IMG/VR virus record: IMGVR_UViG_3300012347_000112 | Coordinates: 2,448 to 66,447 of that record | DNA from: a virus | Lineage: Duplodnaviria; Caudoviricetes | DNA length: 64,000 nucleotides | Direction: 5' to 3' (one strand) | In this document: in pieces, positions 1-64,000 of the stretch | Layout of the letters: each line of letters starts with the position of its first letter | Numbering within the stretch: the first letter of the stretch is position 1 | Made by a program: the position numbers and the translations under genes | The notes under the pieces: generated by a model | The model's database searches: none | What the model saw: the letters and a program-made list of their open reading frames with translations, nothing else | Told to the model about the DNA's origin: nothing

Positions 1-320
1 GGCTCTCCGCTTCTGTAGTGTCTGTCACTTAGTTGATCATGTGCTTCGATGTTCCAGCAATAGCTGCACTCGCTAGGCTTTTCATCCTTTAGCATAATCA
101 CACGCTGTTGCTTTTTGTGCTCAGTGTTATGTAATGCGCCGGGATTGAGTTTGATTGCTTCTGGGTCAATCTTATGCAATGGCGGATGGTAGCAACTGTT
201 GTTCAATCCAGTTGGCAGGTGCAGGCTTACCTGCTGCCATTTAGCCAGACAGAGTGCAGGACCTAACTTGGCCTTCATCTCATCTGCTGCACTCATAAAG
301 TCGCTCTTACCTGTTGTCAT
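1..320 (-). CDS. Radical SAM-associated SPASM/twitch-type Fe-S protein, N-terminal part (runs off the left edge; not in the ORF track)
   Basis: Manual translation from ATG at 320: MTTGKSDFMSAADEMKAKLGPALCLAKWQQVSLHLPTGLNNSCYHPPLH...KPSECSYCWNIE. The C...C...CxxC spacing matches the N-terminal SPASM-like domain of phage radical SAM proteins. The CxxxCxxC core would lie outside the window. Confidence 0.7.
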   Translation of the reverse strand, partial: MTTGKSDFMSAADEMKAKLGPALCLAKWQQVSLHLPTGLNNSCYHPPLHKIDPEAIKLNPGALHNTEHKKQQRVIMLKDEKPSECSYCWNIEAHDQLSDRHYRSGE

Positions 321-873
321 ACGAATATTTCTCTAACATGTTTTTAACTAATGCGTAATCAGTTACTATCTCATGGGGTGGAACTGGATATTTGTTCTTT
401 TTATACTGTGTTCGAAGACCAGTAGCAACCATATCTTCGTAGTAAACTACACGAGTTGCAGGTATTGCAAAGTCAAGATTTTGTTCAACAATAAACATCT
501 CTATGTCTTCACTAGTTGAATCCCACGGAAGTAAATCTTTGTAATCATCCCAATTGGGCGAGTGCTTGCTAATGCTTGCTTGTGTTTGCGCCCTAAACAC
601 ACACCAGCTAATATACTGCGCAACTTTGTTGCGTCTGCGCAGGTTGATAATTTCAAAGTTGCGTGTCCAAGCTGTGTTTACTGCTAATAGATTTTTAACC
701 CGGTGTTGAACAATACTGCAATAGGTGTAGCGCTCAGTCTCCTGAGGCAACTCTGTTACTTCGCCTAAATTAATTTTATTAGGTATGGCAGACGAATTAT
801 ACAACATGTCGCAGGTCATGTGACTACCACTACGTGCTGTGCCAACAACTATGGTGCCTTTTATTCCCGACAC
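307..873 (-). CDS. Sulfotransferase-fold protein (Stf0-like)
   Basis: N-terminal VVGTARSGSH resembles the 5'-PSB loop (xxxxRSGT/S); LRRRNKVAQYISW resembles the 3'-PB motif; YYEDM near the C-terminus. Confidence 0.65.
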   Translation of the reverse strand: MSGIKGTIVVGTARSGSHMTCDMLYNSSAIPNKINLGEVTELPQETERYTYCSIVQHRVKNLLAVNTAWTRNFEIINLRRRNKVAQYISWCVFRAQTQASISKHSPNWDDYKDLLPWDSTSEDIEMFIVEQNLDFAIPATRVVYYEDMVATGLRTQYKKNKYPVPPHEIVTDYALVKNMLEKYSYDNR

Positions 874-1757
874 ATGATTCCTCGATTTTTAAACTGACTT
901 TGATAGTGATGCTTAAAGAACCGGCTTTGTTCTGCAGTCATGTCAACAATTGGCAATCCTAATCTTTTTGTTAAGATTTCTTGATACGGAGCCAATTGCG
1001 ATTCGACGTTATCGTCTTTGTGCTTGTCCCACAGTGCTGCAAGTTTTGTAAAATCCTGGACTTCAGTATAGTCCCAATCTGTGAGCATGGTCATGTACGT
1101 GCCGAGTCTTGCGCCGTATATGGCCCACTCACCATTAGCCACATCTCGGCCCACGCTCTGCCAGATGCATAAGTTATCGTAGTTCCGTGATACCACCCTT
1201 GAGGTAAATTCAGTGATATTTGGTCGGGCTCCCCGATCCAGACACATTTTAACACCCTCCCTAAATCCTGCACGCCACGCCTGAAAAGGGCTTCCATCTG
1301 GAAATGTGGTACTGTAGCAATCTGCCATGGCCCAGTATTGTGGATGGAAACAAAATTCAACACAAGTTTCTGCATCGCCTTTACTTGCTTCATGAGTCTC
1401 CATGTTGAGAACAAAATCCTTAGTCCACGAGCTAAGTCCGCCATTACCATACATTAGTCCATTTATATTGTTACGTGCTCGCCATCTAAAAACACAATCA
1501 CGATTATTTGCATCCAGAGACATCTGCTGATTAAAGAAAGCCGCATCAGGGATGTTATCCCCATCAATGAGGATAAATCGATCTGTATCCGACGCATCAG
1601 CAGCAGCTTTGTGTGCCGCGTCAGATCCCAATACGCCATCGACTCTCTTGGCCCAAGGTACCATGTTTTGAATAGTGACCCAGAATTCTTCTTTTTTTGG
1701 CTCGTCATATGTTAAGTAGATACAATCTAAATCTGCTACGTCAACTAACTCTGTCAT
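861..1757 (-). CDS. Glycosyltransferase, GT-A fold
   Basis: IYLTYDEP N-terminal strand, AHKAAA helix, FILIDGDN (DxD motif), NGLMYGNGG. Confidence 0.65.
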   Translation of the reverse strand: MTELVDVADLDCIYLTYDEPKKEEFWVTIQNMVPWAKRVDGVLGSDAAHKAAADASDTDRFILIDGDNIPDAAFFNQQMSLDANNRDCVFRWRARNNINGLMYGNGGLSSWTKDFVLNMETHEASKGDAETCVEFCFHPQYWAMADCYSTTFPDGSPFQAWRAGFREGVKMCLDRGARPNITEFTSRVVSRNYDNLCIWQSVGRDVANGEWAIYGARLGTYMTMLTDWDYTEVQDFTKLAALWDKHKDDNVESQLAPYQEILTKRLGLPIVDMTAEQSRFFKHHYQSQFKNRGIMCRE

Positions 1758-2067
1758 AGTATTCTATTTCCGGATATTCTGTTTCCACCACTAGTGCAGC
1801 GTAACCTTTTACCACTGCCACTCCGTGTGTGCTCTTTTTTAATTGTACGTGAAAGCTTGAGTCTGTGTCAAACTGTAACTTACCGTCAACCACTCGACAA
1901 TTATAATTTGGAAGTTCATATTGCTCTTGGGTGATAACAACATAGTTGCCCGCAGGATGCGAGTGACTACTCATTGAAATGGGCCGTCCTTTTGCATCAT
2001 AATACAAACGGTATTCAAGCGTTAGTGTTGGGAATGTCTTGTATAACTCGTCGCTCATAGTATTCAA
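1741..2067 (-). CDS. Hypothetical protein (start may be ATG 2058)
   Basis: 108-aa ORF overlapping both neighbours in a tightly packed operon. Confidence 0.6.
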   Translation of the reverse strand: MNTMSDELYKTFPTLTLEYRLYYDAKGRPISMSSHSHPAGNYVVITQEQYELPNYNCRVVDGKLQFDTDSSFHVQLKKSTHGVAVVKGYAALVVETEYPEIEYYDRVS

Positions 2068-2914
2068 TTAGTTCGTCTGTAGCATAGTCTTTGGCATGGT
2101 AATGCACTGGATGCAATTGGTTAATGTTATTGATTCGAATCATATCCCCATTGCGTTCTGTAACACAATAGTCTGTCCATGCTTGCTCGTCGCCCCATCC
2201 CTGCATACCTGACTTCATATGCACAAAGTTAATGAAATCTAAACTGGGATTATAACAAGGCGTGTCCATAATTTTTGCAGCTAATGCGTAGACTACATCA
2301 GTGGTAGGATACTCATCTACACAATTTTTAAGCTCTGCACGTACTGCTGGCCAGTTTTCAAATATCTGTCTAGCAAGTTCAAAGAACTGTTTACCCGTTT
2401 CGCTGTAGCGAAAGTACATCAGACCATTATAGGTATCTGGCAAATTATTATCATCAAACAACTGACGGTACTTGCGACTGGTTCCTGGTGTTTGTTGATA
2501 GGTCTTGCAGCCATAACTCAAACATACTTCATGTAGTCTAAATGCGTTCCACCAGTGGTCGATACTGCGAGTAAAAAGCAAATCGCTTTCTAGCTTGATA
2601 GTTTCTTTGTAGGGAGTTAGCCACCACACATGCCACTCGTTGGCAAAAGGACCGTTGCCTTCTACTAGATTAGTGGGAATAATGTGGTCAAATACTTGTC
2701 GGTGTTGTTCAGTAACTTGCTCAAGGGTTGCTTGATCTACAATAACTGCATATTGCTTAACTGATTGTGTTGCTTTAATATTTAGCGCCTGCAGGTACGC
2801 GAGACGTAGGTAGTCTGTGCTGTCTGTGTTAATTGCTAGTGTTACAAACCCTTGTTGGGCAACGTGTCTAGACATTGGTCTACTAGTTCCTTTAGTGCCG
2901 GGCTGGTTAGCCAA
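2015..2914 (-). CDS. Glycosyltransferase-like protein (GT8/mannosyltransferase-like GT-A); start probably ATG ~2875
   Basis: YLRLAYLQALNIK helix, TPYKETIKLESDLLF (ExD variant of DxD), FVHMK; paralogous to the upstream ORF. Confidence 0.6.
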   Translation of the reverse strand: MANQPGTKGTSRPMSRHVAQQGFVTLAINTDSTDYLRLAYLQALNIKATQSVKQYAVIVDQATLEQVTEQHRQVFDHIIPTNLVEGNGPFANEWHVWWLTPYKETIKLESDLLFTRSIDHWWNAFRLHEVCLSYGCKTYQQTPGTSRKYRQLFDDNNLPDTYNGLMYFRYSETGKQFFELARQIFENWPAVRAELKNCVDEYPTTDVVYALAAKIMDTPCYNPSLDFINFVHMKSGMQGWGDEQAWTDYCVTERNGDMIRINNINQLHPVHYHAKDYATDELIEYYERRVIQDIPNTNA

Positions 2915-3648
2915 GCTTTTGAGATGATATGTAAGTTCTGACGCGGTAGCACAAAACCTTTATCGGATGTCTTGACAACAACGTTCTTGGATACTTGGAT
3001 GTCCGATATGGTTCCGGTGACTGTGAGAATATGAGCTGGAGCAAAACTCTCTGGTGCCAGTGAATTTCCGTTGAGTATGTAATGCGCGATCGCAAAGGCA
3101 TAATCATTGCGAAAATTACCTTCTCGTATGTTGTAAAGTAACCGGTAGTAATCGTAGTTCCTTTTAACCATCCCCACCAGTTCAAAAAATAATCTTGCAC
3201 GTTCGGTTTTCCTAAATGCGAATGCAGTGGCCCATACATAAGGCAAACTGTGTGGGCCCATTACACTAGGCTGCTGCGGTATATTTACATACCTGTTTTT
3301 GTCAAAAAGCAAGTAATCGAAGTTGCTGCCAAACAACCGAAGGAGACTATCATCAAATACAAGATAGTCGGCATCGAGGACGATAGTTTCATCATAAGGG
3401 CTTGCTGCGTAGGCTTCATGTCTTCCAAAGTTTTTCCATTCTACAAATGTACCAGAATCGGTACTAAATCGTCGGTTACTGCCTGTGTCTTTTGCACTTA
3501 CAATGGTAGTAGGCAATCCCATGCAGTGCTTGATTAGTCTAGCGTTTTGTTCTGCAATACCTACATAATCTGTTTCAGCAGTGTTGGTTGCAAAGATTAC
3601 AACGCCTTTAGACTTTTCGGATTTTACGGAGCTCTGCGTATTGTTCAT
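2842..3648 (-). CDS. Glycosyltransferase-like protein (GT8/mannosyltransferase-like GT-A)
   Basis: GVVIFA, SPYDETIVLDADYL (DxD motif), FRNDYAFAIA. Confidence 0.65.
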   Translation of the reverse strand: MNNTQSSVKSEKSKGVVIFATNTAETDYVGIAEQNARLIKHCMGLPTTIVSAKDTGSNRRFSTDSGTFVEWKNFGRHEAYAASPYDETIVLDADYLVFDDSLLRLFGSNFDYLLFDKNRYVNIPQQPSVMGPHSLPYVWATAFAFRKTERARLFFELVGMVKRNYDYYRLLYNIREGNFRNDYAFAIAHYILNGNSLAPESFAPAHILTVTGTISDIQVSKNVVVKTSDKGFVLPRQNLHIISKAWLTSPALKELVDQCLDTLPNKGL

Positions 3649-3922
3649 GCCACTCGTTCATTACACGATAGTAGTGCTGTTGTGCTGTTACCAAAAATAC
3701 CTGCCGATCAATTTCGATTGGGTTTTGATATACATCCTCGATGTACAATAAGTCCAATGGCCAGCTCTGCACAAATGCCAGTAACTCGGGCGTGATCTTA
3801 AACATTCCACCATTGTGTGTCATGTGCAGATCTGTTTGGATCTTTTCTCGCAGTATTTGCTTATTGGTTTGAAAATCTGTAGCCAAACGAACTTGTTCAA
3901 CTATTTTAGGTAAATCGCTCAT
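3608..3922 (-). CDS. Hypothetical protein (ORF track start 3928; ATG 3922 preferred)
   Basis: First gene after a terminator. An extended -10 element places +1 at 3922. Confidence 0.65.
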   Translation of the reverse strand: MSDLPKIVEQVRLATDFQTNKQILREKIQTDLHMTHNGGMFKITPELLAFVQSWPLDLLYIEDVYQNPIEIDRQVFLVTAQQHYYRVMNEWHEQYAELRKIRKV

Positions 3923-3928
3923 GTGCAT

Positions 3929-3937
3929 AGTATAGCA
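3929..3937 (-). promoter_or_regulatory. Sigma70-type extended -10 promoter (TGcTATACT)
   Basis: Minus strand reads ttaTGcTATACTatgcacATG; the -10 hexamer ends 7 nt before ATG 3922. Confidence 0.5.
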
Positions 3938-3949
3938 TAAACGACCTTA

Positions 3950-3972
3950 AAGAAAAAGCCCCTTTCGGGGCT
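3950..3972 (-). terminator. Rho-independent terminator
   Basis: Minus strand AGCCCC-GAAA-GGGGCT followed by TTTTCTTT, just after the stop of 3984..4970. Confidence 0.85.
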
Positions 3973-3983
3973 AGCTTGTCCAA

Positions 3984-4970
3984 TTAGGCAATAGTTACAG
4001 TGCCCCAACTGTTGGTTAAGTTGGTTGTTTCTGGAGGTCTAACTGTGATGTTAGTAACGATACTCAAGTTTAACTGGTCGTTAAAGTTACCCTGTGTTGG
4101 GGGTGTACCTGCTGGAGTATATGCCGGGATGCCTGCTGGCGCAGTGTTTGTGTCTGCTGCTGCATCAGTCAGTGTAATAGTGAAAGTAAAGATCGTTCCA
4201 ACGTCACCGTTTGATCCTTGAACTCCGTTTGTCTTGATACCAATTGCAACACTGTTAGAGCTGTAGTCTGCTGTGCCAGATGCTGAAGTTAGGGTAATGA
4301 TACTTTGGTTAGAAGTTGTGCAACCCCAGTAGCCCAAGTTGATGTTAGAAGCAGATACTGTGCCGCCTGTGCCGGTTCTGCTATTAGATGCACCATTAAC
4401 GACCATGCTAGCCAATTTGGTATTTAACAACGATACCCAGTCAGCGCCTTTGCTGTTGCCCAGTGTGTTTGTTGCAGAAAATGTTAGTACTAGCTTACCA
4501 CCTGCGTTAAAGAAATAACGTGCCTGGTCTGCGCTTGCAAATGTTGCAGTTCTAGTAATAGTCTGTGTAGTTGGAGTTGATGTATTCCAAACCGTTGCCG
4601 CTGGGGCTGTGCCTGTAATGTCTGTACCATTGGTTGCAGTCAATGCTCGGTTTGTGTAGGCTGTGCTTACGCTAGAACTAAAAGTGCTCAAGTATGTAAT
4701 TAGAGAACCTGCTGTAGGTGCTCCGATGCCTGTGCCAGACCCACTTTGGTGTGTTGCAATTGCGTTTAATGTATTAACTGCTGTCGCCCACTGTGTTGCG
4801 GTAACTGTACCGCCAACACTAACTTGAGATAAAGGCGACTGCCCATACCCAGCGTTGCCATTGCCAACTGCCCAGATAGTGTTAATTTGATTTGTAGTAC
4901 TGCTTGGACTTGATCCAACAAAACCATTATAGTCTGTTGCTTGAATCAAGCCACCTGATGAATATGACAT
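3984..4970 (-). CDS. Virion structural protein (Thr/Ser/Gly-rich, fibre-associated)
   Basis: MSYSSGGLIQATDYNGFV start and TFASADQARYFFNAGG; last gene of the fibre operon. Confidence 0.55.
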   Translation of the reverse strand: MSYSSGGLIQATDYNGFVGSSPSSTTNQINTIWAVGNGNAGYGQSPLSQVSVGGTVTATQWATAVNTLNAIATHQSGSGTGIGAPTAGSLITYLSTFSSSVSTAYTNRALTATNGTDITGTAPAATVWNTSTPTTQTITRTATFASADQARYFFNAGGKLVLTFSATNTLGNSKGADWVSLLNTKLASMVVNGASNSRTGTGGTVSASNINLGYWGCTTSNQSIITLTSASGTADYSSNSVAIGIKTNGVQGSNGDVGTIFTFTITLTDAAADTNTAPAGIPAYTPAGTPPTQGNFNDQLNLSIVTNITVRPPETTNLTNSWGTVTIA

Positions 4971-4985
4971 ATTTTATATTTCCTG

Positions 4986-6518
4986 TTACGAATTTAGTTT
5001 TACCGTAGCTTCAATTATACCCTCGCCCGGGGTGGATTTGCTAGTCAAAGCTCGCCCAATTACGTTCCACGGTGAAATTTCATTTCGGGCTCCTGCTCTA
5101 GCTAGTCCATTTCCGGCACTAACTAAACGATCGCCTTTTCGAATTGTTCCTATTACCCGAACCGGTACGCGACCGCTAACTGCAACAGGTGGATGTGTAG
5201 CATCTGTGCCTGCGCCCGAGTTCATTAAATACGCTGCATTTGTACTTATGACGCCTAGAATGTTTTCGCTTAATTCTTGTGCCACTGCTGTAATTTCTTT
5301 GGCTCCGCCAAGTTCAACCACTGTACCAGCAGCAATTGGACGATCGGCTTCGAAGCGTTCTGCAACGTCAGCGTATCGTGCATGAATTGCAGTACCATAA
5401 ATGTTATCCCACCATTTTTCTGGCGAACCTAAATTAAAGCCTGTGCCTGTAACTGCTGCGTTTGCTGTCGGCACTAGGTTAGCATTAAACGTAGTATTGC
5501 CACCAGACCCACCAAGGCCAAGGTTTACAATAGCGTCATCAACATACTTTTTGTTAGCAATATTATGGTCTGACGCTGTGGCAAACACTGTTGCTGCGCC
5601 GTTGCTGGTATGTGCATAGACTCGTGGCCCACTTGCGCCAATAGTGAATAGTTTTGTTTGGTTACCGCTTATGTTTGCATAAAACGCCAAGTCATTATTG
5701 TTGATAACGCTTGATACTTTTGCCATACCGGTTGTTGCTGTTAGAGTCAAATCTCTTGCAGCGCCAACAACCAATCCATTATCATTTAAAATAGTCTGTG
5801 CTGTAGTAAACGGGCTTGTTCCGTTTAGTGTTACATAAGAAGCAGCTGGTGTGCCTCCAAGGTTTTCTGCGTTGTTTGCATTACCCCAATAACGGAAATC
5901 GGTGTCGGATTCTTCTACTGGCACCGGTAAGTTAAAGCCGGGCTTGATACCATCAAATCCTGCGATAGAAGGAATAGGATCAAATTGAGTTTCGCTTAAA
6001 ATTGCAATCAAGCTGTTGTCAATTAAGAATTTAACAATAACGTGTTGTGTTGCACCATCCGACAATACATCTGCAATAGCACCAGACTGTCCGGTGGTTG
6101 TAGTAAATGCTGGCCCAACCGTTGTCCAGTCAGTTCCGTTGTAAACTTTCAATTGAGCGTTTGTAGTGTCCCACCACATGTCGCCGGTAGCGGCTGATCC
6201 CGGATTTCTAACATCAGGTGCAATTGAGTCACTTGTGCCACCACAGATACGTTTCCATACTGCTGAGCCCATGTAGACTTTAAGTACTTTATTTGTGCCA
6301 TTGGCTTTGTCCCACCATAGCTGCCCTTCTTGAGGATTTGCTGGCTCAGATGAACTTGCAAAGTTTTCTAGCAGTTGTACAAAGTTTTCGTTTAAGAATT
6401 GTCCGTATCCAGGGAAATTTTTACCGACTAATGTCAGACTAGTAGTAGTTGAATCTGAGGTACCCGGTGCAACGTTTGCTAATGGGGTTCCGTCTGAATT
6501 GTTAATCGTATATGACAT
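4986..6518 (-). CDS. Baseplate/tail fibre protein with C-terminal peptidase G2-like intramolecular chaperone
   Basis: Shared N-terminal module LTLVGKNFPGYGQFLNENFVQLLENFA and WWD repeats. C-terminal YADVAERF...GVISTNAAYLMN...GRVPVRVIG.IRKGDRLV. Confidence 0.7.
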   Translation of the reverse strand: MSYTINNSDGTPLANVAPGTSDSTTTSLTLVGKNFPGYGQFLNENFVQLLENFASSSEPANPQEGQLWWDKANGTNKVLKVYMGSAVWKRICGGTSDSIAPDVRNPGSAATGDMWWDTTNAQLKVYNGTDWTTVGPAFTTTTGQSGAIADVLSDGATQHVIVKFLIDNSLIAILSETQFDPIPSIAGFDGIKPGFNLPVPVEESDTDFRYWGNANNAENLGGTPAASYVTLNGTSPFTTAQTILNDNGLVVGAARDLTLTATTGMAKVSSVINNNDLAFYANISGNQTKLFTIGASGPRVYAHTSNGAATVFATASDHNIANKKYVDDAIVNLGLGGSGGNTTFNANLVPTANAAVTGTGFNLGSPEKWWDNIYGTAIHARYADVAERFEADRPIAAGTVVELGGAKEITAVAQELSENILGVISTNAAYLMNSGAGTDATHPPVAVSGRVPVRVIGTIRKGDRLVSAGNGLARAGARNEISPWNVIGRALTSKSTPGEGIIEATVKLNS

Positions 6519-6558
6519 TTAGCCTATGCTCCAATTTATTGTTTATTTATCTGCTTTT

Positions 6559-7692
6559 TTATAGGTATTGGAACCAAAAATCGCCGTCAACGCCCTGGCC
6601 CGAATTAGGGGTACTTGTGCTAATAAATCTATGGCTACCTTGCCACAGTGCGCTAGCTGCAACTTCACCTTGCACAAATGCTGTGGTTGCAATCTTAGTG
6701 CTGTTATCGCCGGTTGTAGGAGTTACTGATCTAGGAGTACCAGTTAGTGTAGGGCTGTTAATCGGGGCCTTGTCATTCAATCCATTTGACAGGTTAGTGC
6801 TTAATGCAGAAATATTAGCAGCGATGTTGGTGTCCACATACAAGCGTCTAATATCGTCTTGTGCCATCACATACGCAGTGGTTGCTAGCTGTGTGGTTCT
6901 AACTCCTGCGTTTGCAGTTGGCGCAACCGGAGTTCCAGTTAGTGCTGCATCAGCTGCATCGGCCTTTAAACCTAGGTCGTCGCTTACTGTGCTGGTTAAA
7001 CTTGCAATATTTGCAAGTATCGAAGTGTCAACATACAGTCTGCGGGTATCGTCTTGCGTCATTACATAAGCAGTTGTTGCAATAGTAGTTGAGCGATCGC
7101 CGGCGCTGGCTGTTACTGAACGAGGGTTGCCAGTAAGCACAGGACTTGCAATATTAGCTCTTAGTCCAATTTCAGTATTCTGTGTTGCTGCATTAGCCCA
7201 CAGGCTGGTAATTTCAGTATTCTGTGTTGCTGCATTGGCCCACAAGCTGGTAATTTCAGTATTCTGTGTTGCTGCATTTGCCCAAAGATTATTGATATGA
7301 GTTTGCTGACTTGCAGCATTTGATGTTTGTGCAGCGGCATTTGAAATAATAGCCGAGTTCAAAGTGCTGACATTTGCTGCAATTTTTGCTTCTATAGCTG
7401 CAACGTTTGCTGCCAATTGCGCAGTGCTAGCAATACCTGTAAACTGAGCACCGTTGTATACGTTAATTAGCCCTGTTGCAGAATTGTACCACAGTTGCCC
7501 AGTAATAGGGTTAGTGGGACTGGTTGTTCCAGCAAAGTTTTCTAATAGATAGACTTGGTTCTCGTTTAAGAATTGTCCGTATCCAGGAAAGTTCCTACCT
7601 GCTAACGTCAGTGATGTAGAGGTGTTGTCACGCTCGCCATCTGGGATAGTGTTTAGTAGGGTAGAATTGTAGCGATTAATAGTGTATGACAT
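6559..7692 (-). CDS. Baseplate/tail fibre protein (paralog)
   Basis: Same N-terminal module, a coiled-coil, three LTGxP...IATTA(Y/F)V fibre repeats, and C-terminal DGDFWFQY. Confidence 0.7.
   Translation of the reverse strand: MSYTINRYNSTLLNTIPDGERDNTSTSLTLAGRNFPGYGQFLNENQVYLLENFAGTTSPTNPITGQLWYNSATGLINVYNGAQFTGIASTAQLAANVAAIEAKIAANVSTLNSAIISNAAAQTSNAASQQTHINNLWANAATQNTEITSLWANAATQNTEITSLWANAATQNTEIGLRANIASPVLTGNPRSVTASAGDRSTTIATTAYVMTQDDTRRLYVDTSILANIASLTSTVSDDLGLKADAADAALTGTPVAPTANAGVRTTQLATTAYVMAQDDIRRLYVDTNIAANISALSTNLSNGLNDKAPINSPTLTGTPRSVTPTTGDNSTKIATTAFVQGEVAASALWQGSHRFISTSTPNSGQGVDGDFWFQYL
7168..7287. repeat. 42-nt coding tandem repeat, ~2.8 copies (SLWANAATQNTEIT)
   Basis: AATTTCAGTATTCTGTGTTGCTGCATT starts at 7168, 7210 and 7252. 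Confidence 0.9.
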
Positions 7693-7743
7693 AGGGTAAG
7701 CTCTTTTATATATTTACTCAATATATATACTTATCCCAAATGC

Positions 7744-8952
7744 CTATAGTTTTGTAACCTGCACAAAAAACTTGTTATTTTCTGTAGTAAGCTCTATTCT
7801 ACGCTTAACTACCGGGGTGTCAACGTAAACAAATTGGTATGTACTAAACAATTTACGAAGTATCCTAGGTGCCACATACATGCTAACCGCAGATCCAGTA
7901 CAAGCACGACTGCCGCCGCCAAAGGGAATATAACTGCCTTTTTTAATCGACGACATGCCGCGTTCGAATCGCTCAGGGGTAAACAAGTCTGCATCTTCCC
8001 AATTTTCAGGGCTTCGATGTGTTTGGCTCACCCCAACGATTACTGTAGGATCTTTCTTGCCAAAGTGGAACGGGCACTTGCGAACTGGCTCATAGGTTAA
8101 CATGTGAAATGGTGGGTATAACCGTAAAGTTTCAATGTATGCATGTCTGCTGTAGGTTTCACTGTTGCGTAGCTTAGAGTGTACCGCAGGAGTTGATCCA
8201 ACTGTATACACACTCCACATTAGGGAAATTGCCAGAGTGTTTGCCCCAATAAAAGCTGCGCGAATTTCCCCTAGTACTTCAGCGTGAGTTAGCTCACCCG
8301 TTGCTTCGTGCTGCTTCAACGACTCAAGAAGGCCACCAGCTGCTGGTGTTGCAGTGTGGTAAACAAATTCAGCAAGTTCTGCAAATTGTTGATTTTTTCT
8401 GTGCAGGCGTGGGCTTAACATGTTTTTTAACCAGGACGGCAGAGGAAAGTAGTTGAGTATAAATATCTTTTCAAACGATTCCTGGGTTAGGCTTTTGTTT
8501 ATACTTCGAGTCTCAATTCCCGTTGCAAGTTCTGAATCGGGCACTACGCCCAAATAATGTTCTACAAATGCTTGGTGCAAACTTTGTTTGATACAATCTA
8601 GAATATCAAACTTTCCGCTAGCACTGTTAATGTCAGCCGACAGTTGTGTCCATGTTGTATCTGCAATGCGTTCGTACACGCTATTGTTTAGATGCTTGGT
8701 AGTTATAGCACGTTTAATTGCTGCTCGGTCATCGGGCTGACTCACAGCCGCACCAACTGCACCATCGTGCTCAACCATTCGGCAACTAAGCGATGACCTG
8801 GTATAAGAAGGATTGTTGTACAGGGCCGCAATAGTAACAGGGTCCGAAGTTAATTTAAACTTGGACCCTAACCCTGTTGATTCGACTGTTTGATTTTTAA
8901 ACTTAGGCAGATTTGCTAATAGCTGCTTGAATCGATTTGCGTAAAATGCCAT
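7744..8952 (-). CDS. Cytochrome P450
   Basis: Heme motif PFGGGSRACTG (FxxGxRxCxG), K-helix ETLR (ExxR) followed by LYPP, FTPERF meander, I-helix-like AFIGANTL. Confidence 0.93.
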   Translation of the reverse strand: MAFYANRFKQLLANLPKFKNQTVESTGLGSKFKLTSDPVTIAALYNNPSYTRSSLSCRMVEHDGAVGAAVSQPDDRAAIKRAITTKHLNNSVYERIADTTWTQLSADINSASGKFDILDCIKQSLHQAFVEHYLGVVPDSELATGIETRSINKSLTQESFEKIFILNYFPLPSWLKNMLSPRLHRKNQQFAELAEFVYHTATPAAGGLLESLKQHEATGELTHAEVLGEIRAAFIGANTLAISLMWSVYTVGSTPAVHSKLRNSETYSRHAYIETLRLYPPFHMLTYEPVRKCPFHFGKKDPTVIVGVSQTHRSPENWEDADLFTPERFERGMSSIKKGSYIPFGGGSRACTGSAVSMYVAPRILRKLFSTYQFVYVDTPVVKRRIELTTENNKFFVQVTKL

Positions 8953-10480
8953 ACTTGATTTTTGCCTTTGCAGACGATAACTTTAACATGAAGTAAGCCT
9001 TAACGCAAGCATATTTGGCAAAATACGGTACGTGTTTGTTTTTGCTAACCAAATCAAAAATAGTTTCCACAATATATCGATCTGAGTAACGAGTAGCATG
9101 ACTATCAATTAATTTAACAGTGGCATACTTGTACAAGTTAATTGCTTCTGCGTAGCGTTCTTCTTTTATCAGCTTGGTAATAGGTACTAGTACATCAGCG
9201 TAAAAGTTTGTCCATTCAGCATTACGTTCAACAATTAGGGGAGCAACCTTATAGTACAACTGAACTGCTGCACGATCTTTGTCACTGTTCATCTGTGTGT
9301 CACGAACCATTCGCGCTAACGCTAGTTCTTCGCAATCGTCCGGCAATCCCATTGCCATAACTGTTGCTGTAGTCAAGAAGCAGCCTCCGCCGCCCCCGCC
9401 GCCTCCTCCGCCACCATCGCCGGTTTGGCCACCATCGCCACCAATACCATCGCCTGGCGTGCTGCTACCGCTACCTTGTGGAGCTCCTGCAGGATATGCA
9501 ATCTCAGGATATGCAGGTCCGTAGTTACCACCACTAAAAGTTGGCTCGATCGCCGGCGCTGCAAAGCCTTTAAGCGAACGCCACTGCCCGTTTACCTTAA
9601 CCCAGGCATTTTGCAAAGTCTTCCATTCGCCGGCTACCTTAACATAAGAAGAATTTAATCCCTTCCAGTCTCCGCCAACCTTTACACCACCGAATGTAGA
9701 TGCTGTAAATACCATTACTGCGCGGCCGCCGCCGCCATTGGCAATTGTGCCAACCCCAATTGGGCTAGACCAATATTGATTAGTTGTACCGTTGGGAGTA
9801 TTACCTACCGGTTGTACGCCGCCCGTAGACGATGTACCAGTATATCCGCCAAGTCCGCCTGAGCTATTATCGTAGCCCATTGTGCCACCAAAGCCGCCAA
9901 CGATACCGCCCCCGCCTCCGCCGCCTCCAGCGCCGTCACCATTGCAGTCTTGTCCGTTAGTTCCTTGAGAACCTGAACTAGGACTGTTGATTGTGTAGCC
10001 AGGGTTGCCTCCACGATTATTGGATCCACCGCCGCCACCGCCGCCCCCGGCTGCAACATACGCTTGGGTTCCGTTAATTACTACTGCGGTTGCTGCGCCG
10101 CCACCACCGCCACCGCCTGACCACCCAGACGGGCCTGCATTTCCGCCACGTGCTCCACCAAATGAATAACTGTTGCCATCGATGGTGATGTTGTATCGAC
10201 CACGGCCGCCGGTGCCTGCACCAGAATTAGTTCCACTGCCGCCTGCTAGGCCGCCCCCACCCACAGCCACGCTAACTGCATCGCCTTCGTTTATGGTAAT
10301 AGTTCCTGCCCAGTACCAACCGCCAGTGCCTGTGCCGCCCGGGCCATTTCCGTCTGCACCACCGCCGCCGCCGCCAGCGCCCCACATATATAATGCTACA
10401 TCAGAGTGATAGCCAGCTGGCATAGTAAACGACTGTGTGCCGCCTGTATAATCAAATGTTTTAACTACTGTATTTGCCAT
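8903..10480 (-). CDS. Gly-rich fibre/adhesin-like protein with C-terminal CFI-box-CTERM-like domain
   Basis: YMWGAGGGGG and poly-Gly blocks; three VKVxGxW(K/R) repeats; poly-Gly then CFLTTA...LPDDCEEL..AR..RD...YYKVAPLIV. Confidence 0.65.
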   Translation of the reverse strand: MANTVVKTFDYTGGTQSFTMPAGYHSDVALYMWGAGGGGGGADGNGPGGTGTGGWYWAGTITINEGDAVSVAVGGGGLAGGSGTNSGAGTGGRGRYNITIDGNSYSFGGARGGNAGPSGWSGGGGGGGAATAVVINGTQAYVAAGGGGGGGGSNNRGGNPGYTINSPSSGSQGTNGQDCNGDGAGGGGGGGGIVGGFGGTMGYDNSSGGLGGYTGTSSTGGVQPVGNTPNGTTNQYWSSPIGVGTIANGGGGRAVMVFTASTFGGVKVGGDWKGLNSSYVKVAGEWKTLQNAWVKVNGQWRSLKGFAAPAIEPTFSGGNYGPAYPEIAYPAGAPQGSGSSTPGDGIGGDGGQTGDGGGGGGGGGGGCFLTTATVMAMGLPDDCEELALARMVRDTQMNSDKDRAAVQLYYKVAPLIVERNAEWTNFYADVLVPITKLIKEERYAEAINLYKYATVKLIDSHATRYSDRYIVETIFDLVSKNKHVPYFAKYACVKAYFMLKLSSAKAKIKYGILRKSIQAAISKSA

Positions 10481-10486
10481 AATCTA

Positions 10487-11560
10487 TTATTGGTACTGGA
10501 ACCAAAAGTCTCCGTCTGACCCTTGCCCTGAGTCGGGTGAGTTTGTGCTAACAAATTTTCTGCTGCCATCCCAATACTGGGTAGCTGATTTTACAAAAGC
10601 TGTTGTTGCAAGTTTTGTACTCGTGTCACTTACTGGCCATGTTGTAGCAGTTGGCGAACCAATGAACGCAGGGCTGTCAATTGCTGCTTTTGCATTAATT
10701 GCCGCCGTTAGTGTATTAGACAACGATGTAATACTTGTAGTAACTGTATCATCAGTATATGCACGAGCCAGGTTATCTTTTGCTACCACAAATGCTGTAG
10801 TAGCAATTCGAGTTGAATTGTCAGCAGTTGACGGGGTAGTTGCAGTCGGCGTACCAGTTAGTGCTGGGGTGTCGAGTGTTGCATACGGAGTCAAGTCAGC
10901 TGAAGTGAGATAGCCTGCATTTTGAATCGACGTAATAGCATCAGCCTGTACACCGGCATTGCTCCATAAATTTGTTACCTCAGATTGCAGCGAGGAAATT
11001 GCAGAATTAGCGGCTGTTACATTGCTGTTTGTTGCCGCGATGCTACTTGCAAGCGTCCCAGCGTTTCCATTAATGGAAACAATACTGTTATTAATAGAAT
11101 TGATATTCCCACTAATTACTGTCAACTGATCATTCTGTACTGTTGCATTTGCCCACAGGTTTAAAATTTCTACTGACTGTGCTGCTGCGTTGGCTGTAGT
11201 TGATACTGCGTTTGCAGTAATCTGCGATTGTAACGCCAAAACATTTGCTGTTAGCTCTGATCTTAAATTGGTTACGCTGCTGCTTAGTTGGACTGCATTT
11301 GCTAGTGCGCAAAAAGTAGTTCCGTCATAATAGCTCAACGTATTAGCAGTAGTGTTATACCATAACTGGCCAGTCAATGGGTACAGAGGTGCAATATCGT
11401 TTGCAAAATTTTCAAGCAGATAAATGAAGTTTTCATTTTGTGCTGTGCCGTAGTTGATATAATTCTTACCAACTAGCTTAACCTGGTACTTGTCGTTGAC
11501 TGTACCGTCTAGCAAACTCACTAATTGCTGGCCATTTGTTTTGTTTATGGTATACGCCAT
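10487..11560 (-). CDS. Baseplate/tail fibre protein (paralog)
   Basis: MAYTINK...LVGKNY..YG..QNENF..LLENFA, a coiled-coil, IATTAFV repeats and C-terminal DGDFWFQY; same architecture as 6559..7692. Confidence 0.7.
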   Translation of the reverse strand: MAYTINKTNGQQLVSLLDGTVNDKYQVKLVGKNYINYGTAQNENFIYLLENFANDIAPLYPLTGQLWYNTTANTLSYYDGTTFCALANAVQLSSSVTNLRSELTANVLALQSQITANAVSTTANAAAQSVEILNLWANATVQNDQLTVISGNINSINNSIVSINGNAGTLASSIAATNSNVTAANSAISSLQSEVTNLWSNAGVQADAITSIQNAGYLTSADLTPYATLDTPALTGTPTATTPSTADNSTRIATTAFVVAKDNLARAYTDDTVTTSITSLSNTLTAAINAKAAIDSPAFIGSPTATTWPVSDTSTKLATTAFVKSATQYWDGSRKFVSTNSPDSGQGSDGDFWFQYQ

Positions 11561-11565
11561 GTCTA

Positions 11566-12270
11566 TTATCCGATCGAGCTCAAGTTAGTTAATGTCTGGA
11601 TACGCACTGTGTAGTCGATTTGAATAAGTCTGTTTAGGGATTTTTGTACAGGGTGGAATACAACGTGAGTTAGTAGTAGTCCTGTAGTTGTCAGACCCTC
11701 GCTACCATCAAGGCTGCGAGCTTTTAGTCCCAATTCGTCAAAAACGTAGTCACCGTTTAAACTTTGGCTGTTGTCAAATGCTGCTTGGTCAGCAGGCTCG
11801 CCGTAGTCTAGTAGACAAGTAACTAGAATGTCTGTGTAAATGTTGCCGGGTGTGTGCAATACTGTAATCTTATTGCGAGCAGGGTCAGTATTCTTAATTG
11901 AAGTATCGTCAACAATTTTAAAATACGTTGGGTTATATAAGTTACTGTTCTGCGCATTGGTGTTTGGCGGCAAGTAGCTAATAACGCCAGTTGGGTCAAC
12001 TGCGGTTCCACCGTTGCCAAAGTGCATTTCATAGACAAAATGCTGTGGAGTACCGTCGGTGCCTGCAACCTTGTTTGCAATACATTGAGCTAGACTCACG
12101 CTCATATTTTCATAGTGAATTGCGTTGCGTTTGTTCACAAAAACTTCACCAGACACAGGGTCATGAATCTTAATGTGCCCTTGCACATGGATTCCTCCCA
12201 CTTCATCTGGTTTACGTTCGGGTTGTTGATTTTCCATCTGAGTATTGTCCTGCTGTTTATCTTGTTCCAT
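11566..12270 (-). CDS. Conserved baseplate/fibre-attachment structural protein
   Basis: GHIKIHD...NKRNAIH...FGNGG...FDELGL...HPVQKS.NR.I.I.YTVRI pattern; lies directly downstream of the wedge genes with its own late promoter. Confidence 0.55.
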   Translation of the reverse strand: MEQDKQQDNTQMENQQPERKPDEVGGIHVQGHIKIHDPVSGEVFVNKRNAIHYENMSVSLAQCIANKVAGTDGTPQHFVYEMHFGNGGTAVDPTGVISYLPPNTNAQNSNLYNPTYFKIVDDTSIKNTDPARNKITVLHTPGNIYTDILVTCLLDYGEPADQAAFDNSQSLNGDYVFDELGLKARSLDGSEGLTTTGLLLTHVVFHPVQKSLNRLIQIDYTVRIQTLTNLSSIG

Positions 12271-12294
12271 ATGTTATTTATCGCTAATTTTTGG

Positions 12295-13266
12295 TTACAG
12301 TACTAAGGCTTCAATTAGTTTTTCTGATGCATCAATGCTGCTTTCAAGAGCTATAGCAAAGGTTTCGCCCTGTCCGCTTATTGCACAGCCGTTATCTGCT
12401 GCGATTAGACGATCGCCTTTGTTTACTATACCGATTACTCGCATCGGAACACGGCCTTTTAGTGCAACCGGGGTGCCGCCTTCAAGGAAAGAATTCATCA
12501 AATGCGCAGGGTCTGTAGAAACTGCACCAATTGCTCGGTAACCCGGCTTACAAGCTGTTACTTCAGCGGTCCCGCCGACTATTAACACAGTCCCTGCAGG
12601 GTATACTTGATCTGCTAAGTACATCTCTGCCAAGTCAGCATATTGTGAACTAGTTGATCTAGCAAAAATTGTGTTGTACTGGAAGCTGCTGCTACCAATG
12701 TTGCTCACTGCGTTTGCTGCTGGCACCACGTTGCCCATGGTCACTGTTCCAGTAAACGTTGGATTTGCAGTTGGTGCCTTGTTATTAAACGTATTCCAAT
12801 CTGTACTGCTCAAATATCCGTTGGTCACAGTGGTTGCGGCCGGTATACTCAAGTTTGGAACTGTGATATTACCAGCATTAACCAATGGACCATTTACTAT
12901 TAGAGCGTTAACAATACCAGACTGCACTGTATTTTCAATGCCCGATACTCTAGCCGAAATAGTTGCAGTGTTGGTTTGCAATACTGACACTTGACCTTGG
13001 ATAATACCAATCTGTGTTGACTGACTACTTTGGCTGCTAACCAATGAGTTAAGCGAAATCTGCTGTGCTGCTGCATTTGACTGCAAGCTGCTTACATTAG
13101 ATTGTATGCTTGTAACGTTTGCATTTACTGTATTTGAAATAAATGCCCCCATAACAGTACCAGTTACTACCCCTAGCACGTTTGAACTAGTAATAGAAAC
13201 CACTGGGATCAGTGATTCTGCTGCGATGTCTTCTATTTTTGGTAGTTGACTGAATTTAATTGCCAT
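12295..13266 (-). CDS. Tail fibre-like protein with peptidase G2-like chaperone domain
   Basis: MAIKFSQLP N-terminus, a coiled-coil, and C-terminal YADLAEMY...GAVST.PAHLMN...GRVPMRV.G.VNKGDRL. Confidence 0.7.
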   Translation of the reverse strand: MAIKFSQLPKIEDIAAESLIPVVSITSSNVLGVVTGTVMGAFISNTVNANVTSIQSNVSSLQSNAAAQQISLNSLVSSQSSQSTQIGIIQGQVSVLQTNTATISARVSGIENTVQSGIVNALIVNGPLVNAGNITVPNLSIPAATTVTNGYLSSTDWNTFNNKAPTANPTFTGTVTMGNVVPAANAVSNIGSSSFQYNTIFARSTSSQYADLAEMYLADQVYPAGTVLIVGGTAEVTACKPGYRAIGAVSTDPAHLMNSFLEGGTPVALKGRVPMRVIGIVNKGDRLIAADNGCAISGQGETFAIALESSIDASEKLIEALVL

Positions 13267-13268
13267 TT

Positions 13269-16200
13269 TTAATCTTCCTTAGTTAACAGTTGAGAGTTTT
13301 CTGTCATCAATACTGTATTTACTGAAACTTCATCTTCGGTGCTGTAATAGTCATCAAAGCTCAAGGTATTCAATCCAGCGCCTTGTCCCAGGAACGCACG
13401 AGCTGGTAAGCTGCCCGAGTCTTGGAACTGTAGACCTTGTACAAACAACACTGGGTCAAGCCATGCTAGCGAATCTTGACGTATAACAACGTTTGATCCA
13501 GCATTTGCTGTTACTGTTACATTACCGGCTGCGTTAACTGCTCCCAAAATACCAATGGCATTTGCAGAGATATTAGATACTGTGCCATTGATACTGAATA
13601 CACAGTTTGCATTAGCAGTAGTAAAGCTACCCGAATTGAATGTAACCGCAACAGATTTCTGTAGGTCCACGTTTCCACGTACCACTGCGTTACCGCTACT
13701 AAACGCTTGAGTAATGATATCTCCAACATTCACAGTAATGTTTGCATTCAGTGTGATTTTATAAGTTGGATTATCCACTGTAGTAAACTGTGACGTAGAC
13801 GCATTAGCTCTCCAGTAGTTAATTCCCACGTTACTGCTGTATTCTTCGTTAGTTGAAATGATTGCAGTACGAGACTTGATGTCTGGAATAACTTGATCTA
13901 CGCTAGCATCATATACTGTCGTAAATGCTGGATGTGCTTGACTTGCTGTGCCACCAACACCTCGACGTATGTTACGCAATGAGTTAGTTTCTACATCATT
14001 TTCCCAGTAGGTAATCTTTTCGCCGCCAATAAACACTACACCAGGGATAGCACGGACTAGATCCGGGATTGGTAATGCGCTTGAATCGCTTACAAAAATA
14101 ACATCCGAGTTGTATGTTAACGCACCTACAATGTAAGTAGTAGCAAATCCGCTAATTCTGTAATATTCGTGGCCACCATTGATGTCCATAAACTCACGAT
14201 ATGCCAATGATGCACCACCCGGCTTAACAGTCAAGTTACTCGAGCTTTCAACTTCGGCAGTGAACACGCTAATGTCAATGCTTTCGTGTAATACACCAGG
14301 CAATAACTCTTCAGGCGCATGGCTTGAGTAGTAGTCAATGTACGCACCACCATCAATGATAATGTCTTCTGGACGGATACCCAGTCCAGTGTCAACATAA
14401 CGACTTTGGATAACAGAATCAAGTAGTGACTGATCTTTAACGTTTGCGTTAAATGGCAGACCTTGTACACTTACGCCTGGGTACTCAATGCCTTTTACAT
14501 ATTGAGTTAGCCAAAAACGGTTAGATAGTGTGCTTGCAACTTCCTGGCCTAACGCAGTCGCTAGGTCTAGATTGTTCTGTTGGCGGCTAGCAATGTATGC
14601 GATAATTCTATCGTTAGTATTGCCGACGTCAGCGCCAGTTAACAACTCAAATGCATCAAAGTTAAAGTTTGCTGCTGCTGCAATGTTGCCAGTAGCAACG
14701 TAGGCATCACCGTTAAACGCAACAATGTCACCATCTTGATAACTGCTGGTAGCATTCCAAATTTGTACGCTACTGTCGTATGCAGTACGATCAAATTTCA
14801 ATACGCTGTCGAACTGTCGAACTGTTTTGTTTGAGATTCGTGCTGCTGCCAGTCCACCTGTACCAGTTCCATTGATAGATACCAATGGTCGGCTGGTGTA
14901 TCCGCTTCCGCTGTTGGTTACAGTGATAGAACGAATTGCACCATTACCCCAGATATTTGCTGTAGCAGTTGCACCTGTACCACCACCACCGCTGATAGTG
15001 ATAATTGGCTCAATTAAATAGTCCTGACCGTGGCTTGATAGCTCAATACTGTCAACTTCAAATGTGTGATATTGCTTCCAATATTGATACTCTGGAGTAT
15101 TGTTGATTAGTGTAGTGTCGATTGACAGTTCTCCACTCGGAGGACGATACATTGCTAGAGACTTGTTGTACAAGCTAGGCAAGTCAAAGTCAGTGACATT
15201 ACTTTCAACAGTGTCGTTACCAGTATAGTCAACTACATATTCACGGACAATAGTACGGTATGGTTTAACTTCGTTAATATAATCCAAGTAGTAGTCTTGG
15301 TTATCAAGAACAAAGCTCGGTGGCTGGTTTAGTTCACGTAAAGTGTGGAAAATTCTAATAAAGCTGGTCTTGAAAATCCAGTCAACACTTGTTTGTTCAT
15401 GTAGGATGTAATTAACCAGTACAAAGAATAGTTTGTTAAACTCATCGCCTAGGTTGTTGATAAAGATGTCGTCGCGCAGGGCCAATAAGATGTTGCGAAT
15501 TTCAATACTTGGTGTTTGATCAAAACGCACAGTGTCAAATCGGTCTTCGTCCCAGCCCATTTGACCAGCTGGCAAATCGTACAGAGTATTGCTCAATTGG
15601 ATTGTTCCGTTTTGGATTCCAACTTTAGTTAGGGTTAAATTAGCGTTAACACGATAAATTGCAAACTGTGCATTGTCGTCGTAGTTAACACGGATAATTT
15701 CCCCAGGCGCAACACTTAACGCCGCAATATCTTTGTATGCCGCTACTGTGTAGTTGATACGACTTGTTGGGTCGTAGTCGCTTGCAAACCAGTCAACCTT
15801 AGACCAGTACAATTGTGTGTTGTAGTACTGGATGCGATGGGTCTTAAAGACTCTGTTGCTGTTGAGTTTATAGATTGTCCATAGACCGTTGTTGCTACTG
15901 TCTCCAGTTACAAGAACTCTATAACCAATTGGGATACCTGACTCTTCTCTTACGTCGATGTAGCCAATTTCTTCAACTGTTGGGACAACTTTATCGTACT
16001 CAGTTACTGCTGGAATTGGATCTTCTTTTTCCATTCCCAATAGACTGTATTGATAAACAACTGGGTGCTTAATTAATACATTGTTTACATAGTTAACAAA
16101 GTTCTCAACAGCTTTAGCACGGTTTAAGATCATTGTTTGACGTGGTCTGATATTGATACCGATTTTATTAGCAGGTGTCAGTGACGGGTCAGGCACAACT

Positions 16201-19200
16201 TGACCAACTTGGTCAACACCACTCAAGCTATCAATCAATTTAGTAATGATACGCTCAGGCACACGGCTGTTTGGATCGTTTTCGTTTAACAGTTCGTACT
16301 CGGTGTGTACATTATTGCGATTATGCATCTTTTGATAATCAATATGCAGCACAGTGTCGGTGCCACTCAAGTACGGTTGTACGTTAACTACACCAATAGA
16401 ATTGGTTTTCATCAACATTGCATAAGGAACACCTTGCAACTGTGGGTTTTCAATGATGTCAGCTAGTGTTTTAACACTGTAACGCTTGCCACGAGCAGCA
16501 TTCTCTTTGTTAGTGACCCAGAAATAATACAACGAAGTCACGTTGCCACCAATAACTGTAGTTACAGTAGAGTAAGCTCCGTAATTCAACGGGATACCAT
16601 CACCTCCGTTGCTTATGTACTGCACTGGAGGATACTTGCTTTCGACCCATTCGCAAACAGTAACTTGGCTACCAGGGAAAATCTTACCCCAGTTGTTGCT
16701 GCGGTATACAAGATCATCTTGCTCGTAGTCGATGTAGCGTAGGTTTTCTAGATTCCACCAGATCTGACCAACTTGGCGTTCGTTCCAGTAGTAGCCTGCA
16801 TTAAATGCCGAGCTGCTTGAAGACCCAGTGTTATAAATTGCAGGATCTACACTGGTTTTAAAATCAATGTCTTGTTCTGCAATGCCCAAGATCTTGCCCT
16901 TGACTGGATCAATGTAGTCCAGGCTGGCACTAATAACTTGAGTATTTTTATTGTACAAGAAGATTTTATTGATGTTGTCTAGGTCAACAGCTTCGTCTTG
17001 TTGTCTAATTTTATCCCAAGATGTTTTAAACTCTGGGTTAGCGTATGTATACACCGCGCCAGAATTTTCTACTGCTGCGCTGTAATCAGTACCTGGTGCG
17101 CCAACAAGGATCAAGTCTTTATTAATGTCTGCTGATGCGCCAAATCCATCGTTGGATTCCAGCGAGTCAGACTTGATATGCTGTGCATAGCTCATTGATC
17201 CGGTGTTTTCGCTGCCAGTCAATGAATTAGTTAGTAGTTCGTACACATATACTGACCCGGTGGACTTAACATAATCAATCATACGAGTTGACGATTGATC
17301 AAATGTTGTTGTTCCGCCATCAATTTCAGTTACGTAGTAAACGTCGTCTGCATCGCTAGTCACTAGCAATGTATTAGTAACCGGACAGTAACGTACATTT
17401 TTAGCAAACCCAGTGCCAATGCTACCATCTGGATGACTAATGATTTGATCTAAGCTGAATACTGATAAACCAATGTTGTCAAACAAATTAGTTTCGTTTG
17501 TTCTAATAGATAGTTTATTATTTTCAACTACGCTTTGAGACACAATCTCAATGAAGCCACCTGCAACAGTAGTTGCTGTAACCATTGGGATTTTCTTAGC
17601 GTTAATTAGCTCAACGCAGGCAGACGGTGCAACATACCCGTTGTCATCAATTGCAGTACTAAGGTCAACCCAGTAGTTGTTGATGTACAACCCGATGTCG
17701 CTGTCGAATGTAGATCCAGAATCTACTAGAGTTTGGATGTACTCAACAACGTTAGTTGCTGTTACTTTTCCTAAAATCTTGCCTGTGTCAGTGTATCGGT
17801 ATACTGCGCCTGTCTTGCCTGACGCAAGTGTCTTGCCCGATGCTCCAACAAAGATTGACGATCCATTGATGTGATCAATTGCAACTTGACTACCAAACAA
17901 AGCGCCCGATTGTTGATCAGGGTCAACAAACTTTTGTACCATAACGTAGCTATCGCTAACTACCAGGATAACTCTGCCCAATGCCAATGCATCGTTAAAG
18001 CTTAACACTGTGTCGTTTGTAACTGTATATGCATCAGTTGATTGTAATTTACCGTCCACGAATACCTTGGTTAAACTTGTAAATGGCTTACCAAATACAT
18101 AGGTGTTTTCCAAGTCACTTAGATAAGATTGTTCAAACAATTTATACACGTAGACTGCGCCAGAATTGTTGTTCTCACCTGGTGCGCCAACAACAACTGT
18201 GCGGCCATTGTCTGTTGTAGCAACTACGTTACCAAATTGGTCTCCTGACACTGCTGTGTTAGATGTTATGCTGATGTTTGCATAAGCATAGTGAGGGCGC
18301 TGTGTAATTGAGATATTCGCAAACGAGCTTCCTGACGATACTGATGGCGGGTTAACAAAGGTCAACACGTTGCCCGACAGGGTATAATCCAAGTTCGGGA
18401 TGTAATTCTTATCCATATCAACCAGTGCCAATGCCCCGATGCTGTCAGGTGTATATGACAATCTATATGAGTCTGAATCAACTTGTAAAGTTACAGGATA
18501 GGTGTTTGAAGAGAACACAAACGAACTAACTGCTGCACCGGCCACATTGCTAATAGTAATAGTTGCACCGTTAACCGCTGTAACTGTTGTGCCTACTGGA
18601 ATAGCGTTACCTGTTGCTGCTGTGACGCTAGCGCCAACATCAACCCATGCGTTAGCAGATAGCAATGTAATTGTCTGTGTACCTGATCCTAGTGTACCAG
18701 CTAGTGAAACATTAGATTGACCAAGCATCGCTGTACTCAATACCAATGTAGTTCCGTCAACGTCAGACACAGTAGTCGACGCTTGTACTGCTGAGCCATT
18801 TAGTTGTGTTACTGCAAATCCCGACTTGATTCGGTTAATATCTATACTAGAATCTAGTGTGATGTTTGCTGTGTTAATTACGCCATTGGCCGACAGGTAA
18901 ACAGTGCCAGTCAATGATAGATCGGTGCTAGTACCATAGGTAATTGTGCTGCTTCTGCTGTCAACAGTCTTGCTGTAGTAAACGTGTACTTTGTTCTCGC
19001 CAGGAGCGCCAATGTACAACAAATTGTTGTCAGTACTGATGCTAGTCGATTTGCCAAAGTAGTTGTTGGCGGCTGCTGAATTTGATCTGATAGTTTGTGT
19101 AGTACCAGTTCGCAGATCGTAAACAAATACATAGCCTTCGTTGCTATTACTAGCAGGTGCTCCGACTACAATAGTGTAGTCACTAACGCTAATTGACGAA

Positions 19201-22200
19201 CCGTAACCAGCTGAGGTATTAGCTCTTGCTTCCAACTTGCTGGTTTGAGAAATTTTGCCATATACTCTTGAGAACGTCTTAACAGAGCCAGTTGATCCGT
19301 TACGGTTAACCAAGTTTGGCATACCCACAAAGAAGTTGTTTGCTAAACGGTTGCTGGTAACTGTTGTACCAAAGGCTGCGCCTTGGCTAATCGCTTCATC
19401 AGTGATAGTGGTATCAGTTGCCCAGGCATTAATCTTGTTAAACACGCCCCATTGGTTTGTGCTAGTTGCGTTGTCAACCCACAACTTGTCTCCTGGTTGC
19501 CATCCATTCAATGGGATAATACCATCAGCCTGTGTTAGATCAGTTAATCTTGCTGACTGTAGTTTGTATAGTACTCCATAGCCGTTAACACTTTGTAGTT
19601 CTTTAATTGTTTCAATTTTGTATTGAGTTACGTCAATGCTCTGTGCATCAGTTCCTCGTAGAGCAACTTGCACACTGGTGCGACTGTTAACTGAATACAC
19701 TTGATAGAACCCATTGAATCTTGTGTCGAATGCTTTAACTGCAAATACGTCTCCAATCTTCAATTCTGGATCATCTGTAAAATTAATAGTAATTAAACTA
19801 TCAATGTTGTAACTGAAGTTTGTTACGTTTACCTGTGTTTCAGTAACACGGTATACGTTCCACTCTTCGGTGTAGTCTTTTGCAACCCAGATGTAGTAAC
19901 CAGGGCCAATGTTATCTAATGCAACATCTAGATCATTGAAGGATGCAAAGCTAAACAGAGTATTCTTTACATCACTCAAATTAACGTAACCGGCTGTTTC
20001 AATATCATTAATGGTGCTGGTAATTTGATTACGATTGAAGAATAAATTCTTATTGTAGTTTGCAGGTGCGCGATATAGATCAACTGGCTTGTATCCAATA
20101 ACGCCAGACTGCGATGCAGCATCTGGGCCATTCAGGAATTCAATTGCAGTTGGGTTAGCTGTGATAGCCGACTCGTCTAGTAGCAGCTCAACTGACTGGT
20201 CGCTGTTTAGCGATCCATATTCGCCCACACGTAGTGCCCATTCTTCGTAGATGTTAATGTCGCTGGTTAGGTCGCCAGTTTGCGCACTGGTCAAACCAGT
20301 GATTGCGTTTAGTGTGCCTTTTTCTTTGATGAAGCCTTGGTAGAACTTAACCTGACTAGTCTCGTCTAGTCCAAAGTTGCTCAAGTACGGACGTTTGCGG
20401 AAACCAATTAAGCTAGTACCGTAACCTTCAATTGTTGAGTCAGCTGGTAGATTGTCTACGTCATATGCTTGTTGCAAGCGAGTTGCATTGTATGCAAAGT
20501 TTGGCAACAGACCAGTTTTAACTTCATTGCGATCAATCTGACGCCATTGTTTATCTTGAACAAATGTTGCCGATCCTGCAATATTGCCTAGTGCAGCATA
20601 GTATTGATTTTTGTATTCTACAATACTGCCCAGTAGGTAATCCACGCCTGGTTGCCACGAATCAACGTGTGCATTGTTGAAGACAAAACCTGGTGGGTTA
20701 AATGCACCGGTCCAGCCGCCAGTTTTACTGCCAATTAGTTTCAAACGGAATTGACGGTTACCTAGTTCAGGAACATAGATAATGTCATTGAACACTGTAA
20801 CGTTGTCAAACAAAATAACATGCTCGTACTGCACAACAGTAAGTTCCGCAAGGCAAATTGTCTTGCCTTCAACAGCAGTAAGTTTGAAGTTGTTGCCATC
20901 ACGCATTTCTGTAAACTGAGTGCTCTTGATGAAGTTACCATCTTGATCTAATACTTTTGTTCCCGTTGGAGTGCTTTCGATCGGAGACACTACACCAGTG
21001 GTTTGAGAATTAATTAGCGTGTCAAATGCAGGACTCAAGATAATGATACTGCCCTCTTGCCAACCTTGCTGACTCCAGTTCAAAAATTCCTTGGCGCTCA
21101 ATGCCCAGTTGCGAGGTTCGCCTAGGTTTTCATCGTGTACGTCAAATCTAAATCCTTGTCCTACTAAGTGACGGCCGTATCCGATTAAGAAGTCAACTAC
21201 TTCCTGAGTAGTAGAAAATTCATAACCGTATGGAATGGTTAGTTTAATCGGTTGGTAGTCTTTGTAGATAATCCCACGTCGGTTTAACGAAGTGATTGTA
21301 TAGAAGTTATTGTTAACTAGACTTGGAATAATTGTGAAATACGGGCTGCTTTGATTGTAGCCGTTGACAGTGTATCCATTTTCTGTACGTTGGATTGTTA
21401 CTGCACTGTACACAATCTTCTTGATAGGAGTGCTTGCGTTAAGCTGGATACTGTAGTTTTCTGTTGGAAGAACAATACTGTTATTTGTATTTGTTGGAGA
21501 ACCCTGCTCCGCTAATACCTGTATAAACTTTTTATCAGTGTAGCCACCAACTTTGTAGCCTAACTGGATGTTGACATTGTCAAAATATTTTTGCAGCTCA
21601 GTTACTGGATCAATACCAATGTTTAGCAGATAATCTCTTACCCAGTTTAGGTAACCGGCACTGCGCACAATTTCGTCACCTGTTGTATCACCGTTGATAA
21701 CAATCGAAGTTGGGGTGATGCGTTGGTATGTGTTTTGATCAACCAATTGATCAATTGCTGCATCTCTGTAATATCTGTCAATGTTTATTAAACTACCAAA
21801 GTAGTATCCAGGCTTGGCTAATGCCAGTGCATACTGCATAGCAAACGGAAAACTACTGCTGGTTCTCCATGCAAATTCAACAGGACCTTGATCGCCTACT
21901 GCGTAGCTGGCATTAGCACGTTGACTGTCAAATGTGCTAGTAGCCCATTGCTCAGGGCTTAGTAGATCGCCGTATGCGTCTACAGGAATAATTTTGCTCA
22001 AGCCAGGGCGAGCAAAACGTGTATCAATACCTGCGCGGTCCCCGGCATGGATGTAGCCTGCTTCCAAGTCATCCCATAGCAGTGTGTTGCTACCAGTGTA
22101 TGGTGCTGCGCCGTAACGGGCCTCCCACCATAATGGCTTTTTACCGAAGCCCAACATTTCCCACGGATGTGTGTTTGGGCGATATGTATCAAAGAAGTGA

Positions 22201-25200
22201 GTAAAGATTGCTCGCCATGTACCTGGCAAGAAAGCTCCATCAACACGGTCTTTAAATTTCTTATAGTTCCATGTCCACGGATCGTTACTTGCGAAATACT
22301 TGTTGGTACTGTAGTCAACTTTATTGTCACCTACCCAACGCAAGAATCTATTTCCCAGAATCTGTGTAAACTCAGTCAGAGAATAATCAGTTGTACGGAA
22401 CTTGCCAGGCAAATGATCATATAGATCAAAGATATGTGTTTCGTAGTCGATCTTGATGTTGTTATAGATTCGCTTTTCTAGTTCCAACAACAGGTCGTCA
22501 CGGATATCGTTAAACACCGGTGTAATCGATCCGTCGTGACCTTGGATTACTTCAACTGGTGTGATATAGCTGTTGTCAACGAAACGCTGAGGAACAAACT
22601 TTGGATATAGTCCCAGCTTACTTGGGGTCTCAGGAACAAAACTTCCGTCAGTGTCGTGATACTCAACAATTTTAATTAAGTCGCCAGCAACTAGTGTAAT
22701 GTCAGCATCAAGAATAATTGCAGAACGGTCTTGTGGGAACGTGAAGTCAATTCCGTTGATCAATTGAGCGCCGTTTAAGTATACTAGAACAGCTTTGTTG
22801 CTCAATGCAGTATCGTTAAACACCTGTGTAATTTCGTACTGTTTCAAGAACGGATTGATAACTGAATATGTGATAATATTTGCGTTATCACCGTAAGGAA
22901 TCATGTCGCTGTAATACCACGGGAATGTTTTATTTTTAATTCCGTTGATATTCTTTAAGATTGCGTCGACCCCGCCCGGGATGTTATCGCTAGAGATTTC
23001 GTTCAGTCTAGTAGCTAGTTCTAAGAATTTGTTTTTAAATCTAGTGTATTCCTTGGATGCCAAGTCTACACCATTGACAAAGTTAAGCTTCTTGTCAGTT
23101 AAGAAGATGTTACTATACATTGCCGGCGAAGCTTGTTGTACAATGTTTCCACCGTTGCTCTTGTACTCAATGTCTCTTAGGCCTGTAAAGTTTCCGCTAT
23201 ATGTTGCCTTGGTGTTTTCTACAATAGTCTTAATATGGTTTCTGATTTGGCCCAATGTCAGTGAGCTAAATGATGCGTTTTTACTGTTGTAGTCTAGGTT
23301 GTTAGGAATTTCGTAGTAGCCAAGTTTACTTGGTGTAGTGCTATAGATTAAGATATCAACTTTGTCGCCATTGGCTAATAAATTGATATTAACTCTCACA
23401 GTGCTACGAGCACCAACTGTTGCAAATTCGTAATCAGCAGAGTTCAACAATGTGTTGTTAACAAACACCTTGGTGTAGGGAACAGTTGCTTCTTCGGCTG
23501 GCGCAATGTCAACTGGGAAGTAGTTAGACGAAGTATCGTACGAGTATGAGAAAATTTGATACTGCTTGGTTTTCTCTGCGTTCTTAACCCAGATGTTGCG
23601 ATTTTTGTAGCTAGTTAAGTCTACGTTTTGGCGCAAGAAATTATGGTTGATTGGTAGCGATACTGTACTTGGCCCAATTGCGTAGGTAATGGTATCAGTG
23701 TCGAAGTTGTTGGTAAATTGGATGTCACCAATACTGTTGAAGTTTCTGTAGCTCAACGGGAATCCTAAAACACGATCGTTTGTGCCTGTTCCGTGAGTGT
23801 ATGAAAAAATCTTTGTACCTGTGAAGTTAGAAACTGGGTATGCACTAAGCTGGCTTAGACTTACACCGCTTCCGTCAATGACGTCAAACAACGGTGCTTG
23901 GTTAATGCCAGTTTTAAGTTGACCACGAACCCATGTTGACCCGTTGTAGTAAAAATTAAGTCCTGCATTTGCGCCTTTGATAACGTTTACGCCGTTACCT
24001 TCTGCAATAGCGTAGTCGTCGGCTAGTACCAGGTGTAGTTTGCTGTCACTGATATTCCCGCCAGTTACGTCAATACGATTTACAACATAGATACTGTTGC
24101 GTACTGATGGGTCAAAGTCATTGGCAAAAATGACTCTATCGCCTTGGGTAAAGGTTATTCCGCTGACGGTAACACTGGTGTTACCATTCATCAATGCGCC
24201 TTCAACTACGTTCATTGCGTCAGTGATTGCGTTGCTATTAACTAGAATATCAATTGGCGCTTTAGCTACTCGGCAAGCATTAAACAGTTGCAAGTGGCCT
24301 TCAAACTCAATGATTGGGCGTTGTGCTCTTAGGGTTTGATCAGGCAGCGCAACTTCATTGTTATATGCTGCGGCAGCATTAATAACGTCAATGTGGAACC
24401 AACGGTTGCTGCGGCTCCATGCGTTTGAGTCAATGCTGTCTCGAGAAATTGTAATGTAGTCCGGGGCATTAATACCCGATGCAGCGTATGCTTCAGGTGT
24501 TACCAGTTCGGCTGCTTTTACTAGTGTAATTGCTTTGCCCACTCCCTCAACATAGTACTCATTGTTTGCATACTCTGGCTGAGTTACTGTGTCATCGAAT
24601 TGAATTTTAAGACCGTTTGAGAAGGTAACCCCGTTAGGGCTAGTGTAGGATTTTTGTCCAACAATGTCGTTGTTAACGTCAATGGTCGATCCAACTGCAT
24701 CAACAATTTGAATTACACCAAATAGGTTAGGGTCAGTACCATCTTGATAGTACAAACGATCTAGTGTACTAGAGATAAAAGGAACGCGATTATAGAAACC
24801 GCTGCGGTCCATGAAAAATTCAGTGGTAGCATAATTTACGCCGCTCTTTACATAGATGCGTTCGTTAATATCTACTGCAATGTCGGGTAACAACATTACT
24901 AGATAGTCGCCATCGCCAGTATCGTGCAACTCAATGGTCCAAGTGCCTTTACGTTCTGCTGCGCCAACAACAGCTCCGACAGTGTAATAGTTCGTGTTTA
25001 AGGTTTCGCCGGTGTCAACTTCCATTGACGGTGTGGTCCAGAATGCATCGTCCTCGTAACGGCCAATGAATGCCAGTGACTTTTTGTTCAAGTCGGTGAT
25101 AACGCTGTCAAACAAGTCAGTCTTGGTTTCTAGTAATGTGCTTAGTAGTTTATTTTGAATATCAGCATAGCTGTACTCTGTTACCACGTCAACGCTGGCT

Positions 25201-25961
25201 TTTTGCACCATTTTACTGTATGCATCTTGCGCTGTCTTAGTTGGCACATTGAACACAATCTGTCCAATTGACGCACCGTTGTTCTGCACACCGTAGATAT
25301 CACGAGTGCTTACGTTTGGCTGCAATACTTTCTTGCCAGACACACCAGGCTCAGTCTGAATCCAGAACTTGTTGCCAAGTTGGCTTAAATTAAATTTATA
25401 GGTGCCGCCACGTGCTAGTGTAATAACTGGGCTTGCGCCTGTGCCGCGACCACTGAAATTGTAACCACCGACTGTTAAGTTACGAGTTACTGCAAAAGTT
25501 TCGTTTGAATCAACTGTGCCTGCATAAACTTGTACTGTAGTTGGGCCGGCTGGCAACCAGTAGTAGTTGTTATAGTTACCAAATTTGTCAAAGTCAAACA
25601 GACCGTCAAATGTGTAACTTTCGTTATCAAACAAACGACTGTGGTTTGTAGTGTTTCCGCCTAGTACGCCAATCTGTTGAATCAAATCAATGTATGTGCT
25701 AAACAAATCAACTGAGTTAGCTTGCTTGTCTTGAACTACAACCGATGGCTCAAGTTGATAATTTTGTCGGCTGCTAGTTGGCTCAATTACATAGTTGTCA
25801 TTTGGCTTATATGTAGGTGCAAATTTACGGCCAATGTAACCGTTTACTTTACGCAAGTCTGCTTCAGATGTTAACTGATCTAACGTTGCATTTAAGAACT
25901 TTTTGTTAGTGTCAGTTTGAAAAATTGAAGGTAAAAACTTTAATGTGTTGTTTGCTGCCAT
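13269..25961 (-). CDS. Giant baseplate wedge protein (gp7-like, 4230 aa) with FG-GAP beta-propeller repeats
   Basis: Immediately downstream of gp6. N-terminal FLPSIFQT. At least 6 FG...VGAPG...GAVYVY repeats (~17040-19380) and a GGGGTGATA...VTNSGSGY module. Confidence 0.7.
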   Translation of the reverse strand: MAANNTLKFLPSIFQTDTNKKFLNATLDQLTSEADLRKVNGYIGRKFAPTYKPNDNYVIEPTSSRQNYQLEPSVVVQDKQANSVDLFSTYIDLIQQIGVLGGNTTNHSRLFDNESYTFDGLFDFDKFGNYNNYYWLPAGPTTVQVYAGTVDSNETFAVTRNLTVGGYNFSGRGTGASPVITLARGGTYKFNLSQLGNKFWIQTEPGVSGKKVLQPNVSTRDIYGVQNNGASIGQIVFNVPTKTAQDAYSKMVQKASVDVVTEYSYADIQNKLLSTLLETKTDLFDSVITDLNKKSLAFIGRYEDDAFWTTPSMEVDTGETLNTNYYTVGAVVGAAERKGTWTIELHDTGDGDYLVMLLPDIAVDINERIYVKSGVNYATTEFFMDRSGFYNRVPFISSTLDRLYYQDGTDPNLFGVIQIVDAVGSTIDVNNDIVGQKSYTSPNGVTFSNGLKIQFDDTVTQPEYANNEYYVEGVGKAITLVKAAELVTPEAYAASGINAPDYITISRDSIDSNAWSRSNRWFHIDVINAAAAYNNEVALPDQTLRAQRPIIEFEGHLQLFNACRVAKAPIDILVNSNAITDAMNVVEGALMNGNTSVTVSGITFTQGDRVIFANDFDPSVRNSIYVVNRIDVTGGNISDSKLHLVLADDYAIAEGNGVNVIKGANAGLNFYYNGSTWVRGQLKTGINQAPLFDVIDGSGVSLSQLSAYPVSNFTGTKIFSYTHGTGTNDRVLGFPLSYRNFNSIGDIQFTNNFDTDTITYAIGPSTVSLPINHNFLRQNVDLTSYKNRNIWVKNAEKTKQYQIFSYSYDTSSNYFPVDIAPAEEATVPYTKVFVNNTLLNSADYEFATVGARSTVRVNINLLANGDKVDILIYSTTPSKLGYYEIPNNLDYNSKNASFSSLTLGQIRNHIKTIVENTKATYSGNFTGLRDIEYKSNGGNIVQQASPAMYSNIFLTDKKLNFVNGVDLASKEYTRFKNKFLELATRLNEISSDNIPGGVDAILKNINGIKNKTFPWYYSDMIPYGDNANIITYSVINPFLKQYEITQVFNDTALSNKAVLVYLNGAQLINGIDFTFPQDRSAIILDADITLVAGDLIKIVEYHDTDGSFVPETPSKLGLYPKFVPQRFVDNSYITPVEVIQGHDGSITPVFNDIRDDLLLELEKRIYNNIKIDYETHIFDLYDHLPGKFRTTDYSLTEFTQILGNRFLRWVGDNKVDYSTNKYFASNDPWTWNYKKFKDRVDGAFLPGTWRAIFTHFFDTYRPNTHPWEMLGFGKKPLWWEARYGAAPYTGSNTLLWDDLEAGYIHAGDRAGIDTRFARPGLSKIIPVDAYGDLLSPEQWATSTFDSQRANASYAVGDQGPVEFAWRTSSSFPFAMQYALALAKPGYYFGSLINIDRYYRDAAIDQLVDQNTYQRITPTSIVINGDTTGDEIVRSAGYLNWVRDYLLNIGIDPVTELQKYFDNVNIQLGYKVGGYTDKKFIQVLAEQGSPTNTNNSIVLPTENYSIQLNASTPIKKIVYSAVTIQRTENGYTVNGYNQSSPYFTIIPSLVNNNFYTITSLNRRGIIYKDYQPIKLTIPYGYEFSTTQEVVDFLIGYGRHLVGQGFRFDVHDENLGEPRNWALSAKEFLNWSQQGWQEGSIIILSPAFDTLINSQTTGVVSPIESTPTGTKVLDQDGNFIKSTQFTEMRDGNNFKLTAVEGKTICLAELTVVQYEHVILFDNVTVFNDIIYVPELGNRQFRLKLIGSKTGGWTGAFNPPGFVFNNAHVDSWQPGVDYLLGSIVEYKNQYYAALGNIAGSATFVQDKQWRQIDRNEVKTGLLPNFAYNATRLQQAYDVDNLPADSTIEGYGTSLIGFRKRPYLSNFGLDETSQVKFYQGFIKEKGTLNAITGLTSAQTGDLTSDINIYEEWALRVGEYGSLNSDQSVELLLDESAITANPTAIEFLNGPDAASQSGVIGYKPVDLYRAPANYNKNLFFNRNQITSTINDIETAGYVNLSDVKNTLFSFASFNDLDVALDNIGPGYYIWVAKDYTEEWNVYRVTETQVNVTNFSYNIDSLITINFTDDPELKIGDVFAVKAFDTRFNGFYQVYSVNSRTSVQVALRGTDAQSIDVTQYKIETIKELQSVNGYGVLYKLQSARLTDLTQADGIIPLNGWQPGDKLWVDNATSTNQWGVFNKINAWATDTTITDEAISQGAAFGTTVTSNRLANNFFVGMPNLVNRNGSTGSVKTFSRVYGKISQTSKLEARANTSAGYGSSISVSDYTIVVGAPASNSNEGYVFVYDLRTGTTQTIRSNSAAANNYFGKSTSISTDNNLLYIGAPGENKVHVYYSKTVDSRSSTITYGTSTDLSLTGTVYLSANGVINTANITLDSSIDINRIKSGFAVTQLNGSAVQASTTVSDVDGTTLVLSTAMLGQSNVSLAGTLGSGTQTITLLSANAWVDVGASVTAATGNAIPVGTTVTAVNGATITISNVAGAAVSSFVFSSNTYPVTLQVDSDSYRLSYTPDSIGALALVDMDKNYIPNLDYTLSGNVLTFVNPPSVSSGSSFANISITQRPHYAYANISITSNTAVSGDQFGNVVATTDNGRTVVVGAPGENNNSGAVYVYKLFEQSYLSDLENTYVFGKPFTSLTKVFVDGKLQSTDAYTVTNDTVLSFNDALALGRVILVVSDSYVMVQKFVDPDQQSGALFGSQVAIDHINGSSIFVGASGKTLASGKTGAVYRYTDTGKILGKVTATNVVEYIQTLVDSGSTFDSDIGLYINNYWVDLSTAIDDNGYVAPSACVELINAKKIPMVTATTVAGGFIEIVSQSVVENNKLSIRTNETNLFDNIGLSVFSLDQIISHPDGSIGTGFAKNVRYCPVTNTLLVTSDADDVYYVTEIDGGTTTFDQSSTRMIDYVKSTGSVYVYELLTNSLTGSENTGSMSYAQHIKSDSLESNDGFGASADINKDLILVGAPGTDYSAAVENSGAVYTYANPEFKTSWDKIRQQDEAVDLDNINKIFLYNKNTQVISASLDYIDPVKGKILGIAEQDIDFKTSVDPAIYNTGSSSSSAFNAGYYWNERQVGQIWWNLENLRYIDYEQDDLVYRSNNWGKIFPGSQVTVCEWVESKYPPVQYISNGGDGIPLNYGAYSTVTTVIGGNVTSLYYFWVTNKENAARGKRYSVKTLADIIENPQLQGVPYAMLMKTNSIGVVNVQPYLSGTDTVLHIDYQKMHNRNNVHTEYELLNENDPNSRVPERIITKLIDSLSGVDQVGQVVPDPSLTPANKIGINIRPRQTMILNRAKAVENFVNYVNNVLIKHPVVYQYSLLGMEKEDPIPAVTEYDKVVPTVEEIGYIDVREESGIPIGYRVLVTGDSSNNGLWTIYKLNSNRVFKTHRIQYYNTQLYWSKVDWFASDYDPTSRINYTVAAYKDIAALSVAPGEIIRVNYDDNAQFAIYRVNANLTLTKVGIQNGTIQLSNTLYDLPAGQMGWDEDRFDTVRFDQTPSIEIRNILLALRDDIFINNLGDEFNKLFFVLVNYILHEQTSVDWIFKTSFIRIFHTLRELNQPPSFVLDNQDYYLDYINEVKPYRTIVREYVVDYTGNDTVESNVTDFDLPSLYNKSLAMYRPPSGELSIDTTLINNTPEYQYWKQYHTFEVDSIELSSHGQDYLIEPIITISGGGGTGATATANIWGNGAIRSITVTNSGSGYTSRPLVSINGTGTGGLAAARISNKTVRQFDSVLKFDRTAYDSSVQIWNATSSYQDGDIVAFNGDAYVATGNIAAAANFNFDAFELLTGADVGNTNDRIIAYIASRQQNNLDLATALGQEVASTLSNRFWLTQYVKGIEYPGVSVQGLPFNANVKDQSLLDSVIQSRYVDTGLGIRPEDIIIDGGAYIDYYSSHAPEELLPGVLHESIDISVFTAEVESSSNLTVKPGGASLAYREFMDINGGHEYYRISGFATTYIVGALTYNSDVIFVSDSSALPIPDLVRAIPGVVFIGGEKITYWENDVETNSLRNIRRGVGGTASQAHPAFTTVYDASVDQVIPDIKSRTAIISTNEEYSSNVGINYWRANASTSQFTTVDNPTYKITLNANITVNVGDIITQAFSSGNAVVRGNVDLQKSVAVTFNSGSFTTANANCVFSINGTVSNISANAIGILGAVNAAGNVTVTANAGSNVVIRQDSLAWLDPVLFVQGLQFQDSGSLPARAFLGQGAGLNTLSFDDYYSTEDEVSVNTVLMTENSQLLTKED

Positions 25962-25963
25962 TA

Positions 25964-28900
25964 TTATATTCCGATTTGTGCGTTAGTAACAGTTTGATTT
26001 AAGTGAGTAGCGGTAATTGACGAAATTACTTGCACGTTGTTTACCGTTGCTGCACTTGCGATAATTTCGTTAGGGTCGCAGTTAACTTGGTACATTGCAC
26101 CAAATTGAATGCGTGGATCTGCAGGCACAATAATAATGCTTGCTACCATTGGAGTTAGGGCTTGGTGTAGATACGCACTTAGTTCCGAGAAGAAGAATGC
26201 TTCACCGAAGTCCCAGTTAGAAATGTCAAAGTATCTATTAATCGCTGCAACTACTGCACTCTTAATTTCGCTTTCACTTGTGATAATGTTAGGGTTAGGC
26301 ACTACCTTAAATGTAGCTTGTAGGCTTAGGTCTGCTTTGTCGCCGAACAACGGTTTAAACACTGCTGAATTATACACAATGGTGTCGCTTAATGCCTTGT
26401 AGTTACTTAATGTACTATAAGCATTACTTAGCTCTTCGTTTGTCGGCGGTGATGGCATTGCAACTCGACCGCTGGTGTCTTGTAGCCAGGCAGTATAGCT
26501 GTTTGCATAATCCTTGGTTAGCAGATACAAGTCCATGATGTTGTTTGGGCTAGGGTCAATGCGTCTGCTGTTTGGACTTACGTGTTGGTATTGGAAGCTC
26601 AGTCCCTGACGGCCTCTATATGCATAGTAGTTAGTTAGAGGTGCGCTTAACTGTGGTGGGTTGTTTGACAACAGCTCGTAGAACTTGTCTTCAGCACTTG
26701 CGTAGAACTTTTGACCCACTACGTAACGGGCACCATTCAACTTGATGTCAGCCAGCGTGATGTAGTCGGTGACAATGTCAACTGAGTCAACTGGAGTCAG
26801 GCGCACAAACGAACTGTTATTTGTGTCAGTGGTTTGTTTAAAGAACACTGACTTTTTATAAGAGTTCACTGTTGGTGCAACAACTGTGTCAAACAAGTCA
26901 GGATCGTCTGGGATGCCATCGTTGTTGCTGTCTGGGAATGTAACCAGCACTCTAGCTGGGTCACGGTAGCCATCACTTGCTACTACGTTGCTGTAGATTT
27001 GCCATCTAATGTCTTGACCAATTGATGTTGTTGCGTCTGGCGCTTGGTTAACTTTGAGTACAACAATTTGATCTCTAAGAGTTTGTGCTAGTTTACTGTC
27101 GTAGACTTTTGCTGCTGTATCGTAATAGAATGTAGTTTCTGCTTTGCTTTCAAACACATAGTTCAATCCACGATGCGTTACAGTGTATTGATCGTTGTTA
27201 TAGATTACTGTAATTAGCCAGCTAGAGTCTAGTAGTCGACCAGAGCTGTCGCCAGCATAGGTTAACCCAAATTCATCTATGCTGTTGATGTCTGTAGGAT
27301 TTACAAAGCGGAATGTCTGTGTTGGCAAATCATAACGAATGCCAAAGCTTTGGTATGAACGAATCTTAGACGAGATACGAGAAGCCGTGACTTCCACGCC
27401 AGCTCTGGCTAAATCAATATCCAGCGTTTCTTTGGTGTCTGACGAAAAGTCCATTGCTTGCATAGGAATCACCGCATTAACTATTGCGCCAGTTGGAATG
27501 TGCTGGTTAATAGTTAGCTGATACAACGACGGCTCTGTTGCTACTCGTTGGACCGCAGCGTAGATATACATTTTTTCGCCTTGGTATTGCGGTACACCAA
27601 CTTTTAGTGTGTTTTGTGCAGTAAAAAACTGTCCAGCAGGTGCAGTAAATTTAATCATTGCTCCTACGCCAATCAAGTTACGATTGCCGGCTGCTAAACC
27701 AAAGCCAACACTTTGAATACTACCAGCAGAGTTTTTAATCCAACCGGTGCTGGCGTTTGTAATGGTGTTTACACTTTCCCAGTGTATTGCGCCGCCTGCG
27801 TTATCAGTTAACAAATATCGCGGTGTGGTGTTGTATCTAAAGTGAGTTAGTTTTTGTGTGCCTAATAGTGGACGCAAGCGATCATAAATGATCTCGCTAA
27901 CATCGCTGATAGTTTCAAATGTAAAGTTAAATGCTTCACCGGCTTTGGTATCTCTGTACAAGAATCCGTCATCGCAGAATATGTTTGTACTTGAGTATTT
28001 TCCAGTTACGTCAAGCACGTCAAGGAATCTGCTCACACCCGAACTTGTTCTGTTAACTGCTTTAACTTTAACTACAGTACTGAACAAGCTGAACGGCAAG
28101 ATATTGTAATCTTCGCCAGTGATCATACGATTTTGTGTGTAGTACTGCTGCGGAGCATTGGCACGAATATCTGCTAACGACTCAGCTGAGCTGCTGTTGG
28201 TAACAGTGTAGTGCAAGCTTGCTGTGACTGTCATTGTTTCAATTCGACCAGTGCGGCTTACATACGAAATTGGAATGTTAACTCGTGTAATCTCGTTAGG
28301 AGTAATTTTATAGTTTAATCCGTTGCTTTGACGATAGTAAAAAGTAAAGTTACCTGTTGGGATATTTGCAAATACGCCATCACCAAAGACCAAGTCAACT
28401 TGATCACTTGCTCGTGTGTTGATTTGAAAGATGTTGCGGTCTGTGCTTTGGTTGTAGGTTACGTTAGTGCCCGCAATAGCCGGAACTTGTGTCCATGCTT
28501 GTGTTGCAATATTTTTTGCATTTACACCGTACAACCAAGTGTCAGTGTTATTGATGTTGTTGAAATTGATGTTAACTGATCTATTAGGGATAGAATCACT
28601 TAACGAAAAGTCAATCTTGTTTAGTGTACCTTGCTTAAAGAAAACAAAGAAGCCAGTATTGTTGCTGCCGTTGCCCAAGTTATCATTGCGGTACAGTAAG
28701 TTAAACACCGAGCGAGGAACTGGGCCGGGCTCGTATACATAGTCACGATCGGTTGTGCTCGCGCTAACAGCTTCAAACGCCATTGTGCGGTTTTCAACTT
28801 CTGCGTTGAACCCGTATACTGGAACTTGTCTCGGGACAATACTAACGCTATAGGTATCTGTTTTAATGTTATTGATTGTTGCTGTGCTGCCAGGCTTGCC

Positions 28901-29410
28901 AACTACTTGGGTGTCGACCAACGATGCATTGATAATCGTTGCCATTTGCTCGTACCAGTTTTCGTTGCCGCTGTCATTCCAGTTAACAATAATGTTTGTT
29001 ATATCGGTGCCGTCGCTGTCAAACAGAGTTTCAGTAGTTGAAACACTGTCAATCTTTAGTAGTCCCTGGGCTGCAACATTTCGCTTGGGGCTGTAGCCAA
29101 CCAAACGTGACAACTTGAAAACGCTGTCTTGACGCTGTGCAGTATCAATGAAGTTTTCACGGGCATTTAGGTCGCCGCGGAACGCCAGCGATTGCCCCAT
29201 GAATGCAATCAGATCAATCAGCGCAATGTACTCGCTACTATCAGTAAAGTCGTTAAAGTCTTCAGGATATGTTGTACGCAAATAATCGATCATTGTTTTG
29301 CGCAATGTTTCGAAGTCGTAGCTTGTAAAGTCCGCGGACTGGAATGTCTGATAGATCTTAGTCCAATCCTGTTGGACTAATAGATTGGTTTGACGAGTAG
29401 TTAGAGCCAT
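25964..29410 (-). CDS. gp6: Baseplate wedge subunit (T4 gp6-like, extended)
   Basis: DFETLRKTMIDYL...DFNDF..SSEYIALIDLIA...RENFIDTAQRQDSV..LSRLVGY.PKR; ESLADIRANAP..Y.TQNRMITGEDY. Confidence 0.9.
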   Translation of the reverse strand: MALTTRQTNLLVQQDWTKIYQTFQSADFTSYDFETLRKTMIDYLRTTYPEDFNDFTDSSEYIALIDLIAFMGQSLAFRGDLNARENFIDTAQRQDSVFKLSRLVGYSPKRNVAAQGLLKIDSVSTTETLFDSDGTDITNIIVNWNDSGNENWYEQMATIINASLVDTQVVGKPGSTATINNIKTDTYSVSIVPRQVPVYGFNAEVENRTMAFEAVSASTTDRDYVYEPGPVPRSVFNLLYRNDNLGNGSNNTGFFVFFKQGTLNKIDFSLSDSIPNRSVNINFNNINNTDTWLYGVNAKNIATQAWTQVPAIAGTNVTYNQSTDRNIFQINTRASDQVDLVFGDGVFANIPTGNFTFYYRQSNGLNYKITPNEITRVNIPISYVSRTGRIETMTVTASLHYTVTNSSSAESLADIRANAPQQYYTQNRMITGEDYNILPFSLFSTVVKVKAVNRTSSGVSRFLDVLDVTGKYSSTNIFCDDGFLYRDTKAGEAFNFTFETISDVSEIIYDRLRPLLGTQKLTHFRYNTTPRYLLTDNAGGAIHWESVNTITNASTGWIKNSAGSIQSVGFGLAAGNRNLIGVGAMIKFTAPAGQFFTAQNTLKVGVPQYQGEKMYIYAAVQRVATEPSLYQLTINQHIPTGAIVNAVIPMQAMDFSSDTKETLDIDLARAGVEVTASRISSKIRSYQSFGIRYDLPTQTFRFVNPTDINSIDEFGLTYAGDSSGRLLDSSWLITVIYNNDQYTVTHRGLNYVFESKAETTFYYDTAAKVYDSKLAQTLRDQIVVLKVNQAPDATTSIGQDIRWQIYSNVVASDGYRDPARVLVTFPDSNNDGIPDDPDLFDTVVAPTVNSYKKSVFFKQTTDTNNSSFVRLTPVDSVDIVTDYITLADIKLNGARYVVGQKFYASAEDKFYELLSNNPPQLSAPLTNYYAYRGRQGLSFQYQHVSPNSRRIDPSPNNIMDLYLLTKDYANSYTAWLQDTSGRVAMPSPPTNEELSNAYSTLSNYKALSDTIVYNSAVFKPLFGDKADLSLQATFKVVPNPNIITSESEIKSAVVAAINRYFDISNWDFGEAFFFSELSAYLHQALTPMVASIIIVPADPRIQFGAMYQVNCDPNEIIASAATVNNVQVISSITATHLNQTVTNAQIGI

Positions 29411-29457
29411 AGATATACCTTGTTTTAGTATTTATTCGAATACAAAAACGGCTATTA

Positions 29458-29832
29458 TTAAGCGTAGGTAAGTTTCTGGCTTTCTTTGTTGAAGTTCATT
29501 AGCATGAAATCACTTTGGTTATTGTTAACGTAGGTGAGATCAACAATCACTTGCAGCCCGTGTTCTAACTCGTTTACTGTTACATTATTAACAGCAACAC
29601 GTGGATCGTAACTGCAAATTTCAGATATATCTGCAACGACTGCTTGTTTAACATCGTTTGTTAGAGGTTCAAACAACATGTTCCAAATGATAGTACCAAA
29701 ATTTGGATTCATCAGCTTTTCGCCCTTGCGGATGTTAAAGTGATTGATTAAATCTTGCTTAATTAGAGCCGCGTCTGTAGCTCTAAACTTCTTAGTTTGT
29801 CCAACTGTGCTGAATCCGCGATATATTGCCAT
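29458..29832 (-). CDS. gp25: Baseplate wedge/sheath initiator (T4 gp25-like)
   Basis: LIKQDLINHFNIRKGEKLMNPNFGT.I..MLFEP...YDPRV. Confidence 0.92.
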   Translation of the reverse strand: MAIYRGFSTVGQTKKFRATDAALIKQDLINHFNIRKGEKLMNPNFGTIIWNMLFEPLTNDVKQAVVADISEICSYDPRVAVNNVTVNELEHGLQVIVDLTYVNNNQSDFMLMNFNKESQKLTYA

Positions 29833-29843
29833 ATGTATATTTA

Positions 29844-32800
29844 TTAAGCTTTAGGTACAAAACTAGCCAGCTGGATGTGAACTTTATCAGGAGTCTGGAA
29901 CGTGCCGCCCCACTTTAGTCCATATTTGCCTAGATCCACTAAGTTTGCCATTTCTGCTGCCTGTGCGCCAGCGTCAATTGCTATGCCAGCGCCGTGTGAG
30001 TTGAGTTTACCACCTTTGCTTACAGGCAGTGCAGGTGTTGTAATACCACCAGCAGTTGGGGTATCTGGTAGGTGTCCGCCAGCGGCTACCCATGTGTTGT
30101 AAATGCGTTCCTGATCTTCTTGTTCACGGAAAGCACTAGCAAGCTGAATCTTTTTGCCTGTTTTAGCAACATACTCTTGACCTGCTGCTAATATTGCATT
30201 TTTAAATTCAGTTGTTAACTTTTCAAAGTCTTCTCTTCGGCCAGTTGGGGAGGTGTAGTTAAACACATCATCTGGATTAATGCCCGTGTCACCCGGTGGT
30301 GTAGCTGCGCTGCCCCCGCCGCCTGCAGACATTGTGCTGAGAATATCAATCGCATATCTACCTCTATTGTAGCTGTCAATTGGTGTTTGCTTTGCTGCAT
30401 TTGTTCCGGTATTTTCTTTTCTCCAGGTAGCTGCTGCTAGCACCATTGCATTAACATCACTGCCAATGAATTGTGTTTCTTCTCTGAAGAAGTAGGAAGT
30501 CATAATCATACCTGCTGCAACGCAGATACTGTCTCCAAAGTCAATGCCCCTAGGCGTGCTTGACGATAGTCTCTTGTATGCGTCCTCAATAAATGTGACC
30601 ATGCAAGTATCTTGAGATGCAATCGATTTTGTAAAATCAGCAGAGGATTTAATTCCGTTTTTGCCAGCCCAAGCACCTGCTTGGTTAATTGCATCTAGTT
30701 TATATTTTCTCAGATAATCAGGTTTAATAAACCCGTACTCTGCAAGCAAGATAGCATTAATACCATAACGTCCTAGTAGAGTTGATGTTACAAACTCTGG
30801 ATTAGAATCGCTTTCTGCATAGGCGATCTGGACCATAATTGCTTTTACCTGTTGAGTAGTTAGCCCAGGAATAGCATTAGCTTCGCCAGGTGTTCCGCGA
30901 CCTTCTAAGAAAATATCAGTAGAAGGAGCATCTGCTTTTTTCATAAACTCCACAGGAGCTTGTTTAGAAACGCTTTGTCCTGCTGCTGCTTTAATTCCTT
31001 TGTCGCTGTCTGCTGCGCCAGACTGGATTGCGTTGCCTGCACCATCGGTTAAGGTTGCTCCGCTGCCTGCTGTTACCGCACCCTTGCGTATAAATGCATG
31101 TTGAGCTTTAAATGCAGCTTTGGTATCTGGTGTCTTGCCGTGTGCGTTGTTTGTCCCAACTCCATCGTAACGACCACGACCAAGTTTTGGATCTTCTACT
31201 GACGCCCACACCCCAGCACATGCTGAGCAGGCATTTATTAACGCTGCTTCATCATCTGCTGCACCTTTAAGGTATGCGCCCATTGATCCGTAAACTGATA
31301 GATACTCTGTAAAAATTCTATCTTGCGTTGCTGTGTCAAACTTACTAGACGTGGCAATTGATAATTTTTTGCAGGCTGCTTCTAGTGTGTCTGGTATGCA
31401 CTGATATCTACCCACTGCAAACAATCGTTTGCGAGGATCTGGTTGTCGGCTTGCTCGCTGTGACAAAATCTCATCAATGGTCATGTTAACCAAATCAATT
31501 TTCTCGCCGCCCACTGATCCAGTTCCTGCAGGAGGGCTTGAGCCACGATTAAACGCATTGTATCCCGCTGCGCCCGATTCCAACTTGGCAATATAGTCAC
31601 CAAGTGGACCTGCACCGCCTGTGCCGCCTAATGGCAATGACGGGGTTGGGGCAACGTCTTTACACACAGATTGCACCGCTGTATTAGTTGCAGCGGCTGC
31701 TGTCACTGTGGCTGTATTTCTTGCCCATGGTTCATGTGCTGGGGCAACTGTAACAATGGATGTAAGAGCACCAGACACTGATGACCATAGTCCAGAACTG
31801 TCTTTGTTTGTGTCAGCAAGACTGTTGGTTGTAATTTCCCCGGGATCTGCTACTGCGGTTACTGCACCATCATTCAAACGGATCATGCTGCCAACTAGCT
31901 TTAGTTCGCCGCCGCCACTTACCCCTAATTCTCCGCCAGCAGTTACTCGCAGTGCGCCTGTTGAGCCTAGTCCAATTGCTGCACTGTACATGGTCAAGTC
32001 TGATCCTGCACGTAATTTCATAGTAGAGCTTTGTAAGGACATGCTGCCCAATGCTTTAATGTTTACGCTGCTTCCTTGAATATTAACGCTTGCATCGCTG
32101 TGCAAGTTTAGTGTACCTTGCGCTCTGACGTTAAAGCCTGCTTTACTGTACATGTTTAACGAACCAGAGTTTCCAAATTCTATCCAAGCTGTGCCTGCGC
32201 TGTTAGCAATATACAAGACTTGCTCACTGTCATTCATTAAAATTTGGTGGCCACCTGCTGTGCGCAATCGTATCAATTGGTCTTGTCCGGCGCTGTCCCC
32301 ATCATCCATTACAAATGTATGACCACCTAAACGAGTCTTAGGGGTTACGCTACCATCAGGAGCACGGCCAGGCGTGCTGACCCCGAATACCGAGCTTGGT
32401 GCATCCCTCATGCTGCTTGAGCTGATTGCACCTCTGACGTTATCAGTGTCAAGACCTTGATTGATTAATATTTCTGCCTGGGGTTCGTGTACTGGAACTT
32501 TATTGGTTAAAAATGCAGCCGTTACATTTAACTCAGAATTTTCATTAAATTCTGCTGTAGGCAAATACGAAGCTTCGCTTCTGTTTAAACTTGCTTTAAC
32601 TAAATTGCTCTTGACATTTTCGCGATCAACGTTGTCAGTGAAGCGACCAATGGCCGGGATCATACTATGGCTTAGATTTGTTGTGGTAACACACGCAAAC
32701 CAGTAGCCGCGTCCTGCATCTCCATTTACAAATACGCACAGAACAGTGTTGCCTACATCAGGTGGCACCAGCCACATACCGTAAGAGTTTTCAGTTTGTG

Positions 32801-33059
32801 CAAAAGAGTTAGTAGTACTTCTTTCGTTTTGTTTTGTTGTGCCATAGAACGGACTAGCGTATGCTACCCATCGCCAGTTTCTCGAATCGTCTTCGTCGCC
32901 ACCTTTGTCCGGGAACCACACACGCAATCGACCAAGTCTCAATGGGTCTACGTTTTGTTTAACAATTCCAGAATATACAAACTTCTCAAAGGTCATTCCC
33001 CCGACACTTTGTTCATTGGCCCAATCTGGTACTTTTCTTGATGATGTTCTATCTGCCAT
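29844..33059 (-). CDS. gp5: Baseplate hub/central spike (gp5-like) with two lysozyme-fold domains and a C-terminal M15 Zn peptidase
   Basis: N-terminal gp5 OB fold (DPLRLGRLRV...PPDVGNTVLC.F) and a beta-helix segment. Lambda-R-like IAKLESG...AVGRYQ...WASV, a second AYAES...GRYG domain, and SAFR...SHGAGIAID...DKVHIQL. Confidence 0.85.
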   Translation of the reverse strand: MADRTSSRKVPDWANEQSVGGMTFEKFVYSGIVKQNVDPLRLGRLRVWFPDKGGDEDDSRNWRWVAYASPFYGTTKQNERSTTNSFAQTENSYGMWLVPPDVGNTVLCVFVNGDAGRGYWFACVTTTNLSHSMIPAIGRFTDNVDRENVKSNLVKASLNRSEASYLPTAEFNENSELNVTAAFLTNKVPVHEPQAEILINQGLDTDNVRGAISSSSMRDAPSSVFGVSTPGRAPDGSVTPKTRLGGHTFVMDDGDSAGQDQLIRLRTAGGHQILMNDSEQVLYIANSAGTAWIEFGNSGSLNMYSKAGFNVRAQGTLNLHSDASVNIQGSSVNIKALGSMSLQSSTMKLRAGSDLTMYSAAIGLGSTGALRVTAGGELGVSGGGELKLVGSMIRLNDGAVTAVADPGEITTNSLADTNKDSSGLWSSVSGALTSIVTVAPAHEPWARNTATVTAAAATNTAVQSVCKDVAPTPSLPLGGTGGAGPLGDYIAKLESGAAGYNAFNRGSSPPAGTGSVGGEKIDLVNMTIDEILSQRASRQPDPRKRLFAVGRYQCIPDTLEAACKKLSIATSSKFDTATQDRIFTEYLSVYGSMGAYLKGAADDEAALINACSACAGVWASVEDPKLGRGRYDGVGTNNAHGKTPDTKAAFKAQHAFIRKGAVTAGSGATLTDGAGNAIQSGAADSDKGIKAAAGQSVSKQAPVEFMKKADAPSTDIFLEGRGTPGEANAIPGLTTQQVKAIMVQIAYAESDSNPEFVTSTLLGRYGINAILLAEYGFIKPDYLRKYKLDAINQAGAWAGKNGIKSSADFTKSIASQDTCMVTFIEDAYKRLSSSTPRGIDFGDSICVAAGMIMTSYFFREETQFIGSDVNAMVLAAATWRKENTGTNAAKQTPIDSYNRGRYAIDILSTMSAGGGGSAATPPGDTGINPDDVFNYTSPTGRREDFEKLTTEFKNAILAAGQEYVAKTGKKIQLASAFREQEDQERIYNTWVAAGGHLPDTPTAGGITTPALPVSKGGKLNSHGAGIAIDAGAQAAEMANLVDLGKYGLKWGGTFQTPDKVHIQLASFVPKA

Positions 33060-33069
33060 GTATTACCTT

Positions 33070-36060
33070 TTACTCAGCTTGTGCTGATAAATTATCCTGC
33101 TGCTCAGGGCTCAAGCCATCGTCGGTGTATGCATTGTCGTCAATGCCAACTACTTCGGCGTTGTCTTCAATCTGCTCTAGCCTTGCTTCGTCTGAATCAA
33201 CATTGTCAGCTTCGTCAATTGTCTCATTGTCTGACGGCTGCTCAATTGCATCGTCACCTGGCTCAGTGCCAGTATTGTCACCTTTGTTTGCATCAACGTC
33301 ATTGCCTGCAAATGTTTCGCTTTCAGGTGCGTCCGACTCCGGAGCGCGAGTGCCATTGGCTGTGCCGTCGTCTTCTTTATCATTGGCAGGGCGCGGCGCA
33401 ACTTTACCTACACCAGCATCCTTAGTGTCCGGATTTATTGAGTCTGGAACTCTAACCATGTCAATTGTTTGTTCAAACTTGCCGTTTGCAAATACGTTAT
33501 CTACTGTGAGCATTCTGTACAACCCTGAGAATACACTGTTCTTTGCATACTCGGGTTTTTCCAATGGCAACCCAGTTAACGGGTTCATGTCAACTATAGT
33601 ACGGAATTCCACTTGTGCCATAACTTCGCCAGTGTCCATTGGAATACTGCCCGTGTCGCTCATTGCTTCGAGAGTTTTGATTTTATCTAAGTAGTCTGCT
33701 TGTGCAGGATTTGTATAGATATCGTCTTGCTTGATCAATTCAGGATCGCCAACAATCTTTAACTTTAAGTTAAGCATGTCGCCCCGACTCGAGCTATACA
33801 AACCCTTTTGGATGTCTGCAACCAGGATAGGCTTTGTGCCGTTTTGTGTTCCACCTACGCCAGTTGACTGCGGTTGTGCTGACACTAGTTTTAGTTGTCT
33901 GTTAATAAGTTCAGCGGCAGCTGGTGCTTCATTTGCTGCAACCTTTGCTGCATCGTCCTGTTGTTGTGCAGCGGCCTGAATCAAATCAGCTTGCCACTTT
34001 GCTGCACCTGCTGTCACAGCGGTATAATATAGTGTGTCGAAATCCATTTGAAAATCTATTACGTCTGTATTTTTACCAGTGTAGCTGTAATAGTATTTCT
34101 TAATGCTGCCCTTTGGGGCTGCACTTGGTCCGTTTGGATGTTTACTATCATATACCTTATACGGCATAATATGATAGGTAGTTACTGTGCTAAACTTGTT
34201 CATTGCATAGTCGTATTTCCCAATCTCTACAGTGGGAATAACCTTATACCAATTCAACACTTTACCTTCTCGTTCAGCAAGATCCTGCGGCGTCATGTTT
34301 GCAGGATCTTTTATCTGATTTGTAATATAGGCACTGTTACGCATTACCATGTCAATGACTTGCAAGATGCTAGTACCAGCACTAATAGGAAATGCTGCTG
34401 CGTCAGTGAATACACGATTTGCATCTCGTGACGCGGCTTTGGCTGCATCAGCTGGCTTGTCGTCCCTAACTGCTGAACGAGAGATATCTTTAGTAGCAGG
34501 TACTACTATTTTTGTTTTAGCAATGTCTTCGTGTACGTTAACAATAATCTGATCTTTTGTGCCGCGCAACTTCTTTAACAGCAAATCGGTGTACCATCCG
34601 TTGATACCACCACACAAACTGCTTACTGCAAAGGCACGATTTACAATGCCTTTGTTTTGTATTGTTTCTTCATCTGTTGGCACTCGAGCACTTGCATCTG
34701 GTTCTACTTTATCCAAGCGTCTAGGGTCATTGACCAGTCTGCCGCTGGCATCAGTTTTCTTAGCTTCTTTGTCTGCTTGCTCTTTGCGTTGGATGGCACT
34801 GCTAGCTGCCATTTTTTCTGCGTCTTGTTTACTAATAGCCAGCTGATCAGCAGCATTAGCCACGTTGTTATAAAAGAATTCTCCAACCGTAGAAGCTTTA
34901 ACTTCCATGTTGATTGGCACTGTTGCTGCACTTTGACTTAATGCCTGATGGTTCCAAGGCACTGCCTTGATTTGATACTCGCTGCCTTTTGTTCCGGCTT
35001 TGATTTTCATTTCAATAATCTGTATTGGAATTCTTTTACGTTGGGAATCTAGTTTAGTTGCGATGCCTGCGTCAGTTGACCCATAGAAGTCAATCTCTAG
35101 TAGATAGGGCATGGCTTTGAAATTGGGTGCTTGAATGTCCGACGCTGCTGCCATGATACGGTCAAGCAGACTCATTCCGTAGGGTTCAATTACACCAAAA
35201 CTAATTTCAATTGCATTAGATGCTTTACTGCGATTGTTAAGACCAATCACTGTGGTCATTTTCAAATCAGTGAAGTAAAAATCATCAGTGAAGTTACTGT
35301 TTCTTACATAGTGCCCGGTATTTTTACCGCCACTGGCAATCAAGCAGGTCTTAACACGGTTTTGTCCCGGTACCCAGGATGCTGGATTAGTAGTTAACGT
35401 ATTGATGTCTTCCTTTGACAGAATGAACAAAGAAATACTATAGGTGTAGGTTGCAAATTGATGCAACGGATTAATCCTGGGCACATACTTTTCGCTGCTG
35501 CCCGGGCCCACTGTGCTGACCACAGATTTAGTAGCCGGCTCAGTTTTATTGTCAGCAGCTAATACGTCTTGCTCCGTTGGGCCAGCTGCATTATATCGTT
35601 CCTCTGCATCGAGTCTTGCTCGCTCAAACGGATCTTCAGTTTCTGCCGATTCTGCTGTTTGTTCTTTTTCTGCACGTATGTCGGCAGCACGTTTTGGGTC
35701 AATATCTGCTTCTTGGCTGCTGATTAGATCTTCCCGTAGGTGATCAAGTACATCTTGATTTGCTGCTGCTGCTTCGCGGGCTGCTGCATAAGTTGCTTGT
35801 CTTGCATCAGCAACCTGCTGTGCCTGTTGTACTGCTGTCTTTGCTTCTGCAACAATTGCTGGGTCATCAAACTCAATGGCAGATAACAAATACTCTTTTG
35901 CTGAAATTAAATTTTCACGTGCCGATTTACGTGCTTCCCAAGCATCGTCGCGAATCGTGTCATAACGATCCACTTGCATCTGTTGCAGATCAATTTCGTG
36001 CTGCAACTCATCAATTGCTTGATTTTTTTCGTAGTCGCTAGCGTATACCACATTTGCCAT
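33070..36060 (-). CDS. Baseplate hub protein (gp27-like) with long N- and C-terminal extensions
   Basis: Lies between the gp53-like gene and gp5. INPLHQFATYTY and LKIVGDPELI...YRMLTVDNVF.NGKFEQTIDMVR end a typical hub fold. Confidence 0.6.
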   Translation of the reverse strand: MANVVYASDYEKNQAIDELQHEIDLQQMQVDRYDTIRDDAWEARKSARENLISAKEYLLSAIEFDDPAIVAEAKTAVQQAQQVADARQATYAAAREAAAANQDVLDHLREDLISSQEADIDPKRAADIRAEKEQTAESAETEDPFERARLDAEERYNAAGPTEQDVLAADNKTEPATKSVVSTVGPGSSEKYVPRINPLHQFATYTYSISLFILSKEDINTLTTNPASWVPGQNRVKTCLIASGGKNTGHYVRNSNFTDDFYFTDLKMTTVIGLNNRSKASNAIEISFGVIEPYGMSLLDRIMAAASDIQAPNFKAMPYLLEIDFYGSTDAGIATKLDSQRKRIPIQIIEMKIKAGTKGSEYQIKAVPWNHQALSQSAATVPINMEVKASTVGEFFYNNVANAADQLAISKQDAEKMAASSAIQRKEQADKEAKKTDASGRLVNDPRRLDKVEPDASARVPTDEETIQNKGIVNRAFAVSSLCGGINGWYTDLLLKKLRGTKDQIIVNVHEDIAKTKIVVPATKDISRSAVRDDKPADAAKAASRDANRVFTDAAAFPISAGTSILQVIDMVMRNSAYITNQIKDPANMTPQDLAEREGKVLNWYKVIPTVEIGKYDYAMNKFSTVTTYHIMPYKVYDSKHPNGPSAAPKGSIKKYYYSYTGKNTDVIDFQMDFDTLYYTAVTAGAAKWQADLIQAAAQQQDDAAKVAANEAPAAAELINRQLKLVSAQPQSTGVGGTQNGTKPILVADIQKGLYSSSRGDMLNLKLKIVGDPELIKQDDIYTNPAQADYLDKIKTLEAMSDTGSIPMDTGEVMAQVEFRTIVDMNPLTGLPLEKPEYAKNSVFSGLYRMLTVDNVFANGKFEQTIDMVRVPDSINPDTKDAGVGKVAPRPANDKEDDGTANGTRAPESDAPESETFAGNDVDANKGDNTGTEPGDDAIEQPSDNETIDEADNVDSDEARLEQIEDNAEVVGIDDNAYTDDGLSPEQQDNLSAQAE

Positions 36061-36063
36061 CGA

Positions 36064-36366
36064 TTATAACCCCAGGTCTGCGGTAAGCTGATCTTTTGTA
36101 GGAATGTAAATGCTTTTCCCAGCAGTAAAGTCGTATATTGGATCTTGGATAGTGTTTGGATTACGCTGCGCAAACACCCACCACAATGCGCTTGACCCGT
36201 ACAAGTCGTATGCCAGTAGGTCAGGGCGGTGCTCGTATACTTTGTCAATTGTGTACAACACGTCCGCTGCTTTAGGCGTAATTGGACGATCAATCATTAC
36301 GTCAAGGAATTTTCCAAACTTGTCGGTACCGTAATACGGGCTTTGCTTAGAGTACGTTGCAGGCAT
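36064..36366 (-). CDS. gp53: Baseplate wedge protein (gp53/LysM-like)
   Basis: YEHRPDLLAYDLYGSSALWWVFAQRN...IYDF..GKSIYIP. Confidence 0.85.
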   Translation of the reverse strand: MPATYSKQSPYYGTDKFGKFLDVMIDRPITPKAADVLYTIDKVYEHRPDLLAYDLYGSSALWWVFAQRNPNTIQDPIYDFTAGKSIYIPTKDQLTADLGL

Positions 36367-37370
36367 TAAATAAATCCTCCAACCATTTTTCCAGCAGCAA
36401 AATCGTCTAGGTTAAACGCAGTAGACAACAATCTACTGTAGACTGGTTGCAATGTTACTGTCAATTGGCTATGCGTTGGTAAACGTGTAGGGCCACCGCT
36501 AGCGCCGAATTGGCCACCCGTTAGTGCTCCAATCAATTGATTTAACCCTGCGCCGCTTGGTCCCATTGTCGAGCCAAGTGCCGAGTTAACACCGCTTTTA
36601 AGTGCGCCAACTGCTGCATCGCCAATGTTGCCACCGTTCATGATACTGCCGAGTCCTTGAGTAACTGCGCCAGAAATACCGCCCTTGGCAGTGCCGGGTA
36701 TTACTCTAGGAATTTCCATGTAGTCGCAGTCGCTTGGCATAGTGTGACTAAAACTAGTAATTACGCAGGGAACGTTCGATAGATAGTCAGAGCCGTAGCC
36801 GTTTAAAAATACCATCGGAGGCGGGTAACCTGTATAGTTTTTACGGTTGCTTGCCCCAAACCACATCTTAGTGGCTGCTCTAAAGAATGTAATCGCTGCT
36901 AGAAGGTATTGCCCTTCTTCAATGTTCTGTACTGTAAAATCGCCAGAAATATTAATAGCTGCAACTTCACTGTTTTCGTAAAAATACCCAGGATTGTTAC
37001 TGTGTGTGAATTTTTGTTGGCTGTAGTTTGCTGTGTGCGTTACTTGTACCTGCGGAGTATAAGGAAAGATAACGCCGTTTTGTGTGTCTGATCCAAATAG
37101 CGGATCCATGATACCACGTTCTGCTGCTGGCACTGAATGATAGAAGTAATCTGCGCCTTTTGCCAAGCTAACACGTACTCGCCAATCAGGTTGCCCACCG
37201 GCTAAGTTTAAGTTAACCCCAACACCGCCTAGTTTAAAGTTTAAGCTGCCGCCGGGAATTAAACCAGCTACTGCCAATCTAGCTGCCGAAGGATCAATTC
37301 CAACCGCAGCCGCGCCGGCATTCATTGCTGCGCCTGTTACTCCGCTAACTGCTCCATCAAACATTCCCAT
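36366..37370 (-). CDS. Baseplate tail-tube initiator (gp48/gp54-like)
   Basis: GVIFPYTPQVQ...Y.NSEV..I.ISGDFTVQ...PPPMVFLNGYG...VPCVITSF; upstream of gp53. Confidence 0.65.
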   Translation of the reverse strand: MGMFDGAVSGVTGAAMNAGAAAVGIDPSAARLAVAGLIPGGSLNFKLGGVGVNLNLAGGQPDWRVRVSLAKGADYFYHSVPAAERGIMDPLFGSDTQNGVIFPYTPQVQVTHTANYSQQKFTHSNNPGYFYENSEVAAINISGDFTVQNIEEGQYLLAAITFFRAATKMWFGASNRKNYTGYPPPMVFLNGYGSDYLSNVPCVITSFSHTMPSDCDYMEIPRVIPGTAKGGISGAVTQGLGSIMNGGNIGDAAVGALKSGVNSALGSTMGPSGAGLNQLIGALTGGQFGASGGPTRLPTHSQLTVTLQPVYSRLLSTAFNLDDFAAGKMVGGFI

Positions 37371-37426
37371 AGTCGTTCCTTATTACAATATTTATGGGTT
37401 TGAAAAAGTGCTAATATAAAGAAAGG

Positions 37427-37456
37427 TTGACCTGCGGTTCTTAAATATGTTAGTAT
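37427..37456 (+). promoter_or_regulatory. Sigma70-type promoter for the gp55 operon
   Basis: TTGACC (37427-32), 18-bp spacer, TGn-extended TAGTAT (37451-56). Confidence 0.5.
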
Positions 37457-37483
37457 ACACCAACTAACAAGGAACTCTGCATC

Positions 37484-38395
37484 GTGCAACCAATAGTAAA
37501 AGTTAAAAACTATCTAAACAATAAAGACATTCTCAAAGAGATTCATAAAAGTAAAAGCACCTATTGTGTATTCTTAGACCCTGCCCAAGCAGACTACGAT
37601 ATGATTTTACTTGACGTGGACAAAATTAATAAAAAGAACATCATGCAAGCTCGCAAAGATCGAGCCGAACGCCTAACAAAACTAGCGTTCGATGAAGCCA
37701 ACGTCGACGGGACTGCCAAGGCAAATAAGAAAAAGCTCGAAGACTTTGAAGTAAAACTCAAAGATGTACCAGCCGAAGATGTTGTTTTTCGTGTCATGAC
37801 CTGGGAGCATATCCCTCCTGCACCACCAAAAGTTAAAAAAGGTGCTGCAATTGTACTAGACGACGAAGAAGAAACGTTAACCGAATACGACGACCCGGAC
37901 GCAGTAAAAGCGCCCACTAAGTATACAAAATGCAATTTCCCCCCGTTTTTCCACTATAAAGTAACCGAGGATGGAACACCGTACGTAGTAGGCAAGTCGC
38001 ATTGGAAAGGTGATTTGATTACCGGGGAGTTTTGCAAGGACCACGGGCAAATGACTAAAAAGCTAGCACACATGTTTATGAAGCTGTGCGAACGCTATGC
38101 TACACGCTCTAACTGGAGAGGATACACATACAATGACGAAATGCGAAGCCAAGCACTCTTACAACTCAGCCAAATCGGACTCCAATTTGACGAGTCCAAA
38201 TCGCAGAACCCTTTTGCGTATTATACTGCCGCTATCACTAACAGTTTTACTCGTGTCTTGAATATCGAAAAGCGTAGCCAAAACTTACGCGATGATATTT
38301 TAGAAATGAACGGACTTACCCCAAGCTACACACGTCAGGGTCAAGGTGGCTCGTGGGGCGGCGCAGGTGGCGGCGGCGTAGATGGTGACGACTAA
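37484..38395 (+). CDS. gp55: Late-transcription sigma factor (T4 gp55-like)
   Basis: KNYLNNKDILKEI N-terminus; NWRGYTYNDEM...FDESKSQNPFAYYTAAITNSFTRVLNIEK; directly upstream of gp47 as in T4. Confidence 0.88.
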   Translation: MQPIVKVKNYLNNKDILKEIHKSKSTYCVFLDPAQADYDMILLDVDKINKKNIMQARKDRAERLTKLAFDEANVDGTAKANKKKLEDFEVKLKDVPAEDVVFRVMTWEHIPPAPPKVKKGAAIVLDDEEETLTEYDDPDAVKAPTKYTKCNFPPFFHYKVTEDGTPYVVGKSHWKGDLITGEFCKDHGQMTKKLAHMFMKLCERYATRSNWRGYTYNDEMRSQALLQLSQIGLQFDESKSQNPFAYYTAAITNSFTRVLNIEKRSQNLRDDILEMNGLTPSYTRQGQGGSWGGAGGGGVDGDD

Positions 38396-38440
38396 GATTA
38401 AGAAGGCCGGTATAAAGAATTCCATAAGGAACATTTACTA

Positions 38441-38469
38441 TAGACACCCCAGCGGCAATAGTGTAAACT
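38441..38469 (+). promoter_or_regulatory. Sigma70-type promoter for gp47
   Basis: TAGACA, 17 bp, TAAACT; predicted +1 falls on ATG 38476. Confidence 0.45.
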
Positions 38470-38475
38470 ATAACC

Positions 38476-39492
38476 ATGAGTAACCTATTTAAGAAAGCCG
38501 CAGTCTTCACTGACATCCACTTTGGTCTAAAGTCAAACAGTCAACTCCACAACGAGGACTGTTTGAACTTTGTAAAGTGGGCAACAGCCAAAGCACAAGA
38601 AGAAGGGTGCGAAACTTGTCTCTTCCTAGGCGATTGGCACAATAACCGAGCTAGCATTAACATCCTAACTCTACAATACAGCTTACAAGCGCTGGAACAC
38701 CTAAATGATAATTTTGAAACTGTTTATTTTATTCCTGGTAACCACGATTTGTACTATCGTGACAAGCGGGACGTCCAATCTGTGGAATGGGCAAAGCATT
38801 TATCGAACATCAAGATATGCAATGATTGGTTCACTAGCGGTAATGTGGTTATCGCTCCTTGGCTTGTGGCTGAAGACCATAAGCGAATCCCTAAGCTAAA
38901 AGGCAAGTATATGTTCGGGCACTTTGAGCTGCCCGGATACTTAATGAATGCTATGGTAGCTATGCCCGAGCACGGCGAGCTCAGAGGCGACGACTTCCAG
39001 GGTTTTGAACATGTGTTTAGTGGACACTTTCACAAGCGACAAACACAGCGCAACATCACTTATGTAGGTAACTGCTTTCCACACAATTATGCAGACGCCG
39101 GTGATGACGATCGCGGCATGATGATCCTAGAATGGGACAAGCAGCCCGAATTTCATGCATGGCCCGACCAACCCAAATATCGTGTGTTTAACTTGAGTGA
39201 CGTTATTAATCATACCGAGGCTATGCTCAAGCCTGGTATGCACTGTCGCGTTAACCTGGACATTGATATCAGCTACGAAGAAGCTACGTTTATTAAAGAA
39301 ACATTTATTGACACCTACAAGCTACGTGAGATTACGCTAATTCCTGCCAAAGTTACTGAGCTAACCGAATACGAAATACAAGGCAACATCGAATTCGAAA
39401 GTGTTGATCAAATTGTAGCGAGTCAACTTACTACACTAGAAAACGGCAAGTTCAATAAGAATCTATTGCTAGACATTTATCGCAATCTTTAA
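38476..39492 (+). CDS. gp47: Recombination endonuclease subunit (Mre11/SbcD-like)
   Basis: Metallophosphoesterase motifs FTDIHFG, LGDWHNN, PGNHD, GHFE, SGHFH. Confidence 0.95.
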   Translation: MSNLFKKAAVFTDIHFGLKSNSQLHNEDCLNFVKWATAKAQEEGCETCLFLGDWHNNRASINILTLQYSLQALEHLNDNFETVYFIPGNHDLYYRDKRDVQSVEWAKHLSNIKICNDWFTSGNVVIAPWLVAEDHKRIPKLKGKYMFGHFELPGYLMNAMVAMPEHGELRGDDFQGFEHVFSGHFHKRQTQRNITYVGNCFPHNYADAGDDDRGMMILEWDKQPEFHAWPDQPKYRVFNLSDVINHTEAMLKPGMHCRVNLDIDISYEEATFIKETFIDTYKLREITLIPAKVTELTEYEIQGNIEFESVDQIVASQLTTLENGKFNKNLLLDIYRNL

Positions 39493-47899: not shown

Positions 47900-49618
47900 A
47901 TGGCCACGTGGAAAAAGTATTTTAAAACCAGCAATGTGCAGTACAGCGGACAAGGTAGTCCTATCAACGGTACTACTGCGATTTCTGGTACACGCCCTGA
48001 CCCCGGATATCGTAACTATCAAAGTACGTTACCTGAAGTATACATTGGGCACCCAAACCGTGTTGAGCGCTATAACCAATACGAACAAATGGACATGGAC
48101 AGCGAAATTAACGCAGCCCTGGACATTCTTGCTGAGTTCTGCACACAGAAGAACGACGAAAACGGTACAGCCTTTGCAATCAACTTCAAAGAAAAGCCAA
48201 CTGATAACGAAGTTAAGATCATCAAGGAACAACTGCAACAGTGGGTTAACCTAAACGAATTTAACAAACGTATCTTTAAGATTGTGCGCAACACAATCAA
48301 GTACGGCGATCAAGTTTTCATCCGTGACCCAGAAACATTCAAATTGTTCTGGACTGAAATGAGCAAGGTTGTTAAGGTTATTGTTAACGAAGGCGAAGGC
48401 AAGAAGCCCGAGCAATATGTAGTTAAAGATCTAAATCCCAACTTCCAAAACCTAACAGTTACAGCAGTTAGCACCAGCGATACATTTACCAATCACCCAC
48501 AAGTTGGTGGCCCTAGTGGATCTTATGTGCAGCCTAATCAGTCGTTTGGTGGCGGTGGCCGTTTCCAACACGCACAGAACGAAGCAGTTATTAATGCTGA
48601 ACACGTGGTGCATTTGTCACTAACAGAAGGCTTAGACGTATTTTGGCCTTTTGGTAACAGCGTATTGGAAAACGTTTTCAAAGTATTCAAGCAGAAAGAA
48701 TTGCTAGAAGACGCTATTATTATCTACCGTGTACAACGTGCGCCTGAACGTAGAATCTTTAAGATTGACGTAGGTAACATGGTTCCACACATGGCTATGG
48801 CATTCGTTGAACGTATTAAAAACGAAATCCATCAACGCCGCATTCCTACACAAACAGGTGGTGGCACTAACATGATGGATGCTACCTACAACCCACTAAG
48901 CACAAACGAAGACTTCTTCTTCCCAGTTACAGCAGACGGACGTGGATCTAGTGTTGACACACTAGCAGGCGGCCAGAACCTGGGCGAAATTACAGACTTG
49001 AAGTTCTTTACTAACAAGTTATTCCGTGGTTTACGTATTCCTGCTAGCTACTTGCCAACAGGCGTAGAAGATGGATCACAGAGCTACAGCGATGGTAAAA
49101 TTGGTACTGCCCTGATTCAAGAATGGCGCTTTACACAATATTGCTTGCGTTTACAGGCAATGATCATTGATAAGCTGGACCACGAATTTAAGATGTTTAT
49201 GCGCTGGAGAGGCATTAACATTGATGGTCAACTGTTTGATTTAACATTTGAGCCACCACAAAACTTTGCTAGCTACCGTCAAGCAGACATTGATTCTGCA
49301 CGTATTGCTACATTTACACAGCTAGAACAAATTCCTTACTTAGCTAAACGTTTCTTGATGAAGCGTTACTTGGGCCTAAGCGAAATGGAAATCAGCGAAA
49401 ACGAAATGGCATGGAACGAAGAGCGTGGTAACGTTGAAGAAGCTCCTGCAGATGTGGCTAACTTGCGTAGCATGGGTATTAGCCCTGGCGGCATCGAAAG
49501 CGATCTAGGTCAGGTTACTCCTGATGCTGGCGCCGAGGAAGGTGCAGTTGATGCAAGCGGAATGCCAGCGCCAGGCGCTGCCCCAGAAGTAGGCGCTGCA
49601 CCTGCTTCCCCAGTCTAA
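47900..49618 (+). CDS. gp20: Portal protein
   Basis: QKELLEDAIIIYRVQRAPERRIFKIDVGNM; EDFFFP...GRGSSVDTLAGGQNLGEI.DL.FF..KL.RGLRIP. Confidence 0.96.
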   Translation: MATWKKYFKTSNVQYSGQGSPINGTTAISGTRPDPGYRNYQSTLPEVYIGHPNRVERYNQYEQMDMDSEINAALDILAEFCTQKNDENGTAFAINFKEKPTDNEVKIIKEQLQQWVNLNEFNKRIFKIVRNTIKYGDQVFIRDPETFKLFWTEMSKVVKVIVNEGEGKKPEQYVVKDLNPNFQNLTVTAVSTSDTFTNHPQVGGPSGSYVQPNQSFGGGGRFQHAQNEAVINAEHVVHLSLTEGLDVFWPFGNSVLENVFKVFKQKELLEDAIIIYRVQRAPERRIFKIDVGNMVPHMAMAFVERIKNEIHQRRIPTQTGGGTNMMDATYNPLSTNEDFFFPVTADGRGSSVDTLAGGQNLGEITDLKFFTNKLFRGLRIPASYLPTGVEDGSQSYSDGKIGTALIQEWRFTQYCLRLQAMIIDKLDHEFKMFMRWRGINIDGQLFDLTFEPPQNFASYRQADIDSARIATFTQLEQIPYLAKRFLMKRYLGLSEMEISENEMAWNEERGNVEEAPADVANLRSMGISPGGIESDLGQVTPDAGAEEGAVDASGMPAPGAAPEVGAAPASPV

Positions 49619-49632
49619 AGGTAAATACTAGT

Positions 49633-49884
49633 ATGAACTTGTACGAATTAGCACAACCAGACGTTATTAAGTCAAATCCTGAAGGGTATGCATCTGAAAA
49701 AGATGACAATACAGTTTTAAAGCTGAAGGATTTGCGTAAAACTCGTTTGACTTTAGCCCATCTAAACAAGTTGCGTATTGCAAACGATGTGCGAAAAGTC
49801 GAGCACGAAAAGAAATTGAAAGCGGTTACTAAACAGTATGCACCTGCTCCGGATGCGGCGGCAGCGGGTGTTCCAGGGCTTTGA
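49633..49884 (+). CDS. Small basic prohead-associated protein (hypothetical)
   Basis: 83-aa ORF between portal and prohead genes (RKTRLTLAHLNKLR) with its own GTAAATA promoter. Confidence 0.6.
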   Translation: MNLYELAQPDVIKSNPEGYASEKDDNTVLKLKDLRKTRLTLAHLNKLRIANDVRKVEHEKKLKAVTKQYAPAPDAAAAGVPGL

Positions 49885-49970
49885 TACTAGTTATCAAAGC
49901 AAAATCCTTCAAAAAACCCCCATTTAAAACGAAAATATGCGTAGTTTTGTAAATAACTACACAAAGCCAC

Positions 49971-51059
49971 TTGATTAAAGGAGTTCTTATGAACAAGTAT
50001 GAAAAGTTAATTGAATACATCATTAACGAAAATGAACAAAAAGCTCGTGAACTATTTCACGAGATCGTAGTAGAGAAAAGCCGTGACATCTATGAATCCA
50101 TTATGGACGAAGAACAGATGGCCGAAATGGGCGGCGACGAACAACAAGGTCTTGTTGACGAAGTTACTGCCGACGAAAACGGCGGCGTAGTTGAAGCAGA
50201 CGACGAAGAGTTTGATATGGGTGACGACATGGGCGGCGACGACATGGGCGGTGACCTTCCAGCTGATGACGAAGGCGGTATGGGCGATGAGCTTGGTATG
50301 GGTGACGACATGGGCGGCGATGAGCCAGCAACCAAGGCAGACTTCGACGAACTTAAAGATATGTTTGCTGAATTGCAAGCACAACTTGGCGGCGACGAAG
50401 GCGGCAGCGACTTCGACGCAGGCGACGAAATTGAATCTGACGAAACTGACGACATGGGTGCTCCAGACGAAGTTGGTGCTGATAGCGGCGATGAGCCAGC
50501 ATTTGGCGAAAGCGTAGTTGAAGGCGAAAACCCATTTGCTAAGAAAGGTTCTGGCAGCGGATCTGGTAAAGGATCTGGTAGCGGTTCTGGTTCTGGCAAG
50601 AAAGGTTCCGGTTCTGGTTCTGGCGTAGCTGAAAGCAAGTCTGTAGCTCAATTGATGCGTGAATACGTAGATACAATTGGTCAAGTATACGGCGGCGAAG
50701 GTGACAACGCTGAAGGTACTGAGTCTGGCAACGGCAAGAAAGTTCCTGTAAACACTAAGTCTATCAGCCGTACAAGCGGTCCTGACTTTGGTGGAACAAG
50801 CAAGAACATCTTGAACAAGACTGGTGCTACTAACGAATCACCAGACGGCAAGCCAACTCCAAAGCCAAACAACGAATACAGCAAAGGTGACGGCGGTAAG
50901 TTCTCAAATGAGAAGTTCCAAAACCAAGCTGGCGGCACAAAGAAACAATCTACTGTAGGTAAGAACTGGGAGTCTGAAAACGGCGCCGAAGGTCAAACTA
51001 CAAGCGGTAAAGTTTCTGTACAAGACAAAACGGTTCTTAAGCAGAACACCGGCAAATAA
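49971..51059 (+). CDS. Acidic low-complexity prohead core/internal protein
   Basis: In the gp67/68 position; D/E/G-rich DDMGG repeats, a Gly-Ser block and a basic C-terminus. Confidence 0.6.
   Translation: MIKGVLMNKYEKLIEYIINENEQKARELFHEIVVEKSRDIYESIMDEEQMAEMGGDEQQGLVDEVTADENGGVVEADDEEFDMGDDMGGDDMGGDLPADDEGGMGDELGMGDDMGGDEPATKADFDELKDMFAELQAQLGGDEGGSDFDAGDEIESDETDDMGAPDEVGADSGDEPAFGESVVEGENPFAKKGSGSGSGKGSGSGSGSGKKGSGSGSGVAESKSVAQLMREYVDTIGQVYGGEGDNAEGTESGNGKKVPVNTKSISRTSGPDFGGTSKNILNKTGATNESPDGKPTPKPNNEYSKGDGGKFSNEKFQNQAGGTKKQSTVGKNWESENGAEGQTTSGKVSVQDKTVLKQNTGK
50541..50624. repeat. Coding Gly-Ser/Lys repeat (KKGSGSGSGKGSGSGSGSGKKGSGSGSG)
   Basis: GGTTCT/GGATCT/GGTAGC 6-nt periodicity. Confidence 0.85.
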
Positions 51060-51072
51060 TTAGGATACTTTA

Positions 51073-51711
51073 ATGGCTTTGTATCTAAAAGAGAACTTAA
51101 CTTTTGACCGAGCAGGTATTACCATCCTTGAGGAAGGTACTGCTGACGGAAAAGGTAAGGATCTTTTCATGAAGGGGATATTCATTGAAGGTGGCGTTAA
51201 AAACCACAATCAACGAGTATACCCTGTGCATGAAATTGAAAAAGCAGTATCCAGTATTAATGGCCAACTAAAGGAAGGTTATAGCGTCTTAGGCGAACTA
51301 GACCATCCTGATGATTTAAAGATTAACCTAGACCGCGTATCGCATATGATCACCCACATGTGGATGGAAGGCAATTGCGGTCATGGTAAATTAAAGATTT
51401 TACCTACCCCAATGGGCGAGCTTGTAAAAGCTATGTTAACAAGTGGCGTTAAGCTAGGCGTTAGCAGCCGTGGATCAGGTCAGGTAAACGAAGGAAGTGG
51501 ACACGTTAGTGATTTTGAAATCATTACCGTTGACATCGTAGCGCAACCTAGTGCTCCTCATGCATATCCTAAAGCAATTTATGAAGGCTTGATGAACATG
51601 AAAGGCGGCGTACAAATGTTTGAGATGGCTCGTGATGCTTCTCAAGATCAAAAAGTACAGAAGTACCTGCAAGAAGCCGTAAAAAAGCTTATCAAAGACT
51701 TAAAAGTATAA
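51073..51711 (+). CDS. gp21: Prohead core protease
   Basis: N.NQRVYP, LGELDHPDDLKINLDRVSH, ILPTPMG, LGVSSRGSG, DIVAQPSAP.A. Confidence 0.96.
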   Translation: MALYLKENLTFDRAGITILEEGTADGKGKDLFMKGIFIEGGVKNHNQRVYPVHEIEKAVSSINGQLKEGYSVLGELDHPDDLKINLDRVSHMITHMWMEGNCGHGKLKILPTPMGELVKAMLTSGVKLGVSSRGSGQVNEGSGHVSDFEIITVDIVAQPSAPHAYPKAIYEGLMNMKGGVQMFEMARDASQDQKVQKYLQEAVKKLIKDLKV

Positions 51712-51724
51712 CAGGAGAAACCTA

Positions 51725-52831
51725 ATGTTAGATGCTATCAAACCATTGTTAGACAGTGGCATTATCAATGAAAGCACTCAACAGGCTATTAATGAAGCTT
51801 GGGAAACCAAGTTGAATGAAGCACGTGAACAAGTACGTGCAGAGCTTCGTGAGGAATTCGCTGGTCGCTACGAACATGACAAAAGCGTAATGGTTGAAGC
51901 TCTAGACAAAATGGTTACAGAATCTCTAAGTTCAGAACTACAAGAGTTCCACGCTGAGAAAAAGGCGTTAGCTGAAGATCGTGTGCGTTTTAACGTTCAC
52001 ATGACTGAAAGCGCAGACAAGTTCAACAATTTCATGGTTACTAAACTAGCCGAAGAAATTAAAGAACTACGCAATGACCGCAAACAATACGAGAATAGCA
52101 TCGCTAAACTTGAATCGTTTGTTATCAAAGCATTGGCTGAGGAAATCCAAGAGTTTGAACAAGACAAGCAAGCAGTTGTCGAAACTAAGGTTCGTTTAGT
52201 AGCAGAAGCTAAGACAAAATTAGCAGAACTACAAACAGCATTCGTTTCACGTGCAGCAGAGCTTGTAAAAGAATCTGTAGCTACTAAGCTAGAGTCGGAG
52301 ATGACTCAATTGAAAGAAGACATCCACACTGCTCGTGAGAACATGTTTGGCCGTCGTCTATTTGAAGCGTTTGCAAGTGAATTCGCAGTTACTCACCTAA
52401 ATGAGAACAAAGAAATCCGTAAATTGCAAGCAGCAGTTGCTAATACAAATCGTAAGTTGGCTGAAGCGGTTCAGACAGCCCAAGAGAAAGCAGCAATTGT
52501 TGAGTCAAAAGAAAGAGAAATCCGCGTTATTAAGGAATCTGCACAACGCCAAGCTATGCTTGACGGTATGTTGAAACCTCTTAACAGAGAAAAAGCCGCT
52601 GTAATGAGCGACTTACTAGAATCTGTGCAAACTGACAAGTTACAGTCTGCATATGAAAAGTATCTACCAGCCGTGCTAAATAACGGAGTAGCAAAAGCAG
52701 CCCCTGAGAAGGCTATGATTGCTGAAAGCCGTAGCACAGTTACTGGAGATAAGACTGCTAAAACCGTCGCTACTGAACAACAAGTTAACACTAATGTTGT
52801 TGAGTTAAAGCGTTTGGCAGGGCTAAAGTAA
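51725..52831 (+). CDS. gp22: Prohead core scaffolding protein
   Basis: Acidic coiled-coil between gp21 and gp23. Confidence 0.85.
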   Translation: MLDAIKPLLDSGIINESTQQAINEAWETKLNEAREQVRAELREEFAGRYEHDKSVMVEALDKMVTESLSSELQEFHAEKKALAEDRVRFNVHMTESADKFNNFMVTKLAEEIKELRNDRKQYENSIAKLESFVIKALAEEIQEFEQDKQAVVETKVRLVAEAKTKLAELQTAFVSRAAELVKESVATKLESEMTQLKEDIHTARENMFGRRLFEAFASEFAVTHLNENKEIRKLQAAVANTNRKLAEAVQTAQEKAAIVESKEREIRVIKESAQRQAMLDGMLKPLNREKAAVMSDLLESVQTDKLQSAYEKYLPAVLNNGVAKAAPEKAMIAESRSTVTGDKTAKTVATEQQVNTNVVELKRLAGLK

Positions 52832-52859
52832 AACCCTAAAAGGAAAAAAAGGAAATATT

Positions 52860-54029
52860 ATGACACAAGCATTATTAGAAAGCCGTTGGGGCGAAACCAA
52901 AGAAGCCCTGTTAGAAGGTTTGAATGGTTCACGCCGTTCTTCAATGGCAGTTGTTCTTGAGAACACACGCAAGCACTTGGCTGAAAGCGCAACAGTTGGC
53001 GGTACTACCGCTGGTAACATCTCTACACTTAACCGTGTAATTTTGCCAGTTATCCGTCGCGTTATGCCTACAGTTATTGCTAACGAAATCGTTGGTGTAC
53101 AACCAATGACTGGCCCAGTAAGCCAAATTCACACACTACGTGTACGTTACGCTGATGGCGTTGACAGCACTTCTGGTACTGACGTAACAGCCGGTGAAGA
53201 AGCATTGTCTCCATTCAAGATTGCTAGCGCATACTCGGGTGGTGCAGATGACAAGGCACAATCTACAAGCGCACTTGAAGGCGTTCCTGGTCGTCGTATC
53301 AACGTTCAAATCTTGAAGCAAGTCGTTGAAGCTAAGACTCGTAAGTTAAGCGCTCGCTGGACTTTCGAAGCTGCTCAAGACGCACAAGCTATGCACGGTT
53401 TGGATGTTGAAGCAGAAATCATGGCTGCACTAGCACAAGAAATCACAGTAGAAATTGACCAAGAAATTCTAGGTTCTCTACGTGCATTGTCTGGTTCTAC
53501 ATACAGCTACAACCAAGCTACCGTTTCTGGTACTGCAACATTCGTTGGTGACGAACACGCTGCTCTAGCAGTTGTTATCAACCGTGCTGCTAACCTAGTT
53601 GCACAACGCACACGTCGTGGCGCTGCTAACTGGGCTGTTGTTTCTCCAGCTGCATTGACAGTATTGCAATCTGCAACTACTTCTGCATTTGCTCGTACAA
53701 CAGAAGGTACATTCGAAGCTCCAACAAACACTAAGTTCGTTGGTACATTGAACGGCGCTATGCGCATTTACGTTGACAGCTACGCTAGCGACACAGCTAA
53801 CGTTCTAGTTGGTTACAAGGGTTCGAGCGAAGCTGATGCAGCAGCGTTCTATTGCCCATACGTACCATTGATGAGCTCTGGTGTTGTTCTTGACCCAGCA
53901 ACATTCGAACCAGTCGTAGGCTTTATGACTCGTTACGGATATGTTGAGTTGACAAACACAGCGTCTTCTCTAGGTAACGCAGCTGACTACTTGGAAAGCA
54001 TTGCAGTAAGCAACTTGTCGTTCCAGTAA
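52860..54029 (+). CDS. gp23: Major capsid protein
   Basis: IANEIVGVQPMTGP, VEAKTRKLSARWT.EAAQD...HGLDVEAE, FYCPYVPL, GFMTRYG. Confidence 0.97.
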   Translation: MTQALLESRWGETKEALLEGLNGSRRSSMAVVLENTRKHLAESATVGGTTAGNISTLNRVILPVIRRVMPTVIANEIVGVQPMTGPVSQIHTLRVRYADGVDSTSGTDVTAGEEALSPFKIASAYSGGADDKAQSTSALEGVPGRRINVQILKQVVEAKTRKLSARWTFEAAQDAQAMHGLDVEAEIMAALAQEITVEIDQEILGSLRALSGSTYSYNQATVSGTATFVGDEHAALAVVINRAANLVAQRTRRGAANWAVVSPAALTVLQSATTSAFARTTEGTFEAPTNTKFVGTLNGAMRIYVDSYASDTANVLVGYKGSSEADAAAFYCPYVPLMSSGVVLDPATFEPVVGFMTRYGYVELTNTASSLGNAADYLESIAVSNLSFQ

Positions 54030-54066
54030 TCGACCCCCGAATAGCATCGCAAGGTGCTATACAAAT

Positions 54067-54094
54067 AAAAAAGCCCCTTAATTGGGGCTTTTTT
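54067..54094. terminator. Bidirectional rho-independent terminator
   Basis: A6-GCCCC-TTAATT-GGGGC-T6 between convergent genes, preceded by hairpin ATAGCATC-GCAA-GGTGCTAT (54041-54060). Confidence 0.88.
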
Positions 54095-54099
54095 GTGAC

Positions 54100-54312
54100 T
54101 TACATCTTTGGGGGAATTTTGTCTATCTCGTGTGGCTCAGCAAAACGAGTTGGGGGCATACGGAGCGCATCGGGAATGATACTCCATTGCACAGGCTTCC
54201 AGTATTTGTGGAAGATGTTGTTGAGTACTAGGATTACAATGCCTACTACAATAAATCCGAACCCCATAAGGATTGCGGCCGATAAAAAGGTTGATGCTGT
54301 ATCTATATCCAT
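54100..54312 (-). CDS. Small single-pass membrane protein
   Basis: 70 aa with hydrophobic FLSAAILMGFGFIVVGIVILVL; has its own promoter and a terminator. Confidence 0.7.
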   Translation of the reverse strand: MDIDTASTFLSAAILMGFGFIVVGIVILVLNNIFHKYWKPVQWSIIPDALRMPPTRFAEPHEIDKIPPKM

Positions 54313-54318
54313 GCGTTA

Positions 54319-54346
54319 ATTATACACAAGTATTGAATAAAGTCTA
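54319..54346 (-). promoter_or_regulatory. Sigma70-type promoter of the small membrane protein gene
   Basis: Minus strand TAGACT, 16 bp, TATAAT; predicted +1 equals the A of ATG 54312. Confidence 0.6.
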
Positions 54347-54354
54347 CGCAAACG

Positions 54355-54440
54355 GTAAATATACTGTTCGCTCTTAATTGAGAGTTTATGCAGTACCATC
54401 TGCGTAGGCCTAGAACGCTAATATTTTAAGGAGAAACAAA
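54355..54440 (+). promoter_or_regulatory. Late promoter GTAAATA plus structured 5' leader
   Basis: GTAAATA 54355-61; hairpins 54371-54384 and 54388-54405; AAGGAG Shine-Dalgarno at 54428. Confidence 0.55.
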
Positions 54441-55115
54441 ATGGGACGTCCGATTAAATCGATTTATTTTGGTAACCGCAACACTGATGAAGTGGGCGGA
54501 GAAGCACTGTATACCACAGGTGGTAACGTTGCGCTAACATTTACTGGTAACTTAGGCTTTGGCTACTATGATGCAAACGTTGCAGCTACATTTAGCGCAC
54601 CTACTGTAACTGGTGGTACTACTGCTGTTGCTGATGCAGTTTATCTACATGCTAACGGCGCTATCAAGAGCGTACACGTAAGCAATGCAGGTACTGGTTA
54701 CACTGCCGCAGCTACATTAACTTTCACTGGTGCAAACGTTGCAGCTCCTGCAACTACTACAGCTAACGCATTGCCTAGCACAACAACTACCAACGCTATT
54801 GCAGCTAATGCATGGGTTGCTGGTGACACAGTTGGTCGTACCAACGCTGATGTTGTTAAGCAAACTGGTGGCAAAACATACCGTGTTGCAACAAGCGGCG
54901 GCACAGGTAAGTGCAAGTTGGTTACAACTGCTACTCCAGAAGCAGCTGGCGAAATGACTATTACCGCTACATTTGTTGACGGTACTAGCACATTTAGCGT
55001 TGCTAAATTAACTGAGAACCTAGCATTTGATGCCGACGGTAACCGTTACCGTTGGACATTGGGTACAGCGTCTAACGCTGCTACACCTCCACTAGTAACT
55101 ATCTCTAGTAACTAA
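54441..55115 (+). CDS. Virion structural protein (Thr/Ala/Gly-rich; possible head decoration)
   Basis: Strong SD, late promoter and own terminator; VHVSNAGTGYT module; codon usage similar to gp23. Confidence 0.55.
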   Translation: MGRPIKSIYFGNRNTDEVGGEALYTTGGNVALTFTGNLGFGYYDANVAATFSAPTVTGGTTAVADAVYLHANGAIKSVHVSNAGTGYTAAATLTFTGANVAAPATTTANALPSTTTTNAIAANAWVAGDTVGRTNADVVKQTGGKTYRVATSGGTGKCKLVTTATPEAAGEMTITATFVDGTSTFSVAKLTENLAFDADGNRYRWTLGTASNAATPPLVTISSN

Positions 55116-55131
55116 TCTACAGTGTAGAAAC

Positions 55132-55160
55132 AAAATAGCACCTTCGGGTGCTATTTTTTT
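55132..55160 (+). terminator. Rho-independent terminator
   Basis: AAAATAGCACC-TTCG-GGTGCTATTTTTTT (cUUCGg loop). Confidence 0.92.
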
Positions 55161-55212
55161 GGGCTAACCTAATTTCTAAACTGCATAAATATAAAATAAC
55201 GGAATTCTTACG

Positions 55213-55842
55213 ATGGCAACAACTAAACGACTTAGTGGTAATTACACAGTAGCTACCCCAACAAACGGAACAATTACTCTAGACACTGGCTCTCTTGCTG
55301 GTACTGTAGTTGTTACAGGCAACTTGGTAGTACAAGGTGTGCAAACTGTGGTTGAATCAACTACAACGCAAGTAGTTGACCCGACTATTACTCTAAACCA
55401 AGGCGAAAGTGGAACTGGTGTTACAGCCGGGTATGCAGGTATCGAAGTCGATAGGGGCTTGGGAACCGATGTGCAACTCCGTTGGAACGAAGCGTTTCTA
55501 AAATGGCAAGTGTCTGACCAGACTGGGGCATTTGCGAATATCGCAGCGTCAACTGGCACGTTCTTATCTCAGGTAGCTGAAGATACAACTCCTTCGCTAG
55601 GCGGTAATTTAGACATACAGAATTACCAAATATACAACAGCCAAGGCGCAGTTGTTCAATTTAATAACAATTTGGCAATTGCAACAACCAGCGTTGCTCC
55701 TACCGCAATTGCAAATAATGTTGTTGTATATAGTAGCACCGTAAGCGGTGGCGGGTCGGGACTTTACACAAGTACAGCTAGTGGAAACAATGAACTAGCA
55801 ACTAAGAGTGCTGCAATCAAGTACAGCATCATTTTCGGATAA
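55213..55842 (+). CDS. Fibre-like structural protein
   Basis: VTGNLVVQG...DPTITLN...AGIEVDRG...LRWNE fibre-shaft motif; ATAAATA promoter at 55185. Confidence 0.6.
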   Translation: MATTKRLSGNYTVATPTNGTITLDTGSLAGTVVVTGNLVVQGVQTVVESTTTQVVDPTITLNQGESGTGVTAGYAGIEVDRGLGTDVQLRWNEAFLKWQVSDQTGAFANIAASTGTFLSQVAEDTTPSLGGNLDIQNYQIYNSQGAVVQFNNNLAIATTSVAPTAIANNVVVYSSTVSGGGSGLYTSTASGNNELATKSAAIKYSIIFG

Positions 55843-55854
55843 TAGGACAAACAA

Positions 55855-56166
55855 ATGGCAATACAAAATATCGCAGTCACAGACAGCACCGCAACCAGCA
55901 TCTACACCAGCACTGGCGACAGCGCAATTACTACAATTCACATTGCAAACTATACAGGAGCAACAGTAGTTGCTAACGTCTTTGTAGTGCCAAGTGGTAG
56001 TTTTGCAGGAAACGATACAGTAATTTACAGCAATTACAGTATCACCGCTTACAACACTATGGTAATAGATACTGAAAAATTTATCTTGGAAAACGGCGAT
56101 GGGGTGTTTGCAAACTGTAACGCAGCTAACTCACTAACTGCAACTGTAAGTTCGATCGGAATTTAA
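55855..56166 (+). CDS. Small beta-rich structural protein
   Basis: 103-aa beta-strand-rich ORF in a late operon. Confidence 0.55.
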   Translation: MAIQNIAVTDSTATSIYTSTGDSAITTIHIANYTGATVVANVFVVPSGSFAGNDTVIYSNYSITAYNTMVIDTEKFILENGDGVFANCNAANSLTATVSSIGI

Positions 56167-56167
56167 T

Positions 56168-56593
56168 ATGGCACGACTATTAAAGAATCCAGACATTGCA
56201 CCTGGAGCACTTGGTGTTAGATTGCCATTAGGCAGTGCTAGTCTAAGTGATGCTCCGGTTGATGGAATTATTAGATTTAATCAAACAAACAACAAAGTTG
56301 AATTCTACTACAACAACCAATGGAACCAAATTGCCAAGATTGGTACGGTAGAAATTATTAAAGATACATTCACAACAGCCGATGGCGTAACTGAATATGG
56401 ACCAATGAGCTACTCATACAACTCGGGACAAGAAACCAGTGTTGTGGTCTTTGTTGGTGGCGTACACCAAGCTCCGTTGGTTAACTATCAGTTCAACGGA
56501 ACAAGTTCTATTCAGATCAATCCATCAACAGGCGGTACAGCAAATCAAAGTATTGTGATAATTCATAATTTAAACAGCACTGACGCTGCCTAA
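56168..56593 (+). CDS. Structural protein (fibre module)
   Basis: IRFNQT..KVEFY and VFVGGVHQ modules, which recur in the next two genes. Confidence 0.55.
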   Translation: MARLLKNPDIAPGALGVRLPLGSASLSDAPVDGIIRFNQTNNKVEFYYNNQWNQIAKIGTVEIIKDTFTTADGVTEYGPMSYSYNSGQETSVVVFVGGVHQAPLVNYQFNGTSSIQINPSTGGTANQSIVIIHNLNSTDAA

Positions 56594-56602
56594 GGACGTT
56601 CG

Positions 56603-58003
56603 ATGGCTATTGGTAAAATATCAGGTCCAATGCTGCAAACCAACTTGGAGCGCCAAGGGGTAAACATTGCCATAGATGGCAATTTAATTTATGCAGATGT
56701 TACAAATAGACGAGTTGGGGTGGGCACAGACTCCCCTGGCCAGTCTCTGGACGTTCCTGGTAATGTACGCCTAGCAAACATTTCTATTCTTGGCAACACT
56801 ATTACAAGCGACACCGGCAAAGTCAATCTTGGCAGTATCTCTAATGTAACCATCTCTGGTGGCGCACAAAACTATGTGGTCTCAACTGATGGCTTTGGTA
56901 ATTTAATATGGGCCCAACTCAGCGACTTGGACATTAGCTTTGGTAACCTGGAGTTCAATGATACCACGGTACAAGTAACTACATTGAATGCCAATTTGGT
57001 ACTGGCAGCAAACGGTACTGGTGTTATTGGTGCAAACGGTGCAGTTATTACTAATGTGGGTTACCCAACTGGGTCATTGGACGTGGCAACCAAAGGATAT
57101 ATTGACGACACTCTATCAAACTTCAACGATGATAGAATTGTTAATGGAACAACAGAAGTAATTGCACTGTCGTCGAACGTGACTGTAACCTCAAATGGAG
57201 TGCTACAAGCATATTTTGCACCAACTGAAACAGTTATAAACAATATAAAAATACAAGATACTACAATATCTAGTAGAGTTGGAAACATTTATTTAGATCC
57301 ATTGCAGGCAAGTGATAGAGTAATTTTTACCAATACCAGTTCAATTACTTTACCAGCAGGCGATGAGTCTACTAGACCGTCTACTCCGGTGTCTGGTGAT
57401 ATTCGATACAACACCTCAACATTGAGTTTGGAATTCTGGAATGGATCTACTTGGCTAAGTACCAACGTAAACCTAGACAGTCAATTGATCTATGCAGACG
57501 GAGTGAGTGATACATTTACTCTAGACAATGCGTCGACTACTACAGGCGTGCTAGTAAGTATCAACGGTACATTGCAGCAGCCAACTCTGTCGTACTCTGT
57601 GTCAGGTACAGATATTACATTCGTTGAAGTTCCTGAAGCAACTGACGTAATTGAAATTCGTTATATTGCATTGGCAGTGATCCCGTATACAAATTCAACC
57701 GTGGTTGATTCTGCAAATGTAGTTGTGGCACCAACCACAGTAATACTCGACAGTATGAGTACCAACTTGTATAGATCTGCAAAATATAATGTGCAATTAA
57801 CATCCGGATCAGACTATCAGTTTGTTGAAATTCACGCAATACATAACGGAACCACAGCAAACATTTCCACTGTGTCATCAACTGTCACGAATGGAAACTT
57901 AGCAACATTCTCGGCAAACGTATCAGGAGCGACAATGAATCTGTTAATCACTTCTGCTGCAACTACCACAACACGTCTGCAAAAAACATATTTTTTGATT
58001 TAA
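56603..58003 (+). CDS. Fibre-like structural protein
   Basis: IRYNT....LEFWNG, VSINGTLQ and C-terminal YRSAKYNVQ modules shared with the downstream long fibre. Confidence 0.6.
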   Translation: MAIGKISGPMLQTNLERQGVNIAIDGNLIYADVTNRRVGVGTDSPGQSLDVPGNVRLANISILGNTITSDTGKVNLGSISNVTISGGAQNYVVSTDGFGNLIWAQLSDLDISFGNLEFNDTTVQVTTLNANLVLAANGTGVIGANGAVITNVGYPTGSLDVATKGYIDDTLSNFNDDRIVNGTTEVIALSSNVTVTSNGVLQAYFAPTETVINNIKIQDTTISSRVGNIYLDPLQASDRVIFTNTSSITLPAGDESTRPSTPVSGDIRYNTSTLSLEFWNGSTWLSTNVNLDSQLIYADGVSDTFTLDNASTTTGVLVSINGTLQQPTLSYSVSGTDITFVEVPEATDVIEIRYIALAVIPYTNSTVVDSANVVVAPTTVILDSMSTNLYRSAKYNVQLTSGSDYQFVEIHAIHNGTTANISTVSSTVTNGNLATFSANVSGATMNLLITSAATTTTRLQKTYFLI

Positions 58004-58070
58004 TTTAGGCTAGTAACCATTTGCTTGATCTTTGGTAAATACATTAATACCAGGATTAGGACCTACAAGA

Positions 58071-61000
58071 ATGGCAAACATTACTAGAATTAAGAATAAC
58101 CAAATTACAGACAGTGCAATTACGTCTACCAAGTTAGCAGCAGGGACGTTAGTAGGTTCGGTATTCAGTTCAAATCTTACACTAAACAGTAACGTAACAA
58201 TTATCGGTAATCTAAGTATTACTGGTAATAGTGCAATCGTTAATGCAACAAACACCACAGTCAACGATCCACTTGTTGTTTTTAACAACGGGTATGTTGG
58301 TACCCCGAGCTACGACATTGGTATCATTGCCAACAGAAACTTAGGCAGCTTGGCCCCGTATGGCTCAGTCAATACTGCCTTTGTATGGAAAGAATCTGAG
58401 GAAGCATGGGTTGCAATTGCAACAACAGAAACAGGGACCACTACTGGTAGCATTAACAACACTGGTTGGTCAAATGTTAAAGTTGGTAACCTAACAGCAG
58501 TCTCGAGCAGTATAACCGGTGCCGCTACAGTTGGGTCTACTCTTAGCGTAACCGGAGCAACTACCTTAACCACTGCAACTACTGGTGGATTACAAGCAGT
58601 AGCAATTGGTAACGTAACACCAGGCTCATCGGTATTTACAACATCGGTAGTTAATGCAAGCGTTCCTACTACTGGAATCAACACTGGCGCACTACAGGTA
58701 CTTAACGGTGGAGCATACATTGCTGGTAACCTATGGGTTGGCGGCAATATCAACTTTACTCCAAACGCAGTAAGTACAATTACTGGTAACAGCGCACAGT
58801 TCTTTGGTAATGCAGCTGGCTTTGGCGCACTGTACGCTGGCATTAGTTCTGGCTTTGTTTACCAACCTCAAACAGTGCTACAGAATAGCACAAACTTTAA
58901 CGGTTACGCTCAAGTTAACCATCAAAACATTAATGCTGGCAGCGATGCTACCAGCGACTTTGTTGTAACAGCAGACAATGGAACCGAAGATACCTATTAC
59001 TTAGATATGGGTATCACTAGCAGTGGGTATGACAACTCTACTCCAACTAATGCACTAGGTACTAGTGTATTCCCTAACGATTCTTACTTGTATGCACAGG
59101 GTAAGACAGGTTTTGCAGGTGGTAACTTAGTTGTTGGTACTTCTATTCCTGATACTGTTACTCGCATTATTGCCGGCGGAGTAGACTCGGCTAACGTTGT
59201 TGCAATTGTTTCGGGCACTAAAGTTGCAGTAGTTGCAACAACCGCAGCAACCAACAGCACAAGTGGTGCATTGACTGTAGCTGGTGGAGCTGGCATTGCA
59301 GGAGCAGTGTATGCTGGCAGCATTCAGAATACCCCAATTGGTAGTTCTACACCTAACTCTGGTGCATTTACTACATTAACTTCAACTGGTACAATTATTG
59401 CCAGCGGCAACATTGTTGCAGCAAGCGGCACAGCAAGCACAAATACAACAACAGGTGCATTAGTAGTAACTGGCGGTGCAGGAGTTTCAGGAGCAGTCTA
59501 CGCTGGTTCGTTATACGACAACGGCAACCGTGTGCTAACAAGTTTCTCTAGCACTGGTGCAGGTAACGTAACAGTCTCTATTAGCAACCCTGGCAGCAGC
59601 ACAGTTGAATTAACTGCAACTGGTCCAGGAGCCGCACAATGGGGCGGTCCAACTCAACTTCCATTTATTAGCACTGATGCATACGGTCGTGTTAGCGCCG
59701 CAGGTAACATTGCTCTTAATACCGTAGCAGTTACAAATTTAGGCAATACTTCAGAAATTACAGCTAACGCAGCAGTTGGCTTAACTGGGTTAAATCTAAC
59801 CACTACAGGCGTGTCGGCAGGCAATTATGGTTCTGCAACAGTAATTCCGACTATTGTAGTTGACAACAAGGGACGAGTAACTAGTGTTACCACTAACGCT
59901 CTGTCAACTACATTTACAGTCAATGGCACAAGCGGCTCAACTCCAGTGTCAAGCGGATCCATTCTGACATTGTCAAGTACCAACGGTGTTGATATTGCAG
60001 TTGGCTCAACCTATGCAAACATCAGCACTCCGCAGGATATCCGCGCAACAGCTAACCCAACGTTCAATAATTTAACTACTGCTAGTTTGCAAGGTGTGAT
60101 TGGTAACGTAACTCCAGCTGCCGCTGCATTTACTACAGGTACATTTAGTTCAACTTTGGGGGTAACTGGTGTAACTACGTTAACTACAGCAACAGTAGGC
60201 GGCCTACAAGCAGTGGCAATTGGTAACGTAACACCTGGCACCGGTGCGTTTACTGGGCTGACTGCAAGCACATGGGCAAACGTAACTGCTACAACAGAAT
60301 CTACAAATGCAACTTCTGGTGCATTAATTGTTGCTGGCGGGGCAGGTATTGCTAAGAACTTGAATGTTGGTGGCAATGTTGTTATTACTGGTAACTTAAC
60401 AGTTAATGGTGATGTAACCACAGTTAATGCAGCAACATTAGACGTTGAAGATTTAAACATTACTGTTGCTAAAGGCGCTGCAAATCCAGCAGCAGCAAAC
60501 GGTGCTGGACTAACTGTTGACGGCGCAGCAGCAACATTACTATACACCAGCTCGACTGATACCTGGAACTTAAATAAAGGATTAGTTGCGCCTAGCGCAT
60601 CGGTTACTGACTCTACAGATTCAAGCAGCACCACATCGGGCGCATTGCAGGTAACTGGTGGTGTGGGTATTGCTAAGAACTTGTATGTTGGTGGATTATT
60701 ACAAGCAGGCACCGCCTCTTTTGCAAGTATCAATAATACCCCAATTGGCAATACAACACCAAGCACTGGCGCATTTACTACATTGAGTGCGCAAACAGAA
60801 ACTGTTGGCGGATTGCAAGCAGCAGCGATTGGTAACGTAACACCGGGTACTGGCGATTTTACTGTACTGGTGTCTAACTTTGCACACACAGCTGGTTTAC
60901 AAGCAGTAGCAATTGGTAACGTAACACCAGGTACTGGTGCATTTACTACAGCAACCACAGGCGGATTGCAAGCAGCAGCAATTGGTAACGTAACCCCAGG

Positions 61001-63689
61001 CACCGGCGCATTTACTACCTTAACCAGTGGAAGTTTCCAGGGTGTTATTGGTAACGCAGCGCCAGCAGCCGGCACATTTACAACATTGTTTGCTAACTCG
61101 GCAAGCTTTGCCAGTATTAACAATACTCCAATTGGTAACGCAACTCCAAGTACAGGTGCGTTTACTTCGGTTACAGTTGGCGAGACATCAATTGGTGATG
61201 GAACAGTTGGTACAGGCACACTAACTGCTGGGACTGGTAATTTAACTTATTTAAATGTTGGCAGTAACGCTGCAATTTCTGGTGTAACAACAATGTCCAC
61301 AGCAACCGCTGGTGGTCTACAAGCACTTGCAATTGGTAACGTAACACCAGGTACTGGTGCATTTACTACAGTAACAACAAGTAGCACTATTGTTGCCAGT
61401 GGCAACATTGTTGCAGCAGCAGCTACACCGAGCACAAGTATAACAACCGGCGCATTGGTTGTACCAAATGGCGGCATTGGTGCTACAGGTAACTTAAACG
61501 TCGGCTCACCCGGAAGTGTACACGCACTTCGTGGTAACGTATTAATTGGTTTTGGTACTATTGCAGACATAGAAAATACTCCGCTTACAGTTAATTTAAA
61601 CACTGCAACACCTCCGGGACATCGCGGTCAGATTCACTTGGTGCCAGGCGACAGCAAAGATGGCAGCATAGTAATTGAATCCTTTGGGGTGGGATATTCA
61701 GCAAGCTATACTGGTCGCCACACACGCGGTACACTAGCATCGCCGGCTGCGGTACAAGCAGGAGATCAAATCTCTAGTTTCCACGGTATTGGCTACGGTG
61801 CAACGGGCTTTGTTGACGCATTGGTATACGAACCATCGGGTCTTACAATATGGGCAGCAGAAAACTATACCGACACTGCGCAAGGTACATACCTAACTTT
61901 AGATGTAATCCCTACTGGTAGTAATAGTGCAGTAACAGCATTAAAAGTTGCCAGCTCAGGCAACGTGGTAATTCCTGCAACTACTCCAAGTATTGATTAC
62001 ACAAACGGTGCGCTAGTAGTTAAAGGCGGTGCAGGCTTTGCTGGAAATATCCACGTTGGTGGCGACGTTCACGCACTTGGATCATTTAATGGTTCTGATG
62101 TAGCAATCACTGGGCGATTCAATACAACTGATGCCACTGATACCACAGCACCGGGTGAAGGTACATTCTTTACACCTGGCGGTGTAAGCATTGGCGGCAA
62201 TGCATACGTTGGTAAAAACTTATACATTGGTCCAGCTTCGTTTGAGAAAGCATTAACAGTACCAACTATTATTGCAGTCGACAACGGCACAATGTATGCA
62301 CAAATGGCAATCGTTAATAGCGCAGGATCTGGTTCTTCTGACCTTGCGGCATATACTGCAAACGGAACTGACGCTGGTGGTTGGGTAGACGTTGGTATTG
62401 CTGGTAATACATTTAGCGATAGCAATTATACTATTACAAATTCGCAAGACGGTTATCTGTTTACTCGCCCAACTGGCAGTGAAGCAGGCGGTAATTTGGT
62501 ACTTGCTACCAGCGAAGCAGGTAGCCATAACGACATTGTCCTTGCAACTGGTAGCTTCTTTGCCAATAGCGAAGTGGCACGTATTCACGGTAATACCAGC
62601 AACAGTGGTACATTTGTTGTTAAGCTACCTACCCCAAATACTGCAACAGCTAACACTGGGGCATTCCAAGTCTGGGGTGGAACTAGTGTAAGTGGCAATC
62701 TATATACTGGCGGTGGCGCTATTGTTAACGGTAGTCAAACTGCTGGATATGATTTTAAAGCAATGGGCAAGAACTCAACTAACTTGTTGTGGGCTCGTCC
62801 GAGTGCTGTTTATGACCAAGTTATTGTTGGCAACACAATTAGTGCAGCTAGCTTAACCACAGGTGCCAAGTTGGTAATTAACAGTACTGACTCAATGTTA
62901 CTACCAGTTGGTACTACAGCACAGCGTCCTGGTTCCGTTGGATTCTCAGACGTAACTGGTATGTTCCGCTACAACACAACCATTGGCGGACTTGAGTTCT
63001 ATTCGGGCACGTCATGGTCAGCAGTTTCGTCTAACTTCACAGTCATCACCGACGAACAGTTTAATGGCGACGGAGTTAACGCAGCATTTACATTGGCAGC
63101 ACCTGCTACAACAGCAGCAACTATTGTAAGTATTAACGGTATTGTTCAGATTCCTACATTGGCATACAGCATCAGTGGAACAACTTTAACATTTACTGAA
63201 ATTCCAATGTCCGGTGACGTAATTGATGTACGAGCATTGGTTACTACACAAACAGTTTCTGCTATTGTTAGTGAAAACTCTAACATGGGGTTCAGCGTAA
63301 CAAATACCACAGCAAACGTTATTGCAGGAACCTCGTCATTACAAACAGTTACATATTGGGACACTTCTGGCGCACAGGTCAGTAACTTACCAAATGTGAG
63401 TGTATCAACTGCTAACGTTGCTGGTACTATTGACACATTCTCGACTAGTTCATATCGAACTGCAAAATATGTAGTGCAAGCAACCAATGGAAGTAATTTC
63501 CAATCAATGGAAGCACTAGTGGTGCATGATGGCACTACTGCTACTATTGTGCCATATGGCGTAGTGCAAACTGGAAGTAACTTAGGTATACTAAACGCGA
63601 CAGTTAGTAGCGGCAATGTGTTGGTGCAATTTGTACCTGCTATTAGCAGCACAACAGTTAGAATTAGTAAAGATTACTTGTTAATCTAA
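58071..63689 (+). CDS. Long repeat-rich tail fibre/adhesin-like protein (ATG 58071 preferred over TTG 58032)
   Basis: GTAAATA promoter at 58035 overlaps the TTG start; repeated GLQAxAIGNVTPGTGAFT and TGALxVxGGxG units; C-terminal YRTAKYVVQ module. Confidence 0.7.
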   Translation: MANITRIKNNQITDSAITSTKLAAGTLVGSVFSSNLTLNSNVTIIGNLSITGNSAIVNATNTTVNDPLVVFNNGYVGTPSYDIGIIANRNLGSLAPYGSVNTAFVWKESEEAWVAIATTETGTTTGSINNTGWSNVKVGNLTAVSSSITGAATVGSTLSVTGATTLTTATTGGLQAVAIGNVTPGSSVFTTSVVNASVPTTGINTGALQVLNGGAYIAGNLWVGGNINFTPNAVSTITGNSAQFFGNAAGFGALYAGISSGFVYQPQTVLQNSTNFNGYAQVNHQNINAGSDATSDFVVTADNGTEDTYYLDMGITSSGYDNSTPTNALGTSVFPNDSYLYAQGKTGFAGGNLVVGTSIPDTVTRIIAGGVDSANVVAIVSGTKVAVVATTAATNSTSGALTVAGGAGIAGAVYAGSIQNTPIGSSTPNSGAFTTLTSTGTIIASGNIVAASGTASTNTTTGALVVTGGAGVSGAVYAGSLYDNGNRVLTSFSSTGAGNVTVSISNPGSSTVELTATGPGAAQWGGPTQLPFISTDAYGRVSAAGNIALNTVAVTNLGNTSEITANAAVGLTGLNLTTTGVSAGNYGSATVIPTIVVDNKGRVTSVTTNALSTTFTVNGTSGSTPVSSGSILTLSSTNGVDIAVGSTYANISTPQDIRATANPTFNNLTTASLQGVIGNVTPAAAAFTTGTFSSTLGVTGVTTLTTATVGGLQAVAIGNVTPGTGAFTGLTASTWANVTATTESTNATSGALIVAGGAGIAKNLNVGGNVVITGNLTVNGDVTTVNAATLDVEDLNITVAKGAANPAAANGAGLTVDGAAATLLYTSSTDTWNLNKGLVAPSASVTDSTDSSSTTSGALQVTGGVGIAKNLYVGGLLQAGTASFASINNTPIGNTTPSTGAFTTLSAQTETVGGLQAAAIGNVTPGTGDFTVLVSNFAHTAGLQAVAIGNVTPGTGAFTTATTGGLQAAAIGNVTPGTGAFTTLTSGSFQGVIGNAAPAAGTFTTLFANSASFASINNTPIGNATPSTGAFTSVTVGETSIGDGTVGTGTLTAGTGNLTYLNVGSNAAISGVTTMSTATAGGLQALAIGNVTPGTGAFTTVTTSSTIVASGNIVAAAATPSTSITTGALVVPNGGIGATGNLNVGSPGSVHALRGNVLIGFGTIADIENTPLTVNLNTATPPGHRGQIHLVPGDSKDGSIVIESFGVGYSASYTGRHTRGTLASPAAVQAGDQISSFHGIGYGATGFVDALVYEPSGLTIWAAENYTDTAQGTYLTLDVIPTGSNSAVTALKVASSGNVVIPATTPSIDYTNGALVVKGGAGFAGNIHVGGDVHALGSFNGSDVAITGRFNTTDATDTTAPGEGTFFTPGGVSIGGNAYVGKNLYIGPASFEKALTVPTIIAVDNGTMYAQMAIVNSAGSGSSDLAAYTANGTDAGGWVDVGIAGNTFSDSNYTITNSQDGYLFTRPTGSEAGGNLVLATSEAGSHNDIVLATGSFFANSEVARIHGNTSNSGTFVVKLPTPNTATANTGAFQVWGGTSVSGNLYTGGGAIVNGSQTAGYDFKAMGKNSTNLLWARPSAVYDQVIVGNTISAASLTTGAKLVINSTDSMLLPVGTTAQRPGSVGFSDVTGMFRYNTTIGGLEFYSGTSWSAVSSNFTVITDEQFNGDGVNAAFTLAAPATTAATIVSINGIVQIPTLAYSISGTTLTFTEIPMSGDVIDVRALVTTQTVSAIVSENSNMGFSVTNTTANVIAGTSSLQTVTYWDTSGAQVSNLPNVSVSTANVAGTIDTFSTSSYRTAKYVVQATNGSNFQSMEALVVHDGTTATIVPYGVVQTGSNLGILNATVSSGNVLVQFVPAISSTTVRISKDYLLI
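58605..61371 (+). repeat. Dispersed coding repeats in the long fibre
   Basis: ATTGGTAACGTAAC at 58605, 60099, 60219, 60828, 60912, 60981 and 61332; a 43-nt exact duplicate at 60909-60951 and 61329-61371. Confidence 0.85.
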
Positions 63690-63722
63690 AATTAAAAACG
63701 CTATTTTGGGGAATATGGAACC

Positions 63723-64000
63723 ATGGCAAACGGAAATTTCGTAGTACAAAATGGACTTGAGGTAGGTGGCTACAAAGTCTTTGCCGGCAACGGCGACATT
63801 ATTACAACAGGTAATATTACAACAACAGGTGCTGGTAGCATCACATCAGCTGCTGGCTTTGGCGGCCTGAATGCAGACAAAATTTATACAGGTGCAAGTA
63901 ACGTTCTAGTTACAACTGACAGTATTTTTGGAAACATCAACAACGTACCAGTAACTCGAGTAACCAGCAGTGGTCTAACTGTTGCAGGCGGCTTGCAAGC
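63723..64000 (+). CDS. Fibre-like structural protein, N-terminal part (runs off the right edge; not in the ORF track)
   Basis: Manual translation MANGNFVVQNGLEVGGYKVFAGNGDIITTGNITTTGAG..., open to the window end. Confidence 0.65.
   Translation, partial: MANGNFVVQNGLEVGGYKVFAGNGDIITTGNITTTGAGSITSAAGFGGLNADKIYTGASNVLVTTDSIFGNINNVPVTRVTSSGLTVAGGLQ

What the first reader, a model, noticed from the sequence alone, without database searches (positions are those of the whole stretch)
7744..8952. Cytochrome P450 embedded in, and co-oriented with, the tail-fibre genes
Seen: an intact P450 (FGGGSRACTG, ETLR, PERF) between fibre genes, its start overlapping the upstream Gly-rich gene by 50 nt. There is no obvious membrane anchor and no ferredoxin or reductase in the window. 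The I-helix reads AFIGANTL, lacking the acidic residue of the canonical (A/G)Gx(D/E)T pair. Known: P450s are rare in bacteriophages, and some P450s cross-link or hydroxylate peptides. Inference: a late-expressed tailoring enzyme acting on a virion protein (perhaps its neighbour) or on a host lipid or envelope molecule, possibly with non-canonical oxygen activation.
Basis: partly seen in the sequence, partly recalled or inferred. Interest (0 to 1): 0.85.

Follow-up and report, generated by a model that had tools for sequence, protein, structure and literature searches.

The report
Phage P450 wedded to fibre tail-domain
A jumbo phage carries an intact cytochrome P450 that, wherever it has been sequenced, directly follows and usually overlaps a gene for a tail-fibre, baseplate or pilus-locus protein ending in one particular C-terminal domain, so it is probably a dedicated partner of that protein and not a stray metabolic gene.

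Summary
Window 7744-8952 (minus strand) encodes a 402-aa P450 with an intact Cys pocket, ExxR and PERF. It sits among tail-fibre genes and overlaps the upstream Gly-rich gene by 50 nt. No ferredoxin, flavodoxin or reductase is in the 66-kb record.

New here: the P450 belongs to a sharply separated clade of about 19 clusters. All members lack the I-helix acid. The clade is absent from the species-representative genomes, GenBank phages and PLSDB plasmids searched.

In 14 distinct loci the gene 5' of the P450 ends in Gly-run + CFLTTA + a ~150-aa helical "long CFI-box" tail. Its stop overlaps or abuts the P450 start. The N-terminal parts fall into three unrelated classes: Gly-rich fibre, DUF4815 baseplate protein, and small secreted protein in type IVb pilus loci.

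In tail-seeded searches, 4 of 4 long tails have the P450 and 0 of 18 short CFI tails do. One orthologous pilus locus has a Hint module in place of the tail and keeps the P450.

dN/dS is 0.06-0.13.

Best reading: a tail-directed maturation enzyme. The chemistry is unknown.

The scan noted CFI-box tails on other DNA before, but not the P450 link.

The parts
7744..8952 (-). Cytochrome P450, 402 aa (P0001), stand-alone, no signal peptide or membrane anchor
   Evidence: Pfam PF00067 66.9 bits; AF2 pLDDT 87 and P450 fold; clade under purifying selection, dN/dS 0.06-0.13
7894..7923 (-). Heme-thiolate Cys pocket FGGGSRACTG (Cys351)
   Evidence: F344, G345, R349 and C351 are invariant in 16 clade members and kept in all 19
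8233..8256 (-). I-helix AFIGANTL: Asn238 in place of the acid, Thr239 kept
   Evidence: All 19 clade members have N/S/H/T at the acid position plus a one-residue deletion. The 25 nearest outgroup P450s read AGHDTS, AGHDTC or AGSETT. It aligns to GHETVA of CYP175A1
8122..8133 (-). ExxR motif ETLR
   Evidence: E274, L276 and R277 invariant
7966..7977 (-). PERF motif
   Evidence: P326 and R328 invariant
8903..8952 (-). 50-nt overlap of the carrier 3' end with the P450 start (P450 in the +1 frame)
   Evidence: Overlaps of 14-50 nt, all equal to 2 mod 3, occur in the other phage loci; in L092 the genes abut in frame
8903..10480 (-). Carrier gene: 525-aa Gly-rich fibre-like protein (P0002) ending in the long CFI-box tail
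   Evidence: phrog_29022 virion structural protein, weak; NCBIfam NF041770 CFI_box_CTERM 24.1 bits, below the cut-off of 40
9383..9415 (-). Run of 11 Gly directly before Cys367
   Evidence: Translation; a Gly-run precedes the Cys in every locus
8906..9382 (-). Long CFI-box tail domain (res 367-525): CFLTTATV, DDCEEL, AR..RD, then seven helices ending in a long basic amphipathic helix
   Evidence: Alignment A2 has 34 invariant columns. AF2 pLDDT 81.5, all-alpha. No solved relative by fold or sequence
6559..7692 (-). Tail-fibre gene directly downstream (context)
   Evidence: PHROGs tail-fibre families, E down to 8.6e-22
10487..11560 (-). Tail-fibre gene directly upstream of the carrier (context)
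   Evidence: PHROGs tail-fibre families, E 2.3e-18

Best explanation
The gene encodes a working heme-thiolate P450 of a new family, so far seen only in phages and type IVb pilus loci. It is the fixed partner of a 'long CFI-box' C-terminal tail domain carried by receptor-binding or baseplate proteins. Shown: the two genes are co-oriented and overlap. The tail is the only part the different carriers share. The P450 occurs with long tails and not with short ones. Both evolve under constraint and in parallel. Inferred: the pair is co-transcribed and translationally coupled. The tail, especially its extra ~50-aa C-terminal helices (and largely its second Cys), recruits the P450. The P450 then carries out an oxidative step needed to mature the carrier, at or near the Gly-run/Cys-Phe junction or on the tail itself. 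After that the tail is probably removed, as the interchangeable Hint module suggests. Electrons would come from host ferredoxin or flavodoxin, or from peroxide. The missing I-helix acid points to altered proton delivery.
For: The P450 is real. It forms a discrete clade: bit scores drop from 136 to 84 and the clade sits on a long branch with 100% SH-aLRT support. Selection is purifying: dN/dS 0.06 and 0.13. In 14 distinct loci the 5' gene ends in Gly-run + CFLTTA + long tail and overlaps or abuts the P450 start. The carriers fall into three unrelated classes. Tail-seeded sampling gave P450 next to 4 of 4 long tails and 0 of 18 short tails (Fisher p about 1.4e-4). Only 19 of 4126 CFI-tail relatives carry the long form, about the same as the ~19 P450 clusters. 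Identity matrices of P450 and tail correlate, r = 0.87, Mantel p about 2e-4. The clade is absent from GenBank phages, PLSDB plasmids and the GTDB species genomes scanned by motif.
Against: There is no biochemical evidence and no complex model; multimer folding was not available. In the pilus loci the carriers have apparent Sec signal peptides (by eye) while the P450 has none, so direct contact there would have to precede export. The locus type with a Hint module in place of the tail still keeps the P450, so the P450 cannot depend only on the helical tail. Adjacent genes are expected to share history, so the Mantel result is weak on its own. No Rosetta-stone fusion was found (weak evidence).
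Confidence: 0.45

Rival explanations
1. Hedgehog-like adduct transfer. The tail, or the Hint module that can replace it, forms a thioester at the Gly|Cys-Phe junction. The cytoplasmic P450 hydroxylates a lipid or other small molecule, which then serves as the nucleophile that ends up esterified to the carrier's new C-terminal Gly.
For: The G-C-F junction is invariant. An orthologous pilus locus has a true Hint module at the same junction. The P450 has no signal peptide while the pilus carriers are exported, which suits a diffusible product. The nearest solved folds and sequences are lipid, carotenoid, sterol and fatty-acid P450s: CYP175A1, CYP97, CYP90, CYP102, CYP4, CYP51. The Hedgehog GCF autoprocessing site is cited from memory.
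Against: The tail is all-alpha with no invariant His or Hint-like catalytic blocks. Nothing shows thioester chemistry. The fold neighbours are only ~15% identical and say nothing about substrate. Short CFI tails manage without any P450.
Confidence: 0.15
2. Non-catalytic partner. The P450 fold serves as a chaperone or assembly factor for the carrier, as P450-derived activators such as EryCII and DesVIII do for glycosyltransferases (cited from memory).
For: Strict pairing with a structural protein. No redox partner in either phage record searched. The acid of the acid-alcohol pair is lost clade-wide.
Against: The Cys ligand, the FG.G.R.C.G loop, ExxR and P.RF are kept in all 19 members. The known non-catalytic homologues have lost the Cys (from memory). 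The TIGR04515 match is negligible: 13.8 bits against a cut-off of 343.
Confidence: 0.12
3. A moron or auxiliary metabolic gene that happens to sit in the plastic fibre region and acts on host metabolism or the host envelope independently of its neighbour.
For: Tail-fibre regions are common insertion sites. The fold resembles lipid-acting P450s.
Against: The same overlapping partner recurs across 30-100% identity, three carrier classes and two kinds of element. No clade member was found in the cellular genomes scanned.
Confidence: 0.08
4. Pseudogene or assembly artefact.
For: None found.
Against: The frame is intact, all motifs are present, dN/dS is 0.06-0.13, and the synteny recurs in independent assemblies.
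Confidence: 0.01

Closest known systems
Cytochrome P450 superfamily (Pfam PF00067), E-class-like; nearest solved sequence CYP175A1 of Thermus thermophilus (1n97, 1wiy)
   Same: P450 fold, Cys-pocket loop, ExxR, PERF, and ~400-aa soluble bacterial size.
   Different: Only the C-terminal half aligns by sequence. Identity to solved P450s is about 15%. The I-helix lacks the acid and has a one-residue deletion. The clade sits on a long, fully supported branch. By the usual 40% identity rule (from memory) it would be a new CYP family.
Previously reported viral P450s (giant viruses, Ranid herpesvirus 3, Mycobacterium phage Adler; PMC9405906)
   Same: Virus-encoded P450 with no viral redox partner.
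   Different: Those are not reported as coupled to a structural gene. This one is fixed to a virion-protein tail domain. BFVD viral P450s match only at the fold level, 12-19% identity. The only GenBank-phage tblastn hit, phage Y1, is an unrelated high-GC gene with no CFI tail.
CFI-box-CTERM domain (NCBIfam NF041770), the domain of the partner gene
   Same: Gly-rich linker, then CF(L/I)(A/T)TA, LR.FRD and YY..AP.I, at the protein C-terminus.
   Different: The score is below the curated cut-off (24.1 against 40). The P450-linked form has an extra ~50-aa helical extension. It has a second invariant Cys (DDC) where the phage short tails mostly read DDG. Only 19 of 4126 relatives have the long form. 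Four full-text searches found no paper on the domain.
Peptide- or protein-directed P450s recruited by a recognition element (RiPP P450s such as ApyO; glycopeptide Oxy P450s recruited by the NRPS X-domain; from memory)
   Same: A P450 genetically tied to the polypeptide it would act on, with a dedicated non-substrate domain as a possible docking site.
   Different: The ApyO model scores 59 bits against a cut-off of 525. The would-be substrate is a 300-1500-aa structural protein, not a short peptide. No aromatic cross-link motif is evident.
Self-removing C-terminal modules of fibres and adhesins: Peptidase_G2/S74 intramolecular chaperones and Hint/Hedgehog modules
   Same: C-terminal position after a linker on fibre proteins. 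Two neighbouring fibres in the window carry Peptidase_G2 IMC domains. A Hint module replaces the tail in an orthologous locus.
   Different: The tail is an all-alpha bundle with no fold match. Cleavage is not shown. None of the known modules needs a P450.

Membership tests
Cytochrome P450 (PF00067) | Profile score above the curated threshold | tested here: met
   66.9 bits against a cut-off of 22.8; 61.3 bits in the six-frame search
Cytochrome P450 (PF00067) | Heme-thiolate loop FxxGxRxCxG with the ligand Cys | tested here: met
   FGGGSRACTG; F344, G345, R349 and C351 invariant in the clade
Cytochrome P450 (PF00067) | K-helix ExxR and the PERF meander | tested here: met
   ETLR and PERF; E274, R277, P326 and R328 invariant
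Cytochrome P450 (PF00067) | P450 three-dimensional fold | tested here: met
   AF2 pLDDT 87, pTM 0.88; Foldseek TM 0.64-0.78 to many solved P450s, E about 1e-12
Cytochrome P450 (PF00067) | Reduced-CO absorbance at 450 nm | not testable with these tools
   Needs purified protein
Canonical O2-activating P450 monooxygenase | I-helix acid-alcohol pair (A/G)Gx(D/E)T | tested here: not met
   IGANTL in the window. The acid is absent in 19 of 19 clade members; the alcohol is kept in 18 of 19. The 25 nearest outgroups are canonical
Class I/II P450 system | A ferredoxin, flavodoxin or reductase partner encoded nearby or fused | tested here: not met
   Five partner families are absent from the 66-kb record, and three of them (Fer2, Fer4_15, flavodoxin) from the 59-kb G001 record. 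No long fused form was found. Both records are fragments, so a distal partner is not excluded
CYP152 peroxygenase (NF053744) | Equivalog score | tested here: not met
   33 bits against a cut-off of 600
RiPP P450 ApyO (NF050147) | Equivalog score | tested here: not met
   59.2 bits against a cut-off of 525
CFI-box-CTERM (NF041770), partner gene | Profile score above the cut-off | tested here: not met
   24.1 bits (window) and 28.7 bits (L092) against a cut-off of 40. A profile of the tail does retrieve >4000 C-terminal CF(L/I)TTA domains
CFI-box-CTERM (NF041770), partner gene | Gly-rich linker, then the CF(I/L)xTA motif, at the C-terminus | tested here: met
   GGGGGGGGGGG-CFLTTATV at res 356-374, and the domain runs to the stop codon
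Hint/Hedgehog autoprocessing module (for the tail) | Hint beta-fold with catalytic blocks | tested here: not met
   The tail model is all-alpha. hhalign to the Hint-bearing P0127 matches only the junction. P0127 itself is Hint by Atlas features 0.94 and structure TM 0.80-0.83
Hint/Hedgehog autoprocessing module (for the tail) | Cleavage at Gly|Cys | not testable with these tools
   Needs protein mass spectrometry

The most novel reading that the evidence does not exclude
The long CFI tail and its P450 form a new protein-maturation chemistry for receptor-binding organelles, meaning phage fibres and baseplates and type IVb pili. Two versions are open. In one, a Hedgehog-like transfer attaches a P450-made hydroxylated lipid or cofactor to the carrier's C-terminal glycine at the Gly|Cys-Phe junction. 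In the other, a P450-driven oxidative backbone cleavage or cross-link occurs at that junction. Either would also give the first functional handle on the very widespread CFI-box domain, which has >4000 representative clusters and no known mechanism.
Probability: 0.15. Interest if true: 0.95.

Novelty: new variant of a known kind. Interest (0 to 1): 0.8.

Why it matters
P450s are almost unknown in phages, and none has been tied to virion assembly. Here a heme enzyme is genetically locked to a C-terminal domain of fibre, baseplate and pilus-locus proteins. That implies oxidative maturation, or an equally unexpected partnership, in building host-recognition structures. The pair is small (about 560 residues for tail plus P450) and can be tested in E. 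coli. It offers the first experimental entry into the CFI-box domain family, which is catalogued and very widespread but has no known mechanism. It also defines a new CYP family with a systematically altered I-helix.

Tried and rejected
1. DNA and protein searches of 50,697 GenBank phages with the locus, the carrier and the tail found nothing. The single P450 hit, Pseudomonas phage Y1, is an unrelated high-GC gene with no CFI tail.
2. PLSDB plasmids hold no pilus-type P450.
3. The genome-contig scan returned only generic P450s, at most 32% identity over 165 aa for the top hit.
4. The tail fold search gave only helical noise: Foldseek best E 0.68, VIA best Z 5.8. The PDB sequence search gave nothing. 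The ESM Atlas gave only unnamed clusters at 0.83.
5. The literature has no paper for 'CFI-box', CFIATAA, CFLTTA or NF041770, and none linking a P450 to tail fibres.
6. The T4 late-promoter motif TATAAATA occurs once, on the wrong strand, and below chance.
7. The small protein after the P450 was considered as a third cassette member. It is conserved only in DUF4815-type loci and absent from the window.
8. Programmed frameshift fusion of carrier and P450 was considered because all overlaps put the P450 in the +1 frame. No slippery signal was seen and no fused protein was found, so it is left open.
9. The careful phylogeny did not finish in time, so the quick IQ-TREE result is used.

Full report
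**1. The observation**

The ORF at 7744-8952 lies on the minus strand, co-oriented with all genes from 3 to 37370. It encodes 402 aa.

Pfam p450 scores 66.9 bits against a cut-off of 22.8.

An AlphaFold2 model built on a 16-sequence alignment has pLDDT 87 and pTM 0.88. It superposes on many solved P450s at TM 0.64-0.78. The closest solved sequence is CYP175A1.

The upstream gene (8903-10480, 525 aa) overlaps the P450 start by 50 nt. The flanking genes are tail fibres by PHROGs, and two of them carry Peptidase_G2 intramolecular-chaperone domains.

The window is part of a 66,447-b IMG/VR record that CheckV rates 19% complete. It encodes T4-type portal, prohead protease, gp23 capsid, baseplate and gp5-like spike proteins. 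Its capsid protein is 68-70% identical to those of the jumbo phages Vibrio 2.275.O (349 kb) and Pseudomonas PA5oct (287 kb).

No Fer2, Fer4_15, flavodoxin, Pyr_redox_2 or NAD_binding_1 gene is in the record.

**2. A discrete, constrained P450 clade**

The protein search gave about 19 clusters with full-length similarity (30-67% identity, 136-601 bits). Scores then drop to generic P450s at 84 bits or less.

In a quick ML tree the 19 sequences sit on a long branch with 100% SH-aLRT support.

All 19 keep the Cys pocket, ExxR and P.RF. All 19 lack the I-helix acid (N, S, H or T instead) and carry a one-residue deletion there. The 25 nearest outgroups read AGHDTS, AGHDTC or AGSETT.

dN/dS is 0.06 (L002 vs L003) and 0.13 (L172 vs L174). 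Synonymous sites are saturated between the window and its relatives.

The motif-seeded scan of species-representative prokaryote genomes found no clade member. PLSDB has none. GenBank phages have none, apart from an unrelated gene in phage Y1.

**3. The key result: an obligate two-part cassette**

In every locus where upstream DNA exists, the gene 5' of the P450 ends with a Gly-run. This is followed by CFLTTA(T)V, DDC.EL, AR..RD and a ~150-aa helical domain. That gene's stop overlaps the P450 start by 14-50 nt, or abuts it in L092. The loci are the window, L002, L003, L010, L004, L011, L092, L172, L174, L175, L176, L178, L183 and L184.

This domain gives sub-threshold hits to NCBIfam CFI-box-CTERM, both in the phage and in the pilus locus.

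The parts N-terminal to it fall into three unrelated classes:
- a Gly-rich fibre-like protein (the window type);
- a 1300-1500-aa DUF4815/phrog_358 baseplate-module protein that follows gp6-, wedge- and gp8-like genes;
- a small protein with an apparent Sec signal peptide (judged by eye) that follows the PilS pilin and a PilV-like gene in R64-like type IVb pilus loci.

So the tail plus the P450 travel together while the carrier changes.

A profile of the tail finds 4126 representative proteins. Only 19 of them match the full length. The rest match just the first ~110 positions.

Sampling seeded by the tail alone gave a clean split. All 4 long tails (L178, L182, L183, L184) are followed at once by a clade P450. 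None of the 18 short tails has one: 17 IMG/VR loci on 485-1314-aa phage proteins, plus L180.

Identity matrices of tail and P450 correlate (r = 0.87, Mantel p about 2e-4). Adjacent genes would be expected to show this anyway.

The tail model is all-alpha with seven helices and pLDDT 81.5. It has no relative among solved structures. It has 34 invariant columns, including two Cys and many charged residues but no His.

**4. The Hint variant**

Pilus loci L007-L009 are orthologous to L092: the PilV-like gene is 37% identical (E 3e-83), and the carriers share the signal peptide and the FADDDE start.

After a Ser/Asp/Gly linker, however, their carrier continues GGS-CFIGSTLINLGDG. This segment is a Hint module by three sub-threshold Pfam Hint-clan hits, by ESM Atlas features (0.94, ten of ten best named hits in the Hint clan) and by structure (TM 0.80-0.83).

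The P450 is still there, 15 nt after that carrier's stop codon. This domain swap suggests that the tail's own job resembles that of Hint, namely processing at Gly|Cys, and that the P450's role goes with that event. This is an inference and has not been shown.

**5. Mechanism**

What is shown is the co-orientation, the overlap, the exclusive co-occurrence and the constraint.

What is inferred is translational coupling, docking of the P450 on the long-tail-specific helices, and an oxidative step in carrier maturation. I give this reading 0.45.

Against direct action: the pilus carriers look exported while the P450 does not. This keeps a small-molecule or lipid route alive (Hedgehog-like adduct supply, 0.15). 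A non-catalytic partner role (0.12) is disfavoured because the heme-binding residues are fully kept. A hitch-hiking metabolic gene (0.08) is disfavoured by the linkage.

The missing acid, the absence of redox partners in the two partial phage records searched, and an Fe/Mn superoxide dismutase ~2.7 kb downstream of the P450 in L178 make a peroxide-driven or otherwise non-canonical cycle worth testing.

**6. Comparison and novelty**

The library searched mentions viral P450s only from giant viruses, a herpesvirus and Mycobacterium phage Adler, none with a viral redox partner (PMC9405906). No paper was found on the CFI-box domain or on a P450 in a fibre module.

Earlier notes of this scan had catalogued CFI-box tails on adhesins and phage fibres as a widespread domain of unknown mechanism. 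None of these notes had the P450 link or the long/short split.

The protein is a member of the P450 superfamily but lies outside any named family tested. The cassette is, as far as I could find, undescribed.

I rate it a new variant of a known kind, with interest 0.8.

Noticed in passing
L178:14039-20482 (124-kb phage contig): About 2.7 kb downstream of that locus's P450, on the opposite strand, lies an Fe/Mn superoxide dismutase. It is flanked by an IscA-like Fe-S assembly gene and three radical-SAM genes, one of them B12-binding. A peroxide source near an acid-less P450 is suggestive but is a single case.
   Followed up: no
L092:8818-9408: In the pilus locus a 2OG-Fe(II) oxygenase gene overlaps the P450 stop, and a DUF6817 gene follows. 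That is a second oxygenase in the same operon.
   Followed up: partly
L011:5515-13701: phrog_358 is a 2056-position family. Here its N-terminal part (1505 aa, ending in the CFI tail) and its C-terminal part (679 aa) are separate genes, with the P450 and a conserved 140-aa gene between them. The cassette appears to sit at a split point of a large structural protein.
   Followed up: partly
L185-L201 (17 IMG/VR loci): Short CFI-box domains (the segment from CF to the stop is 97-228 aa, reading DDG where the long tails read DDC) after a Gly-run lie at or near the C-terminus of many large phage proteins (485-1314 aa), with no P450 nearby. The CFI-box appears to be a common C-terminal module of phage structural proteins.
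   Followed up: partly
In relatives L002 and L003 this block is followed by radical-SAM genes (three in L002, two before the locus ends in L003), which here would lie left of the window.
   Followed up: partly
window 13269-25961: A single 4230-aa ORF on the minus strand, directly upstream of the fibre genes. Not analysed.
   Followed up: no
window 39492-40370 and 42133-42996: Two radical-SAM genes are interleaved with the Mre11-like (38476-39492) and Rad50-like (40380-42149) genes.
   Followed up: no
window 8903-8952 and the equivalent junction in the other phage loci: Every carrier/P450 overlap (14-50 nt) equals 2 mod 3, so the P450 is always in the +1 frame of the carrier. In L092 the two genes are in the same frame, separated only by the stop codon. 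This is probably shared ancestry, but a minor fused product by recoding is not excluded.
   Followed up: partly
L183:5634-6065: The 143-aa gene after that locus's P450 looks by eye like a free-standing CFI-like helical domain (YY..DP.IV, then W and Y positions) without the CF start.
   Followed up: no
L181 (Pseudomonas phage Y1, OQ572403.1 42661-51236): The only GenBank-phage P450 hit lies in a high-GC, host-like stretch of an UNVERIFIED, unannotated record. It may be host DNA rather than a phage gene.
   Followed up: partly
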